From Plasmodiophora brassicae (taxonomy: Eukaryota): 64,000 nt of DNA. The stretch is from the NCBI GenBank assembly GCA_036867785.1, contig CP145422.1, forward strand, positions 124,001 through 188,000, written 5' to 3'. The notes below the pieces were generated by a model. The model was given only the letters and a program-made list of their open reading frames with translations. It did not search any database and had not been told where the DNA came from. Positions 1 through 64,000 of this stretch are shown one piece after another. The translations under genes and the position numbers were made by a program. The first letter of the stretch is position 1. Each line of letters begins with the position of its first letter.

Positions 1-750
1 TCCCCGGCAACGCGTGCCGATCAGCACGCGGACGAACTGGCACCGACGGGACAGGTCGCTACGCCCGAGGCTCCTCCAAGGTCAACGGTGACGCCCATCG
101 AGAACGCGGCAGCAGCCGAAACGTGTAAACCGACGGATCCGGAACCGCCCGCCCAGAACGCGTTTGTTGATGTAAGCGCGCGTCATCCACAGACGCGTGG
201 CGAACGTCTGACCCGTTACGTCGGGATAGCCGGAAGACAGCGCAGACCTGCCCGCGATCGATCTGCAAGCGGGTCTCGCTCAGGTCGGCGGCGATCGGGC
301 GTTCCTGATGGTCCTCATCGACGATCTCCTCAGTGAACGCCGTCACCGAGTCGAGGCCATGCAGGTGTGCATAACACGCAATGACCTGAAGGTACTGGAT
401 CGGCATGGCGTTGAATCGTGCGTCCGCATGGTGATACTGTCGCGCGTCCCGCTCAGCACTGGGCGGTCGTTGCCGACGCGTTGAACTCGTCGGCCATGGC
501 TATCGGTCTGGCGTCTCTGGCACGTACTGCTCGAGTCATGCAACGATACGCGGTCGCGTTCGAAGCGGGGTCGACGACAGATCCTGTACGCCAATGGCAC
601 GCTGATCCAACCTGATGACACCGTCTAATGACCTGACGCCATGCACAACAACAGGTGGAGACAAAGGGCAGGTCGCTGTGTTCCAGGCTGGAAGCCGAAT
701 ACGACCTCGTGAACAAGGCGTTAGCCAAGTTGTCGTCGCCACCGCAATGA
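1..750 (+). CDS. 3' part of a spliced gene ending in an HPt (histidine phosphotransfer)-like domain; phospho-His replaced by Asp
   Basis: Introns 172-229, 392-456 and 586-654 (GT..AG) give ...IDLQAGLAQVGGDRAFLMVLIDDLL...NDLKHWAVVADALNSSAMAIGLASLARTARVMQ...RLEAEYDLVNKALAKL, matching the HPt pattern; TGA at 748-750; 5' end outside the window. Confidence 0.65.
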
Positions 751-959
751 ACGGGCACGTTTCACACGGGGACCTCATGGACAGATGAATCATGTCAAAG
801 CCGGTGCAGGGATCACCAGGGGCTCGTCCCCGCCTCCACCACGTTCGGATTGCATATCGTGTCCCGTCCTGCGTCCGGGGGATCCGCTCGATGGCCAGAA
901 GAGAAGATATTTTCAGATGAAATCTAACGCCACCCCTTGATCGGTTACCGTCAGTGGCC

Positions 960-1290
960 ATGTCGACGCCCGCACGGTTCACGGCGCTGGACAACGGCTG
1001 GAATGGCGCGACAGCATGGTTCCAGGCCCACCAGCTGGCTACTATCGCGGTCGGCGTTGCTCTTGTCGTTATCATCGTTGCGGTGGTGGTCGCGCTGGTG
1101 AGATGCCTCAGAAAGAGGCGCAATGAGAGACGCGCGTTCCAGGTCGTGCGGAAAACGGCAGCAGCCCTCCACAGCCATCATAGCAGAGCGGGACCTCGGA
1201 TGGCCTGACAGGTGGCGCTACGCCACACCCCGACGTCGCACAGCGGAGGATCCAGGCCAAGGACGATGGCGACCACACCAGGGAGGGAAT
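960..1290 (+). CDS. Small single-pass membrane protein, hypothetical (3' exon and end uncertain)
   Basis: ATG 960; hydrophobic run IAVGVALVVIIVAVVVALV followed by basic RCLRKRR; probable intron 1143-1211. Confidence 0.45.
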
Positions 1291-1300
1291 TAACAGTATA

Positions 1301-2128
1301 TCATTCGCTACTGCCCAGCGACGACACGAGGACCCCGATGACTAGCGGCACGATGACATACCTGGGAGGGTGCGAGAGCCCGATTCAGTACACAGACGCG
1401 AGTAGCGGGGCGCTGCGACACGATTACCAGTACTTGCGGAAGAAGCTCTGCTGCTCAGGGACAGCTTCGGGTTCTTTGTAGACCGACTCCAGATTGAGGG
1501 GGACGGGACCCTCCTTCGGCGTGCCGACATAGGTCGACGTTTTGAACTTGACGCTCGAGGGCGGCGCCGGACACGTTCCGTTGAGCGGCGCCTGGACCGG
1601 TGTCGAGTACTTGACGTGAAAGATGCTGCCCGACGACGTGCTCTGGAACACGAGCACGTCGCTGAAGCCGGACATTAGCAGGGAGCACTGCCACATGTGG
1701 GCACTGTTAGTAACCGCGAATCGCTGTGCGGGAAACACCCCATTCTACCGCATCGACGGACGCCACGATGCACTGGGACGGGTCGGCGTCGGTACCGTCG
1801 GGCACCAGCCGGATCGTATACAAGTCCCGACCGGCAACCAAACCCCGGAAGTCCTTCGACGACGCAGCGCCCGACCCCGATACGTCAACCGATATCGGGG
1901 CGGATCGCGCTGAGCGCGCCCGCACCGTCTTGACATTGACCCTGCGATTCCACGCCGCCTCAGTATACCCGATGGCCCCATCGCCCCCCGCCGACCCCAC
2001 ACCTACACCGATCGCGCCGTGAACGACGCCGAGTGCGGCAGTCGGTGCTCGAGGCGGAACCCGGCGGCTGCGACGCCGACCGCCACGGCAATCACCAGCG
2101 CCGTCGTGACGATGCGACACGCGCGCAT
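1301..2128 (-). CDS. EMC10: ER membrane protein complex subunit 10
   Basis: Signal peptide MRACRIVTTALVIAVAVGVAAAG; FRLEH, LYTIRL, CSLLMSGFSD, EGPVP; C-terminal QSFFRKYW|YVIVPLVIGVLV transmembrane signature; several short introns. Confidence 0.75.
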
Positions 2129-2533
2129 CGCCAACCCCGCAATGCGCGCCTTGCCGCAGTCGGAAGCGCGGCGAAAATCGCGCCAATGGCTCGCCAGATG
2201 AGGAGCGTGGAGCAGCTCTGCCCCCGACGCAGCACGAGCTGCACGCCGTCCCAGCCGCGCGAAAAGGGGGTCCCTTCCGAGGGACAGGCCGCTGACGTGA
2301 AAACGCCGTGTTGTTCCGCGAAAACGTGTCGCGACTCGCGACTGCCGACGGCAGCCAAAAACGGTCGGCGACGACGCGCGCGACGTGCAGCTGCAAGTGC
2401 CATTCCGCAACTGGGCGCGTTGGCGGCGGGTCGTCGTGTGCCCCGGTGCGGCCGTGCGGAGCGGCGCCGGACGCGGTCCCCGGCATCGCGGGGTGTGGCG
2501 AAAACGGGTCGACGCGCAAAGTGCGACGCAACA

Positions 2534-3943
2534 ATGGGCGACGACGACGACGCCGCCGCAGCGGCAGCGCCAGCGCCGACGCCGGGCGACCGTCACCCGC
2601 CTGTCGGCAGATCCGCCTTCTTCCAACAGGTCTGGGATCTGGGCCTGCGTGCGTTCGAAGCGTGTTGTTAACGTCGTTCGTCCAGGACCCGCATGCGTTC
2701 CTGCTGTCGTGGGCGGCCCGGCCGATCTTCGCCCTGCACGAGCTCGACGCCGGCCACGAGTCGTTCATCGCGCTCCTGTCCGCGTTGATATCGAACGCGC
2801 ACGCCCTGGGCGACCGGCTGCGGTGCGTCCGCGCCGGCGCCACCTCCATCTGCTTCGGCGAATTCGGCCCGATCTACATCGTGGTTGCGTCCGCTCGCGC
2901 GGACCAGGCGATCCTCCTGCCCATGCTCGAGGCGCTGTACGGCCAGTTCCTGCTGCTCCTGTCTGAGTCGGCGCCGTCAATGCTGGAGAAGCACCCCGGA
3001 TACGATCTTCGTCACCTCATGGGAGGTGTCGATTCACTGCTTCGGGCGCAGTCGCAGCTCAGCCTCAACGAGTTCTCTTTCGTCGCCGATGTCGTCCAGG
3101 CGATGCCGTTGGCACCTTCATCCCGGTCTGCCATATCCAGCGCCGTCCTCCGACATCGTCGCCCCGACTCCCACGTCATGTCCATCGTAATCCTTCGCGG
3201 GCACTCTCTGGTTCAGGTGCTCAGTCGGGCGAATGCGTCGTGGGCCGGCGCTAATTCGTACGCAGGTCGCTCATCGCCAGGGGATGCCGCTGGCACTTCG
3301 GGATTGCATGCTGCTGGTGACGTTCGCCAACCATCTGTCGGTGCTGTCCATGTCGGATGTGTTCACGCCGGTCTGCCTACCGGCGTTCAACGCGCGCGCC
3401 TTCGCATACGCCCACCTGTCGACCCTGGCAGACGACGTGTTCCTGATACAGATTACGGCGGATTCCAACGATCTGGCGGCCTTGCAAGGTTTCAAACAGG
3501 ACCTGCAGGCCGACCTGCTGCTGTCCGGGGCGTTGGACCTGATCCGACAGGCGCCCAGGCGCCCGCCGCTGGAGATTCTGGGCGTTACCGACGTCAACGT
3601 CAGGCACTGTATTGCGGTCAGTCGGGCGTGCGGCCAGATGGTGGACTCACAGGTCCAGGCTCCCCTGGCGGAGACGCCAGCGGATCGCGAACTGTGCCTC
3701 GGCATGCACCGGCGTGCTCTGTCCATGATGGGGACCATCCAGCCTCCAGCTCGACTTGTCGTTGAAATGCGATGCAGCCACACGTCGCTGGCTCTCCGAC
3801 TTGCTGGCGACGTGGACGTGTTCCTCATCGTCTCTCCGTTGCTCTCCCGGTCGGACGCGATCCAGTGCGGTCGACGCGCCGGCACCGCCATCCAGCAACG
3901 ACGAAAGACGCTCTTCGCCATGACGTTCGCGTCGTGGTCGTAA
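2534..3943 (+). CDS. MON1: Vacuolar fusion protein MON1/SAND (Rab7 GEF subunit)
   Basis: FLLSWAARPIF, LYGQFLLLLS, KHPGYDLRHLMGG, FTPVCLPAFNARAFAYAH; introns near 2630-2686 and 3217-3266. Confidence 0.85.
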
Positions 3944-4104
3944 CTTATTCCAGTACTATCTACAGTAATACTGACGGTGCGTCTGAACGCACCTGGAAAC
4001 GCCAACGCTGCTGGCCGGGCAGCGCGCTCATGGTCTGGAGCACCCGACTGCAAGGACCCCTATCATAGTTGAGCAGGGCGGTATATTTGTGAAGCAACGA
4101 GGCT

Positions 4105-5378
<1,274 letters not shown>

Positions 5379-5656
5379 TGCGATGCGCACGGCGCACCGC
5401 GTACACCAACTGCCGGATTCGGGCGTCCCGCTGCACGCGTCCTGCCAACCCGATGCTACGAATGTGCATCCTGGTCGTCCTGTACGACGCAACATCGGCG
5501 GCTGTTGGCAGCTTCGGCGTTCGCAGTCGGTCAGCGTTGCGAGCTGCACGCAATCGGTGGCTGACGACAGCGTCGGTGTTCGCAGCTGGGCAGCATCGTC
5601 ACTACGCGCAGTCTTGCGAGCTGCACACACGCGCAGGTCGAATGCAATATGTTCCA

Positions 5657-7759
5657 TTAGGTACAGGCGACCGAGCTGCGCATGGCCGATTGGCATTGCG
5701 CGGACAGCTCGGCGAACACGTCGGCAGCAGCGTCGTCGAGTTCCTTCTGGGCGCGAGCCGAGACGCGATTGACCAGGAGACGGGTCGACCGTGACGCGGC
5801 GTCCCTGTTGACGAGGTCGCGGAGCGCCGCGAGGAACGCGTCCCGGTCGCTGCGGTTGCGCGCCCAGTCGCCTCCGGACTCCAGGGCCAAACAGCGTTTC
5901 CGCAGGGACTCCAACGCCTTCGCGTCGTCGCCCGTACGGTCGTAGAAGCGCAACGCCACGTGGAACAGCGGGGCACAGCTGGGCAGCGCGCACGACAACG
6001 ACCCCAGCAGGTCGACGGTCTTCCCGCGTAGGAATTCCGACGGGTCCTCGGTGACGGCGTCGCAGAACACGCCCAGCAGGCCCATATCGATCATCGGGGC
6101 CTGCTGCAGCTCGGCCAGCTTCGCGAACGCCTTCACGGCGCTCTGCAGGTCGCGAACGCCCATGGACGCCGTCAGGAAGTTGTCCCAGACCTGCCAGTCG
6201 TCCGGTTTCAGGCGGATGCACTCCTTCAGCGCGTGGAACGCTTGCGGCAGGGCGCGGGTCTCCAGGTACGCGGCGGCCAGGTTGTTCTGCGCGTCGCCGT
6301 TCTCCGGCGTCAGCTTCACACATCGGGCGAACGCCGTCACGGCCGTCGGGAAGTCCTTGACCTGCATGGCGGCGTACCCCATCGCGTACCACGCCTTCGG
6401 GAACATCGGGTTGATCGCCAGCGCCTCCCGGAAATGGTCGATACACGCGCGCCAGCGGCACGCGCCGAAATCGATCTCGCCCAGGGCGCGTTTGGCGCGC
6501 GCGTACCGGCGCTCGCTGAGATCCCATGCGCGGTGGTACCATTGCGCATCCATGGTCACATCGCCAAGAATGCATTGCAGGCGCGGCGTGGGGCCGTACG
6601 CCTCCATGCGGGCCTCCAGCATGGCCTGCGCCTCGGCCCGGCGACCTAACCGGACGTGCAGGCGCATCATCGGCTCCCAGACGTCCAGGTCGGTGTAGAT
6701 CGACAGCGCAGCGGCGTGCAGGGCCATGCGCTCCAGGTGCTCAGCGTGCATCAGTCGCAACGAGTAGAGCGGGATCGGCTGCGCCAGGAAGAAGCCGCCA
6801 TGAACCAGGTCCTTCGCGGCAGTGCTCGCCGCCGAGGCCACAAGCGCCTCGAATTGCGATAGGGCGCGAGCGCACGTGTGCGGGTTACGACAGTCGAGGA
6901 TGGACCGTCGCGCCAGGCCTCGAAGGCGGATGCTCCAGGAGCAACAGGGAACGACGTGGTCGATGTACGCCAGCTGCTCGATGCGCTTGATGTCGTCCAG
7001 GACGTTCTCGGCGTCAACGAGGTCGGCAAGAACGAGAAGGACGGCCCGATGGATCGGGAGCATGCGAGTGGGGAACAGGGCGTCGCCTGCGGATGACAGC
7101 GCAACGCGCTCCAGCAGCAGGTCGTCGTCGAGTGGCACATCAGGCATCAATTCCGACACCCGTTCGTTATCGTCGTCGTCCACAGGGCGGACGTCGTCAT
7201 TCAGCGTGACCTGAAGGACAAGCTGGGCACGATCTTCCTTCTGGAATTTGGTGCGTTTGCCCATGGACCCGGTGAGCGACACCGCCATGCCAAGCGTTGC
7301 CTGCGCGCGCTCGATCCACCTGCGGGCTGCAGGGTGCATTCCGAACCCCATAAACCCGACCGCGATTTCCGCCTGAAGGTTGGCATCGGAGTCGCCGATG
7401 TTCGCGACGGGGATAAGGTCCTCGAAGCGTTTCGCCAGGGTCGGCGAAGGTCCCGTAAGCAACGACTGATGCACGACCAGAGCGTTCATGAGCTTCCGGG
7501 CCGCAACATGGTCGTCAGTGGCGAGTGCATCCAGCGACGTCTGGCAGAACAGCAGCAGCGCCGGGTTGACAACGTGCCCCACGGCTTCCTCGCCGTCAAC
7601 GTCCAGCGATCCGGCAGCTAGATCGACCTCGTCGGGTGCGCCGCCGGTGAAATTCGCCGCCAGGAACAGGTCCAGCGCATGCGAGGCGGCATCGCAGAGC
7701 GTGCCAGCCTGAGGAGCGCACAGTTCCCAGATACGCTGGCGATGGTCCGCGGACAGCAT
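5657..7759 (-). CDS. TTC27: TPR protein, TTC27/Emw1-like (start may lie slightly upstream)
   Basis: 700-aa ORF; LTGSMGKRTKFQ motif; tandem TPRs (WYAMGYAAM, AQNNLAAAYL, WQVWDNF). Confidence 0.8.
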   Translation of the reverse strand: MLSADHRQRIWELCAPQAGTLCDAASHALDLFLAANFTGGAPDEVDLAAGSLDVDGEEAVGHVVNPALLLFCQTSLDALATDDHVAARKLMNALVVHQSLLTGPSPTLAKRFEDLIPVANIGDSDANLQAEIAVGFMGFGMHPAARRWIERAQATLGMAVSLTGSMGKRTKFQKEDRAQLVLQVTLNDDVRPVDDDDNERVSELMPDVPLDDDLLLERVALSSAGDALFPTRMLPIHRAVLLVLADLVDAENVLDDIKRIEQLAYIDHVVPCCSWSIRLRGLARRSILDCRNPHTCARALSQFEALVASAASTAAKDLVHGGFFLAQPIPLYSLRLMHAEHLERMALHAAALSIYTDLDVWEPMMRLHVRLGRRAEAQAMLEARMEAYGPTPRLQCILGDVTMDAQWYHRAWDLSERRYARAKRALGEIDFGACRWRACIDHFREALAINPMFPKAWYAMGYAAMQVKDFPTAVTAFARCVKLTPENGDAQNNLAAAYLETRALPQAFHALKECIRLKPDDWQVWDNFLTASMGVRDLQSAVKAFAKLAELQQAPMIDMGLLGVFCDAVTEDPSEFLRGKTVDLLGSLSCALPSCAPLFHVALRFYDRTGDDAKALESLRKRCLALESGGDWARNRSDRDAFLAALRDLVNRDAASRSTRLLVNRVSARAQKELDDAAADVFAELSAQCQSAMRSSVACT

Positions 7760-8218
7760 TCGATGTCGTCGCGGACACCGTGACGGACTCCGCGATGAAG
7801 CGACGAGTCACGAGAAGAGCCAGCAACGACGTACTGCTGAGCAAGACCCGTGCAGGCGCGGACGGAACACAGCAAACAGACCGCCCCAGGCGGACGCTAA
7901 CACCGGCTACAATGTAGTTCGGACGCAGGTGGGGCCTGCATATCGGACCGCGCCGTCCTCGGCCAAAGAGCCGGGTGGTGACCTCCTCGTTGGGGTGACC
8001 GCATTCGTCGCCACGAGATACTATGCCTTAAGTGAAACGATACAGGAAGCATGGCCTCGCTCTCGAGCAGGCACGATGACTACCTACGGAGGCGGATACG
8101 ACGTTTCGCTCGAAAGCGACCGAACATGACGACAGATGCCGGTTCAAGTGTCAGCACCAGAGTACCCTGTTGCAACAATGAACATGTATGAGACAACCAG
8201 TTGATGCTCTGCGATCAG

Positions 8219-8524
8219 CTAGGCCGAACAGCAGCCACAGAGGCCACAGCAGGTGACGCACTCGACGACCGCCTTCACGCCACTGCAGCAGATCGTCACA
8301 ACGCAGCAAACTGGGATTGCAATGATAAAGACGATAACGACCAGCAACACAGAATTATTGTCGATCGACAACGAGAATCCGCCAGAACCATCGCTGACAT
8401 CCGCCTTCACATTCGAAATGCGGTCAGGGATTTCTGAGACCGTCTGGTTGTTCGCCTGCGCGAAAACGGCAACGAGGCACGATGAAAACGACAGCCACAA
8501 AACGACCTGGCCTCGAAGCGGCAT
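8219..8524 (-). CDS. Small type I membrane protein with Cys-rich tail
   Basis: Signal-like N-terminus, TM segment VLLVVIVFIIAIPV, tail CCVVTICC..CVTCCGLCGCC. Confidence 0.55.
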   Translation of the reverse strand: MPLRGQVVLWLSFSSCLVAVFAQANNQTVSEIPDRISNVKADVSDGSGGFSLSIDNNSVLLVVIVFIIAIPVCCVVTICCSGVKAVVECVTCCGLCGCCSA

Positions 8525-8636
8525 TGTCAGACGCCAGGATAACTTATCGAAGTGACTCCAGCGACACGAACGGCGTGACGCAACTTGCGATCCCGAGGAT
8601 AGGAGTCGCACGTTACATATCAGAACAGGTCCATTA

Positions 8637-9668
8637 TTAATGACCGGCAGTAATCCACCACCGACATCGCATCACACGGCAGGACAACGTTGAAGAAGAA
8701 ATCGCCCGCACCGAAATAGTGAACCTGCGTACAATAAACGCGAATGAGGCTGCCATTGTGCGAACGTTAACGATATGTTCGTACAGAGTACCGCCTCGTA
8801 GCATCGCAACGACGCACCGTCCAGATCTGGGTGGCGATGTGCGATGAGCCGGGATCACTGATCCTATAGAATGCGCGTAACCACGCGGGCCCCGGCACGT
8901 TCTCCACCTGCGTCACGCTGGACGTCGGGCACGACCTCCTCCGGCACGCCGCCTCGATGCCCGCGATCCGCCGCTCCGCCTGCCCGATCAGCGTCCGCTT
9001 GATCGACGCGATCGCCTGGCGACGCCGCGCCGGGAACATCTGCGCCCGCTCGTACGACGCCAGCCGGTCCGGCAGCATGTCCATCTCGAAATCCGCCTCG
9101 GCATGCCGACCCAACCCCATCCCCCCAACACCAACCAAATAGACCAAATGGCGACGTCGACCGCGCGCCGCCGTTCCGGCGACAGCTCTCAGCTCGGCGG
9201 CTCCATACGTCGTTTTTTGCCACCGCTGCTGCCGTCGCCGGCGCCCGCAACAGCCGCTGTATTAACGCACATCAAGTCAGCGTACGTGGGATGCAGCTCG
9301 GCGTGGTCGACAGTTGCAGCTGCAGGACGACGCGCCGTGACGTTCCCGTTACGACTGATCGGGAAGATTAATCTGCGGCTACAAGCTGACGAATGGGACT
9401 GCACGGATTGGCGGAAATAGCGCGTCCAGAGCGATAGCGGCCGATTGAGCGAGACAAGGTGATGTCGTCGTCGTCGAGGCGGTGTTATTTGTGGTGGTGG
9501 TGGCTCGTCGTTGTCGTGTGTGTTGGGCTGATTGCAGAAAGTGATGCTGGCGCCGGTGACGGGTACCACCGACATTTCCATCGGTTCCGGCATACCCGTC
9601 GTGCGGCGGTCCCGCCGCAAGACCAAGGTCGATAGCGGCGTACGGACTCGGTCGTCTGCGTTCGACAT
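8637..9668 (-). CDS. Hypothetical spliced protein (ORFs 9189-9668 and 8767-9147 possibly joined)
   Basis: ATG 9668 after an AT-rich patch; consecutive minus-strand ORFs; no recognised domain. Confidence 0.3.
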
Positions 9669-9788
9669 TATTCTATAAAGCGGTCCTGGAAAGGCGATTG
9701 GTCATCCCATGGCGGCAGCTGGTGGAACTCGTGCACAATAATCTCCGCGCATTCCCGATATTACTGTTCGCGGCTCGACGTCCACCGG

Positions 9789-10386
9789 ATGTCGCATCAG
9801 CAATCGTCATCCAAGGAACGGCGCTATGAGTGTATGGCAATGGAGTCGATCTGCAGTGCGCCGTTGCTGGGTGATACTGACCCGCGGTGTCGAAAGATCT
9901 GCCGCATACAGCCGATATTCGATTCCATTCCTGGGGTGCGACTACGGAGGAGGCGTTCGGCAACATGGCCGCCTGCATGTTCTCGTACATGACCGATATC
10001 GATAGCATCGATATCGACGCGCGGTACACGTATGAATTTGAGGTGCGCCCGCCCGTGTGAACATGGCATCCCTGATCAACGCTGACTGGGGTGTGATGAA
10101 ATAGGTCGTCGGGGACGACGAATCCGAGGCCTTGTACAAGTTCCTGGACGAGCTGCTGTACCGGTTCTGGACTGGTGACCGAATCGCCTGCCGAGAGGTT
10201 CAAGTCACCGTCGTGGGCGAGGACGGCGAAAATCGCAACGTCCGCGTTCGTGCACGCTCGCAAGGTGAACCGTTCGACGTGAAGAAGCATCCCCAGGGCA
10301 CGGAAATCAAAGCCATAACGCTGGAAGATCTCTCTGTCCAGCACGCAGAGAGCCGTGTCGATGCGTTCGTTCTCGTGGACATTTAG
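9789..10386 (+). CDS. ZBTB8OS: Archease (RtcB activator)
   Basis: RYE|YLPHTADIRFHSWG (intron 9832-9896), EEAFGNMAACMFSYMTD, FLDELLY, KHPQGTEIKAIT, C-terminal VLVDI. Confidence 0.92.
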
Positions 10387-10554
10387 AGCCATGGAGGCGC
10401 CAACTGGAAATGAAAAGCGTACCAAGAAACCCTGCAACACATGAGCGTAGCGGTTGTCGTCGTTTAATGATTCCGAAAGCTGACACCAACCGGCATGATA
10501 CATGAACGCGAGTTTATGGTTGTGCCTTCGCCGAAACGCGGAAACTCGGGCGAC

Positions 10555-12234
10555 CTAACCTTTCGTAACGATCATTGGCACTAAGCGAACGACGCGTTTG
10601 GAGATGTTGGCGGCCTCGCACGTATTGACGACCTCGTCGACATCCTTGTACGAGCGCGCGTCTTCCTCTTGGACCAGCTTCGGGTTGCCGACCTTGATAG
10701 TGACGCCCATGCGCTTCAGGGATTCGAGCGTGTCCTTGGATTTGATCACATCACGAGCATGGTGCCGACTCAGAAGCCGGCCGGCACCATGACAGGTGCT
10801 CCCCCACGTTGTCGACATGCCTTCCTTGGTACCCGTCAGAACGTACGACGCCGTCCCCATTGATCCTCCAACAAGAACAGGCTGCCCAATCTCCTTGTAA
10901 TCGTCAGGAATGGATGGGTGCCCAGGTGGGAACGCTCGCGTGGCACCCTTGCGATGAACGAGCAGGTCTCGCTCATACCCGTTGACCATGTGCTTCTCGG
11001 CTTTGGCCGTGTTGTGCGCCACATCGTAGATCAAAGACATGCCCATCTCTGCTGACGACTTCTTCATCACCGTTGCGAACGCCGTCCTGACCGCATGCGT
11101 TATTGCCGACCGGTTCGCGAACGCGAAATTGCTGGCACACGCCAGCGCAGACTGAGACGTGAATTGGGTCTTGGCGAAGACACGTTCAGCGTGCTGCCAA
11201 TACGTACGAGGTACTTCTGACCGATCTGCGATTTGATCGGGGCGCACATCAGCTGCCGGTCGTTGAGCGCGATCGGCTGTTTCGCCGACTTCATCATCAT
11301 CAGGTAATCGGAGCACACCTGGTGCCCGAGCCCCCGAGACCCTGTATGGATCATAATGCAGACCTGCCCTTCACGTTCCAGCCTGACGTCGTTTCTAAGT
11401 TAGTGATAAGAAGCACATGCATCGGCTGTCGCATACCCCATCGCCCTGGCAGCTTCAGCATCGTAGATCTTGTCGATCTTCTGGACTTCGCAGTAGTGGT
11501 TCCCGGCACCTAGGGTGCCAACCTGATCGCGACCGCGTTCTTTGGCGCGTGCGGACACGTCATTCGCATGCCCACCCGGCACACGTCCTTTCTCCTCACA
11601 GTGCAGTCGGTCGTGTTCGGTCGCATGACCTTTCTTCACAGACCAGGCCATGCCAGTTTCGAGAATCTCCTCCAGTTCCTTCTTCGAAAGCGACAGATAG
11701 CTTCGCCCGCCAACGCCACTTGGGATCCCATCCATCAGATGCTGTGCCAGGCGTTCCTGAACTGGGGTAATGTCTTCTGCCATCAGATTCGTGCGGATCA
11801 GTCGCACGCCACAGCAAATGTCTGATATCGTGGTCAACCGCATGGTCTGTAGCCTCCTCGAGATAACGTTTACCGAAGCCAACGCCGCCAGGGGAAACAA
11901 CCGCTTCCGGATCGTTCATGTCCATAGCGGCAACGTTTCCAATGGCGAACCCGTACCCAGCATGGCAATCAGGCAGGCCAATGGATTCTTTAACGATTCC
12001 AGGCAGGGTAGCCACATTGGCGATCTGGCATACAGCGGGTAGGAACCCACCCCCACCGTGGCCGGCAAGCTCGTCCAGCAACGCCGGGCGAAGCTTATCG
12101 TTGGCGTAGAACACGCCAGGGACGCGCATGTTCGGCACGAACCCTTTGGCGATTGTGTTCCGCACCGAACCACCTTGTTCATCGGCTAACGTCAGATACT
12201 GCAGCTGCTGCTCCTGGCAGGAACGGCCCGGCAT
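10555..12234 (-). CDS. RTCB: RNA-splicing ligase RtcB, eukaryote/archaea type
   Basis: [80 protein letters not shown]; multiple introns. Confidence 0.95.
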
Positions 12235-12342
12235 CGTCAGGTGTGACTTCCAGCGGCCCGGACGCACCAATTATATTCCTGGACCGCTGCGTTGCATCCA
12301 CTAACCGTGATCTGCCCGACGGGCGCACTATCGAAAATTGCG

Positions 12343-12348
<6 letters not shown>

Positions 12349-12375
<27 letters not shown>
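12349..12375. repeat. Poly-C homopolymer (27 nt)
   Basis: Direct read; about 115 nt upstream of the RtcB ATG. Confidence 0.9.
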
Positions 12376-12531
12376 GACATGTGCGACTTTTGGGCCCTCG
12401 CCACGCCGTATGTTATGGCACGGCCGCGACGGGGGTCGCGCAGCCGCGCAGTTTGAATAAACGTCCACGGCAACCGACGGCTTCGGCAGTCCAAATACAC
12501 GATAGATTTGATGTCTTAAAATGCCTATTAC

Positions 12532-12982
12532 TCCCTAATTGTCACAGCGCACGTTCCCCTAATTGTCACAGCGCACGTTCCCCTAATTGTCACAGCGCAC
12601 GTTCCCCTAATTGTCACAGCGCACGTTCCCCTAATTGTCACAGCGCACGTCCCCCTAATTGTCACAGCGCACGTTCCCCTAATTGTCACAGCGCACGTTC
12701 CCCTAATTGTCACAGCGCACGTTCCCCTAATTGTCACAGCGCACGTTCCCCTAATTGTCACAGCGCACGTTCCCCTAATTGTCACAGCGCACGTTCCCCT
12801 AATTGTCACAGCGCACGTCCCCCTAATTGTCACAGCGCACGTTCCCCTAATTGTCACAGCGCACGTTCCCCTAATTGTCACAGCGCACGTTCCCCTAATT
12901 GTCACAGCGCACGTTCCCCTAATTGTCACAGCGCACGTTCCCCTAATTGTCACAGCGCACGTTCCCCTAATTGTCACAGCGC
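12532..12982. repeat. 24-bp minisatellite (TTCCCCTAATTGTCACAGCGCACG), about 18.8 copies
   Basis: Near-perfect tandem units, no spacers; T>C variants at 12651 and 12819. Confidence 0.97.
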
Positions 12983-13266
12983 CAGTGTCTGTTGGGCAGT
13001 TACGGACTGCGCCAGTCGGGCAGTTCTGGGGCAGCTGCGGGGCGGCTGATCGGTTATATACCAGTAAAAATTCCCGGCCCAACGGAGTGCGCCTGCTGAG
13101 GGATGCACATCTGATGCCGCACCATGTAAGCGAGGCCACGGGAACGAGACGTGGGTCGATGCTGCTGCCGCCGCGGAAAACAGGAGGTGTTGCATGCCGG
13201 AAAGGTTCCAGCCCGCCATCGTTTAAGACCAAGGGCGAGCGGCGTTCAGGTCGGACAAAAACAACG

Positions 13267-13339
13267 TGTCCTCTTCGCGGATCGAACGCGAGACCTTACG
13301 ATCTTCAGTCGTACGCTCTCCCAACTGAGCTAAGAAGAC
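13267..13339 (-). tRNA. tRNA-Phe(GAA), copy 1
   Basis: GTCTTCTTAGCTCAGTTGGGAGAGCGTACGACTGAAGATCGTAAGGTCTCGCGTTCGATCCGCGAAGAGGACA; cloverleaf, anticodon GAA, no intron, downstream T-run. Confidence 0.96.
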
Positions 13340-13858
13340 CACAACCTGCTGGTGCTCGGCGTTGCTAACAAACATGTTAATTACCCCACATTCGTTCTGG
13401 TATATGCAAACGCCTCCTGTCGAATTCAAGTGATCATTGGTCCAGAGCGGCACATTGTCCCAGGAGACCGGCCAGACGTATCAAGGGCACAAAGACCGCA
13501 TATGGTCAATCCCCGGTTATGACAACTGAGCTGCGAAATGATAACCAAATGTGAACGGAAGAGATCGTATGAGGTCGATCATTGCCGGCAGGAATGCGAA
13601 TCCGGACTCAATGTCGTGGTCCCCATGGACGAATTTAGGTTGTAAACGCGGTACATCGTGGAACAGAGAAGATCGGAGTTGCTGATGCCCTTGCAAGTTC
13701 CATGCAAAACACCAGGCACCGTCCTATGGGGACGATCTGGAACCCGATTCGCTCGTCAGGCGTGAGGCACTAACGGAGACTGGCATTGGCGTCATTTAAC
13801 AAAACAGATCGCAGCTACGGCTGGCCAGTGGGCAGTGGTGGCACCCGACAAAAGAAGA

Positions 13859-13931
13859 TGTCCTCTTCGCGGATCGAACGCGAGACCTTACGATCTTCAG
13901 TCGTACGCTCTCCCAACTGAGCTAAGAAGAC
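13859..13931 (-). tRNA. tRNA-Phe(GAA), copy 2
   Basis: Identical 73-nt sequence; T-run downstream. Confidence 0.96.
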
Positions 13932-14733
13932 AGCGACGTGTATTGCGACGGTTCATACTGTACTCGGATATGGATCCGACACCTACCATAGGTTAACTGA
14001 TTTGGTAGTTGGACGCCTGATTGTGACATTGCAATTCCCGCGTCGAGGTGGTCAACAGCATCTGCCCCAGGGAACGACAAACGAGGAGGTGTATAGACAC
14101 AGACCAAGCGCGGCGGTCGCATGACGCCTCGATCGACGACACTGTTGTTGTGCAGCATCCCTCCAAGACTGTTTCTTCATATTCCGATCAGCATCGACAC
14201 CGGTTGCCCTCTGATCCCCGAAGAAGTTATCGCTGCCGGCATCCACGAAGCAGCACCCTTGGCAGCCGTCATCGTGTGACGGAACACCCCGCTTCGGCGC
14301 CACGAATGCGAACAGAGCAGGTTAGTCGCCAATGGCGCCGAACTAACCGACACGCCAGCTGCGATCTCACTCATCCCAGGACCGCCCAGTCACCGATAGT
14401 GGCCGGGTACAGAGGGTCGACGCCTCGGTAGGCGGACGGATGCGTCTCGTTGCGTTCAGTTTGCCAATTGTCTCGTGTGAGCGCGATAGCCGACGTCGCA
14501 CGGAATCGCGTGATCCTGAGATGTTGCCCAACTCGGACGATGCGTCGCCAACGTCGGTTCTATGCCTCCGAATGGGTGGCCAGTCCATTCGCGCCCGCTC
14601 GCTCCGATGCAGGCCCAGCCTCCGAAACCAACGGAGAGTATCTCACGTTCGGTCGTCGGGGACGTAGTGGTAGCAGAGCGTTTGTCGCGTAGAGAGCGCT
14701 GGCTGTCGATTGCGGTAGTTGCACGTCCCAGGC

Positions 14734-16575
14734 ATGACGACGACAACGCTGGTGGAGGCCGCCGGGTTCTTCTTCGACGACTATGGCACGTGCATCGTGT
14801 ACGCCATCGTCTGGTTCACCCTGCTGATCGCGTTCCTGCACGCGACCTGCTACATCGTGACGTACTCCGTCACGCTGGGCAACGTCGCCGTCTACGGCGA
14901 GAAGAACCAGGACCACCCGGTCCTGACGCGACTCGTTGCCGGCACGTTCCTCGTGCTGTACACCTGCTACAACGCTGGCATCTACGGCCTGTTGGTCATG
15001 TCGATGGACTTCGGCCACGCGTTCTGGCGGTCGCCTTGGGGCATCCTGGACCCGACGCTCACCGTGATACTCATGCTGGAGCCGCTTGCGCTAGTGATCG
15101 TCACCTGGCTGAAGATCAAGTGTGCGATCGACTCGTGGCGACGTGCACCCAACGAAGAGGAGGTGCTGGAGGCGATCGCCCAGCGGGAGGAGAACAAGAG
15201 GGAAAGCAACAGCAACCCGTACGTCACGGTCGTCATGCCGATCTACAACGAGCCGATTGAGTCGCTGATGATTGCGATCAACTCGGTGACGGAGGTCCAG
15301 TACCCGTTGCACCGCCTGCACCTCGTGCTGGCGTTCGATTCCGACCACGTGTCGACGCTGTACCGGGCGGTCATCTACTGCCTCCAGGCGAACAAGGCCG
15401 ATATCGACTACGTCGCGCTGTCGACCAGCAAAGGCATGGACGAGATCGGCGACATCGGCAACGACTTCCCTGCCGTCGGCGACATCATGTACCGGGGCCT
15501 GATGGTGACCCCATGCCGGTTCGTGCACGGCGGCAAGCGGCACGCGCAGATGTGCGCCTTCCGCTACCTGTCGGACGTGTACGCGGCGCAGGCGACGAAG
15601 CCGCTGCTCCTGTTCATCGACTCGGACATTGAGCTGGACGAGTTCGCCATCGCGCACTTCACCTACGAGATGACGGGCCAGACGGGCGTCTACCGCGAGG
15701 CGCTGACGGGGCTGATCACGTGCAAGACGGCCGGCACGTACAGCTTCCTGAAGGTACTGCAGGACACCGAATACGTTGAGTCGCAGATGCTGCAACGCAA
15801 CGCTGAGGATTACCTCGGGTCGGTGTCCTGCCTGCCGGGCGCCCTGACGATGGTCCGGTTCGAGACGCTGGCCAGCGTCGCGTCCATCTACTTTGGCAAC
15901 ATGGACGCCGTCGACCCGTTCGACTTCAACCGGACGCACCTGGGCGAGGACCGCTACCTGACGCACCTGCTGATGGAGAAGCGTCCCGAGAGGTACCGTA
16001 TCGGGTTCTGCCCGTCCGCCCGCTGCAAGACGGAAGGGTGCGACTCGTTCCGATCGCTGCTGAAGCAGCGCCGGCGATGGTACCTGGGGACGCTGATGAA
16101 CGAGGTCTACCAGCTGGCGTCGCCGATCCTCTGGCGGCAGTACCCCGGCCTGAACGGTCTGATTGGTCTGTCCGCCCTGCGCAACGGCCCGCTGTTCGTC
16201 TACGTCCTGTTCCTACAGCTGATGCACGGCCAGGGCACGTGGTATTCGTACGCGTACGCCGTAAGCGTCTTTGGTGCCATTTGGATGTTCGTGATCGCCG
16301 CCGGCTTCAAGATTGGCCGACTGAAAATCGCCTGGTTCTACCCGGTCGTCCTGGTCTGCCTCCCCGTCATGGCCGCCGTCTTCCAGGTCTACGGGATGTT
16401 GACCTTCAACGTACGTACGTGGGGCGGGCCGCGTACCGCCGCTGACCGGGCGAGCGAGAGTGCTCTCGATGAGGTGGTCATTATGCCAAAGCACGACCTC
16501 CCACAGGCAATCGCAGATGATCAGGAGCCGATCGGTGATGGCGACCATGCCGCGATGATGGGCAGCCCCATGTAG
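14734..16575 (+). CDS. Chitin synthase (GT2), compact, apparently intronless
   Basis: VVMPIYNE, HGGKR, LFIDSD, CLPGA, LGEDRYLT, QRRRW, TWGG; N- and C-terminal TM helices. Confidence 0.9.
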   Translation: MTTTTLVEAAGFFFDDYGTCIVYAIVWFTLLIAFLHATCYIVTYSVTLGNVAVYGEKNQDHPVLTRLVAGTFLVLYTCYNAGIYGLLVMSMDFGHAFWRSPWGILDPTLTVILMLEPLALVIVTWLKIKCAIDSWRRAPNEEEVLEAIAQREENKRESNSNPYVTVVMPIYNEPIESLMIAINSVTEVQYPLHRLHLVLAFDSDHVSTLYRAVIYCLQANKADIDYVALSTSKGMDEIGDIGNDFPAVGDIMYRGLMVTPCRFVHGGKRHAQMCAFRYLSDVYAAQATKPLLLFIDSDIELDEFAIAHFTYEMTGQTGVYREALTGLITCKTAGTYSFLKVLQDTEYVESQMLQRNAEDYLGSVSCLPGALTMVRFETLASVASIYFGNMDAVDPFDFNRTHLGEDRYLTHLLMEKRPERYRIGFCPSARCKTEGCDSFRSLLKQRRRWYLGTLMNEVYQLASPILWRQYPGLNGLIGLSALRNGPLFVYVLFLQLMHGQGTWYSYAYAVSVFGAIWMFVIAAGFKIGRLKIAWFYPVVLVCLPVMAAVFQVYGMLTFNVRTWGGPRTAADRASESALDEVVIMPKHDLPQAIADDQEPIGDGDHAAMMGSPM

Positions 16576-16754
16576 GGTACCCCTGCCCACGAAGCGTTCC
16601 AATCCTGGCCTCATTGTTCCTTGTCATTCATAAACGTTCCCCCTCCGCCTGTTTACTTGGGCCAATCGCGTTCAAACCAGGATGCCGTTTCCCGCTGGCT
16701 CTTGAATGGCCCGATGCCGCTCGTGGCCCCGATGGCGCCGGCAGCAACAAAAAA

Positions 16755-16827
16755 TGTCCTCTTCGCGGATCGAACGCGAGACCTTACGATCTTCAGTCGT
16801 ACGCTCTCCCAACTGAGCTAAGAAGAC
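16755..16827 (-). tRNA. tRNA-Phe(GAA), copy 3
   Basis: Identical 73-nt sequence; T6 immediately downstream. Confidence 0.96.
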
Positions 16828-17107
16828 AGCCACGCTGCGCACAATCATGAGGCGACCCAATGTGCGGGCACGGCCATGAACACGGGACAGTGCAGTCCCT
16901 CTCGCTCTCCTGCAGCATCCTACCGCGCCAATCGGGGCGTTTATTATCGTTGGGGCTCCAGCGCGAACGTCTTGGCGGCGACTTTCCAGTCGAGGTCGTT
17001 GACGTCGCAGGAACCTTCGCCGTACGGGTCCCAGCTCTTATCGAATGACCCCAGGTTCCTAGGGTAGCCAGGTTTAGATACCTAACGTCTGCAGCGTACG
17101 CCATTGC

Positions 17108-18043
17108 CTACAATGTGGACGCGGGTGAGAAGTGGCTGTGGTAGACGTGACCTTCGCCATGGTTCATGTGGATGGTGTCGACGCTGGGCGTCAGGTTGAT
17201 GGTGACAATCTCCTTGTTAGCCTGTGCGTACGCCACGATCCAATTGTCGAAGCCGGTCCCGCCGATCAGGAACGGCGGCAACGCCATCCAGTCGATCGCA
17301 GCGTCCCGGTTCCAGAAGAAGAAATCCGCTGTGATGTCCTGGAATTTCTTCCCGTTCGCACGAACGAACGCCGTCCAGTTCCGCCACGTCCCATCGTCGA
17401 TATCGCGATCCATTGGCATGATCTCATCCGGCACGTCCACGTTGTATCTGACGCCAGTGATGAACACGGATTGCCACCCGTGCTCGACGATGCCGTTGGC
17501 GATCGCCTCCAGGGCCGGAGGCAGCGTGTCCAGGAAGATGATATCACTGTTCGTGAACCCAAGGATAGGGCCCGTTCCGATCCGTGTCACCGTCTCCATG
17601 ACGTGGTTGTACGTCTGGTCGCCGATAGCGCTACCGCTAGCCGGGTGCATGGTCGGCAACCCGAGGCGATGCGCCACCTTCGCCGTCGGGCAATGCTTCG
17701 TCATCACGATGAAATTCACGCGGTCCAGGATCCGCCGCGAATGCAGCATGAACTTGAAGTGGTTCATCCCACCAGCGTTGTACGTGTTCTTTGCAATCGG
17801 TTTCGGTGTCAGGATGATCGTCGCCAAAGCGTCCGGGTTCAACGGACGCGACAGGCCCAGTTGCCCGCATTCGAAATCAGGTTCGTCGTCGACGGCGAAC
17901 ACGGCTGCCGGCGGCGACACCCGCCAGCAGGACGACACCAACGCGGCCACAATCACAACGATCTGGAACGCGGCGACGATGCAGGCGCCGATGGCCAGGC
18001 GCTGTTTGGCGGGGTCGTACCCAGGCCAGCGACGACACAACAT
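17108..18043 (-). CDS. Type II membrane putative glycosyltransferase (GT-A-like); 3' end may extend through an intron
   Basis: N-terminal TM; FTNSDIIF (DxD-like), DFFFW, PPFLIGGTGFDNWIV, HMNH. Confidence 0.55.
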   Translation of the reverse strand: MLCRRWPGYDPAKQRLAIGACIVAAFQIVVIVAALVSSCWRVSPPAAVFAVDDEPDFECGQLGLSRPLNPDALATIILTPKPIAKNTYNAGGMNHFKFMLHSRRILDRVNFIVMTKHCPTAKVAHRLGLPTMHPASGSAIGDQTYNHVMETVTRIGTGPILGFTNSDIIFLDTLPPALEAIANGIVEHGWQSVFITGVRYNVDVPDEIMPMDRDIDDGTWRNWTAFVRANGKKFQDITADFFFWNRDAAIDWMALPPFLIGGTGFDNWIVAYAQANKEIVTINLTPSVDTIHMNHGEGHVYHSHFSPASTL

Positions 18044-18752
18044 CGTTGCTTGCCTGTCCCTGGCACTGCCTGCAAGCTCTAGGCGGCTCTCGGCGCGCTA
18101 ATGTTACACATGCCCTAGCCGGTGCTCAGCGTGTTAGAGGGCCTGGGCGCCTGTGCATCAGACGACGACTTGCACCTGTGCTGAAGGTGCAGGGAGTTCA
18201 CCCATACGGGTCGGGCACGTCGGCAGGCGTCCAGCAGGACGCGCTGTGCTCGTCGTGGGTCGTGCAGCTGGTCTACGGCGACGTCGGCGCTGGCGCAGGT
18301 AGACGCGCCATGGCGTTGACGACCCGCGACGTGCGATGTCGAACACAGCGACATGTACCTGTTGTTGCAGTCTTGCAGACAGGCCCAGTTCAGCGGACGC
18401 TCACCACAGGGCTCGCACAGATCAGATGCGGCGCCTCTCCGACGTCAGGTGTCGCCGCCGGACCATGTACTGCCGTTGCCGGCGCATCGTGCCCAAGACC
18501 CTGACTGGAAACGCGGAAGCAATGAAGCGCGCGGATTAGCCATGGTTGATCATACAGGGCGCAGGTCTGCTGGAGAACGAGACGCCAGGCGGTGTTATCT
18601 ATGACTTGCAGGCAGGCTACATTCTTGGCGATACAGAAGAACGGTGGCACATGTGCCAACGCACACTGCAAGCTGCCTCTGATTTGTCCGATGGGGTAAC
18701 AAGGTGGAGATGCTCTGCGCGCACTTTCCAGCGACTGATTCTAATTTCAGAG

Positions 18753-20316
18753 ATGGCCGAATACGACGTGGACTGTGACAGCGAGGACAGCTGGGGTTCG
18801 TGCCTATTTGACGCCGACGACGTGATCGAGATCGACGACGATTTTTTCCAGCAATATGACGTCTCAGCCGACGTGCCCGATACGGAGGAGACCCCTGCCA
18901 TCGATATTCGACCTGATCGACCGTCCGTGTCCGACGTCGCCGATCCGAGGTCGGCCGAGTTCCTCACTGTCCACGATATCTGCCGTTCCGTGTTCGAATT
19001 CCTCGACCTTCGTTCGCTTATGCCCTGTCGATACGTCAGCAAGAAGTTTGGGGCGCACGCCAGGCACGCGCTCCTGCACCGATTCGTGCGTTACGCGAAG
19101 CGCACGCGCGAATCGCCGATCGGGGTCGCCGTCCGATCCGATAATCCGTTCATCATACGCTGCATGTTGAACGACCCGAGAATGCAGGAGTGGATCAATG
19201 CCGATGTGCGCATCGGGCCGGTCGACACCGGCACGCCGCTGATGCTCTGCGCCATGTTGGAGAACGCGCGAATGATGCGCGCCCTGCTCACCCAATCCGC
19301 CGTCGACGTCAATGCCATCAACGAGCATGGACAATCTGCCCTCTACCTAGCAGCGCTCTACTCCCTCATGCACGTCCAATGCGTCGACCTGCTCCTGGCC
19401 GACCCTCGCACCGACATCAACCTGCGCGTTGGCCCTAAACGCGAACCGATCCTGTCGTTCGCCATCGAACACAACCGCAACGATTTCGTCGACAAGTTCC
19501 TCCAGCACCCCCGGGTTCAACTGTGCGGTCTCGGCACGGACGACCACCCGACCGCATTCCACCTGGCGCGTTACCCGGAAACCTTGTCGCTCCTCCTCCG
19601 GAACATCACTGTTCCGATGCTCAGCATTGCCGATACGTCCGGGTCCACGCCTTTGCACTGCCTGCTGAAGGCAAAGGGCGCGAAGCTGCGTCACCTCTTT
19701 GACGTCGAACGCCGTGTTCTCGTGTTGATCCGGGACCAGGTCCCCGACGATGTCCTTCATCGAATCGATGCGCGGCGCTCGCTATTCGCTGATTTCGTCG
19801 CGTACTGTCGACCTGGACCTCTCCTCGACTACCTCCTGCTGTGCGGGCGTATCTCGCTGGACCTGCAAGACACAACGCTGGCCGCCATCGTCAACAACGA
19901 CATGAGCTGGAACCGGATCCTATCGCATGCTGCCATCGAGCAGCAGCTGCTATCGAATCCGTACCTGGTGCAAGTGTGCCTGGCGCGTGCAATCCAGGCC
20001 TGGTACAATTGCGATCGTGTCCGATTCGTCTGTGACCGATTCCGACCCGACCTGAATGCATTCCTGCCGACCGCGGCGATCGATGTCAGGCACAGGGTGC
20101 ATGGACCTGTTACGTCCTTCATGCTGGCGGCATGCGTCTTCGACCCGGGCGCGTTACACGTTCTCGTCCATCGGCGCGAGCACCAACTTCACCATCCGCA
20201 ACGTTAACGGATTCATGTCTGTGCACATGGTCCCTAACCATGACTTGCATCGCACACAACGCCAATATCTGTGGTGTATGGTCACCCCCGAGTCGCTCGT
20301 TGAAGTCGGGTGGTAG
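18753..20316 (+). pseudogene. F-box + ankyrin-repeat gene, copy A, frameshifted near the 3' end (stop at 20207 instead of 20316)
   Basis: F-box-like DICRSVFEFLDLRSLMPCRYVSK; ankyrins GTPLMLCA, GQSALYLAA, GSTPLHC; +1 nt near 20179 versus copy B; ancestral tail TNFTIRN..EVGW* lies in another frame. Confidence 0.75.
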
Positions 20317-20451
20317 ACAGGAACAAAACTGATTCGCTTATTCTCGTGCAAATAGCAGCATTTACTTCTTGGCTACGATTTTAGTCTGAAATCGGTTCAA
20401 CCGTTTCGCAGGACCAGTGTCAGGATCGCCGTTATCGCGTTGATGTTTTGT

Positions 20452-21260
20452 TCAATCTGACGCAGAGCGACGTCGAGCACCTGCCGATCGAACTGATCCC
20501 GGCACAGATCGCGAACGGCGCAAATCAGGTCCCTGGTAGGTGGAAGACGAGATAGGACAGGGCCCGCGGGAGCGATGCGCAGATTCGTTGGGCGGCGGCG
20601 ACTTGGAGGAACGATAACCGGCGCGGCTCTTCATCACCATCAGATCTGGGTGGAACCGCGATGCGTGAGCCTGGCTGAGGATGCGGCGCACGAACTCTAC
20701 AAAGACGGGGCGGAACACGGTTCGATGCAGAGGTGACCATCCCCACCCGTCGTTGAACGTCGTACGAAACACACGTCCGCCGTCGAAACGAATCAGTGCA
20801 TGGACCGGTCGGGAGAGCGGTTGATCATCGCACTCATAACATGAGCGGCGATGACTCTGGGACCCCAGTCGTCGAAGGTCGCGTGAGCAGCAGATCGGGA
20901 TATCGATGGAGGTGATCTGTCGATGGAGAGAGAGAGGGAGACATGCATGCTCTGGTGGTTCAGCCAGTAGTCGAAGCAGTGCAGGCGCGTGGGCACCGTC
21001 CGCCTCGCCTCCAAGCGGGCCTTCCAGGATGGATACAGGTACTACTCACTTACGGCCCGATACCCTACCGCCAGACTACGATCGGTCGGTTGCTGGCTTC
21101 TGCAAGGCAAAGCGCTCCTGTGTGCACATCACGGAATGGCTTGCCGACCAATTAGGCTTGCAGCTTGACCTGTCGTGGACGGCCAAGCACGTCGCTGCCG
21201 ACGCCCTCGATGACCGCGCGCGACCCGTCTGCGCCGGCCGCCGAGACCACGTCCCGCATG
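20452..21260 (-). CDS. Hypothetical multi-exon gene within unit A (5' part deleted in unit B)
   Basis: Stacked minus ORFs 21152-21367, 20793-21014 and 20452-20772; no recognised domain. Confidence 0.3.
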
Positions 21261-21386
21261 CCTAGTGATGAAGCGCTCGCGGTAGATCGGTTCGTCACAG
21301 ATCCACGCTTTGCATCAGCCATAAAGGGCGAACGAACGATTGAAACGACGCCTTGTTGGGAGTGCATTTATTTCCCGCTCCGGGTG

Positions 21387-21990
21387 TTACCAAGCGATCC
21401 CGTCACAAGTCCCGTCGAATAGCCACGTGCCGATGGTGGCGTTCCGGACGGATTGCAACTGCTGCGACAGCCGCGTGGATTTGGATCGTTCGGCCTCCCG
21501 ATCCCGATTGGCGTCGGCCAGCTGTCGGGAGAGCCGTGCATTGTCCCGTTCCAGATCCGCGACGCGTCGCTCTAGGTCGGCAACGACCTGTCGATGCTGT
21601 TCCCGTTCCGGGTCGACATCGACAGGCGACACCGACTGCTCCTCCTGACGTCGAGCGGCTTCCCTTTCGATCTGACTGGTCATGTCCGCCAGTTGCATCT
21701 GTAACCTGAGCAGAGCGTCTGAGAACGACGTCGGCGGTGTTGACGTTGATACCAGGGCTGTGTGACCTGACGTTCTCCTGGGCCTGTGCATCAGACGACG
21801 ACTTGTACCTGTGCTGAAGTTGCAGGGTGCCCACCTGAACGGGTCGGGCACGTAGGCAGGCGTCTTGCATCATGACGCGATGTGCTCGTCGTGGGTTGTG
21901 TCGCTGGTCCGCGGCGACGTCGGCGCCGGCGCAGGTAGGCGCGCCATGGCATTGACGACCCGCGACGTGCGATGTCGAACGCAGCGGCAT
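21387..21990 (-). CDS. Chimeric junction ORF: new N-terminus fused to the duplicated coiled-coil 3' exon
   Basis: ...SSSDAQ|AQENVR reads through the 21777-21783 junction; second exon LQMQLADMTSQIERE matches 24471-24790. Confidence 0.4.
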
Positions 21991-22382
21991 GTACTTGTTG
22001 CTGACGACAGGCCCAGTTCAGCGGACGCTCACCACAGGGCTCGCACAGATCAGATGCGGCGCCTCTCAGACGTCATGTGTCGTCGCTGGACCATGTACTG
22101 CCGTTGCCGACGCATCGTTCCCAGACCCTGACTGGAAACGCGGAAGTAATGACGCGCGCGGTCTACCCATATGGTGGATCATACAGGGCGCAGGTCTGCT
22201 GGAGAACGAGACGCCAGGCGGTGCTATCTATGACTTGCAGGCAGGCTACATTCTTGGCGATATTAGAACGGTGGCACATGTGCTAACGCACACTGCAAGC
22301 TGCCTCTGATTTGTCCTATGGGGTAGCCGGGTGGAGATGCTCTAAGTCGCGCACTTTCCAGCGACTGATTCTATTTTCAGAG

Positions 22383-23945
22383 ATGGTCGATGACGGCGTC
22401 GACTGTGACAGCGGGGACAGCTGGGGATCGTGCCTATTCGACGACGATGACGTGATCGAGATCGACGATGAGTTTTTCCAGCAACATGACGACCCAGGCG
22501 ACGTGCCCGATACGGAGGAGACCCCTGCCGTCGATATTCGACCTGATCGACCGTCCGTGTCCGACGTCGCCGATCCGAGGTCGGCCGAGTTCCTCACTGT
22601 CTACGATATCTGCCGTTCCGTGTTCGAATTCCTCGATCTTCGTTCGCTTATGCCCTGTCGATACGTCAGCAAGAACTTCGGGGCGCACGCCAGGCACGCG
22701 CTCCTGGACCGATTCGTGCGTTACGCGAAGCGCACGCGCGAATCGCCGATCGGGGTCGCCGTCCGATCCGATAATCCGTTCATCATACGCTGCATGTTGG
22801 ACGACCCGAGAATGCAGGAGTGGATCAATGCCGATGTGCGCATCGGGCCGGTCGACACCGGCACGCCGCTGATGCTCTGCGCCATGTTGGAGAACGCGCG
22901 AATGATGCGCGCCCTGCTCACCCAATCCGCCGTCGACGTCAACGCCATCAACGAACATGGACAATCGGCCCTCTACCTAGCAGCGCTCTACTCCCACGTG
23001 CACGCCCAATGCGTCGACCTGCTCCTGGCCGACCCTCGCACCGATATCAACCTGCGCGTTGGCCCTAAACGCGAACCGATCCTGTCGTTCGCCATCGAAT
23101 ACAACCGCAACGATCTTGTCGGCAAGCTCCTCCAGCACCCCCGGGTTCAACTATGCGATGTCGGCACGGACGAACACCCGACCGCTTTCCACCTGTCGCG
23201 TGACCCGGAAACCTTGTCCCTCCTCCTCCGGAACATCACTGTTCCGATGCTCAGCATTGCCGATACGTCCGGATCCACGCCTTTGCACTGCCTGCTGAGG
23301 GCAAAGGGCCTGAAGCCGAATCACGTCGCCGAGATCGAACGCCGTGTTCTCGTGTTGATCCGGGACCAGGTCCCCGACGATGTCCTTCATCGAATCGATG
23401 CGCGGCGCTCGCTATTCGCTGATTTCGTCGCGTACTGTCGACCTGGACCTCTCCTCGACTACCTCCTGCTGTGCGGGCGTATATCGCTGGACCTGCAAGG
23501 CGCAACGCTGGCCGACATCGTCAACAATGACAGGTGCTGGGAAAGGATTCTATCGCACGCCGCCATCGAACAGCAGCTGCTATCGAATCCGTACCTGGTG
23601 CAGGTGTGCCTGGCGCATGCAATCCAGGATTGCAAGAATGGCAAACGTGTCCGATTCGTGTGTGACCGATTCCGACCCGACCTGAATGCATTCCTGCCGA
23701 TCGCGGCGATCGATGTCAGGCACAGGGTGCATGGACCTGTTACCTCCGGCATGCTGGCCGCATGCGTGTCCGACCCGGGCGCGTTACGCGTTCTCGTCGA
23801 TCGGCGCGGCATCGACTTCACCATCCGCAACGGTAACGGACTCACGGCTGTGCACATGGTCCCTAACAATGCCTTGCATGACACACATCGCGAATATCTG
23901 AAGCGGATGGTCACCTCCGAGTTACTCGCTGAAGTCGGGTGGTAG
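22383..23945 (+). CDS. F-box + ankyrin-repeat protein, copy B (intact, about 520 aa)
   Basis: Same motifs as copy A plus terminal ankyrin GIDFTIRNGNGLTAVHM; uninterrupted ORF. Confidence 0.85.
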   Translation: MVDDGVDCDSGDSWGSCLFDDDDVIEIDDEFFQQHDDPGDVPDTEETPAVDIRPDRPSVSDVADPRSAEFLTVYDICRSVFEFLDLRSLMPCRYVSKNFGAHARHALLDRFVRYAKRTRESPIGVAVRSDNPFIIRCMLDDPRMQEWINADVRIGPVDTGTPLMLCAMLENARMMRALLTQSAVDVNAINEHGQSALYLAALYSHVHAQCVDLLLADPRTDINLRVGPKREPILSFAIEYNRNDLVGKLLQHPRVQLCDVGTDEHPTAFHLSRDPETLSLLLRNITVPMLSIADTSGSTPLHCLLRAKGLKPNHVAEIERRVLVLIRDQVPDDVLHRIDARRSLFADFVAYCRPGPLLDYLLLCGRISLDLQGATLADIVNNDRCWERILSHAAIEQQLLSNPYLVQVCLAHAIQDCKNGKRVRFVCDRFRPDLNAFLPIAAIDVRHRVHGPVTSGMLAACVSDPGALRVLVDRRGIDFTIRNGNGLTAVHMVPNNALHDTHREYLKRMVTSELLAEVGW

Positions 23946-24470
23946 GCATGAACAAATGTTGATACTCTTTACTCTCCTTCAAACCGCAGCATTTACTTCT
24001 TGTCTCTTGACTACGACTTTAGTCTGAAACCGGGTTCAACCGTTTCGCAGGACCAGTGTCAGGATCGTCGTCATCGCGTTGTTCAATTTGACGCAGAGCG
24101 ACATCGAGCACCTGCCGATCGAACTGATCCCGGCACTGACCGCAGATGTCGCAGATCAGGTCACCGGATACGCGTAGGTCGAAGACGAGATAGGATAGGG
24201 CCCGCGGGAGCGATGCGCAGACTCGTTGGGCGGCGACTTGAAGGAACGATAACCGGCACGGCGCTTCATCATAGATCTGGGCGGAACCCCGATACGTGAG
24301 CCTGGCTGAGGATGGGGCGCACGAATTCTACAAAGACGGGGCGGCATACGGACCGGCGCGGTCGCGGTGGGTCGGTTCGTCATAGATCCACGCTTTGCAG
24401 CAGCGATAAAGCACGAACGAACGGTTGAACGACGCCTTGTTGGGTGTGCATTTATTTCCCGCTCCGGGTG

Positions 24471-25170
24471 TTACCAAGCGATCCCGTCACAAGTCCCGTC
24501 GAATAGCCACGTGCCGATGGTGGCGTTCCGGACGGATTGCAACTGCTGCGACAGCCGCGTGGATTTGGATCGTTCGGCCTCCCGATCCCGATTGGCGTCG
24601 GCCAGCTGTCGGGAGAGCCGTGCATTGTCCCGCTCCAGATCCGCGACGCGTCGCTCTAGGTCGGCAACGACCTGTCGATGCTGTTCCCGTTCCGGGTCGA
24701 CATCGACAGGGGACACCGACTGCTCCTCCTGACGTCGTGCGCCTTCCCTTTCGATCCGACTGGTCATGTCCGCCAGTTGCATCTGTAACCTGAGCAGAGC
24801 GTCTGAGAACGACGTCGGCGCTGTTGACGTTGATACCAGGGCTGTGTGACCTGACGTTCTCCTGGGCGATCGCCATCAGGCTATCGAGGTCGAGATCAAT
24901 TTCAGGTCGCGGCGACAGGTCAATCAAAGCATCGTCCGAATGGCGCAGCGGATGGCCGGCACCCTCGCCTTGTGTCTGCGTTGACGCCTCCGTTAACGTC
25001 CGCAATGGCGTCGACGTCGGCGAGTTCGACACATGGCGACCGGCCAGTGCTGGCGACGCCAGCGCCCTGTTATACCGAACCGTCGGCGTCCGGACACCCG
25101 ACGCAGATGACGACAGGCGGCGGCGCTCGCGTTGCGCCCCCTCGTGCGGCGATGATGACGTCGACGGCAT
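24471..25170 (-). CDS. Hypothetical coiled-coil protein (2 exons)
   Basis: Exon 1 MPSTSSSP..AQENVR, intron about 24791-24852, exon 2 heptad-rich VADLERRVADLERDNARLSRQL. Confidence 0.55.
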
Positions 25171-25535
25171 CGCCCACGCCCCCCTCAGCGGACAATGTGC
25201 GCCACCTGGCAGTCAGTGACGATCACCGAACGGCTGTCACACATATAGGCGTCGACTGATACAGGAGGCGGCATTTTCGTCCGTGACTGCAGCTGGGGAA
25301 ACTGCGCCACTGGAACTGCAATCCCGCAGCAATGGGCGCCGGGTCCGTCGTGGCTGCTGCCCGGACAGCGCCGCCTGCACGGGCGACTACCGACTCCTCA
25401 TGCGGGGGAAGCGACCCCGTTCTTCGTCATCGGCGTCGGTTCGCCGGTCCTGGTCGTCGTCAGAACATGGGGGACCGTGACGCCCCCGCCGCACCCGGCT
25501 ATCGACCGCCCCTATTCTTGGATGCGGCTGGCTGG

Positions 25536-27914
25536 ATGCTGATCGGTGCCCGTCGAGCCGCTGGATGGCGGGTCATCAGGCGATCGGCATCCAGCTCTGC
25601 TGTGACGTCGTCGGCGCCGCATGACGTCGACGACGACGCAGCGGGCACCTGGCGTATCGTGCGGCGAAACGCGCAGCTGGACGCGTCGTTCCGCCTGCAG
25701 GAGTTCATGATGTCCCCGACGGTCCCCGGCGCCGTCCGCCTGCTGAAGGAACTGGTGGACGCCGACCCGTACGGCGGCTGGGCCGTATTTCAACGCGTTC
25801 TGACGTCGTCGCGCCGCCTGGCGCCCTGTGTCCCGTTCTTCCAGGCGATGATGTCGTTCTGCCACCGGTGCATACCCGGGAAAGGCCCGCACGTCTTCGA
25901 GGCGGCCAGGTCGCGCGATGTCCCCGGCTGGGAGACCCTGTTCGGCTCGTTCGTCACCCTGTGCCTGGGCACGTCGCCGCCCATGGTCGACGAAGCCTGG
26001 GCGGCGTACCGGTCGTCAGGCATCCGCACCCATGACGCCATCTACAGCATGGCGCACATCAGCCGAGTCGGGCAGCGGCCGCGCGCCGCGCGCCGCCTCG
26101 TGCAGGACGCTCTGGACGGCAAGGTCGCGTTCACCGAGAAGCTCGTCTCGACGTTCGCCGCGTGCTGCATCGACGACGCCGAAGTCGCCGAGCGGCTCCT
26201 CGACGTCACGCTGCGGTCGCGTATCAACAACCAGCCGCTGGTTGCCAACCTCGTCAAGGCGTTGGTCGCGGGCGGCCGGTTCGGGCGCGCCATCCACGCG
26301 ATGCAGCAGGTGGAGGCGGGCGGCGCCCCGCCTTCGGAGCACGCGTACAACCTTGTGGTTGGCGCGTACACGAGGGCGGGGCGCCTGGCGTCGGCGATCG
26401 ACCTCGTCCAGCGGATGCTGGACCGGGCGGTGCCCGTCTGCCTGCCGGTCCTCTGCGCGTTGATCGTCGCCTGCCGTCACGACGCGCCTGCCGTCCGCCG
26501 ATTGCACGACGTCGTCGTTGTGCGTCGCCCGCTGCTGGACGAAGACGTCGTCGTCTGCGCCTTCATATCCGCGTTTGGCCATTGCGGCGACGTCGCATCC
26601 GCCGAGAACGTGTTCCGGTCCTGGACCGGGCGCCCGTCCATCACCGTCTTCAACGCGATCATCGGCGCGTACAACCGCAACAACGCCCTGCTGAAGGCGA
26701 TCGAAACGTTCGACGCCGTGCGACGCGCCGGCCTGCACGTCGGCCCGCCGATCCACGCCAGCATGCTCGCCGTCTTCGCCAAGGCGAACCGGATCCCGCA
26801 AGCGCTGGCCCTGCTGCGCTCGTCGGCGCGCGACGCTGTGGACCGCGACCCGTCCCTGTTCGCGATGCAGGTGGCCGCCTGTGCGCGATGCTCCGACCTG
26901 GCCGCCGTCCACGAATTGCACAGGTACGCGCGCGCCAGCCCGCCGGCGCCGCCTGTCGAGGCGGCCCTGATCGCCGCCTACGCCGCCTGCGGCCAGCTCC
27001 ACGACGCGCTGAACGTGTTCCAGAGCGGGAAGTGGCCGCCAACGCTGGCGACGCTGAACGCCGTCATCGACGCGTACGCCGACCATGGCGTGCTGTCGTC
27101 CGCCATGGGCCTGTTCGCCCGCATGAAACGGGCGCGTCTGCGACCGGACCGTTCCACGTTGCTGTCGCTCCTGAAGGCCTGCAGCAACAGCCGCGACCTG
27201 GAGGCGGCCGTCGCCATCGTCGCCGAGTTCGCGGGCGCCTGGCGGGTCCGTCTGGCGTCGGACCACGTCCGGCACCTCGTCGATCTGTACGGGCGCACCG
27301 GCGACCTGGACACGGCCGAGCGCCTCTGCCGCACCTCGGTGCACGCGCTGTCCGCCCTGCGCGCGTGCCGCCGGCACCGCGACGTGCCTCGTGGCGCCCG
27401 CGTCTTTGCTCGCCTGCAACAGCCAGCTGACGACGTCGCCCACGCCCTGCTGTCCGACCTGTACGCCTCGGTGGGATGCGCCACGAAACGCGCGACGACG
27501 TCGCAAGGGCCGACGACGCTGATGCTTCCCGGGAGCGCGCTGCGTTTCGCGACGAACGATCGGCGGCTGCAGACCGATGGGAACCTTCGGCAACAGCATC
27601 GGAGCATGCTGGCCGACCTGCGGGATCGCGGGTACCAACCCGACGTGTCGGGCGTCGACGGCGACGTCCTGGACGACGCCCTGCAGGCGAGCTGCGTCCA
27701 CAGCGAGAAGATCGCGCTGGCGTACGCGTTGCGCGTCCTGCCACCGGGAGCGCCCGTCTTCGCGTCGAAACCCGACGGCATCTGCCCCGACTGCCACGAC
27801 GTCCTGAAGCGCGTCTCGGCGCTGTACAGGCGCGACGTTGGCGTCCGCGATCGGAACGCGTATCACCGTTTCCGCGATGGGCGCTGCTCCTGCGACGACT
27901 ACTGGTGTATATAG
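25536..27914 (+). CDS. PPR protein with C-terminal DYW cytidine-deaminase domain
   Basis: PPR motifs (AYNLVVGAYTRAG, AFISAFGHCGD, VFNAIIGAY, ALIAAYAACG, LVDLYGRTGD); GYQPD, HSEKIALAY, CPDCH, HRFRDGRCSCDDYW; Arg/Ser-rich presequence-like start (upstream ATG 25332 also in frame). Confidence 0.92.
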   Translation: MLIGARRAAGWRVIRRSASSSAVTSSAPHDVDDDAAGTWRIVRRNAQLDASFRLQEFMMSPTVPGAVRLLKELVDADPYGGWAVFQRVLTSSRRLAPCVPFFQAMMSFCHRCIPGKGPHVFEAARSRDVPGWETLFGSFVTLCLGTSPPMVDEAWAAYRSSGIRTHDAIYSMAHISRVGQRPRAARRLVQDALDGKVAFTEKLVSTFAACCIDDAEVAERLLDVTLRSRINNQPLVANLVKALVAGGRFGRAIHAMQQVEAGGAPPSEHAYNLVVGAYTRAGRLASAIDLVQRMLDRAVPVCLPVLCALIVACRHDAPAVRRLHDVVVVRRPLLDEDVVVCAFISAFGHCGDVASAENVFRSWTGRPSITVFNAIIGAYNRNNALLKAIETFDAVRRAGLHVGPPIHASMLAVFAKANRIPQALALLRSSARDAVDRDPSLFAMQVAACARCSDLAAVHELHRYARASPPAPPVEAALIAAYAACGQLHDALNVFQSGKWPPTLATLNAVIDAYADHGVLSSAMGLFARMKRARLRPDRSTLLSLLKACSNSRDLEAAVAIVAEFAGAWRVRLASDHVRHLVDLYGRTGDLDTAERLCRTSVHALSALRACRRHRDVPRGARVFARLQQPADDVAHALLSDLYASVGCATKRATTSQGPTTLMLPGSALRFATNDRRLQTDGNLRQQHRSMLADLRDRGYQPDVSGVDGDVLDDALQASCVHSEKIALAYALRVLPPGAPVFASKPDGICPDCHDVLKRVSALYRRDVGVRDRNAYHRFRDGRCSCDDYWCI

Positions 27915-27920
27915 CAGCAG

Positions 27921-29270
27921 TCAACGTGACGTCGCCAGGTTGTGATAGTACGACGGGACCGTGTTCTTCTCCGCCTGGACGGCCTCGAGGATCTGCCGCC
28001 GCTGGAACGCGGCGCTGATGCCGATGCACTGCAGGTCGGCGTCGTCGCATCGGACCAGGGCGGCGCCGTCGACGCCGAACTCCTCGATGCGCTTGACGGC
28101 GCCCGACCCGATATGCCGCTGGCGCAGCCAGGCGGCGACCTGTGCGCGCGCGCGGCGTCAGCGATGACGGTTCGTTGCGGGTGCAGCTCCGCGCAGTCCG
28201 TGGCCTGACCTGTGCGCAGGACCACGACTGCATCGTGTCGGACGCGGCGACGCGCACGCGCCACGTGATGGCGGCGCGCAGTTCGTGCTCGACGAGCTGC
28301 GCCGCCTGCTGCGCGATCGTCAGCTGCGGGTCCAGGGCGCACGCCTGGCGGAAGTTCGCCAGCGCCTGGCTCGGCAGGTCCAGCTGGCGGTACGCGCGCC
28401 CTGTCGACACACGAAGGCACGCGTCATCGCCACAGCAGTATGATGGCGCCCCCACCTACCGCGGACGTATAACAGGACGGCGCAGGTCGGCGATTTGATC
28501 AAGGCACGGTTGACCGTGTCGAGCGCGGCTCGCGGGCGGCCTGCACCTAACAGCGCTACCGATTGCGCCATACAGAGGGCGGTTTCGTCCGCTTCGTTAT
28601 GCTCCGCATCCGGTTCCAGCGCCTTGACGTAGTCGTTCGAGATCACGGACGCCCAGGCGCGGTGCGCGTGACGCCCGGCCGCATGCGGCAGGGCCACGCG
28701 CGTGGCGTCGTCGCTCAGCATCGCAGCGTATTGCTCCAGGTCCAGCAACGTTGGGTTGTCCGGGTCGCGTTCGGCGACCCATTCCAGGTCCGATCGTGCT
28801 GGGGCCAGCTGCCCGAGCTGGCAGTGGACCCCGGCCCGGGACAGCCGGTACTCGACGTCGGCCTCGTTGTCGAGTTGCACGGCCCTGTCCAGGTCGTCAA
28901 GGGCGCCCTGCAGGTTCCCCTGGCGGCGCAGCGCGACCGCGCGCAGCCAGTACGCGAACGCGGGCGCGTCGTCCTCCCCCTGCGACGAGATCGCTGTCGT
29001 CAGGTCGCGGACCGCCATCGGCATGTCCTGTCGCTGGACATGCGTCCAGGCGCGGTCGATCAGGACGGTCGGGTCCGCTGGGCGCTCCTTCAGGCACTCG
29101 CCGTAATCCGCCAGTGCTAGCGCGAACGCGCCCGACGCCATGTGCGCCCAGGCGCGGAACTGCCTGGCGAACGTGTTCGTCGGGTCGGCGTCCAGGGCCG
29201 CGTCGGCGACGCGGACCGCCTCGGCATACCGCCCGTCGGACAGCAACCGCTCGGCGCTGGCGATCGCCAT
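27921..29270 (-). CDS. TPR protein with C-terminal SAM domain
   Basis: TPRs in 28320-29270; after introns WSCAQ|VAAWLRQRHIG..VDGAALVRCDDADLQCIGISAAFQRRQILEAV (SAM pattern); TGA 27921-27923. Confidence 0.7.
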
Positions 29271-29319
29271 CGCGTACCACGCGCTTGTGATTCATTCGTA
29301 TCTGGACGACGTGCCTGTA

Positions 29320-29802
29320 TTACGGGCCGGCAGGGACTTCGACTTCTTCGATGCCCGGATGGGGCTTCAAGGACGACCTGCCGAGCAGGGCGTCGGTGGC
29401 CCTAGCGACATGGTCCGGCTGGACGTCGGGCTGCGCGTCGAACACGCCGACCATCAGGTCCATGTCGATGGCGCGCGATTCGGCGTCCTCCAGCGGCAGC
29501 TCCATTCGGTCCTGGTCGCCCAGCAGCTCGTTCGCCTTCTGGATCTTGGGCAGGAAGTGTCGCACGCGTTCCAGCAGCGTCGCCGTCGACGTGCCCTCGC
29601 TGGCGGACATGGCCGACGCCGTCAGCGACAGGTTGCTGAGCGAGACGGACGGTCTGACAGGTTCGTGAGCGGTCAGAAACGAACGCGAACGAGCGCGCGC
29701 GCGCACTGCTTACACGTTGGAGTAGACGGCCGGTGACGAGAACGGCGTCCGGCCGGGGTTGGGCGACGCGATCGCCGCGGGGCGCCCGTTCGAAGATGAC
29801 AT
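29320..29802 (-). CDS. NOPCHAP1/DUF4598-like small protein (start uncertain)
   Basis: LLERVRHFLPKIQKANELL..IDMDLMVGVFD; C-terminal IEEV. Confidence 0.6.
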
Positions 29803-30074
29803 GCGTGCCCCGCGTAGCCGCACGGGTCGCTGCGCTGACGCGGATGAACGGCGCAGCCCCTTCTGTCTGCTGCCGATAATGTCCTCAATCGGCCGAAACT
29901 CCGTACGGACACCGTGGCGGCCCCCGGCCGTCGCCCCTGTGCCCCGTACCCGAAATAGCCGCCCACCACGGCTGGTGGCGCTGCATGCGGGCCGTGACCA
30001 GCGTATGGACCTATGCCGGCCCCGGATGCGCTAGTCAGGTACATATACACCCGTTATATTATGTCTTCGGAAAT

Positions 30075-32258
30075 TTACAGGTCTGCTGCCGAGGCGCAGT
30101 GGACGCAAGGGCACCAGCAGTCGATCCGGTAAATGGAGCAGGACGTCGTCGCGTCCTGGATGAGCATCTGGCAATTGCAGAGCCATCGGACCTCGCGCGG
30201 GCTGCCCAGCGTGCGGATCTTCGCCAGCGATTGCCTGCAGCCGTGCACCAGGTCCCATATTTCGACCCGGATCGTGACCGGCGACTCCATCGACAGCGGC
30301 TCCTCCAGGAAGTCGTCCGACTCGTCCGAGTCGAAGTCGCGGTCCGAGTCGTAGTCGAACGTGATCTGCTGGCGTAGCGTCAGCACCGCCAGCCGGATCC
30401 CATCCGGCGACGCAGCCAGGATCCAGTCGCTGGTTCGCGACCGCGCCTCGTACGGCACTGTGTACAGAGCGGACCCATCGCAACGGTAGGCGACGAGCTC
30501 GAACGTGCTGGGCGACAGCGTTTTCCGAATCGAGTACATAAATCGGCCGTCGCGCGCGATCGCCAACGGGTTATCAACACTGGGATCGCCCGGGTCGCGA
30601 ACCACCGCCACGTTCCGCCACTGGAGCGACGCAAACTGTGCCGCGTCGAGCAGCGCGGGCGGGTCATCGGCCCTGCAGACGGCAACCCGGACCTCGACGT
30701 CGAGGTCGTAGATCGACCCGACGCCGGCCAGCCGGACCAGGCCGCCGTCCGGCGTGGCGACCACCTGGTAGGTGCCACCGTACCGCAGCCCGTTGCTGGG
30801 CCCGGGCAGATCGAGGCGCTTCACCGGCGAACCGTCCGGTTCCAGCTCGTACAGGGCATTGTCTGACAGCACCGACAGGCGGCGCCCGTTCACAGAATAG
30901 CACGCGGCGCGGAACGGACCCGGATGGTACCGGTGCGACCCGTCGGCGAGGCGCACGACAACGACGCCGGCCGGTTCCGGCCACACCTGGTTCCCGTTCG
31001 CGTCGAACGCCGTTGCTGACGCGCCCCCGTTCGGGTCGCCGGCGTACGTCTCGACGGCGACGGCGACCTGCGTCCCGTCCGGCGACACGCTCGTCCCGCC
31101 GTGGACGACGACGTACCGGTGCGCCGGCAACGGGTCCAGACAGTTCCTGGCGACGATGACGCGCGGTTCCAGGCGCAGGTCGGTGCGCAGCATCGTCAGC
31201 GAGCGGCTGTCGCTGCGGTAGACGACGAGGCGGCCGCAGGTCGAGAACACGGCCGACCGTGGCACGTCGTCGATCGTGCCGTACAGCGACAGCGCCGGCG
31301 ACCGCAGCGCGACCCGCGATCGCACCACCGAGTGAAGCCGGGCGCGCTGTACAGAACGCAGGTCGTCCAGGTCCAGGAACCGGGCGACGACGACGAGGAC
31401 GTCGTGGGGCAGGCGGCTCAGCGCCCCGAGCGGCGGATCGTGCGGGCCGGCGTCGTGCTCCGGTCGGGCACGCCCCGGATCTGGGAACCCCCAGCGGGAC
31501 AGCGGGATGCGGACGTCCCTGCCGACGTCGTCGTAGGCGCACAGGCAGAACCGGTCCATGTCGAACCGCGGGCGGAACATGCCCAGGCCACAGAAGACGT
31601 AGCGCGACGCCGACGACGTCGTGACGACGACGACGCCGCAGACCGCGCTGCGCGTGCTTCTGTTGACGAGGTCGACCGCCAGGAGACGATCCGCGCAGGT
31701 CGCCACCGATCGGATCCCGAGGCAATGCGCCTTGTGCGACGGGGCGTCCAGCACGGACGGCAGGCGCCACTGCCCGGCCGGTTTGGGTCGGGTCGACGCG
31801 CGCTGCGGGTCGACGAGCTCGACGACGACGGAGCAGCCGGCGTCCAGCGGGCCGATGCAGACGCGGAACCGGCCGCATGACGATCGCGTCCATTTGTGCT
31901 TCCGGTCGCGACGTTGCTCGTCGCGGGGCGATACGAGAACGTCGTCGTCATCGGCGACGGCGTCGACGCGTTCGGCGCGCGACACGCAATCCTGGCACCT
32001 GCTGACGGCCGGGTTTCGACGCCACTGGTTGTTGCTGTACCCGGTCCGGTCCACCGCCTGCCGGCACTGCGAGCAGACGCGCGACGGCACCCGTCGCGGC
32101 CCGTGATGCACGGGGGCGCCGGGCCGGGCGGGCACGGCCGTCCCCCCGACGCACCGCCGGCATCGCCCTGCGTCCGCCGGCCGCTGCCATTGCGTGTAGC
32201 TGAAGCCGGACCGAGGCACCGTCGCCCGGCACTGCGAGCAGACACGCGTCGATGGCAT
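30075..32258 (-). CDS. Two Stc1-like C4 zinc modules + F-box + beta-propeller-like C-terminus
   Basis: CSQC..FSYTQW..CRRC and CSQC..YSNNQW..CQDC; LSRLPHDVLVVVARFLD; SPDG-type propeller motifs; 727-aa ORF. Confidence 0.65.
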   Translation of the reverse strand: MPSTRVCSQCRATVPRSGFSYTQWQRPADAGRCRRCVGGTAVPARPGAPVHHGPRRVPSRVCSQCRQAVDRTGYSNNQWRRNPAVSRCQDCVSRAERVDAVADDDDVLVSPRDEQRRDRKHKWTRSSCGRFRVCIGPLDAGCSVVVELVDPQRASTRPKPAGQWRLPSVLDAPSHKAHCLGIRSVATCADRLLAVDLVNRSTRSAVCGVVVVTTSSASRYVFCGLGMFRPRFDMDRFCLCAYDDVGRDVRIPLSRWGFPDPGRARPEHDAGPHDPPLGALSRLPHDVLVVVARFLDLDDLRSVQRARLHSVVRSRVALRSPALSLYGTIDDVPRSAVFSTCGRLVVYRSDSRSLTMLRTDLRLEPRVIVARNCLDPLPAHRYVVVHGGTSVSPDGTQVAVAVETYAGDPNGGASATAFDANGNQVWPEPAGVVVVRLADGSHRYHPGPFRAACYSVNGRRLSVLSDNALYELEPDGSPVKRLDLPGPSNGLRYGGTYQVVATPDGGLVRLAGVGSIYDLDVEVRVAVCRADDPPALLDAAQFASLQWRNVAVVRDPGDPSVDNPLAIARDGRFMYSIRKTLSPSTFELVAYRCDGSALYTVPYEARSRTSDWILAASPDGIRLAVLTLRQQITFDYDSDRDFDSDESDDFLEEPLSMESPVTIRVEIWDLVHGCRQSLAKIRTLGSPREVRWLCNCQMLIQDATTSCSIYRIDCWCPCVHCASAADL

Positions 32259-32851
32259 TCGACAGCCACCGACCAGCGCCGCACCACGCCCGCCAAATAT
32301 AATAATTCGGCTGCAAATGCAATAATATCCAATTGCCCATCAGTGAACGTCCAGAACAATTTTGCTGGCTGGTACCGAGGCGGAGGAAATGGGGTTCGAG
32401 CACCTTTAATTTGGAAATCGTCACCCAAACGTTGGAGTTGAGCACCTACGCCACTGACGCTCACCACCTACCAGTTTGGGACATACCGGGAGTGGGCATT
32501 CTGTAATAATTTCGTCTACTGGTGGCCAACGCAGGCGGACTCCAGTAGACGAAAGTAAAATTTATACTTCAGTCCTTCGTCGCCCCACGAAGCACGATCT
32601 GCTTCCATCACTTCGGCAGGACGGCGCCAGCCGTCGACACGGGGAACAGTCGACGTGGCGGCGTCCGCATTCGCCAGCCGGCGCCGGCGACCGCCCGCGG
32701 CATACACAGTTCGCGCGTGCCATCTGTTGACGATCATAATTTTAGGGGAATGGCGAATGGGCGGAATGGCGCGGGGCGCCGACGACCCTCTGTTCTATTT
32801 TCGTGACCGTGTGCGTCGGCGGTCGTTGTACCGAGACGAGGGTCGCGGCGG

Positions 32852-33213
32852 ATGGGGACGGAGGATTCCGGCGACGGCGACCACTACGAGGTCAACGATG
32901 CCGTCCAGGCCGACTGGCAGCAGCGCGAGTTCGTCGAGATGCTCAAGATGAACATGGTCAAGATCGTCGCCGTCCTGAACCGATTCGGTACGATCGTTCG
33001 TGGGTTGCGCACTGCCGCGACGTCAACTGCTCACGTCATCGTCCAGATGCGTCCGCGCGGGAGCGCTTGTCCAAGATCAACGATCGGATTGGCACGCTGG
33101 AGAGAAATATCGAGTACGTGCCCGCTGTGGAATAGCCACCAAAACCCGACTTGCTCATGCTGGTTCTGTTCAGGTATCTCGAGGTTCTGCTCGGCAGCGA
33201 CAAAGGACAATAA
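32852..33213 (+). CDS. BRK1: BRICK1 (WAVE/SCAR complex subunit)
   Basis: VQADWQQREFVE..LNRF|DASARERLSKINDRIGTLERNIE|YLE; 2 introns. Confidence 0.9.
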
Positions 33214-33246
33214 ACACCGACCTCCACGATTGTATACGCTGTTCGG

Positions 33247-33521
33247 TCAGCACCGGTCGATGCCTTCAGTGGTCGCCACCGGTCGCCGCAGCTCGCAAAC
33301 AACCATGGCGAGGGCCTCCGGGTTGACGCCAGCCTCGCATAGCGACACCAGTATGGACAGCGTCTCCCGATCCAGGCCCGTGTTCAACGCCTCCGATATC
33401 TCGTGCAGCACTGCCGGCAACGTCAACGCACGCCCCCCGACGAGCCACGCCGGTGCCACGACTCACCGGACAGCGCCTCCCGGGCCTGCGCATCCGCCGC
33501 CTTCGCCTGGCCTTCTTCCAT
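33247..33521 (-). CDS. MZT1: Mitotic-spindle organizing protein 1
   Basis: [41 protein letters not shown]. Confidence 0.9.
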
Positions 33522-33789
33522 CGCGGACGCCGCCGCACTTGTTACGAACGACGACGGCCCGCCGAGCGCCCCATTTGGAACATGGACCCACAACAACGTC
33601 CCCCTTTATTTCGTCCACTAGACCCGCAGCTGCACCGGAGCCATCGGGACGTCTCCGAGGTTTCACCCACGCGCGTGCAGACAACCAGCCGGGCTGCAGT
33701 GCACGCGTTTTGCTGACGACGTGGGGAGCTGCAGCACGTCGGCCGGAACGTTCCCGGGGGGCGGCAGCGGCGCTATTTAAATTATAAGG

Positions 33790-34671
33790 TCAGATTGCGA
33801 AGGTTATGGTGACGACGACGGCGATCGTGCCGACGAGGTGGCAGGTCTGGGGTGGCGACCGGGAGCAGGCGGCGGCGGCGCTGCCGCGGCGGTCGGGCTC
33901 GGTGGCGAACCCGAAGCGCGGGTCGGTGAGGACCCAGGCGGACGCGCTGCCGCCGATCAGGCCCCCGATCAGGATCGCGGACGATGGCGACATGGTTGTC
34001 GGCCGAGGCGCCGCCGCACGTGGCAACGGGCGCCTGTGGGCCGACAAGGCCGTCGCACGAAGTCGCCTGACAGCTGCCGCGCCGTACTTCCTGGCCAGCA
34101 GCCCCAGCGCTAGAACGCTTCCGGACGCGACCAGGGCACGCCGGGTTAATCGTCGTCGTCCGACCTCGTTCCGGTTCGGGCGCACGTGCTCGTCGTGCCA
34201 TGGTGCGAACGGGGACACGATGGGCGGGAATCGGATGTCGAAGGTCATCTCGCTGTCCAGGGTGGCGACGGTGACCTCATCCTGCAGCGCCCGCACCGGT
34301 GCGCCCCCGCTGAAACGACGGGCACTTTCCGGTAGGAGGATCCGGCGCGTTGCCGTCGTGGTGACGTTGCCAAAGATGCCGTTATCCGGGCGAACCATCC
34401 TGACCAGGTCGACGGACGGGGTGACGTGCGGCGTCCGGACCCAGATCGTAATCACGTACATCTCGAAGTCTTCGTCATCCTTGATCTCTATCGTACGGTA
34501 GGAGCCTCGCGGCCAGGGAACCTCGCAGCCGTCGCTGTCGAAGAATTGCGTCAGGTCCACCTTGGACAGCACTACGAGCGCTCGGCTCCGGAACGTGAAC
34601 TCCACGACTGTTTCTGCTGCCGCTGCTACGACGGCCATGCACAGGCAGGCAACGGCAACGTGCCAGGGCAT
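33790..34671 (-). CDS. Hypothetical secreted/membrane protein
   Basis: Signal peptide MPWHVAVACLCMAVVAAAA; hydrophobic segments in the C-terminal part. Confidence 0.55.
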   Translation of the reverse strand: MPWHVAVACLCMAVVAAAAETVVEFTFRSRALVVLSKVDLTQFFDSDGCEVPWPRGSYRTIEIKDDEDFEMYVITIWVRTPHVTPSVDLVRMVRPDNGIFGNVTTTATRRILLPESARRFSGGAPVRALQDEVTVATLDSEMTFDIRFPPIVSPFAPWHDEHVRPNRNEVGRRRLTRRALVASGSVLALGLLARKYGAAAVRRLRATALSAHRRPLPRAAAPRPTTMSPSSAILIGGLIGGSASAWVLTDPRFGFATEPDRRGSAAAACSRSPPQTCHLVGTIAVVVTITFAI

Positions 34672-34810
34672 CCCGCGTCGTTCGACGACTGCCCGTGCGG
34701 CGGCACAACGGCGGCGCCTGCCAAAAATAGCGAATTGCGGCGCATATTCCGTATCGCTGCATGTTCAGTCCGACGGTCGCATGTCCAAACCAACCGTCGA
34801 CGTGGCGGCT

Positions 34811-35738
34811 TTACTTTGATTGCCGGTACATCCGCGACTGGACGATGATGAGAACGTCGAAGGCGAGCGTGCCGATGCTGCCGAGCAGGTACGGGAGCTT
34901 CTTGACGCAGAACTCGGCCCAGAAGTTGTCCGTGACGACCGGCGCGGCTTGCTCGATGACGGCGTCGACGATGATCCGCAGGCCGTACGTCGTGTTCGCC
35001 GCCACGAACAGCATGAACATGGCCGGGGACAGGTCGTCGCAGCGCTTCTCCTGGTAGTTCTTGACGACCTGAGGGATACGCGCGAAAAAGAACAACGCAT
35101 TGCCGAGCCAGGCCAGGACGGTCCCGGTCGTCGTCACCCAGAACGCCAGATTCTCCTCGGGAACGCAGAGCACCTTGTTGTCTTGGAGCAGCGTCCTGGA
35201 CGCAGCCGATGACGGTACGGTCGTGGACGTGAACGACGACAGGGTTCCCGTGGTGAACAGCGCAACGCCGAACAGAGCAACAGCCGCCTTCCTCGTCGCC
35301 GACGTCCTCGCGCCGTATCGCTTCGGGTAGACGCGGTTGTAGTAGTACATCTGCGACAGCATGACGGCGTCATCGAACAGGAAGTACCCGCCGAGGACAA
35401 CCATGGTCAGCGGCTGCTGCAACAGGACACTTGATATGAAGTTCGAAATGTCAGCGACGGCGCGGACGACGATGAACGCTGCCGATAGCGATTCGCAATG
35501 CTTGTTGCGGTAGTTGCGCCAGTACTGAGGCAGGCCTGCCGTCATCCATGCCAGGATGGACAATACGCCTGCAAGGTGACGTCAGGACGCGGCGTACGGC
35601 ACAGACGGGGAACGACGAACCCAGCATTGACGGGACATATTCGAGCGGCGTGTAGACGCATTCGCCAAAGACGGTCCCCATGAACTGAGAGTACCGGTAC
35701 CCATTCTTGTAGATCGGTTCGCATTCACACCACGCCAT
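34811..35738 (-). CDS. PQ-loop transporter (PQLC2/Ypq-like)
   Basis: GLPQYWRNYRNKHCESLS and ARIPQVVKNYQEKRCDDLS; PYLLGSIGTL. Confidence 0.85.
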
Positions 35739-36699
35739 CGCGGACGCTTGCAACGGATTTGCAATTGGGCGCTCCCGTCAGCGATCAGGTCACCCCGAAG
35801 CAACAACGCAAAAGAAAGTCCGTGGCTGACTGGCCCTACAGCTCGGCCGACTGTAGCAGCAACGCCTGCGCCCAGCACCGCTGTGTCGGCCGCCTGTGGC
35901 CGGTGCACTCCGTAGCCAGCAGCCCGCTCACGAACGAGGTCGCTTAAGGTTGGCCCGTTTCAGGATCCGAAACGTCAGCTTCTGATTATTAGGTAGACTG
36001 ATCGGGACGTTCTTTCCGTTGCACCGTTTTAATGGTTCCCTGGAGAGTCGTTACGTACTATGACGTTGCCAAAGAGTTCGGGATGAGGGCGCTACCAGCC
36101 AACGGTTCCGGGCGCTGGTTAACCACCTTCGGCGGTTCGAGACCGTTTTGCGATCGGGTCTCTGCAACGTTTCGTATCTGGGCAATATAGGCTATATACA
36201 CCCAAGTGTCGCTTAGTTAAGCGAGCGAGTTTCGGGGCCTCGTAACAACACGACAAGCTGGGTTGGTCGTGTCACGATCGGAGAGTGTTGAGGTATTCGC
36301 AGACAATATGAACATGTTGAGTTATTCTCCACCGAGCTACGCTGCAGCCGCGTACGACGGGGAAAGAAGGCGCGTCCTGTGATCAAAGTGCCGAAACGAT
36401 TACTGGCGCATCGGGACCGCTGCGCTGCGGCCAAGAGCAGCTATCGAAGACGATGACTGTTGTTGAGCATAATGCTGCACAGTATAGATATTCTCGAATG
36501 CTGAACTCGTTCGGTTACGGTAACTTAAGACAGAAGGCACAACACCCCAGATGTTGTTCAGTTCCTAGCGGAAAAGTAACATTTCCACTGGCAGTAACAG
36601 GTCCTGTGCATCTGATCTGACGGGTTGATCCCAGTACAGTATGTTTGGTTCAAACGTGCTCAGTGATGTTTTGTCAGGAATCCACAGCGTGCTGCCAAG

Positions 36700-38979
36700 T
36701 CAGACGACGTCACCATTGTGGCAACGCTGTTGGATGAACGTAGACATCTCGGCGTGGCGCGCGCTGACGACTTCCATGAAAAGCCTTTCGACGGTTCGGA
36801 TACAATCATTACTGCCATCATCATCAAGGACTTGCCACAAGGTGACCTCCGACAGCATGTTCAAGAACGTGCGGTTCTTGAACTTGTCACGAGCGTCCAC
36901 CAACCGGCAAAAGTCGTCCAACGACGCCAACCTGATGTGTAGAGAAATCACCATCTGGGACAACTTCTCCATCAGACCGTCTAGGTGCTGGCGCCAACGG
37001 TGGAACACGTCGACGTCTCTGACGTGAACGGCGTAACGAGTCGCTTCGTAAACAGTATGCGCAGCCGTATGCAGGATCGTCCAGCCAGCAGGAACGTCTC
37101 GGTGCACTACAACCTCATTCAGAATGCCCAGGCGTTTCCCTTGTGCCAGGACAATCTCAACAGCAGGAAGACCCATCATGACCGCCCAGTGGATCACTGA
37201 CAAACCGTCATAGCACCCGAGAAGGAATCTCTGAAGGACCCCGTCGCCCCTACGATTCCGAATCAAGTTCAGCGTTGTGGCGAGCGGTTCGGCGCGAGCT
37301 TTGGAAAACAAGATGGCCGCATGGTGGCGGTTCACGCGGGATGGAAGAGGCGGTGCCAGATGGGAGATGATCAAGGTCGTCGAAGGGGGCCGCGACAAGA
37401 ATGCGACTTTGCCTCGAGGACTGCCCGCACAAGCCACCATCGCGACTTCGTACGAAGACATGGTCCTATTGGCGGCTGCCAGCACTGCCACGATGGGTAC
37501 GACGTGTTGTTCGTGACTGGGGCTCCGCATCCAGAATTCCATGCAGGAGTCGCCTTTGACAACGCGTTGCAACGCTCCCCAGATCCAGTCCCGGCTTGAT
37601 GCACGACGCAGGATCCATTTAACGATGTGGCCCGTCATGCACTTCTTATGGAAGATTGTGTACCCGTCTTCGTTGACGTGACGTAAAGCCGCCTGGACTT
37701 GGTCGTCGGTCGCGTGTCGCACTAAGCGATCCAGCACGGTCACGGGATCAGCTATGCCGCACACGAAGAGATTGGTAAGTGCAGAGACACCAGGGCCACT
37801 GAGGATCACAGTGTCATCATCGAACATGGCCAGCAGCTGGCGAACAGGGAGCCGGTTGGAGAATTCATCTCCAATCGCGAGGGCAAGAACGCGACGCTTC
37901 CAGTTACGCTCGTCAAACCCGTCCCCGAATCGTCGGCGAAGAGCGCCCAAACAGGTTTCCAGCAGGACCGGTTTGTTGTCATTCGGCAGTCTCAAACGCC
38001 GTCTCAGGGGCTCGAAATGGAGCGCAAGTCCCCAGTAGGAGTAAGCGAGGAAGTCATCGTCTGCCTCCAGAAACGTCATCAAATGCTCCGCGAACGTAAA
38101 TGCCTCGTCGCTGCCCGCGGTGTACCCTCGAACGCCACCGCTGTAGGAATGTGGGTTCATGTCAGAACCCAGCATTATGAGCAGGTTCGCCGCGCGGAAA
38201 TAGCCTTCAGTTGTGGCTGTGTCCAGGAGACCGGTAATATCCATTCCGTGTGCCACCATGACCTTCAGTAGGTCAAAGTCCAGGTCGCCATTCCGGATCT
38301 GCTCCTCAATATCGCAGTACGCCAGACCAGATAGGGCCATTCGCACCAAGTTGCGGTGGTGTTCAGGAAGCAGTTGCAGCAGAGCAGACGTAATACTGTC
38401 TCGTTCGTCGTACGGGACGGGGAATTTGTCAGACGCGGCAATTCGTTCGGATGCTGACGCCGCGTAGGCGTCAAAGCCTGCGACATCAAGAAAAGAGATA
38501 GAATGTTGGCGAAGGAACTGAAAGGCGCGCAAAGCTCGTTCCCGGTGCTGGATGTCAGCACTCCGTTGCGATGTGTGTCGTATAGCAACTCCAAGGGCAT
38601 ATCCGTCAGCCAATCGCCAATCGACGACAATCGTCTTGAGCATCATCCGGAAATGGCCTGCATCAATGTCATGGTCACCGTTGAGCAGATGGTCAGGGAG
38701 TAGGATCTGGGGGCGCAACGGCACCCGGCGATGGAGACATTCATGGATCCATTCCGCAGATGGATCGCGAAGATAGTCGATGGCGTGGGGATCCTCGAAG
38801 TACGACAGAAGCGTCGTAAGGTTGGCTTCCGGTTTGAACAGCATCTCCCACTGACGCCTCGAGGTCAGGTCGGGTTCAAAACATGTCGTGAAACGATCGT
38901 GGGTGTCATCATCAACGCGGGCCGTGCGTCCAATTGCCACCACGCTGAACGCAAGAACGATGACGCGAGTGAACGCCAT
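36700..38979 (-). CDS. Intronless signal-peptide protein with degenerate ankyrin-like repeats (candidate effector)
   Basis: MAFTRVIVLAFSVVAIG; GYTIFH, GLSVIHWAV, GWTILHTAA; long ORF (upstream ATG 39012). Confidence 0.65.
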   Translation of the reverse strand: MAFTRVIVLAFSVVAIGRTARVDDDTHDRFTTCFEPDLTSRRQWEMLFKPEANLTTLLSYFEDPHAIDYLRDPSAEWIHECLHRRVPLRPQILLPDHLLNGDHDIDAGHFRMMLKTIVVDWRLADGYALGVAIRHTSQRSADIQHRERALRAFQFLRQHSISFLDVAGFDAYAASASERIAASDKFPVPYDERDSITSALLQLLPEHHRNLVRMALSGLAYCDIEEQIRNGDLDFDLLKVMVAHGMDITGLLDTATTEGYFRAANLLIMLGSDMNPHSYSGGVRGYTAGSDEAFTFAEHLMTFLEADDDFLAYSYWGLALHFEPLRRRLRLPNDNKPVLLETCLGALRRRFGDGFDERNWKRRVLALAIGDEFSNRLPVRQLLAMFDDDTVILSGPGVSALTNLFVCGIADPVTVLDRLVRHATDDQVQAALRHVNEDGYTIFHKKCMTGHIVKWILRRASSRDWIWGALQRVVKGDSCMEFWMRSPSHEQHVVPIVAVLAAANRTMSSYEVAMVACAGSPRGKVAFLSRPPSTTLIISHLAPPLPSRVNRHHAAILFSKARAEPLATTLNLIRNRRGDGVLQRFLLGCYDGLSVIHWAVMMGLPAVEIVLAQGKRLGILNEVVVHRDVPAGWTILHTAAHTVYEATRYAVHVRDVDVFHRWRQHLDGLMEKLSQMVISLHIRLASLDDFCRLVDARDKFKNRTFLNMLSEVTLWQVLDDDGSNDCIRTVERLFMEVVSARHAEMSTFIQQRCHNGDVV

Positions 38980-39169
38980 CGGAATTCCGGAATGAAGCAG
39001 CCTCCGCCACATGCACGCGCGCCGACCACTGCGGATCGGGTCGAACTTCGGTGCCCCGAAATAGAATCCGGGGTCGCGGACTTCCGTGGACGGCGCGACT
39101 CACGAGGTGGAGAAAGGTTGGGCCCGAGACGCGGACGCCCGTTTTGTCCGCCCAGCGCAGAGGAGACCA

Positions 39170-40100
39170 ATGATGCAGTACGTAGATCGAATACATTGAC
39201 GACATACGAAGGATGGCAGTTCCCTACAGGCCGCCGGCAGGTACGACCGCATCGACAGGGACGCGGTCGCCCGATCCGATCTGGCCGACGTGCCGGCCGA
39301 CGCGCTCCGCCCTTGCGACCCACCAACAGCGCCCGTCAGATCAGGGCAGTGGGCGTTGGCGTCCGTGAGCAAGCTGACAACCGACCACGTGCGGCTGGTC
39401 CCCAGTGCTCGTACTTTACCGCCATCCAGTCTCGTTCAGGATGCCCTGTCCCGGACGCGAGTTCAAACCCGGAAAGGCGTCCGAGCGGTCGTGTCCAGGC
39501 GGTAGGCGGCATCCGACATAGGACTGCTGGGGAGGACTTGTTCTGCAGGCGCGGGTCGTGAACGACAACGACAGGAGGGTTCGACTCGGCCTGGCACCTG
39601 CCGCAATCGGCAACGGCTACCGCGAGATCATCGTGGATGCGACTGCCGTACATGCGGGCACCTTCCGATGGGGAAGTGCCTCGGGACGACTCGGCAATGT
39701 CGAATTGTAAACGCCATCGCTGACGAACTAGTATTCAACAACTGTACATTCTGGTGGTTCGATGGTGGAACAGTACACAACGACAGCCACAGTTCGGTGC
39801 CCCTCGATTGTCTAATAGCCCCGCAGTCTCAACCGTTCTTCCACATGAATGAATGGCTGTCATCAACGCGACAAGCATCAGGAGGCTGCTCGACAATATC
39901 CGATTCGACGTCGGGACAGCAGGAGGGAAGTGGTATCCCGACAGTGTGCACTATCAGCTGACCGATGTGCATGTTTTCTGGGCGTGTACAGGGTTGTGTG
40001 CACCAATGGTCACCTTGACCGTTGGAGATGGCTGGCAATACCTGGGACCACGACTCGAAGGATTGCCCGCCTCTGCTCCGCATACAAGAACATTGTCGTG
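39170..40100 (+). CDS. Possible multi-exon hypothetical gene
   Basis: Several GT..AG intron-like gaps separating short open frames; no recognisable domain. Confidence 0.25.
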
Positions 40101-40102
40101 CA

Positions 40103-43100
40103 TTATTCTAGTAGAAGTCTCGCCGCCTCATCCTGGTCGGCAAACGGGTCCTCGAGCGGGACCACCGGAGGCGATGCCGCTGGATGCTGCTCCTGCGGCT
40201 GCTGCTGCTGCTGGTCGTGATGGCCCACCGCGAATCCATCCCAGGAGGGCATTGCCGCAGGGGCCGGCACCACCGGGTCGTCTTTCCCGTCGGTGTCGCT
40301 GTCGCTCGTAGCGTTGCCCGAATCCCTCGTCGACGACGACATGCCGGAGCCGACCCCGGACCCAACGACGACGTCGTCGGAGGCGTTGGCGAGGACCGCC
40401 ATCGTGACCTGCCCCAGGGCGACGCCGCCGGCGTCGTCCGTGCCGACCTGCTTGGGCGACGACTCGATCGTGGCGCCCGACTGCCGCACGAGCCGTTTGG
40501 CGAACAGCGACCCGCGCCGGATGGCGGTCGGGGGGACGCCCCCGGGCAGGGCGTCCTGGCGGTCGTCGCCGTCCGCCTCGTCGTTCTGCTCGTCGACCTC
40601 GGCGACGAGGTTGTCGGCCTCGGCGCCCAGGCCGCTGCTCGTGCGGCGGTGCCGGACGGCGCCGCTGCCGACGCGGCGGTGCTGGCCGATGGCGGCCGTG
40701 AAGCGCTTGGCGGCCGACGCCGCCTTCATCAGCCCGTTCACCGAGTTGATCGCCGTGCTCGACGGCGTGTCGCGCGTGAACTCGGACGACGGGAACGGGT
40801 CCGTCGCCAGCCGCACGAAGTAGGTGACGTCCGACGGCAGCAGCGCGATCGTCCTGGCGAACGCCAGCAGCGCCTGCTGCCGGCCGACCGCCCGCTTGAC
40901 CTGGTTGCTGCAGTGCAGCAGGTTCGGCGGGCACGACAGCGCCAGGCGCGCCGCCGAGTCCACCTGCACACGCGCACGCGTCTCAGACGTCGTCGTCACG
41001 CCCGTCTCCGTCTCTCTCTCACCGTCCCGCCGAACACGGAATGGCGCAGGCGCATGCCCGGCAGGATCGCCGACAGCAGGCCGCCGACGTCCATGCCGCC
41101 GGCCACGTCGAGGCAGCGCTCGGGCAGGTCGCCCCTGGACGCCTGCAGGTCGCCCGCCCGTTTGATCATCCTCAGCGCCGCCTGCCGCATCGTCACCAGC
41201 TGGCACACACACACACCGCACACACCGCACACAGACCTGGATCGTGCTCGTCAGGCGCATGCGCCGGTCGGTGTCCACGTCGGCGTCCGGCTTCGTGGCG
41301 CCGCCCGCGTCGTCGTCGTCGAACTCGAACTCCTCCTGCGCGTGCCGGAGCCCGCACACGAAGACGAACGACCCGCCGGCACTGGTTCGCAGGGCGTCAC
41401 CGGTGAGGGGCGGGCGGTTGCACCGGCCGCGCGCGCACACGTACCTCAGGACGTGGATGCACGAGTACTCGTGGCAGATGGAGACCCAGTCCTCGAACAG
41501 GAGCGAGATGATGCTGATGGCCTCGTGCGGCGCCGCCCGGAACCGGTCGATCAGGGCGGGCAGGCCGACCAGCTCGACCTGCGCCACCGACACGTTGTTG
41601 CAGAGCCAGCCGCGCGGCTCGAACGACGTGTCCAGCGCGCTGGCGATCGGCCGGGGCACCAGCCTGACGCGGAGAGAAGTTAGGCTGGCGCGACACGCGT
41701 CGGACGCGCGACCCACCTGGGAAGGATGCTCTTCACCGTCTGCCTGTGCTCGTTGCCGAGCCACTCGAGGAAGAAGTGTTGGCGGACGGTGCGCTCGCGA
41801 GCGTAACTGGCGACGACGCTACAGGAGACGGCGGCGAGGTACACGCCGAGGTACAGGGCGGTCAGCGGCCAGGCGAACCGCAGGACGACCAGGTAGTCGA
41901 GGACGAAGACGACCGCGAACGACAGCCCTGGACGGCGACACACACACACACACAACGTCAGCGTGGCGGCGCAAGGCGGCGACACAACAGCGGGAGGGCC
42001 CCCACCTAGGACGGCGCATTGCACGAACCTCAGCCCGTCCACGTCGAGCGTCGCCGTGCAATGCGCGACGGCCAGCAGCGTCGTGACGAGGTTGGGCCGC
42101 GCGTACCGGTTCCGGCTGGTCAGCAGGGCAATGTACCCGAACGCCTATACGACCGTCAAGATCGGGCGCGCCCCACCCGGCCCTTCCTACGTTAATGGCC
42201 TGCAGGGCGATCTGGAACACGTAGACGCCGGCCGCGAACCGGCCCTGCTCCAGGAACCGGGTCAGGCGGGCGCTCCACACCGGCGACTGAATGAGGGCGC
42301 TCAGGCCGCCGCCCATCACCTGCACAGCACGCGCGGTCAGTCGACCTCGATGAGGGCGCGCGCGTGCCAGGGCGCCCGACCAGGTACAGGAACAGCAGCG
42401 TGAACCCGGCGGCGTCGAACCCGAAGAACAGGTTCGTCAGCAGCTCGATGACGCCCAGCGCCAGCGCCTTGTCGTACCCGGCCGCCAGGCGCTTCACCAG
42501 GCCGTTCCCGACGTACCTGCCAAAGTCGTCCTCCAGCGTGGCCCTTTACGCGGGCGGTCAACGCGGGCACACACACACGTACGACGACACGGGCACGCAC
42601 CATGGCATCGTCTTGAACGCGCTCGACTCCACGATCTGGTTGACGTCGTACCGCAGCGTCCATCTGTGACACCGCTGCCCTGGTCAGCATTGCGACAGCG
42701 CGGGCGACGAACGCACGTCTGCCCCCGACCGGTGCAACGGGACGTCGATCGCCTGCAGGCTGGCCTGTCGGGTCGGGGTCAGCGAAGGGTGCACGTCAAT
42801 CGACAATGGGAGCGCCACCATACGTCTTGTTCCTCGAGGCGGACGTGGACGCCGAGGTGCTTGACGTACCCGTCCGTGTCGATGGCGCGCTCGATGTGGT
42901 CGAACTCGGCCTTGACGGGTCCGACCAGGCGGTAGACGTGCCGGTGCCCGTCGGTGAACGCCAATCGCAGCGACGCGCGCTTCGCGTCCTCGTCGTTGTT
43001 CCCGTCCACTGTGTGGCAGGGGCGGCCATCAGCGAGCGATCAGTGAACCGCCAGGCGCCCCCGGGGGGCGTACCGTGCGCCAGGCGGTACGGGTCGTTCG

Positions 43101-46100
43101 TGTTCATCAGCGGCAACGACGGGTTCTGCGCGTGGTGCAGGCGGTCGAGCGACTTGAGGTAGTTGCCAAAGTCGAGCGCCTGCGCCACCGAGTTGGCCAG
43201 GCCCGCCTCGATCATGAAGGCGACGGCGTCCCGCCCCAGGAAGCAGTTGTCGAAGGCGGCCCCCTTGTACAGGCGCGTCTCGAAGCGCAGGTTGTTCTGC
43301 AGGCCCAGGGCGAGCGCCTGCGCGTCGACGCGCTCGGCGCTGTTCAGGCGGAACAGGGCGCGCCGGCCGTCGCGGAACGGGCGGCGCGGGTCGATCGCGT
43401 CCTGCAGGAAGCTCCTGGCCGTCAGGTAGGACGCGATCTCGACCGCCTCATCGCGGCTCCCGGCGAGCTTGTGCGCCAGGATCAGGTCGACGCAGGCGGC
43501 GCCGGTGAACGTCTTCGGGTAGGCGCGGCACCAGCGCTGGTGCGTCGCGACCGGCAGCGCCCGGCGGATCGTGCGCACGACCCGCTTCAGGTCGACGTCG
43601 GGCGCGATCCGGAACCGGTACCACTCGCTGGCGCTGTCCACGAAGTCGCGGTCGGCGTCGACGGCCCCGACGATCACGTTGTGCATGCGCAGGGCGCTCC
43701 CGAGCCGCACCGCATCGAACCTGTGCGACACGCGCGTCACGTGCGTTCGTCGACGAAGGGCGGGCGCGCGACGCACCTGCTGACGCAGGCCTCGTTGCTG
43801 ACCAGCAGGTCGACGACGTCGCTGCCGGTGAAGCATCGGCGAACGGTGCGCAGGCCCAGGCAGCGGCGCCGGTCGGCGATGGTCAGCCGCGAGCGCAGCA
43901 TGGCGACGACGGCCTCGCTGAACGGCTCCGGTTCCGGTTCGGTCGGGCCCGCCGCCGCGTCGGTCGTCGTCGTCGTCGCGCCCGACCCGCTGTCATGCGA
44001 CGACAGGCGCGTCAGCGACGGCGCTGGCTCCCGGTTCCTGGACGACGCGCGCTGCTCCGACTCGGACCCGCCCGCCTTCTTCGGGAACGACACGGGCCGG
44101 GCGACGTACGCGTGCCGGACGAGCTGGTAGGTCGTCGCCGAGATGAAGATCTGGCCGGCGCCCGCGATCGTCTGCAGGGAGCGGGCGCCGCGCATCGCGT
44201 CCCCGAAGACGGACGTGTAGATCCTCGGGGGGATCGCGTCCGTGTCGGCGACGTCCCACTCGGGCAGGGCCGCCCGGGCCGCCCACCCGCTGTGCACGCC
44301 CATCGCCAGCGTCAGCATGACGCCGAACAGGGCGTGCGAGACGCGCGGGTCGTTCAGCTCGGCGAGTTGCACGGCGACGCGCGCCATCTCCACCGCCTGC
44401 GATGCGGTCAGCAGCCGAGGCAGCAGCAGCAGCATCACACGCGCCCCTGACCGAGTCGGACGGCGATTCGTTGTGCCCAGCGGACGCGACGAGCAGGGCG
44501 CCCTGGCCGGCGCCCATCACCGAGCAGTGCGCCTCGATGCGGGCGACGTTGCGCTTCAGGACCGTCTCGATGATGTCGTGGACCTTGCTGAGCAGGGCGA
44601 TCGCCTGCGACGGCGTCCGGTGCTGGATCAGCCGGGGCAGGTTGTCGATGCCAACGACGAGGACGGTGACGTTCGGCGACACGATCGTTGGGGCGCGCGA
44701 CAGGACGCGCGCGACGTACTCGCGGAACTCACTGATCATGCGAGCGGAGAGCAGCGCCGCCCGCTTCTCCGACACGGTCGTCATCGTGTGGCCCGCGTTC
44801 GGCACCATGTCCTGGACGACGGACGTCGACAGGTGGAACGCCAGGCGGTACCGGCGCTCCTGCAGGAACAGCAGGCGCTGGCGGCGCTCCCACGCGTAGC
44901 AGGTGGCGCCGCCAGCGACGGCGACGATCGCGTACATCAGGTCGAACAGGACGGCCTGGACGGGCGTGACCGCGAAGTACAGGTCGGACCAGGCCATGCC
45001 GATGAACGCGGCGTTCATCGTGACGGCGTCGAACGCGACCAGGGCGACGCCGTCGACGAAGGCCAGCGCGAACTGCGTCAGGACCAGGAACGGGTACAGG
45101 AGCGCCGGCAGCAGGCCGACGAACGCCGGCAGGGTCAGGTCGCTCTGACGCCGGGCGGCGTCGTCGCCGATCGCCGCCGCCGTCGGCCACATCGTCAGCG
45201 TCTTGATGACGGACAGGCCCACGAGGAGCAGGGCGACGTTCAGGCGCGTGGGCCCGCCCGACCGGAACCTGGACAGAGGGGCACAGGCAGGCCACGTCAG
45301 CAGCCAGCAGAGCGGCCCGCTCGAGCGCGCGCGCGCACCGGTCCAGCAGGGTGACGATGCCGCCGATCCAGCCGACGACGAGCAGGGCGCGGGGCGTGGC
45401 GAGCGGCGCCCCCTGCAGCATCTCGAACGGGCACTCGGCGAGCAGGGCGACGGCTAGCAGGAACAGCTTGACGCGGACGACGGCGAACAGGCGTCGCTCG
45501 CTGATGCACCGGAACGACGCCTCGCGGTCGTCGCAGTCGGCCCGGGCCCGGGACGCCATCAGCGGGTCGGCGCCGTCGCCGACCGCCGCCTGGAACCGCA
45601 GGGTCGCCCTGGCCAGCCGCATCGTGTAGACGGTCAGCGGCTGGGTGGACGGCGCCGCGAAGTTCTTCACGGACGCGCGCCTCGTCGACGCCTCGTTCGT
45701 CGACGCCGACGGCGACTGCATCATGAAGAAGGTGGCGATGGAGGAGCGGCGCCCGGTCGAGTCGGTCGTCGTCGCGTTTGACATCGTGCTCGTCATCCGC
45801 TGCACGATCGACATGCGACGGGCGGGCGCGTCCCCCGCGGCCGCCTGCGTTGCCGCGCCCGCTAGGCCCTTCAGCGCCGTCGTCGTCGTCGTCGTCGTCG
45901 ACGTCCGGCGGCCGGCCAGCAGGTCGCGACGGGACTGGGCCTGCACCGACAGCCGCCGAACCGAGATGTTGTCCGCCGTCCGCTCCACCGCCTCCGTGAT
46001 CGTCGTCGTCGAGCTCGACAGCGACGTGTTCCGGTGGTGCTTCGGCTCGGGCGACGCGGTCGGCGGCGGCGGCGCCTGCCCCGTGATCCCGTGCCAGACG

Positions 46101-49100
46101 CGGTCGTTCAGCAGGGTGAACGCGCCGGCGATCCGGTCGGCGATGCAGGCGCTGACGGCCAGGCGCGTCTCCGCCTGCGGGATCAGCCGCATGCGCAACG
46201 TGGCGTAGACGTCGGCGAACGTCACCGACGGGTCGATGGCCTTCGCCAGCACCAGCGACAGGCGCAGGCGCCGGGCGCAGTCCTCCAGCGACTTCACCTG
46301 CCAGGCGACGTCGTCAGCGGTGCGGGCGCGGGGCCGGGCGCCGCCCCCCGAACCTTCTCGATGAACGACGGCGCCAGGTGGTAGCGCAGGCGCGCGAACG
46401 TCCCGTCGATGACGAGCGTGGCGGCGACGACGAGCGCGGCGATGGCGGCGAAGTACAGTGTGTTGCGGCCCTCGATGGCGTCGCCGTAGAACCGCACGTC
46501 GAGCGACCCGGCGACGGTCAGCCACAGCGTCATGATCGTGATGGAGACGCCGGTGATGAACAGGTAGTTGAGCGAGAACGTCCCCGACTGCTGCATGACC
46601 TTGAAGTTGGCCGTGCAGGTCGCGGCGACGTACACGAGGATGCCGGTGGCGTACAGGCTGCCGACCGTGTTGTTGTCCAGGGCGGACGTCTGCAGCAGCG
46701 CGGGCGTCTTGGTGAACCCCATCGACTCCAGCGCGTTGATCGACGCGAAGCACAGGACGAACACGACCATGCCGTGCAGGATGCCGTTCGCGACCGCGCG
46801 CAGCGTGTGCCCGATGCCGAACTCGCTGCGCTTCGTGCCCTGTTTCGCCACGTTAGCCTGGGGCATGGACGATCCCGACACACGTACGCCATAGAAGTAG
46901 ACGCGCGCGTCCGCGTCGCACGTGTCGTCCTGGACGTCGCGGTCACGGGCGCCCAGCACCAGCAGCGTCAGCGTCGTCATGAACAGGTTGAACACGTCGA
47001 CGAGGACCTCGGGCATGTAGAAGACGCCGCTGAACCCGTCGAACAGGCCGTGGACGAACATGCAGATCGGGACCAGCATGACCTTGTAGGTGCAGATGCG
47101 GGCGACGAGGCACAGCCGATGGTAACTCCAGTGGCCGTGCACGAGCACGAGCCGCGGCAGCATGTGGAACCGGGGGATCGTGTAGTCCGCCATCAGCACC
47201 GCCTCGTTCGCGTTCGTCAGCGACACGTTGCCGACGGCGACGCCGACGTGCGCCTCCCGCATCATGGCGATGTCGTTCGCCGACCTGGCGACGCCCAGCG
47301 TGATCGCCTGTGGCGCTCCCCGGTTAGAACGTCAGCGGGCCAGCGCGCGTCAATGCGCACCTGATCGGCGACGATCCATCGCAGGCAGTAGACGACGCGA
47401 GCGAGGTGGGCGCGCAGGCGGGCGATGTGCAGGCGGGCGCGGGCGCGTACGCCGACGCCAGGCTGCTGCAGGGCGTCGTGGACGTCGCGCAGGGTCTGCT
47501 CGGCGATGTCGACCCGCAGGTGGCCGCCGCGCGATTTCACGAACCGGATCATGCGGCGCTTCTGGGCGGGCGAGCACGACCCGACAATGATGCATTCGCT
47601 GCGGTCGCACAAGGCGAACATGATCGGCGACATGACGCTGTCGTTCAGGACGAGGTCCATGGCCGTGCTGTCCATGATCACGGCGGTCGGCTCCGCCTTG
47701 GGCTGGTTCAGGTACCTGGCCGCGTAGTCGTTCAGCTCGACGCGCAGCCGGTCCGACACCCGCTTCATCTTCTTCAGGTACGCCTTGTCGGACAGCTCGG
47801 TGGCGGCCCGGTCCGCCATGGCCGCCGCGTGGATCTCGTCGAACGTCTTCTCCGGGGCCGGGTTCCTGGGGTCCACGTCGGGGTCGTCGGGCACCGGGTC
47901 GCCGACGCGCCTCTCGTTGCGCAACGTGGCGCTGACCTTCCCCGGGGCCGCGTCCAGGTCGCTGAACAGCGTCAGCTCGTGCATCGACGGGCGCACCAGC
48001 CCGGTGGCGTACGCGGCCGACGCGGCCATCTCGGTCGAGTCGCAGCTGGACACCCAGATCTTGATCCCGGACGACTGCAGCCGGGTCAGGGCGGGCGGCA
48101 CCGCCGCCGGGATGACCTCCTCGAAGGCGACCAGGCCGACGAACCTCAGGTTGCACTCGATCGTGTCGGCCAGGTACTGCAGTGTGGATAGGACGGGGCT
48201 GGCGTCGACCTGCAGGAGGCGCTCGCGCGTGATGGGGTCCTCGTCGGCCCACTGCGGGTGCTTCTGGTCCAGGTTGCGCGCCTTGAGGTACAACGGGTAC
48301 CAGACGTTGTAGAAGAAGCAGAGCGGGACCTTGCGTTTGGCGAAGACCATGGTGCTGAACCCCTGCTGGCGGTACCGCTCGATGGCACCGGTGACGTCGT
48401 ACGGCTGGCGGTGGACGTCCACGCATCGGTCGATCATGTCCCGCGCCCAGCCTTTGCAGTACACCCAGACGTCCTCGTGGCCGTACCTGACAACGACGGA
48501 CGACCGCCCGCGCGACGATATCGAACTGATGGCCAGGACCTCGATTTCGGCGGACGTCTTCGCGATACGATGCCCCTGGTTGATCGGGACGATCGCCAGG
48601 TGGATGACGGGGCCTTTGCGCGCCTTGAACTCGTACCCGAACGACTTGGCCGATTCGACCATGGCGACCTCGTACGGCGACGACGACCGGTACGAGAACT
48701 CCTTGTTGTAGAAGTGCTCGTCGCGCTTGATCTTCGCCTCCAGGTCGAGCTTGTCGCGCGGCAGCTTGATCCTCGACGTCGCCGAATGGCAGATCGCCAT
48801 CAGCGTCAGCATGAATTTCGCGTTCGCCGAACGGGCGTCGTCCCCATGCCAAACGTCGTCCACAATGTCGGCGAACTGCTGGTTCTCTGCGACGACGCGT
48901 GAGCGAGCGCACGACGGCACACCCGCCCAGGACGTGCAAATGACGTACCTCTGACGAACGTGTGCTTGCCGGCGTATTCGAGGCCGTTGACGTTGATGCG
49001 GGCCACCTGGACGTTGCCGGACGTCATCAGGCCGTTCTTCTCGCAGAAGATGTGCTCGACCTGGCCGAGGTCGGCGCTGACGTTCGAGTTGATCATGCTG

Positions 49101-51438
49101 GCCTTGTTGGTGAGCTTGTGGGCAATCTCGCGCATCTTCGCGTCGAGCGTCACCGAGACGCCCTGCGACGTGGCGACCAGTTCGAGGATGACCCAGACGG
49201 AGACCTCCAGGACGCCGTACATGAAGAACCACCAGCTATATGGGATCAGCAGCTGACTGGTTTCGCTCGCGCCCAGATCCATGTGCCAGAAATTCACAAA
49301 GTTGACGGGCTGCGACAGGCCCAGGAACTCGATCCACGACGGCAAGTTGATGAAGAACTGGCCTTGCGAGAACAGCGTGTTGCCAACGACGCTGAACGCG
49401 GCGAAGAACGAGGACAGGCCCAGAAGGAACACGGCGACGCGATCCAGGGCTTTCATCAGGTGCGAACGTTTGACGGGGCACCACCCGTTGATCCAGTTCT
49501 GGGCGACCTTCGTTTCGTGGCCGGCGTACACGATGACGCCAATCGCCGACGCCGTGTACGCCAGCTTCGTCCCACGAAGCACCAGGTTCATCATCGACAG
49601 TTTCTCCACGTGCGAATACGGCTTCCCCGGGTCTCGCCCCAACTCCTCCTTCAGCACCCGCTTCACCTGCCCCGGGACGTTCATTCGATGTGCACCAGTA
49701 CAGATTCCGCCTTCCACAGAACCTTTGGCAGCTGCTCTAACGGCATGCCTTTGCAGCGTTCCGTTTCTTCCCGTTGCATCTGACCGGCCGCTTCTCGGAC
49801 GTCGACCCCGATCGACCCTGTGAAGGTCTCCAGATCCGGACCAGGTCTATCGCATCTCAGCGCGCCTGTTGGGCACGTGAGGTGAACAGCACGGGCAACG
49901 ACTTTCGACTTGGACCGACCTTTCAGACGGCGCAGGCAGGTCCCCGTTTTGAAGATCGACGTGATGTCCACCGTGCGCTTCAGTTTGTAATTGCAATCCC
50001 TAGAAATCCAGCGGCGGCCGAGTGAGTACGTTGCCACAACCAGGAATGGGTCGGTACCCGTCAATGTTGGAAGTGTCGACGAAACATTCGCTATCGTGCT
50101 GGCCTTCGAGAGGTTCGGTTGCGAGCAGGATCATATCGGCCGGGAAGCTCTCGCCATCGAGGACTTTGACAATGTCGCCAACGACCATGTCGCCCCAGGC
50201 CATCAGGACGAAGCTGCTCATCGTGGACACCGCCCGCAACTGATTCGGGTCCAGGACCAGCGAGCGCTTCATGTTCTCTTGTCCGTCTCCCCAGGCACGC
50301 TTCAGGTCTTCCGACAGCTCCTTGACCATGCGTACGCCGACCCAGATCAGAAACTGGTATTCCAGCGACAGGAACGACGACTGGTAGGACACGGGATTGT
50401 ACATCTGCAGAGGACGTCACGGGCGATTCCTCAGGGGATAGCCCTGCCGACCGATGCTTACGTTCACCAAGATCAGGACGATGAAGATGATGTTGATGGG
50501 TAGCAGCATCTGTTCTAGGAGACACAACGGGACGAACGTCGCCACGCTATACCTCGCCGTCTGCATGGAGTTCCGCGCGAACCTGTCACGAACGTAAATC
50601 GTACTGGCCCTGGATAGATGAGCGTATTGTGGGTACCCCTGGGCGCCGTTCCGCAGCCTGTCATCAAGCATGACGGTTCTCACGGCTGCCCCGTTCGCTT
50701 GCAGGATCGTGTCGTCGAATTTCGGCTTCTTCCTAGCGTTCAGCACCATTTTCTATCCCGGCGAGTCAAGAAACGGTGAACGGACGAGATGAACGCCGGC
50801 GCCCCCCGACCTTCTCGAACGCGATCATTCCCTTGGCATGGCTCTCCTCCAGATCAAGGTAGCTGAAGCTGCCGTCGGACTCATGGCCGCTCTTCCTATC
50901 CAGAGAGATCAGAGAAATGGGCATTCACGACCACCGGATCACGTCCTACGAGTGTTCGGTAAGCGTGTCGTGCTCCACCGAATCATGGCCGCCACCTCCA
51001 TGACGCGTTGACTGATGATCGCCACCGCCATGCTGCTGGGGGTGGCGGTTTCCACCACCGTGACGAGGCGATTGCTGGTTATGCTGTTCGACGTGTTACA
51101 CGTCGCTGTTCGGAACCGTCTTCCCGTACGTACCTGCGCCTCAGAGTCACGCCCGCCTTGACCTACGCATCCGTATCAGCAACCGGGTTATGGGTGATCT
51201 TGGCCAAGATCGGACCATGGGCCTTGTAAACGCTGCGGGCATCGGCAGTGGATCGCAATTGGTCGCTTCGGCTCTGGAAGGCGTGGGCGTTGCTGTTGCC
51301 CGTGGTAGATGCTGTGTCGGTGAGCCGTGACTTGATGCCCTTCGTCCGATGCTTGAACTGTTGCGCGGCAAGTTGAGCGATCGATTCGCTTTTCTTCTTC
51401 GCCGCCTTGGCGGTCACGTTCGCGCTTGCATTGGACAT
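40103..51438 (-). CDS. Giant P4-ATPase-like / class III nucleotidyl cyclase-like / triple-DEP fusion protein with degenerate catalytic motifs (start uncertain)
   Basis: P4-ATPase motifs FARNSMQTARYS, VGDIVKV..FPADMILL, LVLRGTKL, YAGHETK, LGQVEHIFCEKNG, SSSPYEVAMV, CSPAQK, HGHWSYHR (about 46340-50600); TM blocks; cyclase-like domains about 44125-44690 and 40890-41670; three DEP repeats about 43080-43910; many short introns. Confidence 0.8.
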
Positions 51439-51788
51439 TAGAGACGAACGAGCCCGCCCTTAGCCGGATCCGGGTGGGCCACGACGGCCTAGGGCAGCGT
51501 GTTCCCGGCCAGAGTGATGTCGTCGTTGTTGAACAACGGGACTGTGACTGGTGGCATTTCTGGCGAGTCTGATGAAGTCCATTATTCCATCAGACCCGGT
51601 CACCCGAGGCGCTGACCGGCGCCTGAACCCGCTGAACCAGTCCAAGGATCCGAGAAGACTCACCCCATTCCGCTAACGCACTCGCATTGCTCGGCTGTGC
51701 CTGACAGAGGGAGAAGACGAAAACCGACGCTCGATGATGACACGTTGCAGCAAACATGAGGCGATTCGCACGCAAATTGGATTGGCCC

Positions 51789-52815
51789 TTTATCCCGACG
51801 GCATGGGATCGCTGGAGACGGCCGTGGACTTCCAGAACCTCTCGAGAACGTAGTACAGTATGACGAGGAGCAGGTCGCAGACGACAACCATGAGGTATGT
51901 GGACGCAGCCAGCGCCTCAAACGGCGGACATCGAAAGCCTAATCGCAACACCGGTCAACTCGAAACCGGTGCAGAAGAGATTTGTCGTCCCAAAGCCCCG
52001 TACACAGTGATATCGTGGACAATACGCCGCCGAGAATGTCGAATGCTAGAAACGTTATCGACAGACCAATAACGCGACGAGTTTCTGCAGACGTCGGGAA
52101 ATAAGAGCAGCCGTGGCAGGGTGCGTGATCATGCCACCTCCTTACGGTAGATTTCCCAGTACTGGGGCACGAAGCCGATGAAGATCAGCGCGGTCGATGT
52201 ATACCCTGGCACATCGACTGGCCAGGTGACGCCCGACCGCCTTGTCGACTGAGGTTCACCGTCAGCAGCAGCGCTTGCGACGTGCGGTCCGACCCCACCA
52301 ACATCGATAAAGTAGGTGGCCAGAGTGACAACCGCTGCGGACGCCAAGACAGCGGCGACCCCGACCAGCGCCGATAAACGCGCTCTGCGCTTGTCGGCAG
52401 GGAGGGCATCAGTCCGCCCGTAATACAGCGCCTGCAGGATGCAGACGAGGGAGAACACGGAGAACAGCACTGGCTGCGTTTTCAGCGGCCACGCCAGGCC
52501 GATGAGGATGGCGAATACGAAATAGACAAGACCGGATAGGTACTGTCGTGTGCACAACAACGTCGGATGGCCAGACCCTGTTATGCATCGTGGACTACAT
52601 TACCCAGAGTGTCAACATGCCTTGCGAAACGCCTACACGCGTCCGAACATCGATTATGAGGGCAATCCCGTATCCGCACGCGACCTGCCTTGCGCGGTCT
52701 TGTTCCTGTACGTCTCCAGGGCCTGCGGCACTAGCTGGAACGACCAGAACACGGTGCCCACCAGACCGACGACCGTCTCCAGGACCGGGAAGGACGGCGG
52801 CAGGTCGCACGACAT
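51789..52815 (-). CDS. PQ-loop repeat membrane protein
   Basis: FWSFQLVPQALETYRNK and IGFVPQYWEIYRKE; multiple TM segments; introns. Confidence 0.75.
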
Positions 52816-52984
52816 CGGTCAGAGGCGCCCCCCTCGCCGTCGCTCCCCCACTTACGGCCGACCTTCGTCACGAAAAACGACGACAACAAGTTAAAGTGAA
52901 ATTTCATGAATTGCGGAAACTCTCTAATGGCAGCTACGGCACGTTTCTGCCTTCGCCGGAATCGTTCTGGGCGCCGTTTCCTTT

Positions 52985-54833
52985 TTACTGGACAAGCCGC
53001 TTGTGGCAAAGGCTGGACACGGCGAGGGCGAACGCAGTCATGATGGAGAACGGCGCGCCGAAATCGATGTGGTATACGCCTGTGCGCGTGCGCATCAGTG
53101 CACACGTGACGGGTGCCGACATCGTGTGATGGGTCATCACCTTTGGAGAGCTTGCCGAACTGCAGCAGGATCGAATCGGCTATCGATGGGCAGGGTGTTG
53201 AGTGCGACGAACCGGTGAGATTGCGGGTGACATACGCGTGTGGGTTCGAATCATCTGGAAGTTCTTCTTGCTGGCCGCCTTGACGTACTGCCCAAAGTCG
53301 AGGCAGTGCCCGCCGATGGCTGACGAGCGCTGTCAGTGTATCTGTGTTGAACGAGCGCCTAAAACCATCACATCACCATGGTTCCAGACGGGAGGCTTGT
53401 TGACGATATGGCTGTCATGAGTCATCTCCACCACAATGACTCACGCCACTCACCTTCCGGCATCTAGCCACCTTCCGGCACCAAGCCACGTTCCGAGACC
53501 AAGGCCTTCACCAGCCGCGCCCTGGTCCTCAGTCAGCATTCTCATGTCTACTCGATACACCGCGTGATCGGTAGTCATCGCACACTGTCGTGCACCAGCG
53601 TTGTCAGGTAGTTCTCCACAATGGCATTCCGGACGACGCGTCCTTTCGTTCAGTGTCCGGTCCAGATCGATTGTGAACTGCCTCGGCTCGGCACCCATCA
53701 TGTTCGTTTGGTATGAGATCACGCAGAGTTCCACGCGCCCGTGCACGGGCACGGGGACCTCTTCGCCAGCAACACGGACACCATCATCGTACAATGTGAA
53801 CATCGTCCCCGGCAAGTTCCCGACGAGGCTCCCAGCGTAACTCGCACCGTGTCGCTCGCATCCTTCCGTCCCTGCGCTGAACACGAACTCGGATGTCGTT
53901 GTACTGTACGTGGCAACCAACAACGGGTCATCGTTCTGGGACAGCGTGTACGATAGGCGGTCCGGGGAGCGCTCCACACGCCCGAAGAACCTTTCTTTCT
54001 GTTGCCTGGCAGGAGATCGTTGGCGAACAGATCCACTTAAGGCGAGAAGGCCGGACGACGTACTGTGTCAGTAGAACCGTCCTTGCATGGGACCTGGTGC
54101 CGGCCAGGAGGATAGATGAGTACGGGATCGAGAACGCGCCTTGTTTCAACGCATCGCCGGTGGCGATGATGGAGTTGGTATCACCCCGCTCAACATAATG
54201 CAAGGCGAGCCAGCGATAGCAATGCTCCAGCAGGTCAACGTCGTTCCACAGGCTGGCATAGTGCCCAGCCTGCATTATGGTCGACCTGGATAACCTGTCG
54301 ATGACTGTTTTTCTGCATTCGGCGAACAGCGCATCCAGACCGAGCAGACGGCTCGTGATCAGGGCGGGCAACGCATCCGCGTCATGGTCGACCTTGAAAC
54401 AATGGCACCGATCAAGACCTGCTCATCGTTCGCGACGTAAGCGAGGAGACCGGCATTGCTAACGACAGAAAAATACTGCTGATGATGCTCAGAAATACGA
54501 AGAACGCTCGATGTGAAGGAACGAAGACGTCGAATGTGCCCCGGGGGATACCCGGCATGTCTCGAAGCACGTTATCGCGAATGGCAATTCTGGCTGCGCG
54601 TGAGAATGTCGCCATTTGTACGCAAGTGTCACTGATTCCCGACACGCTCGACTGTGTTCGGCGTGAGCGGGAGATCAGGGCAGACGGAGGCGATCACGAA
54701 CCAACGCCTTTCCTGGCTGGGCTCGTCGCCGTCGCGTTCTCAAGTTGATCACTGTCGGACACCCTTCGTCATGTCTCGTCTGTTCGCCGTTCCGAACCAG
54801 GAGCCGGTAGAAGGCAGGCTCGCCTGACGCCAT
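52985..54833 (-). CDS. Tubby-like protein with N-terminal BTB/BACK-like region
   Basis: Tub domain: GTMFTLYDDG, ELCVISYQTN, NKPPVWN, CLDFG..ASKKNFQ, HIDFGAPFSIMTAFALAVSSL; N-terminal LDALFAECRK..DLLEHCYRWL. Confidence 0.75.
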
Positions 54834-55075
54834 CTCTGTACTAGCAGCAAGCGTAACCCGACGAATGCCCCAACGCGGGGACCGTCCCAGAAAAGGCCAG
54901 CAGAACCTGCAGTCATACACGTCGAAACAAAACGGAAGAACCCGTGGCTGCACTCGCGGCTCGTCGTAGCTGCAGCTGGCGAGCTGCACCCTCAGCGCCT
55001 GACGTGGTTACGTAGCTCCAAGGCATGTTGCAGCAGTGGACTTACAGCTGCAGTCACGTTCACTGCGTCTACAGT

Positions 55076-55160
55076 GGTGAACTGCACCCCCACCCTGGTG
55101 AACTGCACCCCCCACCCTAGTGAACTGCACCCCACCCTAGTGAACTGCACCCCCTACCCA
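55076..55160. repeat. 21/22-bp minisatellite RGTGAACTGCACCCCCACCCT, 4 copies
   Basis: Direct read; lies between the divergent Tubby and PPR genes. Confidence 0.9.
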
Positions 55161-55240
55161 CAGCGCCGCGTGGCCCGTGGGCGTCTTCACGGAGGGCACT
55201 GCGCGCGACAATGCGCCACGGCGACAAGCGCCATGCCGTC

Positions 55241-56698
55241 ATGGCGCGACTGCTCGTCGTTGCGTCGCGACCGTTCCACGCGACGACACGACCATCGTCG
55301 ATGGTGGACGATTTCCTGCGCAGGCCCTCGATCGGGCTGGCCGCCCGGATCCTTCTGCTCCGGGATGTCAGGCCGGATGACGGATGGACGGTGTTCTGTC
55401 GGGTGATCGATTGCCGGCTGGGCCCACGTGCGCCGTTCTTCCAGCGCATGATGGAATTCTGTAAACGGGCGCTACCCAGCAAGGCGCCCGACGTAATGCG
55501 CGCCGCCGTCTGTAATGGCATTCCTGTGAGAAGGGACGAAACGCTGTTCATGACGTTCCTGGCGGCGTGCAAACTCGCGAACCCGCCCGCTATGAAAGAG
55601 GCCATCGACCTGTACCGACAGTGCGGCCCTCGATCGCGTAACGTCATCAACAACCTCGCCGTGATGTGCCGCGCGTCCAAGCACCCGGAATCGGTCATGT
55701 TCCTTTTGTCCGACGCCATTGACAACAACGTTCAGGTCGACGCTCCCCTATTCTCCATGTTCGCGGCCGCTTGCGCTGAAGAAGAACGGCTCAGTTCGTC
55801 GGCCGGGGACGCCGCCGAACGCCTTCTCGGTCTGGTTCTTTCCAAGGGTGTTGCTATGCCCAACATCAGGGCACACGATCTCGCCAGTCTCATGCAAGCG
55901 CTGCTGCGCCAGGATCGGTTCGACGCCGCCATCAAGGCGTTCCAACTGACGAACGCGCTGGATCGCCCGCCGTCGAAGCAGATGTGCACGGTTCTCGTCA
56001 CCGAGTTAACCAGAGGCGAATGCGTTCCAGAGGCCATGGCCGTCGCTGATCTCATGTCTGGACGAGGCGTCCCTTTCACCGAGGGTGCATTGACATCGTT
56101 GGTTGTCGTTTGTGGCAGTCATGGCGCCTTCGCTTCACTCCAGAAGCTGCACGAATACGCAAGCGGGGGCCATGCGTTGTCGAAGAACGTTGGTGTCATC
56201 AATGCGTTCATCGCCGCCTATGGCAGATGTTGCCATCCGAACGAGGCGTACAAGGTGTTCCGGTCCGTTGCCATGCCAGACCCATCCACGTATGAAGCCA
56301 TGATTACGGCGTTCGTCAGGAACGGGATGGCCGACAGAGCTGACGAGGTCCTGGACGAATTCAAGGCTACAACTGGCGCGGTGACGAGGGAGGCGCTCGG
56401 CAACATAATGTCAGCGTTTGCCGAAGCGGGTCTCGTTGCCAGCGCCATGCGGCTGTTTGTCGAGATGGTGGAGCGTGACCTGCGTGCGGGCACTGCCGAG
56501 CTGGTCTGCCTTGTATCTGCCTGCGGCCGTAATCGCGACCTGGACACGCTCCACAAACTGCGACAGTTCGCCAAGCAGAACGGCCTGTTATCGGGCGAAC
56601 CGGTCACCTCTGCTTTCGCCTCCGGGTACCACCAGTGCCATGGCTCCACACCATCACGCGACGCGCCCGCGTTCGTTCGCGATCGGGAAGTCCCGTGA
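55241..56698 (+). CDS. PPR protein without DYW domain, paralog of 25536-27914
   Basis: Presequence-like MARLLVVASRPFHATTR; PPRs INAFIAAYGRC, YEAMITAFVRNG, GNIMSAFAEAG; shared N-terminal block PFFQRMMEFC. Confidence 0.85.
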   Translation: MARLLVVASRPFHATTRPSSMVDDFLRRPSIGLAARILLLRDVRPDDGWTVFCRVIDCRLGPRAPFFQRMMEFCKRALPSKAPDVMRAAVCNGIPVRRDETLFMTFLAACKLANPPAMKEAIDLYRQCGPRSRNVINNLAVMCRASKHPESVMFLLSDAIDNNVQVDAPLFSMFAAACAEEERLSSSAGDAAERLLGLVLSKGVAMPNIRAHDLASLMQALLRQDRFDAAIKAFQLTNALDRPPSKQMCTVLVTELTRGECVPEAMAVADLMSGRGVPFTEGALTSLVVVCGSHGAFASLQKLHEYASGGHALSKNVGVINAFIAAYGRCCHPNEAYKVFRSVAMPDPSTYEAMITAFVRNGMADRADEVLDEFKATTGAVTREALGNIMSAFAEAGLVASAMRLFVEMVERDLRAGTAELVCLVSACGRNRDLDTLHKLRQFAKQNGLLSGEPVTSAFASGYHQCHGSTPSRDAPAFVRDREVP

Positions 56699-57278
56699 CT
56701 ATTATCCGCGCTGCCGTGAAGACATACTGGGACAGGGACGAGCCTGGAAACGGGCGCGCGAATGGCGCCGTCCAGGCGGTGACGGTCTCTCGTGTGCACG
56801 TCACTGCGTCTCTTGCTTCTGCAGTGCTCCGACAGTCGAAGTTATGTACCAGGAGAAACCTTGAACAAGGGAAGGCCGATAAGAGAAGCCGGGCTGTAAT
56901 CGAGGCACGTGATAATTCACTTGTGCCGTATTCAGGACCGAATTCGTTACTACAACTTGATGGTCAGCGACTCCTGCGAAATCGTTTGCGGGTCGAGCGT
57001 GTCTTTCCTTAAACAACCGGACTTTATCTAAAATTACGTTTGACCTGCGACATCGGCCGGATTGGACCAAGCCGGCAAATTCCCTCACGACGAACGGATT
57101 GCCAGCCGGGGAAAGCACCGCAACCGGCGCAACGGCAAGCATACGAGACATCGCACGCCAGTTCCAGACCGACGAACGGAGGCTGCTGCTGGACTATTTC
57201 TGGTTGTGCCGGTAGCCCGGTACCGGAGCTGCAGTTCGTCACTGTCCACGGAGTTGTATAGTCCGACGCGTTGTCGCG

Positions 57279-58547
57279 ATGGTGCACGAACCGTTGTCGG
57301 GTGGCCTGGCGAATATGTCGCCGGACGACAGGTTCGACCTGGTTCGGTCGATCGGTGAGGAGTGCGTCCAGGAGGACGAGCTTCGCGAACTGCTCAAGAC
57401 GCGAACGTCCTTCACGGCGTACGACGGGTTCGAACCGTCCGGCAGGATGCACATCGCGCAGGGCATTCTGAAGGCCATCAATGTCAACAAGCTGACGCGT
57501 TCGGGGTGCACGTTCAAGTTCTGGGTCGCTGATTTCTTCGCCAAGTTGAACCTGAAGATGGGCGGCGACATTGAGAAGATTCGCGTGGTCGGACGCTACT
57601 TCATCGAGATTTGGAAGGCGGCCGGCATGGACATGACGAACGTGGAGTTCCTGTGGGCCAGCGACATGATCAACGCGGACCCGGAGAAGTACTGGCTCCT
57701 GGTCATGGACATTGCCACAAAGTTCAACCTGACGCGCATTAAGCGCTGCTGCACGATCATGGGTCGGGATGAATCGGACGAGATGCCCGCGTCCCAGATC
57801 CTGTACCCGTGTATGCAGGCCGCCGACATCTTCTTCCTCAATGTCGATATCTGCCAGCTCGGAATGGACCAGCGCAAAGTCAACATGCTCGCCAGGGATT
57901 ACTGCAACCTGCCCAGTATCAAGGTAAGGCCCCTCTTCTTCGTTCCTTCCGTTGACGTTCGTCTAAGTCGAGTCTGCTCTCCCAGTATAAGAAGCCCATC
58001 ATCCTGTCGCACCACATGCTGATGGGTCTCAAGCAGGGCCAGGCGAAGATGAGCAAATCCGATCCCGATTCCGCGATCTTCATGGAGGACACCGTCGAGG
58101 ATGTCAACCGGAAGATCAAGAAAGGTATGACGTGCAACTCGCTTCGGTGTGCGTTTCTCATGGGTGTACACAGCGTTCTGTCCGCCGGCGCCTGCGCCGA
58201 TCGATCGGACGACGGCGAGCGAAGAGGAGATCGCCGCATGGGAGATAGCGGCTGAACTGTCGATCACGACGAACCCGTGCCTGGACTACGTGAAGCACCT
58301 GGTGATCCCCCGGTTCGGGGAGTTCGACGTGCAGCGCCCCGAGAAATACGGCGGCAACAAGACGTACACCGCGTTCGACGACGTCGTTGCCGACTACAGA
58401 TCCGGCGCCCTGAACCCGGCAGACGTCAAGGACAACCTGAAACGCCTGATCAACGTCATGATCGAGCCTGTTCGCGTCCACTTCCAGACCGACCCAGGCG
58501 CCAGAGACCTGCTGGCTCGCGTGCGCGAGATCACCGGCAAGAAATAA
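57279..58547 (+). CDS. YARS: Tyrosyl-tRNA synthetase, cytosolic type
   Basis: YDGFEPSGRMHIAQG, YPCMQAAD, LGMDQRKVNMLA, KMSKSDP; 2 introns. Confidence 0.95.
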
Positions 58548-58773
58548 CTGCTACCCCTACATCGGTTCATAAACGGGCGCCTACTGTCCTATGAGACGCT
58601 CCCCAGTCAAGGATCACCACTGGATGGTTGTTCATGTCTTAGTCGGCACACCTAATGACAACGGGTGAACTTGAAACCGGTCATGTTAACCATTTAAAAG
58701 TGTCGACCACTGCAAGAGCGCGATCAACGCAGGTGCAGGTGCGATGAAGAGTGTACACAATAGCAATAGTTCA

Positions 58774-60701
58774 TCACGATAGGGAAAAGTACATGGTCGG
58801 GAGGCGCGACCGCCCGTTAATCTGCAGGTCGAACGTGATCTCGTAGTCGCGTCGCGTGGATGCGAGTCGCGTTGCGCGGAACGACCCGGATAAGACGTCG
58901 CCCGCCGAGACGCCAACGGGCTCGTTGAGCATGAACACGGTCTGGCGCCAGTGCGTGTACGGATCCGAACACGATGTCCCGAGCTGAACCGGCACGTCGC
59001 AATGCGCTTCGAAGTAGACGGAGAAGGCGACGACGAGCGCGTCGAGCGTGTCGTCACGAAGGGCGCGGAACTCGAAGTCGGTGGTGAAGTCGAGGTCGCT
59101 GTCCACGACGGACGACATGCGGATCTCGCGAAGCAGGCACTCGTCCGTGATGACGCAACCGGGGGACAGCATTTCGATGGTGGGGCGTCCGGTCCCTCTT
59201 AACGACTCCAGGCTTCGGCTCGTGTCAGCGATGTCGGTCATGTCGAACCTGGACGAGGCGTGAGAAACGGGCAGCTGAACGCGATCAGCGAACGCGTTAC
59301 CCGTAGAGGTCCTTCCAGAACGACAGGGACCGATCCTGGAACGACGACGTCTCGACACCGCAGATGGACAGTGTAGCACGATCGGGGTACACCATCGTCT
59401 TGTCCACCAGGAAGCGGTCCCGAGCGACAACGACAGTGGACAGCATGGACTCGAACCTAACGAAGCCGTTGAAAATCAGCGGGCGTGGAACGGGCAGGGA
59501 GGTACGGTATCATCATCTTACAGCAAGAAATATCCCATCCATTCGGAGATGATCATGTCCACCTTACAGTCCAGCTCGACGTCCTCGACCTTGCCCTGCC
59601 GCGGCAACGCATTAGTTGACGAGAAATTAGCAATACGTTGAGGCGCTTTCCGACCTGGATCAAAGTGATGACATGGTCATATCCGTTTCGCTTAACGGCG
59701 GCGCGTGCCTTGACAATGATGTCGGCGTTATCGATCCCGATAACGCGTTTGGCTCCGCATCGCGCCGCGAAGAGCGACAGGATTCCAGAGCCACATCCAA
59801 CATCCAGGACGACCTGTTCGGCGCGATTTTCAGATTCCAACTTCGGAATATCAGATGCTTTCGTCACCTTGTCCTTGAACAGGTCCTTGTTCTTCTCGCA
59901 GAACGACATGTAGGCAACCGTTCGCGGGCGATCACGAAGCATCTCCTCATGGATGTCGACGCAGCTATACCCATCAAAATAGGATCTGTCGCGGTCAGCG
60001 ATTTGACGCTATCGAAGCACGTGTCAGGTCGAGCAAGGAATAGAAGCACACGATAGCGCGTACTTGTACGACGGTCTTGACCTTATCGTCGTCCTCCAGA
60101 TCCAGCGCTCTCCGGAACGTCGTCCTCATTTCAGCAATCTACCTCACGTAGTTAGCAGGTGAAGGTGGACAGCGAATTGCTCAGCCACACCTGTGAACGA
60201 AGCTGTGCGTTCTCGGCTTTGAGAGACTCCAGCGACACCAGTTCCGAATCGGAATCACTGGCCTCATCGAAGCAGAACAGCAAAGCATCGTTCTCTACGA
60301 CAGGCGACATGTACTTCTGGTCGTCCCAGAGAGCACGGCCATTATCAGGGACAGATTGCTGGAGAGTCTCGATGATGGCCTGGGGTGTGCAACCATCGCC
60401 AGTGCAGGATCGGATATAATTAATCAATTTGACAGTGCCGTAAAAGTCCAACTCTGCATCAACGATCAGCAAACACGGATAGGAGAGCGGAACCGCGATG
60501 GGGCGTACCGCGTTCACGGCAGAATCCACGAAAGTCAAACCCCGTTTGCTGGTGATCGTACGAGAACACCTCATCAGCACTGGGAAACGACACATCTGGG
60601 AACAGAAGGCTCTTGCACAACTCGTCATTGTCCATCATGATATCATCATCGGATGTGAAACTGTCATCGGACGGGCAGTTATCAGGGGTGGGCGGCATCA
60701 T
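58774..60701 (-). CDS. PRMT3: Protein arginine methyltransferase 3-like
   Basis: DFYGTVKLINYIR, PVVENDALL, EMLRDRPRT, VLDVGCGSGILS, THWRQT; multiple introns. Confidence 0.85.
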
Positions 60702-61006
60702 CGTCAATGTCACGCGGGTTCCCAGTCGTGGGATCAGCGGCGGACTCCGCCACGGACTCCGTGGGCGACCTGTAGGCTGTACCTACTGCACCGCGATGAT
60801 GACGGCGACGAAGTCCGAGGCCATGTTTGTACGCGCGTATGTTCTATTTAAGTCGCCCTTAAGGCATAGAGAAACGATGGTGATGCCTTTTCGAACCTTT
60901 ATGGGCGGCTGACTGGATCCCACCAAGGTGTCTCCGTGGAACGAGCCAGGGCGGTGGCCGGTGGCCCAATCAATTTGCGCGTCACTTGGGGTTTTGCTTC
61001 CGCACG

Positions 61007-62511
61007 ATGGGGATGGGCGATGCGGGCGCCAAGGCGCGTCGCGTGGCGAACTTCCAGGCAGGGCCCGCCCAACTGCCCGTGCCGGTGCTGGGGCAGGCGG
61101 CGCGCGCGATGACGGACGTGACGCCGGACGGCGCCGGCGTGTCCATTGCGGAGCTCGGCCATCGCACGGAACAGTTCGAACGTAACGGGCGGGGGGCTGC
61201 CGTGTCGCGTCCAGAAATACGTCTGACAATTCGTCGCTAGGCATTATGGATCAGACCTGCGCCGACATTCGCCGCCTGCTTCAACTGTTCGTCGGCGGCT
61301 GGCTTACTGACGAATCCGCCCCGGCTGATCTGGCGTAACCCAGGCCCGATACCCATTCGATTCTGTTCATGCCGGGTGGCGGGTCGGCTCAGTTTTCAGC
61401 TGTCCCGTTGAACCTGCTGGGCGCCACGGGCAAGGACACGGCCGATTACATTGTCACCGGGTCCTGGTCGGAGAAAGCGGCCACCGAGGCGAAGAAGTAC
61501 TGCAACGTCAACGTTGTCTACTCGGGCAAGGCGCAGGGCTATACGGACTGTCCCCAGCAAGGGCAGGCGCTGTCGTTCTCGCCCGATCCAGCGTACGTCT
61601 ACTACTGTGCGAACGAGACCGTTAACGGTTGGTTACGACGCCGGGGCCGAATGGGCGGAGCCGATATTCATGGGCCTTGTTATCGCCGCAGGTGTTGAAT
61701 ATCCCGGCGTGCCCGACTGCCCCAACGGCGTTCCACTTGTCGGCGACTTCTCGTCGACGTTCATGTCGAGGCCGTTTGCGGCCGACGATTACGCGAAGTT
61801 CGCCGTCGTCTTTGCTGGTGCCCAGAAGAACGTCGGCCCGCCTGGCATTACCATTGTCATCGTCCAGGTTGGTCGTCGTTTGTGTTCCTGCGTGTCTCCC
61901 ACGGCTGACTCTTCCATCAGAACGACATGATTGGAAAGGCGCTGGGCATTACGCCGTTGATGCTGGACTACCGAACGTTCTCAGCGCATAAGTCTTTGTA
62001 CAACACGCCACCGACGATCAGGTCGCCAGGAGTATTCGCTGCCGCGCCTGCCTGCCGATGTTCTGACACCGATCTGGATCGTCCAGCGTTTACATGGTCG
62101 GCCTCATGATGCAGTGGATCGAATCCATGGGCGGCGTGGACGCCCTGGGCAAGATTAACGACGCCAAAGCGTCGGCGCTGTACGACGCCATCGACGGGTC
62201 GCGCCTGTTCAAGTCGGTCCTGTCACCTGCATCACAGATGGTACCTGGCTTACGATTTCGGTGCCGCCAGATGCTCTGTCTCCAGAAACTGCCGAAGCCG
62301 AATGAATGTCGTCTTCACTATTAATGGCGACTGCAGCGGCGAACTGCTTCGCTCATTCCTATCCGAGGCGGAATCGAACGGCATGGTCGGCCTCGCCGGC
62401 CACAGGTCGGTTGGCGGCGTTCGTGCCTCGTTGTACAACGCCGTCTCGAAGGACAACGTCGACCAGCTCATCCAGTTCATGAAGGACTTTGAATCACGTC
62501 ACCTCCCGTGA
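61007..62511 (+). CDS. PSAT1: Phosphoserine aminotransferase
   Basis: [57 protein letters not shown]. Confidence 0.95.
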
Positions 62512-62786
62512 CGTTCTTCGGTTCCCGTAATATAGCACCGCGTGCCTGTTGTCGTTGATGCTGTAAGCCCGGAAGTCAAACGATCCGCTCTGCAACCTCT
62601 GCACCGCTCTCGTTGCTCCCTGACTGATCAGCTGAGGCGTGGGCGACATCACCCGACCGCATTTGCGAGATTCTTCACAGGTCGCCACCAGATCGTGAAT
62701 CATGCATGGACGTGTGCCAGGGTGGATCGAGGCGCGTCCACATTATCTGTCAGGTTGCGCCTGGCGACGTCGGTCGCCCCTCCTGC

Positions 62787-64000
62787 ATGGACGCCGACGC
62801 CATCGGGAAATCGAAATCGGCCAACAGCGGCCTACCGATCCTGAAGCGCCAGGGGACGTTCGTGCAGAAATCCGGCGGGAAAACGGAACAGTTATCCCTG
62901 GCCGATGTCCCACGTCGCCGCGGCAGTGCCGACGCATCGCCCAGGGCCATCCTGGCCAGCCTGCAGAACCGCCCAATGCCCGAGAAGGCCGACATCGTCA
63001 CCGAAAGCGACGAGGAAGCCGCGCAAGACACATTCGTGATGCCAGCGGCGCCGGTCCGCATGAAGAGCGGCCCGCCCATGCTGAAACGCCAGGGGACCTT
63101 CGTCCAGAAGTCGGGTGGCGCCTCCGAAGAGGTCGACCTGTCGGAGACGCCCAGGCGACGATCGTCCTCTGGCAACGACGAAGAAGCCAAGGCCATCATC
63201 GAGCTGAAGCGCCAACGATCGCATGGCCTTGACGACGCGCAGACCGATCAGCAGCAGCAGCAGCAGCAGCAGATGCAGGACGATATGATTGCCGAGGCCG
63301 ATGAAGAAGAAGAACCAACGGCGGGCGCTGATGCGTTCGAGATGCCGGCGCCGAGCCGCGCCAAGAAAGGGCCGCCCGTCCTGAAACGCCAGGGGACGTT
63401 CGTCCAGAAATCCGGGGGCGGCTCCGAGCAGATCGACCTCACCGAAGCGTCGCCCAGGCGGCGGTCGTCTTCGGGCAGCGACGACGAGACGAAGTCCATC
63501 CAGGAGCTTAAGCGGCAACGATCGCAGGGCCTGGACAAATTGGATGACGTTGTCCAGGAGAGCGACAGTGACGAGGCGGAGGAGGAGCAGGAACAGGTTG
63601 AATTGGTGCGCCCCAGGCCGACGGAGCGGCCTGTGCCGAGGCTGCCGCTCAAGCCAGCACCGATGATGAAGCGTCAGGGAACGTTCATCCAGAAGAAGAA
63701 CGGCGCTGCCGAAGCGATCGAGATCCCGTTGTCGCCGACGCATGCGAGCGACAGCGTCGAGGTCGTCGCCGATATTCGACGCCGTAAGGACAGCAACAAC
63801 AGCGTCGTCGATGCCGTCGAGGAGGCCGATAGCGAAGAAGACAACGATGGACCAGCGGATTCTGCCCAGGAGGTGCCGCCAGCAGGCGCAGCTACTGACG
63901 GTAAGATCGGACATCCGGCAACGATGAACCGAAAGGGGACGTTCTTCCAGTCATCATCGGGAGTCAGTTCTGCGATCTCGCTCTCGATGGACCTGCTCGT
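62787..64000 (+). CDS. Disordered protein with repeated LKRQGTFVQK motifs; runs off the window (may have an upstream exon)
   Basis: Open frame from ATG 62787 to the end; motif at about 62841, 63081, 63381, 63667 and 63925 (NRKGTFFQ); polyQ and acidic linkers. Confidence 0.65.
   Translation, partial: MDADAIGKSKSANSGLPILKRQGTFVQKSGGKTEQLSLADVPRRRGSADASPRAILASLQNRPMPEKADIVTESDEEAAQDTFVMPAAPVRMKSGPPMLKRQGTFVQKSGGASEEVDLSETPRRRSSSGNDEEAKAIIELKRQRSHGLDDAQTDQQQQQQQQMQDDMIAEADEEEEPTAGADAFEMPAPSRAKKGPPVLKRQGTFVQKSGGGSEQIDLTEASPRRRSSSGSDDETKSIQELKRQRSQGLDKLDDVVQESDSDEAEEEQEQVELVRPRPTERPVPRLPLKPAPMMKRQGTFIQKKNGAAEAIEIPLSPTHASDSVEVVADIRRRKDSNNSVVDAVEEADSEEDNDGPADSAQEVPPAGAATDGKIGHPATMNRKGTFFQSSSGVSSAISLSMDLL

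Follow-up and report, generated by a model that had tools for sequence, protein, structure and literature searches.

Does the clubroot pathogen Plasmodiophora brassicae carry a plant-type RNA-editing factor of its own, and what would such a protein do there? Outside plants, editing factors of the DYW type occur in few, scattered lineages, each of which bears on whether plant-type editing spread by gene transfer. The question arises from one locus in the 64,000-nucleotide stretch of the P. brassicae genome analysed here (the window; positions 124,001 to 188,000 of contig CP145422.1, assembly GCA_036867785.1), where the first-pass annotation had described an intronless PPR-DYW gene and proposed either mitochondrial C-to-U editing or a host-derived or effector deaminase.

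Gene structure and transcription

The PPR-DYW gene lies on the forward strand at window positions 25536-27914 and encodes 792 aa plus a stop; it is intact, contains no intron, and its product is exactly the NCBI model P0132 (792 aa). The open frame that holds it is longer (25332-27914, forward strand, 860 codons) and has three ATGs in frame, at 25332, 25467 and 25536; a stop codon lies upstream at 25284. The features discussed below are as follows.

25492..28146, + strand: unspliced RNA-type contig span, given by the outermost ends of three contigs that hold the PPR-DYW gene alone
25536..27914, + strand: coding sequence, with the frame extending upstream to the ATG at 25332
25536..25640, + strand: Arg-rich, acid-poor N-terminus, a presumed mitochondrial presequence
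25689..26231, + strand: N-terminal module specific to the family (aa 120-300 in the 860-aa frame), whose predicted helical hairpins run on into the PPR solenoid
26232..27041, + strand: two 135-aa four-motif units (P, P-like, L-like, S-like), at 26232-26636 and 26637-27041
26869, + strand: A in the window but T in every one of the four runs' contigs, changing Gln513 to Leu
27045..27338, + strand: terminal P2-L2-S2-like triplet, recognised when aa 542-858 were aligned by HMMER with 9kfx, a synthetic PLS-E-DYW protein
27339..27506, + strand: shortened E1/E2-like linker, lacking about 5, 8 and 11 aa at three places relative to paralogues
27507..27905, + strand: DYW cytidine-deaminase domain (aa 726-858), with a variant PG box, gating insertion, HSE, CPDCH, CSC and DYW
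27768..27797, + strand: active-site strand K-P-D-G-I-C-P-D-C-H, with Lys and zinc ligands kept and Pro, Asp and Gly at the equivalents of OTP86 N916, L917 and R918
27906..27914, + strand: Cys and Ile codons and the stop that follow the DYW triplet, so that the protein does not end at DYW

Contigs from four runs, each belonging to a different study, run through the gene unbroken. Three of them hold it alone (X14, 25492-27963; X13, 25533-28068; X11, 25546-28146), with starts at 25492-25546, beyond the first two ATGs (25332 and 25467); the fourth, X4 (24107-28147), joins it to its neighbour, whose intron at 24788-24848 has been spliced out. The RNA nature of the runs is a guess, and we treated them as RNA-derived because their contigs lack seven neighbouring GT..AG introns and one ends in a loose poly-T stretch. 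Since the same four runs skip neighbour introns of 52-63 nt with GT..AG ends while spanning the PPR-DYW gene uninterrupted, the results support that the gene is transcribed and, as first proposed, intronless; contig evidence of this kind speaks to presence and splicing, not to level, strand or true transcript ends. Two apparent joints (26992/31379 and 27244/27692) were rejected as cross-matches of other transcripts, with sides of 18-30 letters and non-canonical ends, and long contigs pass through both positions. The A/T difference at 26869 is not an editing-type change but a strain difference or an assembly error; Leu also occupies the Gln513 position in P0002 and P0134.

Architecture of the encoded protein

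The assignment of a PPR array followed by a full DYW domain was borne out by profile searches, with a Pfam PPR match at 4.7e-24 and a match to DYW_deaminase (PF14432) at 1.4e-21 (76.6 bits against a cut-off of 24) that runs through aa 767-858 and covers model positions 1-93 of 93. Every motif named for the domain was located: HSE at 27699-27707, CPDCH at 27783-27797 (CGDCH being commonest in the other rows of the alignment), H845 within YHRF, CSC at 27885-27893 and DYW ending at 27905, with the HxE/CxxC signature intact. Among solved DYW structures, the sequence matched the synthetic PPR-DYW protein 9kfx (2e-72), DYW1 (7w86, 3.7e-22) and OTP86 (7o4e, 4.2e-17). By alignment, the catalytic zinc site is kept (H790, E792, C818 and C821, corresponding to OTP86 H892, E894, C920 and C923), as are the second zinc site (H822, H845, C852 and C854, corresponding to H924, H947, C954 and C956), whose columns are invariant in all 108 rows, and the gate Lys (K813, corresponding to K915); the roles of the catalytic residue and zinc ligands are those described for OTP86 in PMC7611903. 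The spacing from His to Cys is 28 residues, the commonest value in the other rows as well (13/25 clade rows and 57/83 others), and none is shorter.

Structure prediction agrees with this picture. In the full-length model (pLDDT 87.1), one unbroken solenoid leads into the deaminase, and the AlphaFold model of the DYW domain (pLDDT 89.1) adopts a cytidine-deaminase fold interrupted by the gating insertion. In a Foldseek search, the six best rows were all DYW structures (9kfx, 7o4e, 7o4f and 7w86; TM 0.63-0.86), with an E of 1.8e-12 and TMq of 0.80 for 9kfx and TMt values of 0.86 for 7o4e and 0.85 for 7w86.

Several positions of the domain depart from the common pattern. The conserved K-N-L-R strand (N in 95/108, L in 89/108 and R in 97/108 rows) is altered in the window copy, which carries Pro-Asp-Gly after the Lys; in OTP86 the Leu of this strand, L917, is reported to stack on the edited base and R918 to be highly conserved (PMC7611903). 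The same source describes the C-terminal Trp of OTP86 as packing onto the second zinc site. The chain ends at this Trp in 127 of the best 150 matches, and the window protein is the only one among these 150 with a two-residue tail; the Cys-Ile tail recurs in the strain variants P0133 and P0134, and two strain variants with differences in other regions have an identical DYW region. The PG box reads QGPTTLML in the window protein and PGxT(S/T)LxL in the P. brassicae family. In plants, the consensus is PGxSWIE.

Upstream of the deaminase, about 11 PPR motifs can be recognised. The strongest self-similarity offset in the protein is 135 aa, and the two 135-aa units align in register with 34 of 107 positions identical. 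By crude autocorrelation, which is not motif typing, the 101-aa PLS period of plants (a peak at 98-106 aa) was seen in none of 22 clade rows, compared with 28 of 49 other rows. Read by hand against the plant PPR code, most motifs deviate at their fifth and last positions, and for this reason no RNA target can be predicted; we take only N576/D606, and perhaps N306/S335, to be canonical pairs. The array is preceded by the N-terminal module of about 170 aa, which phmmer found in 32/32 family rows (E from 2e-16 to 9e-42 besides self) and in none of eight other PPR proteins tested, seven of which possess a DYW domain. A second copy of the module lies elsewhere in the window, at 55304-55840.

The two remaining segments matched their first description in part. 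The E-like region is recognisable in that aa 643-725 align by HMMER to S2-E1-E2 of 9kfx and E1/E2-like motifs are present in the family consensus; neither Pfam E_motif nor Eplus_motif, however, gave a match at E <= 0.1, and E2 lacks about 11 aa in the window copy alone, these being present in the 20 other DYW-bearing paralogue rows of alignment A2. The second E2 helix is absent from the predicted model. As for a presequence-like N-terminus, the first 20 aa hold five Arg or Lys and no Asp or Glu, with the first acidic residue at position 30, a fit that comes from a crude composition count; aa 1-35 are disordered in the predicted model (pLDDT <50), and Arg-rich N-termini likewise occur in most paralogue models.

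Altogether, the protein resembles land-plant PLS-class PPR-E-DYW factors (OTP86, DYW1 and the synthetic 9kfx) in the order of its terminal P2-L2-S2 triplet, E1/E2-like linker and DYW domain, and in its HxE, CxxCH and HxxxxxxCxC zinc signatures, gate Lys and predicted fold. It differs from them in having the 135-aa four-motif unit in place of the PLS period and the additional N-terminal module, as well as in its Pro-Asp-Gly strand, shortened E2, two-residue tail and the lack of a Pfam E_motif match.

Paralogues and relatives in other lineages

A genome-wide count of paralogues had been proposed as a check, and protein databases yielded at least 16 P. brassicae PPR-DYW clusters; P. brassicae names were attached to 14 of 20 looked-up best matches and to P0005. 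The catalytic Glu is kept in 10 of the 16 clusters and lost in the other six, which suggests that non-catalytic members are tolerated in the family. Other P. brassicae proteins of this type (e.g., XXQ37716.1, XXQ39038.1 and PBRA_002018) are 35-53% identical to the window protein and share its clade, N-module and overall architecture, whereas the window copy alone has the Pro-Asp-Gly strand, the C-terminal tail and the deletion in E2. These paralogues already carry the automatic database name 'DYW domain-containing protein'. The 90% cluster of the window protein contains no UniRef or PBRA_ entry, and thus the gene seems to be missing from the older annotation. In the ESM Atlas, matches fell to plant and rotifer DYW clusters only (0.87-0.91).

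For the phylogeny, 48 of 156 matches were dropped for partial DYW coverage, leaving 108 rows, 89 of them unlabelled; labelled sequences from Naegleria, Acrasis, Physarum, paradinids, fungi, rotifers and early plants were not part of this set. All 16 P. brassicae rows and five unlabelled rows formed a 21-row clade (100/91) with the three angiosperm-labelled rows outside, the support values being rough because the bootstrap had not converged (correlation 0.818). A quick tree gave a 25-row clade with an SH-aLRT of 97.

Paradinids (Ascetosporea) and plasmodiophorids belong to the same Endomyxa assemblage within Rhizaria. In 2025, PPR-DYW proteins together with mitochondrial C-to-U editing were reported from paradinids (PMC11946409), in a paper that does not mention plasmodiophorids. 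Paradinids and fungi are described there as sharing a deletion of two residues between HxE and CxxC; set against that description, the window protein, with its spacing of 28, shows no such deletion. A 2026 survey counted 31 DYW domains in Rhizaria (PMC13386178). More distantly, Naegleria and Acrasis have DYW-type PPR proteins alongside C-to-U editing in their mitochondria (PMC4202320), and the P. brassicae family is like those of N. gruberi and A. kona, as described there, in being a nuclear, non-plant, multigene PPR-E-DYW family with lineage-specific expansion (11-12 genes in those species). The likeness is one of description, in that editing is confirmed in those species and the P. brassicae system is known here from its genes. 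With 11-12 DYW genes, Naegleria and Acrasis have only two confirmed sites according to the same report, and hence the number of DYW genes is no predictor of the amount of editing.

Our literature search, with subscription journals outside its scope, found no paper on editing or DYW proteins in plasmodiophorids. In the paper on the 114.7-kb P. brassicae mitochondrial genome, RNA editing occurs only in the reference list, and annotation difficulties are reported (PMC6823432). What was already known is that the proteins stand in public databases under automatic DYW names and that DYW proteins exist outside plants, Rhizaria included.

Origin and candidate function

The plant-like terminal order of S2, E1, E2 and DYW, and the fact that the named matches outside the clade are angiosperm PPR-DYW proteins with DYW regions 32-43% identical, would be consistent with plant DNA in the assembly or with a recent transfer from the host. 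Yet the GC3 of the gene is 0.889, resembling that of its neighbours (0.73-0.88), and an RNA contig unites the gene with its neighbour from which a local intron has been removed; both results contradict a chimeric assembly and bear out the earlier view of a native, non-plant gene. A recent host derivation is likewise opposed by the single paralogue clade with the angiosperm-labelled rows outside it, by the N-module, found in none of the other PPR proteins tested, and by the missing PLS period of the clade rows. The PPR-DYW gene is native to the P. brassicae genome and nuclear, and is not plant contamination; plant DNA or a recent transfer is extremely unlikely, and this evidence bears on contamination and recent transfer, not on ancient transfer.

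We consider it probable that the gene encodes a site-specific mitochondrial RNA factor, of the PPR-DYW type, that belongs to a C-to-U editing system served by a lineage-specific family of at least 16 members. C-to-U editing in the mitochondrion is the reading of the gene that we find most reasonable. Judging from homology, the protein would be imported into the mitochondrion and would recognise one or a few specific RNA sites through its helical repeats, and a nearby cytidine would be converted to uridine by the DYW domain. The deaminase activity of the window copy itself is uncertain: with the base-stacking Leu, the conserved Arg and the free C-terminal Trp gone and E2 cut short, this copy could be a deaminase of low or changed activity, or could act in site recognition alone.

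The same losses feed an alternative that we regard as unlikely although worth weighing, namely that the protein works in the mitochondrion as a PPR factor with a DYW domain that has lost deamination, and binds specific transcripts, either recruiting an active paralogue in trans or acting in stabilisation, cleavage or splicing. Besides the Pro-Asp-Gly in place of Asn-Leu-Arg beside the first zinc Cys, the shortened E2 and the extended C-terminus, it would accommodate the loss of the catalytic Glu in six of the 16 clusters, the 54 introns reported for the P. brassicae mitochondrial genome (PMC6823432) and the trans recruitment reported for plant DYW domains (PMC7611903). The domain nevertheless keeps all four catalytic zinc-site residues and all four ligands of the second zinc, is predicted with high confidence to take the DYW fold and is unchanged in two strain variants that show differences in other regions, all of which argues against a domain without catalysis. 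Far less likely is an effector role, in which the protein would be secreted, reach the organelles of the host plant and change RNA editing there. The organism does live inside plant cells, and according to a preprint PLS-class PPR genes are up-regulated at night in clubroot (10.1101/2025.01.31.635897), but these are host genes and not the ones described here; the Arg-rich N-terminus lacks the hydrophobic core of a signal peptide (highest 10-residue Kyte-Doolittle mean, 0.58), the same type of N-terminus recurs across the whole family, and no paper linking these genes to effectors was found. The suggestion of an effector deaminase gained no support, and such a role is very unlikely.

With at least 16 such genes in the clubroot pathogen, C-to-U editing is to be expected in the mitochondria of plasmodiophorids; if it exists, the mitochondrial gene models of this crop pathogen would need correcting. 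A more far-reaching version, which we offer tentatively and think more doubtful than its core, is that plasmodiophorids, which are obligate intracellular parasites of plants, run plant-like mitochondrial editing with about twenty PPR-DYW factors that combine the N-module, a non-PLS array, and catalytic and Glu-less DYW domains working in trans; that the family ancestor came from a land plant; and that the Pro-Asp-Gly copy in the window represents changed chemistry or pure recognition. Were all of it true, the clubroot pathogen would be the first known plant parasite to have taken over the RNA-editing machinery of its host lineage. The family also offers a natural experiment in DYW function, in which the catalytic Glu is retained in 10 of 16 clusters and gone from six, and the substrate strand has been rebuilt in one.

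Gene model, transcripts and native origin

The first-pass annotation had placed a plant-type PPR-DYW gene at 25536 to 27914, and its presence was confirmed with Pfam, with HMMER against solved structures and with AlphaFold/Foldseek. The open frame has 860 codons (25332 to 27914, forward strand; residue numbers count this frame). A stop at 25284 lies upstream of it, and in-frame ATGs occur at 25332, 25467 and 25536; a start at the last of these gives a 792-aa protein, identical to an NCBI entry (P0132). Pfam detected PPR repeats (4.7e-24) and a DYW_deaminase domain at aa 767 to 858 (76.6 bits, with the cut-off at 24; model positions 1 to 93 of 93). By HMMER, a synthetic PPR-DYW protein of solved structure (9kfx, 2e-72) was matched over aa 542 to 858, an alignment that takes in the S2, E1, E2 and DYW parts; DYW1 (7w86) and the OTP86 DYW domain (7o4e) were also matched. 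An AlphaFold model of aa 700 to 860, built from 33 aligned sequences, reached a pLDDT of 89.1 and a pTM of 0.80, and its top six Foldseek rows were all DYW structures; values were TMq 0.80 for 9kfx, TMt 0.86 for 7o4e, and TMt 0.85 with an rmsd of 1.4 for 7w86. At full length (pLDDT 87.1), the model is disordered over its first 35 aa; the N-terminal module shared by the family (N-module) forms helical hairpins running on into the PPR solenoid, and the deaminase sits at the solenoid's end.

Assembled contigs of four sequencing runs from four studies were aligned over 20000 to 36000. None of the runs is recorded as RNA, and their RNA nature was read from introns that the contigs skip: neighbouring stretches of 52 to 63 nt with GT..AG (or CT..AC) ends are absent from the contigs, and two further intron-like places are skipped in two runs. 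Because of these skipped stretches and a poly-T loose end on one run contig, we conclude that the four runs hold spliced RNA.

Intron-like stretches skipped by contigs in all four runs
24788 to 24848
29654 to 29713
32987 to 33045
33114 to 33173
35568 to 35619

The gene itself, described initially as intronless, is transcribed and is indeed unbroken in the contigs of all four runs, the same runs that skip its neighbours' introns. Single contigs, which carry neither expression level nor strand, span it at 25546 to 28146, 25533 to 28068 and 25492 to 27963, and a fourth (24107 to 28147) joins it to the neighbour's spliced junction. Together with a GC3 of 0.889, near the 0.73 to 0.88 of four neighbouring frames, this contig bears out the earlier view of a native gene; plant contamination and a chimeric assembly can, in practice, be excluded. 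Three contigs begin past the ATGs at 25332 and 25467, a weak pointer to 25536 as the start codon. The 204 bases of open frame upstream of it (25332 to 25535), where the variant P0133 has an in-frame indel, are probably a 5' leader, since three RNA contigs start within or after them.

Position 26869 is A in the window (Gln513) and T (Leu) in contigs of all four runs and in two other database versions, which reflects either strain variation or an error of assembly; the change is not of the editing type. Deep contigs from three or four of the runs overlap the gene by only 18 to 30 letters per side (27212-27244/27692-27721 and 26992/31379), with apparent skips of 447 and 4386 bases and non-canonical ends; these are probably other transcripts, perhaps of paralogues, with short common stretches. 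The gene lies within the first of two GC-rich blocks (26001 to 32000 and 40001 to 48000, 69-72% GC versus 55-62% elsewhere in the window). An overall GC content near 60%, the short introns and the presence of a chitin synthase are in keeping with Plasmodiophora brassicae, to which the window most likely belongs.

The P. brassicae paralogue family

An exhaustive HMMER search with aa 700 to 860 returned 1666 proteins at E ≤ 0.001, 864 of which reached E ≤ 1e-10. Names were retrieved for 20 of the best hits, and 14 of these proved to be clusters carrying P. brassicae names, mostly as "DYW domain-containing protein"; with P0005 and the window protein, there are at least 16 P. brassicae paralogue clusters. 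P. brassicae-named paralogues include XXQ37939.1 and XXQ38131.1. Some NCBI entries among P0149, P0150 and P0304 are tagged "(mitochondrion)" yet lie on 1.3-2.1 Mb contigs; the tag looks like a labelling slip of one deposited assembly and is no evidence of location.

A tree was computed from 108 of 156 hits, 48 with partial DYW coverage being left out. A clade of 21 rows united all 16 P. brassicae rows with five unlabelled ones (ultrafast bootstrap 100, SH-aLRT 91; the bootstrap had not converged, making support values rough), and the three angiosperm-labelled rows fell outside it; an earlier quick tree held a 25-row clade with SH-aLRT 97. The family may have come from plants. The unlabelled P0152 was placed just outside the 21-row core; as it deviates in amino-acid make-up (GARP 0.18 versus 0.26-0.39 in P. 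brassicae rows) and keeps the N-module, the family probably predates P. brassicae.

All 32 family rows examined, DYW-less members such as PBRA_008562 included, matched the N-module (aa 120 to 300 of the window protein) at E 2e-16 to 9e-42; eight PPR proteins from outside the family, seven of them DYW-bearing, gave no match. Self-similarity of the window protein's repeat region peaks at 135 aa, and its four-motif units at aa 301 to 435 and 436 to 570 align with 34 of 107 residues identical. The plant PLS period (98-106 aa) gave a peak in 0 of 22 clade rows versus 28 of 49 other rows. The family consensus retains S2-, E1- and E2-like motifs and a PG box of the form PGxT(S/T)LxL; CPDCH is the commonest CxxCH form.

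Active site, targeting and likely function

In six of the 16 paralogue clusters, the HxE motif is without its catalytic Glu and the zinc Cys/His are kept; such members resemble those editing factors of plants that depend on a DYW domain supplied in trans. Should the family edit, part of its members must act without catalysis of their own.

HxE motif in the Glu-less clusters
P0005: HSV
P0141: HSV
P0144: HSD
P0150: HCT
P0154: HVD
P0160: HGP

The window protein was mapped to OTP86 by alignment, with residue roles as given in the accessible text of PMC7611903. It keeps the Zn1 ligands H790, C818 and C821, the catalytic E792, the gate Lys K813 and the Zn2 ligands H822, H845, C852 and C854. The active-site strand after K813 reads Pro-Asp-Gly in place of Asn-Leu-Arg, columns occupied by N in 95, L in 89 and R in 97 of 108 rows; L917 of OTP86 stacks on the base that is edited, and the highly conserved R918 lies above the C-terminal Trp (PMC7611903, same text). 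In a 23-row alignment, three gaps set the window copy apart from all other DYW-bearing rows: about 5 aa where S2 meets E1, about 11 aa in the second half of E2, and about 8 aa preceding this E2 gap. It alone among the 150 best hits has two residues beyond the DYW triplet (127 of 150 end at Trp). The strand, E2 and C-terminal features recur unchanged in two variants of the same cluster, one with nine other residue differences; they do not stem from sequencing errors in a single assembly.

In Naegleria and Acrasis (PMC4202320), as in paradinid Rhizaria (PMC11946409), confirmed C-to-U editing of mitochondrial transcripts goes together with DYW-type PPR genes; the paradinid paper calls such editing previously unreported in Rhizaria and does not mention plasmodiophorids. 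By a crude measure, the window protein and most paralogue models begin with an Arg-rich, acid-poor stretch that has no hydrophobic core, a type that would fit mitochondrial import rather than secretion. This speaks against the effector suggested at first, and an effector, or plant DNA, retains very little probability. Judged from sequence, we lean toward a factor of a mitochondrial editing system. A protein without deaminase activity and with another RNA role is a distinctly less likely reading, to be set beside both the intact zinc ligands and E792 and the rebuilt strand; with that strand, the window copy may deaminate weakly or in an altered way, or may serve recognition alone.

DYW proteins outside plants were already known in 2010. 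For Rhizaria, a survey of 2026 counts 31 DYW domains (PMC13386178), and the P. brassicae paralogues are already named automatically in UniProt and NCBI. Besides a single NCBI entry, the window protein's 90% cluster comprises three Logan-derived sequences and no UniRef or PBRA_ entry, so older annotation seems to be without it. Full-text literature searches turned up no publication that treats plasmodiophorid DYW proteins or RNA editing: in the accessible text, the P. brassicae mitochondrial genome paper names editing in a reference only (PMC6823432), and a preprint about clubroot and "organellar RNA editing" deals with host PPR genes (10.1101/2025.01.31.635897). Nor did the accessible literature on DYW proteins mention the variant architecture of the window copy. 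The gene and its family are so far undescribed; DYW proteins as a kind are already known.

A second family member and other loci of the window

55211 to 56698 (+): second family member, 495 aa, 27 kb downstream of the PPR-DYW gene
18232 to 20327 and 21868 to 23956: tandem duplication
18651 to 20207 and 22383 to 23945: ankyrin-repeat gene in each tandem copy
13266 to 13339, 13857 to 13932 and 16754 to 16828 (-): three tRNA-Phe(GAA) genes
14734 to 16575: chitin-synthase frame

The 495-aa member shares 31% identity with the window protein over 449 aa, N-module (55304 to 55840) included, and stops after the PPR units; a TyrRS frame begins at 57279, leaving no room for a DYW domain. Apart from its own entry at 100%, the nearest match of this TyrRS frame is from Spongospora subterranea (82%), with no separate P. 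brassicae entry among its matches. The tandem duplication (3.63-kb period, four blocks, 85-95% identity) accounts for RNA contigs that "go back" by about 3629 bases. The three tRNA genes have identical Rfam scores, and nos. 1 and 2 lie upstream of the chitin-synthase frame and no. 3 downstream.

Follow-up and report, generated by a model that had tools for sequence, protein, structure and literature searches.

P4GC proteins are P4A-ATPase–guanylate cyclase chimeras found in alveolates, oomycetes and bicosoecids (Plasmodium GC-alpha/beta, Toxoplasma ATPaseP-GC). In apicomplexan parasites they control egress, invasion and motility, and how they originated is under debate. To our knowledge, their three-part order with a P4A-type flippase occurs in P4GC alone. 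The Rhizaria are the sister group of the lineages bearing P4GC. A 2026 survey of flippase-cyclase fusions (PMC13466520, in its accessible text) detected none in rhizarians, the Plasmodiophora brassicae genome included, and on that ground dates the fusion after the rhizarian divergence. Here we describe a gene of P. brassicae that combines flippase-like, DEP and cyclase-like domains. A literature search found no paper joining DEP domains with a flippase-cyclase fusion, and the word DEP was not found in the accessible text of the survey (PMC13466520). An earlier reading of this DNA made from the letters alone (the sequence-only reading) had held the architecture to be undescribed, and our search agrees.

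The gene lies in a 64,000-nucleotide stretch of contig CP145422.1 (positions 124,001 to 188,000; the window, whose numbering is used throughout), and all of its features are on the minus strand. Its host is the clubroot parasite P. brassicae, a member of the Rhizaria, as the sequence-only reading had supposed. The whole coding region as modelled (40103..50828) comprises 25 exons with 3108 codons, followed by the stop codon at 40103-40105. The model rests on contigs of spliced RNA in four public runs, with the 5′ exons borrowed from the reference protein. Contigs from which the GT..AG introns had been removed were present in all four runs, and in three of them spliced contigs of 9098, 9068 and 7510 nt cross the flippase-cyclase junction at 46300-45500, although contigs cannot prove single molecules. 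GT..AG ends were found in all 18 introns of the RNA-covered part, which are 46-78 nt long, and in 24 of the 24 modelled introns. The spliced frame is open from 49663 to 40106 (2832 codons) without the 5′ exons, and with the annotated 5′ exons it extends to 3108 codons, with neither a stop nor a frameshift. The proposal of one minus-strand spliced gene, with flippase, DEP and cyclase in one polypeptide, is thus borne out by the contigs and the single open frame, and the Pfam and profile matches given below place the domains in the proposed order. The same reading had named transcripts ending between 46300 and 45500 as the mark of two genes; the contigs run through this interval in three of the four runs.

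The reference annotation, PBRA_006904, is a protein of 1374 aa that terminates within an unspliced intron of 56 nt (46298..46353), and consequently it displays the flippase alone. Removal of this junction intron, which has GT..AG ends and a branch-point-like CTGAC, joins the flippase and the linker in frame. The intron was placed from contig coordinates and is outside the 15 listed of 32 joints; in three runs, 907 nt of contig cover 1064 nt of the genome in this region, corresponding to introns of 53, 56 and 48 nt. Were the annotation correct, the locus would hold two or more genes and the contigs would fuse neighbouring transcripts, as might be suspected from the end of PBRA_006904 itself, from the contigs of run X7, which are interrupted at the two introns on either side of the linker exon, and from the high G+C content, which yields long chance open frames (e.g. 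707 codons). However, the annotated stop falls in an intron that is missing from the contigs of three runs, the frame runs on for about 1780 codons past it, and 13 of the 16 listed strain differences downstream of the flippase-linker junction are synonymous. We regard two or more genes as the least probable reading of the locus, with only a very slight chance of being right. The protein is the product of a single gene, a single polypeptide of at least 3108 residues.

As for the limits that the sequence-only reading had assigned to the locus, 40103 is indeed the end of the stop codon, whereas 51438 is a plausible start, the annotated one being the ATG at 50828. Enumeration of in-frame paths showed that the ATG at 51438 can be joined to the main frame via three GT..AG introns. 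In the possible 5′ coding extension (50829..51438), the candidates are introns 51163-51215 and 50896-50978 or alternatives to them; the first agrees with a contig piece whose lower edge is at 51213, and gene-like RNA depth reaches about 51650, upstream of the annotated start. A start at the ATG at 51438 instead of 50828 is plausible.

Residues 1-1325 (46354..50828) form a P4A-type flippase-like module. Pfam identified PhoLip_ATPase_N (PF16209; E 5.1e-9, 36.2 bits against a cutoff of 29) and PhoLip_ATPase_C (PF16212; E 4.4e-36, 125.3 bits against 28.3), which agree with the fold and domain order of the P4-ATPase family, and eight hydrophobic segments exceed the threshold of a hydropathy scan. 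The assignment to the P4A subtype is a similarity ranking from a phmmer search of the PDB, in which ATP8A1 (2.1e-67) and Drs2 (3.1e-63) stand above Neo1 (3.7e-32) and ATP9A (2.8e-25). Among solved structures, the canonical P4A flippases ATP8A1, Drs2p, ATP8B1 and ATP11C are the closest relatives (E 2.1e-67 to 2.6e-56), and the alignment to them takes in the A, P and N domains as well as the C-terminal TM region. Unlike these enzymes, the P. brassicae module carries 52 inserted residues ahead of the GDGxND position and is degenerate in its motifs. In the alignment to ATP8A1, DKTGTLT is replaced by EKNGLMT (CEKNGLMT, 49022..49045), in which Glu takes the place of the phosphorylatable Asp, and GDGxND by VARSAND (LGVARSANDI, 47269..47298). 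The A-domain DGET is changed to DGDC, with the loss of its Glu, the TM4 PISL to EVSV, with the loss of its Pro, and TGDK to SCDS. The working flippase-cyclase implied by the sequence-only reading finds no support here, since the Asp that takes the phosphate, the Glu of DGET, the Pro of TM4 and the Asp of GDGxND are replaced.

The module is followed by a Ser/Thr-rich low-complexity linker (residues 1326-1590, 45503..46297), which gives no Pfam match, and by a first TM block of 5-6 hydrophobic segments in the hydropathy scan (44899..45490, containing the intron 45269-45338). A first cyclase homology domain, CHD1, comes next (residues 1841-2018, 44094..44682, containing the intron 44397-44451). 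Beyond the DEP domains, a second TM block of 5-6 hydrophobic segments in the same scan (41809..42482) precedes a helical segment with a Leu-Pro pair (41600..41769), which by eye resembles the cyclase transducer element as defined in the available part of PMC13466520. This segment leads into CHD2 (residues 2670-2848, 40886..41599), which has three introns and an acidic insert, and the protein ends in a low-complexity tail (40106..40885) with no Pfam match. An Atlas feature search with the exon carrying the TM block and CHD1 returned cyclase clusters, including membrane adenylyl cyclases, all of which carry PF00211.

The two cyclase-like domains were recognised with a class III cyclase profile made from 78 bacterial domains, whose source segments are PF00211 in six of six sampled. 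Against this profile, the spliced protein scored 35.4 bits at CHD1 and 33.4 bits at CHD2, with a maximum of 2.6 among 501 decoys (500 block-shuffled copies and the reversed sequence), and the hhalign probabilities are 97.5% and 97.2%, respectively. Both domains of the earlier proposal are therefore real in the spliced reading, and together with the two TM blocks they reproduce the layout of the P4GC cyclase module. On single exons, the homology is scarcely recognisable: the best PF00211 score is 12.8 bits (E 0.088, CHD1 C-half), below the cutoff of 21.9, and the single-exon Pfam scan gives no match for the remaining CHD exons, including the largest CHD2 exon. Of the three families that the sequence-only reading had expected from Pfam, PhoLip_ATPase and DEP were found, and the cyclase, scanned on single exons, stayed below the cutoff. 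In the PDB, the top four matches of the CHD1 C-half are all nucleotide cyclases (E 0.022-0.18), and none of the four matches of the N-half is a cyclase. Direct hhalign comparison of CHD1 with CHD2 gave a probability of 0.9%, so that neither recognises the other.

DEP domains bind acidic lipids or receptors. Three of them lie between CHD1 and the second TM block: DEP1 (43600..43877, containing the intron 43721-43776), DEP2 (43339..43551) and DEP3 (43007..43290, its last residues across the intron 43009-43073). The motifs CFTGSDVVDLL, TFTGAACVDLI and CFLGRDAVAFM, with the YRF/FRL/YRL-type strand endings, are present in the spliced translation as the sequence-only reading had reported. The frame 43992-42799, which holds DEP2 and DEP3, the best and second Pfam DEP stretches, reaches 88.2 bits (PF00610, cutoff 32.7). 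DEP1 was detected on its N-half, which alone scores 25.1 bits (E 1.7e-5) because the intron splits the domain, and its C-half is among the three Pfam DEP stretches. The closest solved DEPs are those of the tandem-DEP proteins DEPTOR (E 8.9e-6, nearest to DEP2), P-Rex1 (0.003, its DEP region matching DEP3) and pleckstrin (0.00095). These proteins likewise bear several DEPs in series, but they are soluble regulators, whereas the P. brassicae DEPs form a loop within a protein that has about 20 hydrophobic segments. From DEP3 to the second TM block, a stretch of about 115 residues of unassigned nature (42477..43006, four small exons) gives no Pfam match with its largest exon.

The catalytic residues of the CHDs, which are highly divergent domains, were read from a profile alignment. 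At the first metal Asp column (D in 71 of the 78 bacterial domains), CHD1 has G and CHD2 has E; at the second (D in 73/78), Q and G are found. The Asn column, fixed by the search pattern in the 78 domains, reads R in CHD1 and D in CHD2, and the Arg column (R in 74/78) reads S and R. Both metal Asp positions are thus replaced in both CHDs, and neither CHD has a complete Asn/Arg pair, the CHD2 Arg being the sole survivor. Four conserved Gly columns and a Phe are retained in CHD1 and CHD2. In the P4GC-type site, the metals are bound by domain 2 and the Asn/Arg pair comes from domain 1 (PMC6592433, accessible part); by this rule, the P. brassicae protein presents E and G from domain 2 and R and S from domain 1.

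The working cyclase implied by the sequence-only reading is not upheld by these replacements. A guanylate or adenylate cyclase could still be at work here if the protein were a functional P4GC with unusual catalytic residues and an output regulated by the DEPs. The architecture matches P4GC, the gene is under purifying selection, CHD2 retains the transition-state Arg and, at metal position 1, a Glu, and in CHD1 an Asp two residues beyond the first metal position could substitute if the strand were shifted. Moreover, in the available text of PMC13466520, some active P4GC lineages tolerate the loss of flippase motifs. Against this, the second metal Asp is gone from both CHDs with no acidic residue nearby, three to four of the four P4GC-site positions are replaced by the rule in the accessible part of PMC6592433, and the cyclase module shows high conservation across all P4GC lineages in the portion of the survey available (PMC13466520). 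We consider an active cyclase unlikely.

The gene is coding and under purifying selection. Among the 26 listed of 63 reported strain differences, 21 are synonymous and 5 non-synonymous, as compared to a synonymous share of 25.5% expected from random change. All three differences listed in the stretch 42477..43006 are synonymous, and two of the five listed in the C-terminal tail are non-synonymous. The orthologue fragments, 42-58% identical, carry the same degenerate motif and insert. The degeneracy of the catalytic motifs is old, since in the fragment P0005 (51% identical) the GDGxND aspartates are also missing and the 52-residue insert is held in common. A decaying but still transcribed pseudogene, which the loss of all the catalytic motifs might suggest, is very improbable, being opposed by the 3108 codons free of stops and frameshifts, the intact ends of all 24 introns, the strain differences and the orthologue fragments.

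The gene thus has a single spliced frame and clear domain homologies, is expressed and is under purifying selection. By the alignments, the chemistry residues of both enzyme modules are replaced and the fold-defining residues retained. On balance, we favor an expressed, conserved pseudoenzyme with P4GC architecture, a polytopic protein of at least 3108 residues encoded by one gene. Its parts are, in order, a flippase-like module of P4A type, a disordered linker, a TM block, CHD1, three DEPs, a TM block, CHD2 and the tail, with the DEP triplet standing in for the disordered c1b connector between the two TM+CHD units. From the residue identities, we infer that the protein would perform neither lipid flipping via a phospho-enzyme cycle nor cGMP/cAMP synthesis. 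Its most likely role is that of a non-catalytic scaffold or sensor in the membrane, in which the flippase-like and cyclase-like bodies may supply shape and partner surfaces and the DEP triplet may dock the protein to acidic membrane lipid or a signalling partner. The connection with lipid or GPCR sensing put forward in the sequence-only reading is conjectural.

For the origin of this pseudoenzyme, two readings are to our minds equally possible, and neither is probable in itself. The first is vertical descent from P4GC, in which the fusion predates the Rhizaria split, was doubly inactivated in the plasmodiophorids and became, with the DEP triplet, a lipid- or receptor-coupled scaffold; contrary to the 2026 proposal, the fusion would then be older than the split of Rhizaria from stramenopiles and alveolates. 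The second is a separate fusion in plasmodiophorids, or a transfer from an oomycete or alveolate, with no vertical descent from a SAR-ancestral P4GC. Such an origin would fit the accessible text of the survey (PMC13466520), in which another rhizarian genome is also without P4GC. Among the best 150 of 1340 matches to the flippase exon, all are at most 2572 residues long, short of the length of a P4GC, PF00211 is present in none of the 11 scanned (including all above 1600 residues), and, beyond three orthologue fragments, the nearest are ordinary P4-ATPases of about 30% identity. However, length is a weak filter for P4GC-like relatives because many library proteins are fragments, and a separate origin is also opposed by the three-part order, known to us from P4GC alone, and by the sister position of the Rhizaria.

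If the protein is homologous to P4GC, the fusion goes back to the SAR ancestor or was transferred into a plant-root parasite. The locus also illustrates why such a gene can go undetected: an unspliced intron cuts the annotation short, and the cyclase domains, spread across numerous small exons, have diverged too far for searches made exon by exon. As far as we found, in no earlier case have both halves of the enzyme lost their catalytic residues in a gene that is expressed and constrained, and this is also the first flippase-cyclase architecture with folded DEPs in the connector. It offers a natural experiment on the role of the flippase-cyclase body apart from catalysis.

Mammalian-type membrane adenylyl cyclases (class IIIa, 2 x 6TM + C1/C2) resemble the P. 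brassicae protein in their two TM blocks, each followed by a Leu-Pro helix and a cyclase domain, and the Atlas look-alikes include AC_N plus Guanylate_cyc clusters. However, they have no flippase or DEP, and they keep one complete active site, whereas neither pseudo-symmetric site is complete in the P. brassicae protein. With P4GC, the latter shares an N-terminal P4A-type flippase, a long variable linker and two units of TM block and class III cyclase in one polypeptide and, with some P4GC lineages, the decay of the flippase motifs (PMC13466520, accessible text). It differs from the P4GC of the same survey text (PMC13466520) in its lineage, as none was reported from Rhizaria, in the replaced catalytic residues of both CHDs, as the P4GC cyclase module is highly conserved everywhere, and in the three folded DEPs that occupy the place of the disordered c1b connector.

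The focal gene lies on the minus strand from 40103 to 50828, perhaps to 51438, in surroundings of 58-72% G+C, so that long stop-free frames occur on either strand. Window DNA is contained in 20 of the 24 listed public sequencing runs, each at no fewer than half of the sampled words, and the RNA evidence comes from contigs of four runs, each from a different study (X7, X12, X19 and X20). Short CT..AC segments, corresponding to minus-strand GT..AG, are absent from the contigs of all four, indicating that these contigs are RNA-derived. Three single contigs extend from the 3' end (~40.08-40.11 kb) deep into the flippase: X12 record 1 (9098 nt), X20 record 5 (9068 nt) and X19 record 3 (7510 nt). 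Among the 15 joints listed of 32, 11 fall in the focal gene with canonical ends and three in the upstream gene. The remaining one, 43981 to 45877, was discounted as a repeat artefact, given its non-canonical CC..CG ends, the 19-21 letters on one side and its position within a Thr-codon repeat; the many loose contig ends at 45877-45903, in a Thr-codon repeat, were taken likewise.

The other introns were placed from contig coordinates, together with GT..AG enumeration under the contig-imposed length. This gave two introns, 111 nt together, at 43719-44450, and introns of 56, 48 and 53 nt at 46296-47359, where 907 nt of contig cover 1064 nt of genome in three runs. No GT..AG placement existed for one 104-nt intron at 46296-46399, and the 56-nt and 48-nt introns took its place. 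In the RNA-covered part, all 18 introns are GT..AG, measure 46-78 nt and mostly carry a CTGAC or CTAAC-like branch site, and splicing leaves an uninterrupted frame of 2832 codons that starts from 49663 and ends with the stop codon (40103-40105). The sequence-only reading had proposed one spliced minus-strand locus, and the RNA bears this out. The X7 contigs do break at both introns flanking the linker exon, but two genes rather than one would be a highly improbable description of a locus in which the contigs of three runs cross the flippase-cyclase junction within a single open frame. The 48-nt in-frame intron (46840-46887, minus strand) is removed in the contigs of three runs and kept in an X7 contig and in the reference protein P0004, and alternative splicing adding 16 residues in a flippase loop is possible.

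P0004, the NCBI entry 'hypothetical protein PBRA_006904 [Plasmodiophora brassicae]' of 1374 residues, matches the flippase exon at 100% identity, and its only domains are PF16212 and PF16209. The terminus of P0004 is a read-through into the 56-nt intron 46298-46353, and the public record therefore shows a plain flippase. Its six 5' introns are all GT..AG; the full model comprises 25 exons and 3108 codons, and agrees with P0004 at 299 of the first 300 residues. The ATG at 51438, the upper limit assigned to the gene by the sequence-only reading, is a plausible candidate start, in frame with the model once three further canonical introns are removed: 18 models were enumerated with a relaxed branch-point filter and none with a strict one, the lower edge of one contig piece, at 51213, agrees with the candidate intron 51163-51215, and the contig depth typical of the focal gene extends to ~51650. 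Downstream of the flippase, protein searches for an annotated product, among proteins 504-2000 and 698-2000 residues long, gave P0003 alone. This is a Logan-derived genomic reading-frame call, 99% identical, which reads in frame through the 70-nt intron 45269-45338 (minus strand) owing to a two-base difference between its contig and the window at this point. A frameshift in the gene was rejected as the explanation; the difference is a strain indel within the intron.

On the same strand, an upstream gene (51650-52600) has three spliced introns (51937/52003, 52084/52146 and 52248/52303) and a depth more than 10x that of the focal gene in X7, and its largest frame has no Pfam match. In X12, this gene and the 5' region of the focal gene share one 1855-nt contig, suggesting read-through or an overlap of their untranslated regions. 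Elsewhere in the window, a single 875-codon frame at 25287-27911 (plus strand) combines PPR repeats with a DYW nucleic-acid deaminase domain at the C-terminus (PF14432, E 1.4e-21), and PPR repeats recur in a frame at 55124-56695. PPR-DYW RNA-editing factors are best known from land plants. The plus-strand frames at 14719-16572, 18540-20204 and 22287-23942 comprise a chitin synthase (PF03142, E 9e-22) and two adjoining ankyrin-repeat frames of similar size, which may be tandem paralogues.

In the raw minus-strand frames, Pfam identified PhoLip_ATPase_N (E 5.1e-9), PhoLip_ATPase_C (E 4.4e-36), a weak E1-E2_ATPase and DEP (88.2 bits), and detected neither cyclase domain. The three DEP domains lie between the first cyclase homology domain (CHD1) and the second TM block. 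DEP1 is split by the intron 43721-43776, its N-terminal half scoring E 1.7e-5, while the exon of DEP2 and DEP3 scores E 5.5e-25 over three stretches. All three members of the triplet that had been read between the cyclase halves are present. Their nearest solved relatives are DEPTOR (8.9e-6), pleckstrin-2 (9.5e-4) and P-Rex1 (0.003); no match was found for the ~115 residues following DEP3.

When the two cyclase-like domains were searched as single exons, the C-terminal half of CHD1 stayed below the Pfam cutoff (PF00211, E 0.088, 12.8 bits vs 21.9), and the N-terminal half of CHD1 and the largest exon of the second domain (CHD2), each searched alone, gave no match. With phmmer against the PDB, the four best matches of the CHD1 C-terminal half are nucleotide cyclases (E 0.022-0.18), and no cyclase was among the matches of its N-terminal half. 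To test the spliced protein, we built a 197-node profile from 78 aligned reading frames with enough flank, drawn from at least 120 genomic-contig loci matching a back-translated class III consensus motif; all six sampled segments matched PF00211 (E 1.8e-15 to 2.5e-49). Against this profile the spliced protein scored 35.4 bits for CHD1 (residues 1841-2018) and 33.4 bits for CHD2 (residues 2670-2848), both above the best decoy (2.6 bits) from 500 block-shuffled copies and the reversed sequence. The hhalign comparison with the profile gave 97.5% (E 7e-12) for CHD1 and 97.2% (E 3.7e-11) for CHD2, and the two domains showed no significant similarity when compared directly. A language-model look-up with the exon of the TM block and CHD1 N-terminal half serves as a lead: its ten best clusters are all PF00211 (score 0.94 to 0.92), and some also carry the membrane adenylyl cyclase N-terminal family. 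Five to six hydrophobic segments precede each CHD, and a helix with a Leu-Pro pair before CHD2 resembles, by eye, the cyclase transducer element as presented in Wiser 2026 (PMC13466520).

The flippase module is nearest to the P4A group (ATP8A1 2.1e-67, Drs2 3.1e-63), with weaker matches to P4B (Neo1 3.7e-32, ATP9A 2.8e-25). As judged from the alignment to ATP8A1 and the spliced translation, the phosphorylated Asp is replaced by Glu, the Glu of DGET by Asp and the Pro of TM4 by Glu, while TGDK reads SCDS and GDGxND reads VARSAND. Between the P-domain helix and the GDGxND position lies an Arg-rich insert of ~52 residues (47361-47515, minus strand), which is non-coding-like in composition, yet is present in the RNA contigs and conserved in the flippase fragment P0005.

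A HMMER search with the 508-residue flippase exon against 1.84 billion representatives returned 1340 matches at E up to 0.001. The three best are fragments of 651, 355 and 347 residues (51%, 58% and 47% identity), two from UniParc and one from a Logan contig, and these represent orthologues in other organisms. One of these, P0005, shares the degenerate GDGxND and the 52-residue insert before it, and has no counterpart of the 16 residues that the 48-nt intron would encode, which supports that intron call. The remaining matches, among the best 150 of 1340, are ordinary P4-ATPases at ~30% identity. None of these 150 exceeds 2572 residues, and none of the 11 scanned, including all those of more than 1600 residues, carries a cyclase domain; this gives no sign of special closeness to the flippase modules of P4-ATPase-guanylate cyclase chimeras (P4GC), a weak negative given fragmentary gene calls. 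For the cyclase-DEP half, the protein searches and a metagenome scan yielded no orthologue, three metagenome loci at 20-21% identity being rejected as such.

Coding constraint was assessed from runs X19 and X20, which derive from other strains, with 26 differences listed of the 63 reported for the focal gene. Of these 26, 21 are synonymous and five non-synonymous, whereas a random change in this frame would be synonymous in 25.5% of cases. The listed differences are all synonymous in TM block 1 and the CHD1 region (5/5) and in the segment after DEP3 (3/3); in the C-terminal tail, two of five are non-synonymous. Beside these counts, a pseudogene in decay is very unlikely, even with catalytic positions replaced.

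In Wiser 2026 (PMC13466520), P4GC is reported from all alveolates and also from oomycetes and bicosoecids, while neither P4GC nor a class IIIa cyclase was detected in rhizarians, a P. brassicae assembly being among the genomes searched by TBLASTN. Detection there depended on an annotated protein carrying both of the conserved domains, or on a TBLASTN match; under this rule, an annotation cut at an unspliced intron, with divergent cyclase domains split over many exons, would cause this locus to be missed. In the same source, c1b is a connector that is variable and disordered, every lineage is said to have a highly conserved cyclase module, and the word DEP is absent from the main text. No description of the focal protein emerged from literature listings that paired P. 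brassicae with its locus tags, or with DEP, cyclase or flippase. The flippase-cyclase architecture with a DEP triplet is undescribed in the literature searched, and as an observation it stands, on RNA contigs, open frame and domain profiles.

The working flippase-cyclase that the sequence-only reading implied is contradicted at the sequence level by the replaced catalytic residues of both enzyme bodies. For the cyclase, the residues were read at columns where at least 80% of the 78 reference domains agree, and these calls depend on how very divergent domains align to a profile. The first metal Asp (D in 71/78) is G in CHD1 and E in CHD2, the second (73/78) is Q and G, the Asn (invariant through the choice of the reference set) is R and D, and the Arg (R in 74/78) is S and R, respectively. 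Both domains retain the motif's Phe-Gly as well as the conserved Gly columns, and CHD1 has an Asp two residues past metal position 1. A still-active cyclase is an unlikely reading of the protein; a pseudoenzyme scaffold or sensor is the somewhat favoured one. In the Toxoplasma P4GC, as given in PMC6592433, both Asp come from domain 2, and Asn and Arg from domain 1; the corresponding site of the P. brassicae protein reads E, G, R, S and the mirror site G, Q, D, R, neither being complete. Compared with the known chimeras, the focal protein has the P4GC layout and is expressed and under constraint, yet both of its enzyme bodies lack their catalytic residues and a DEP triplet has been gained.
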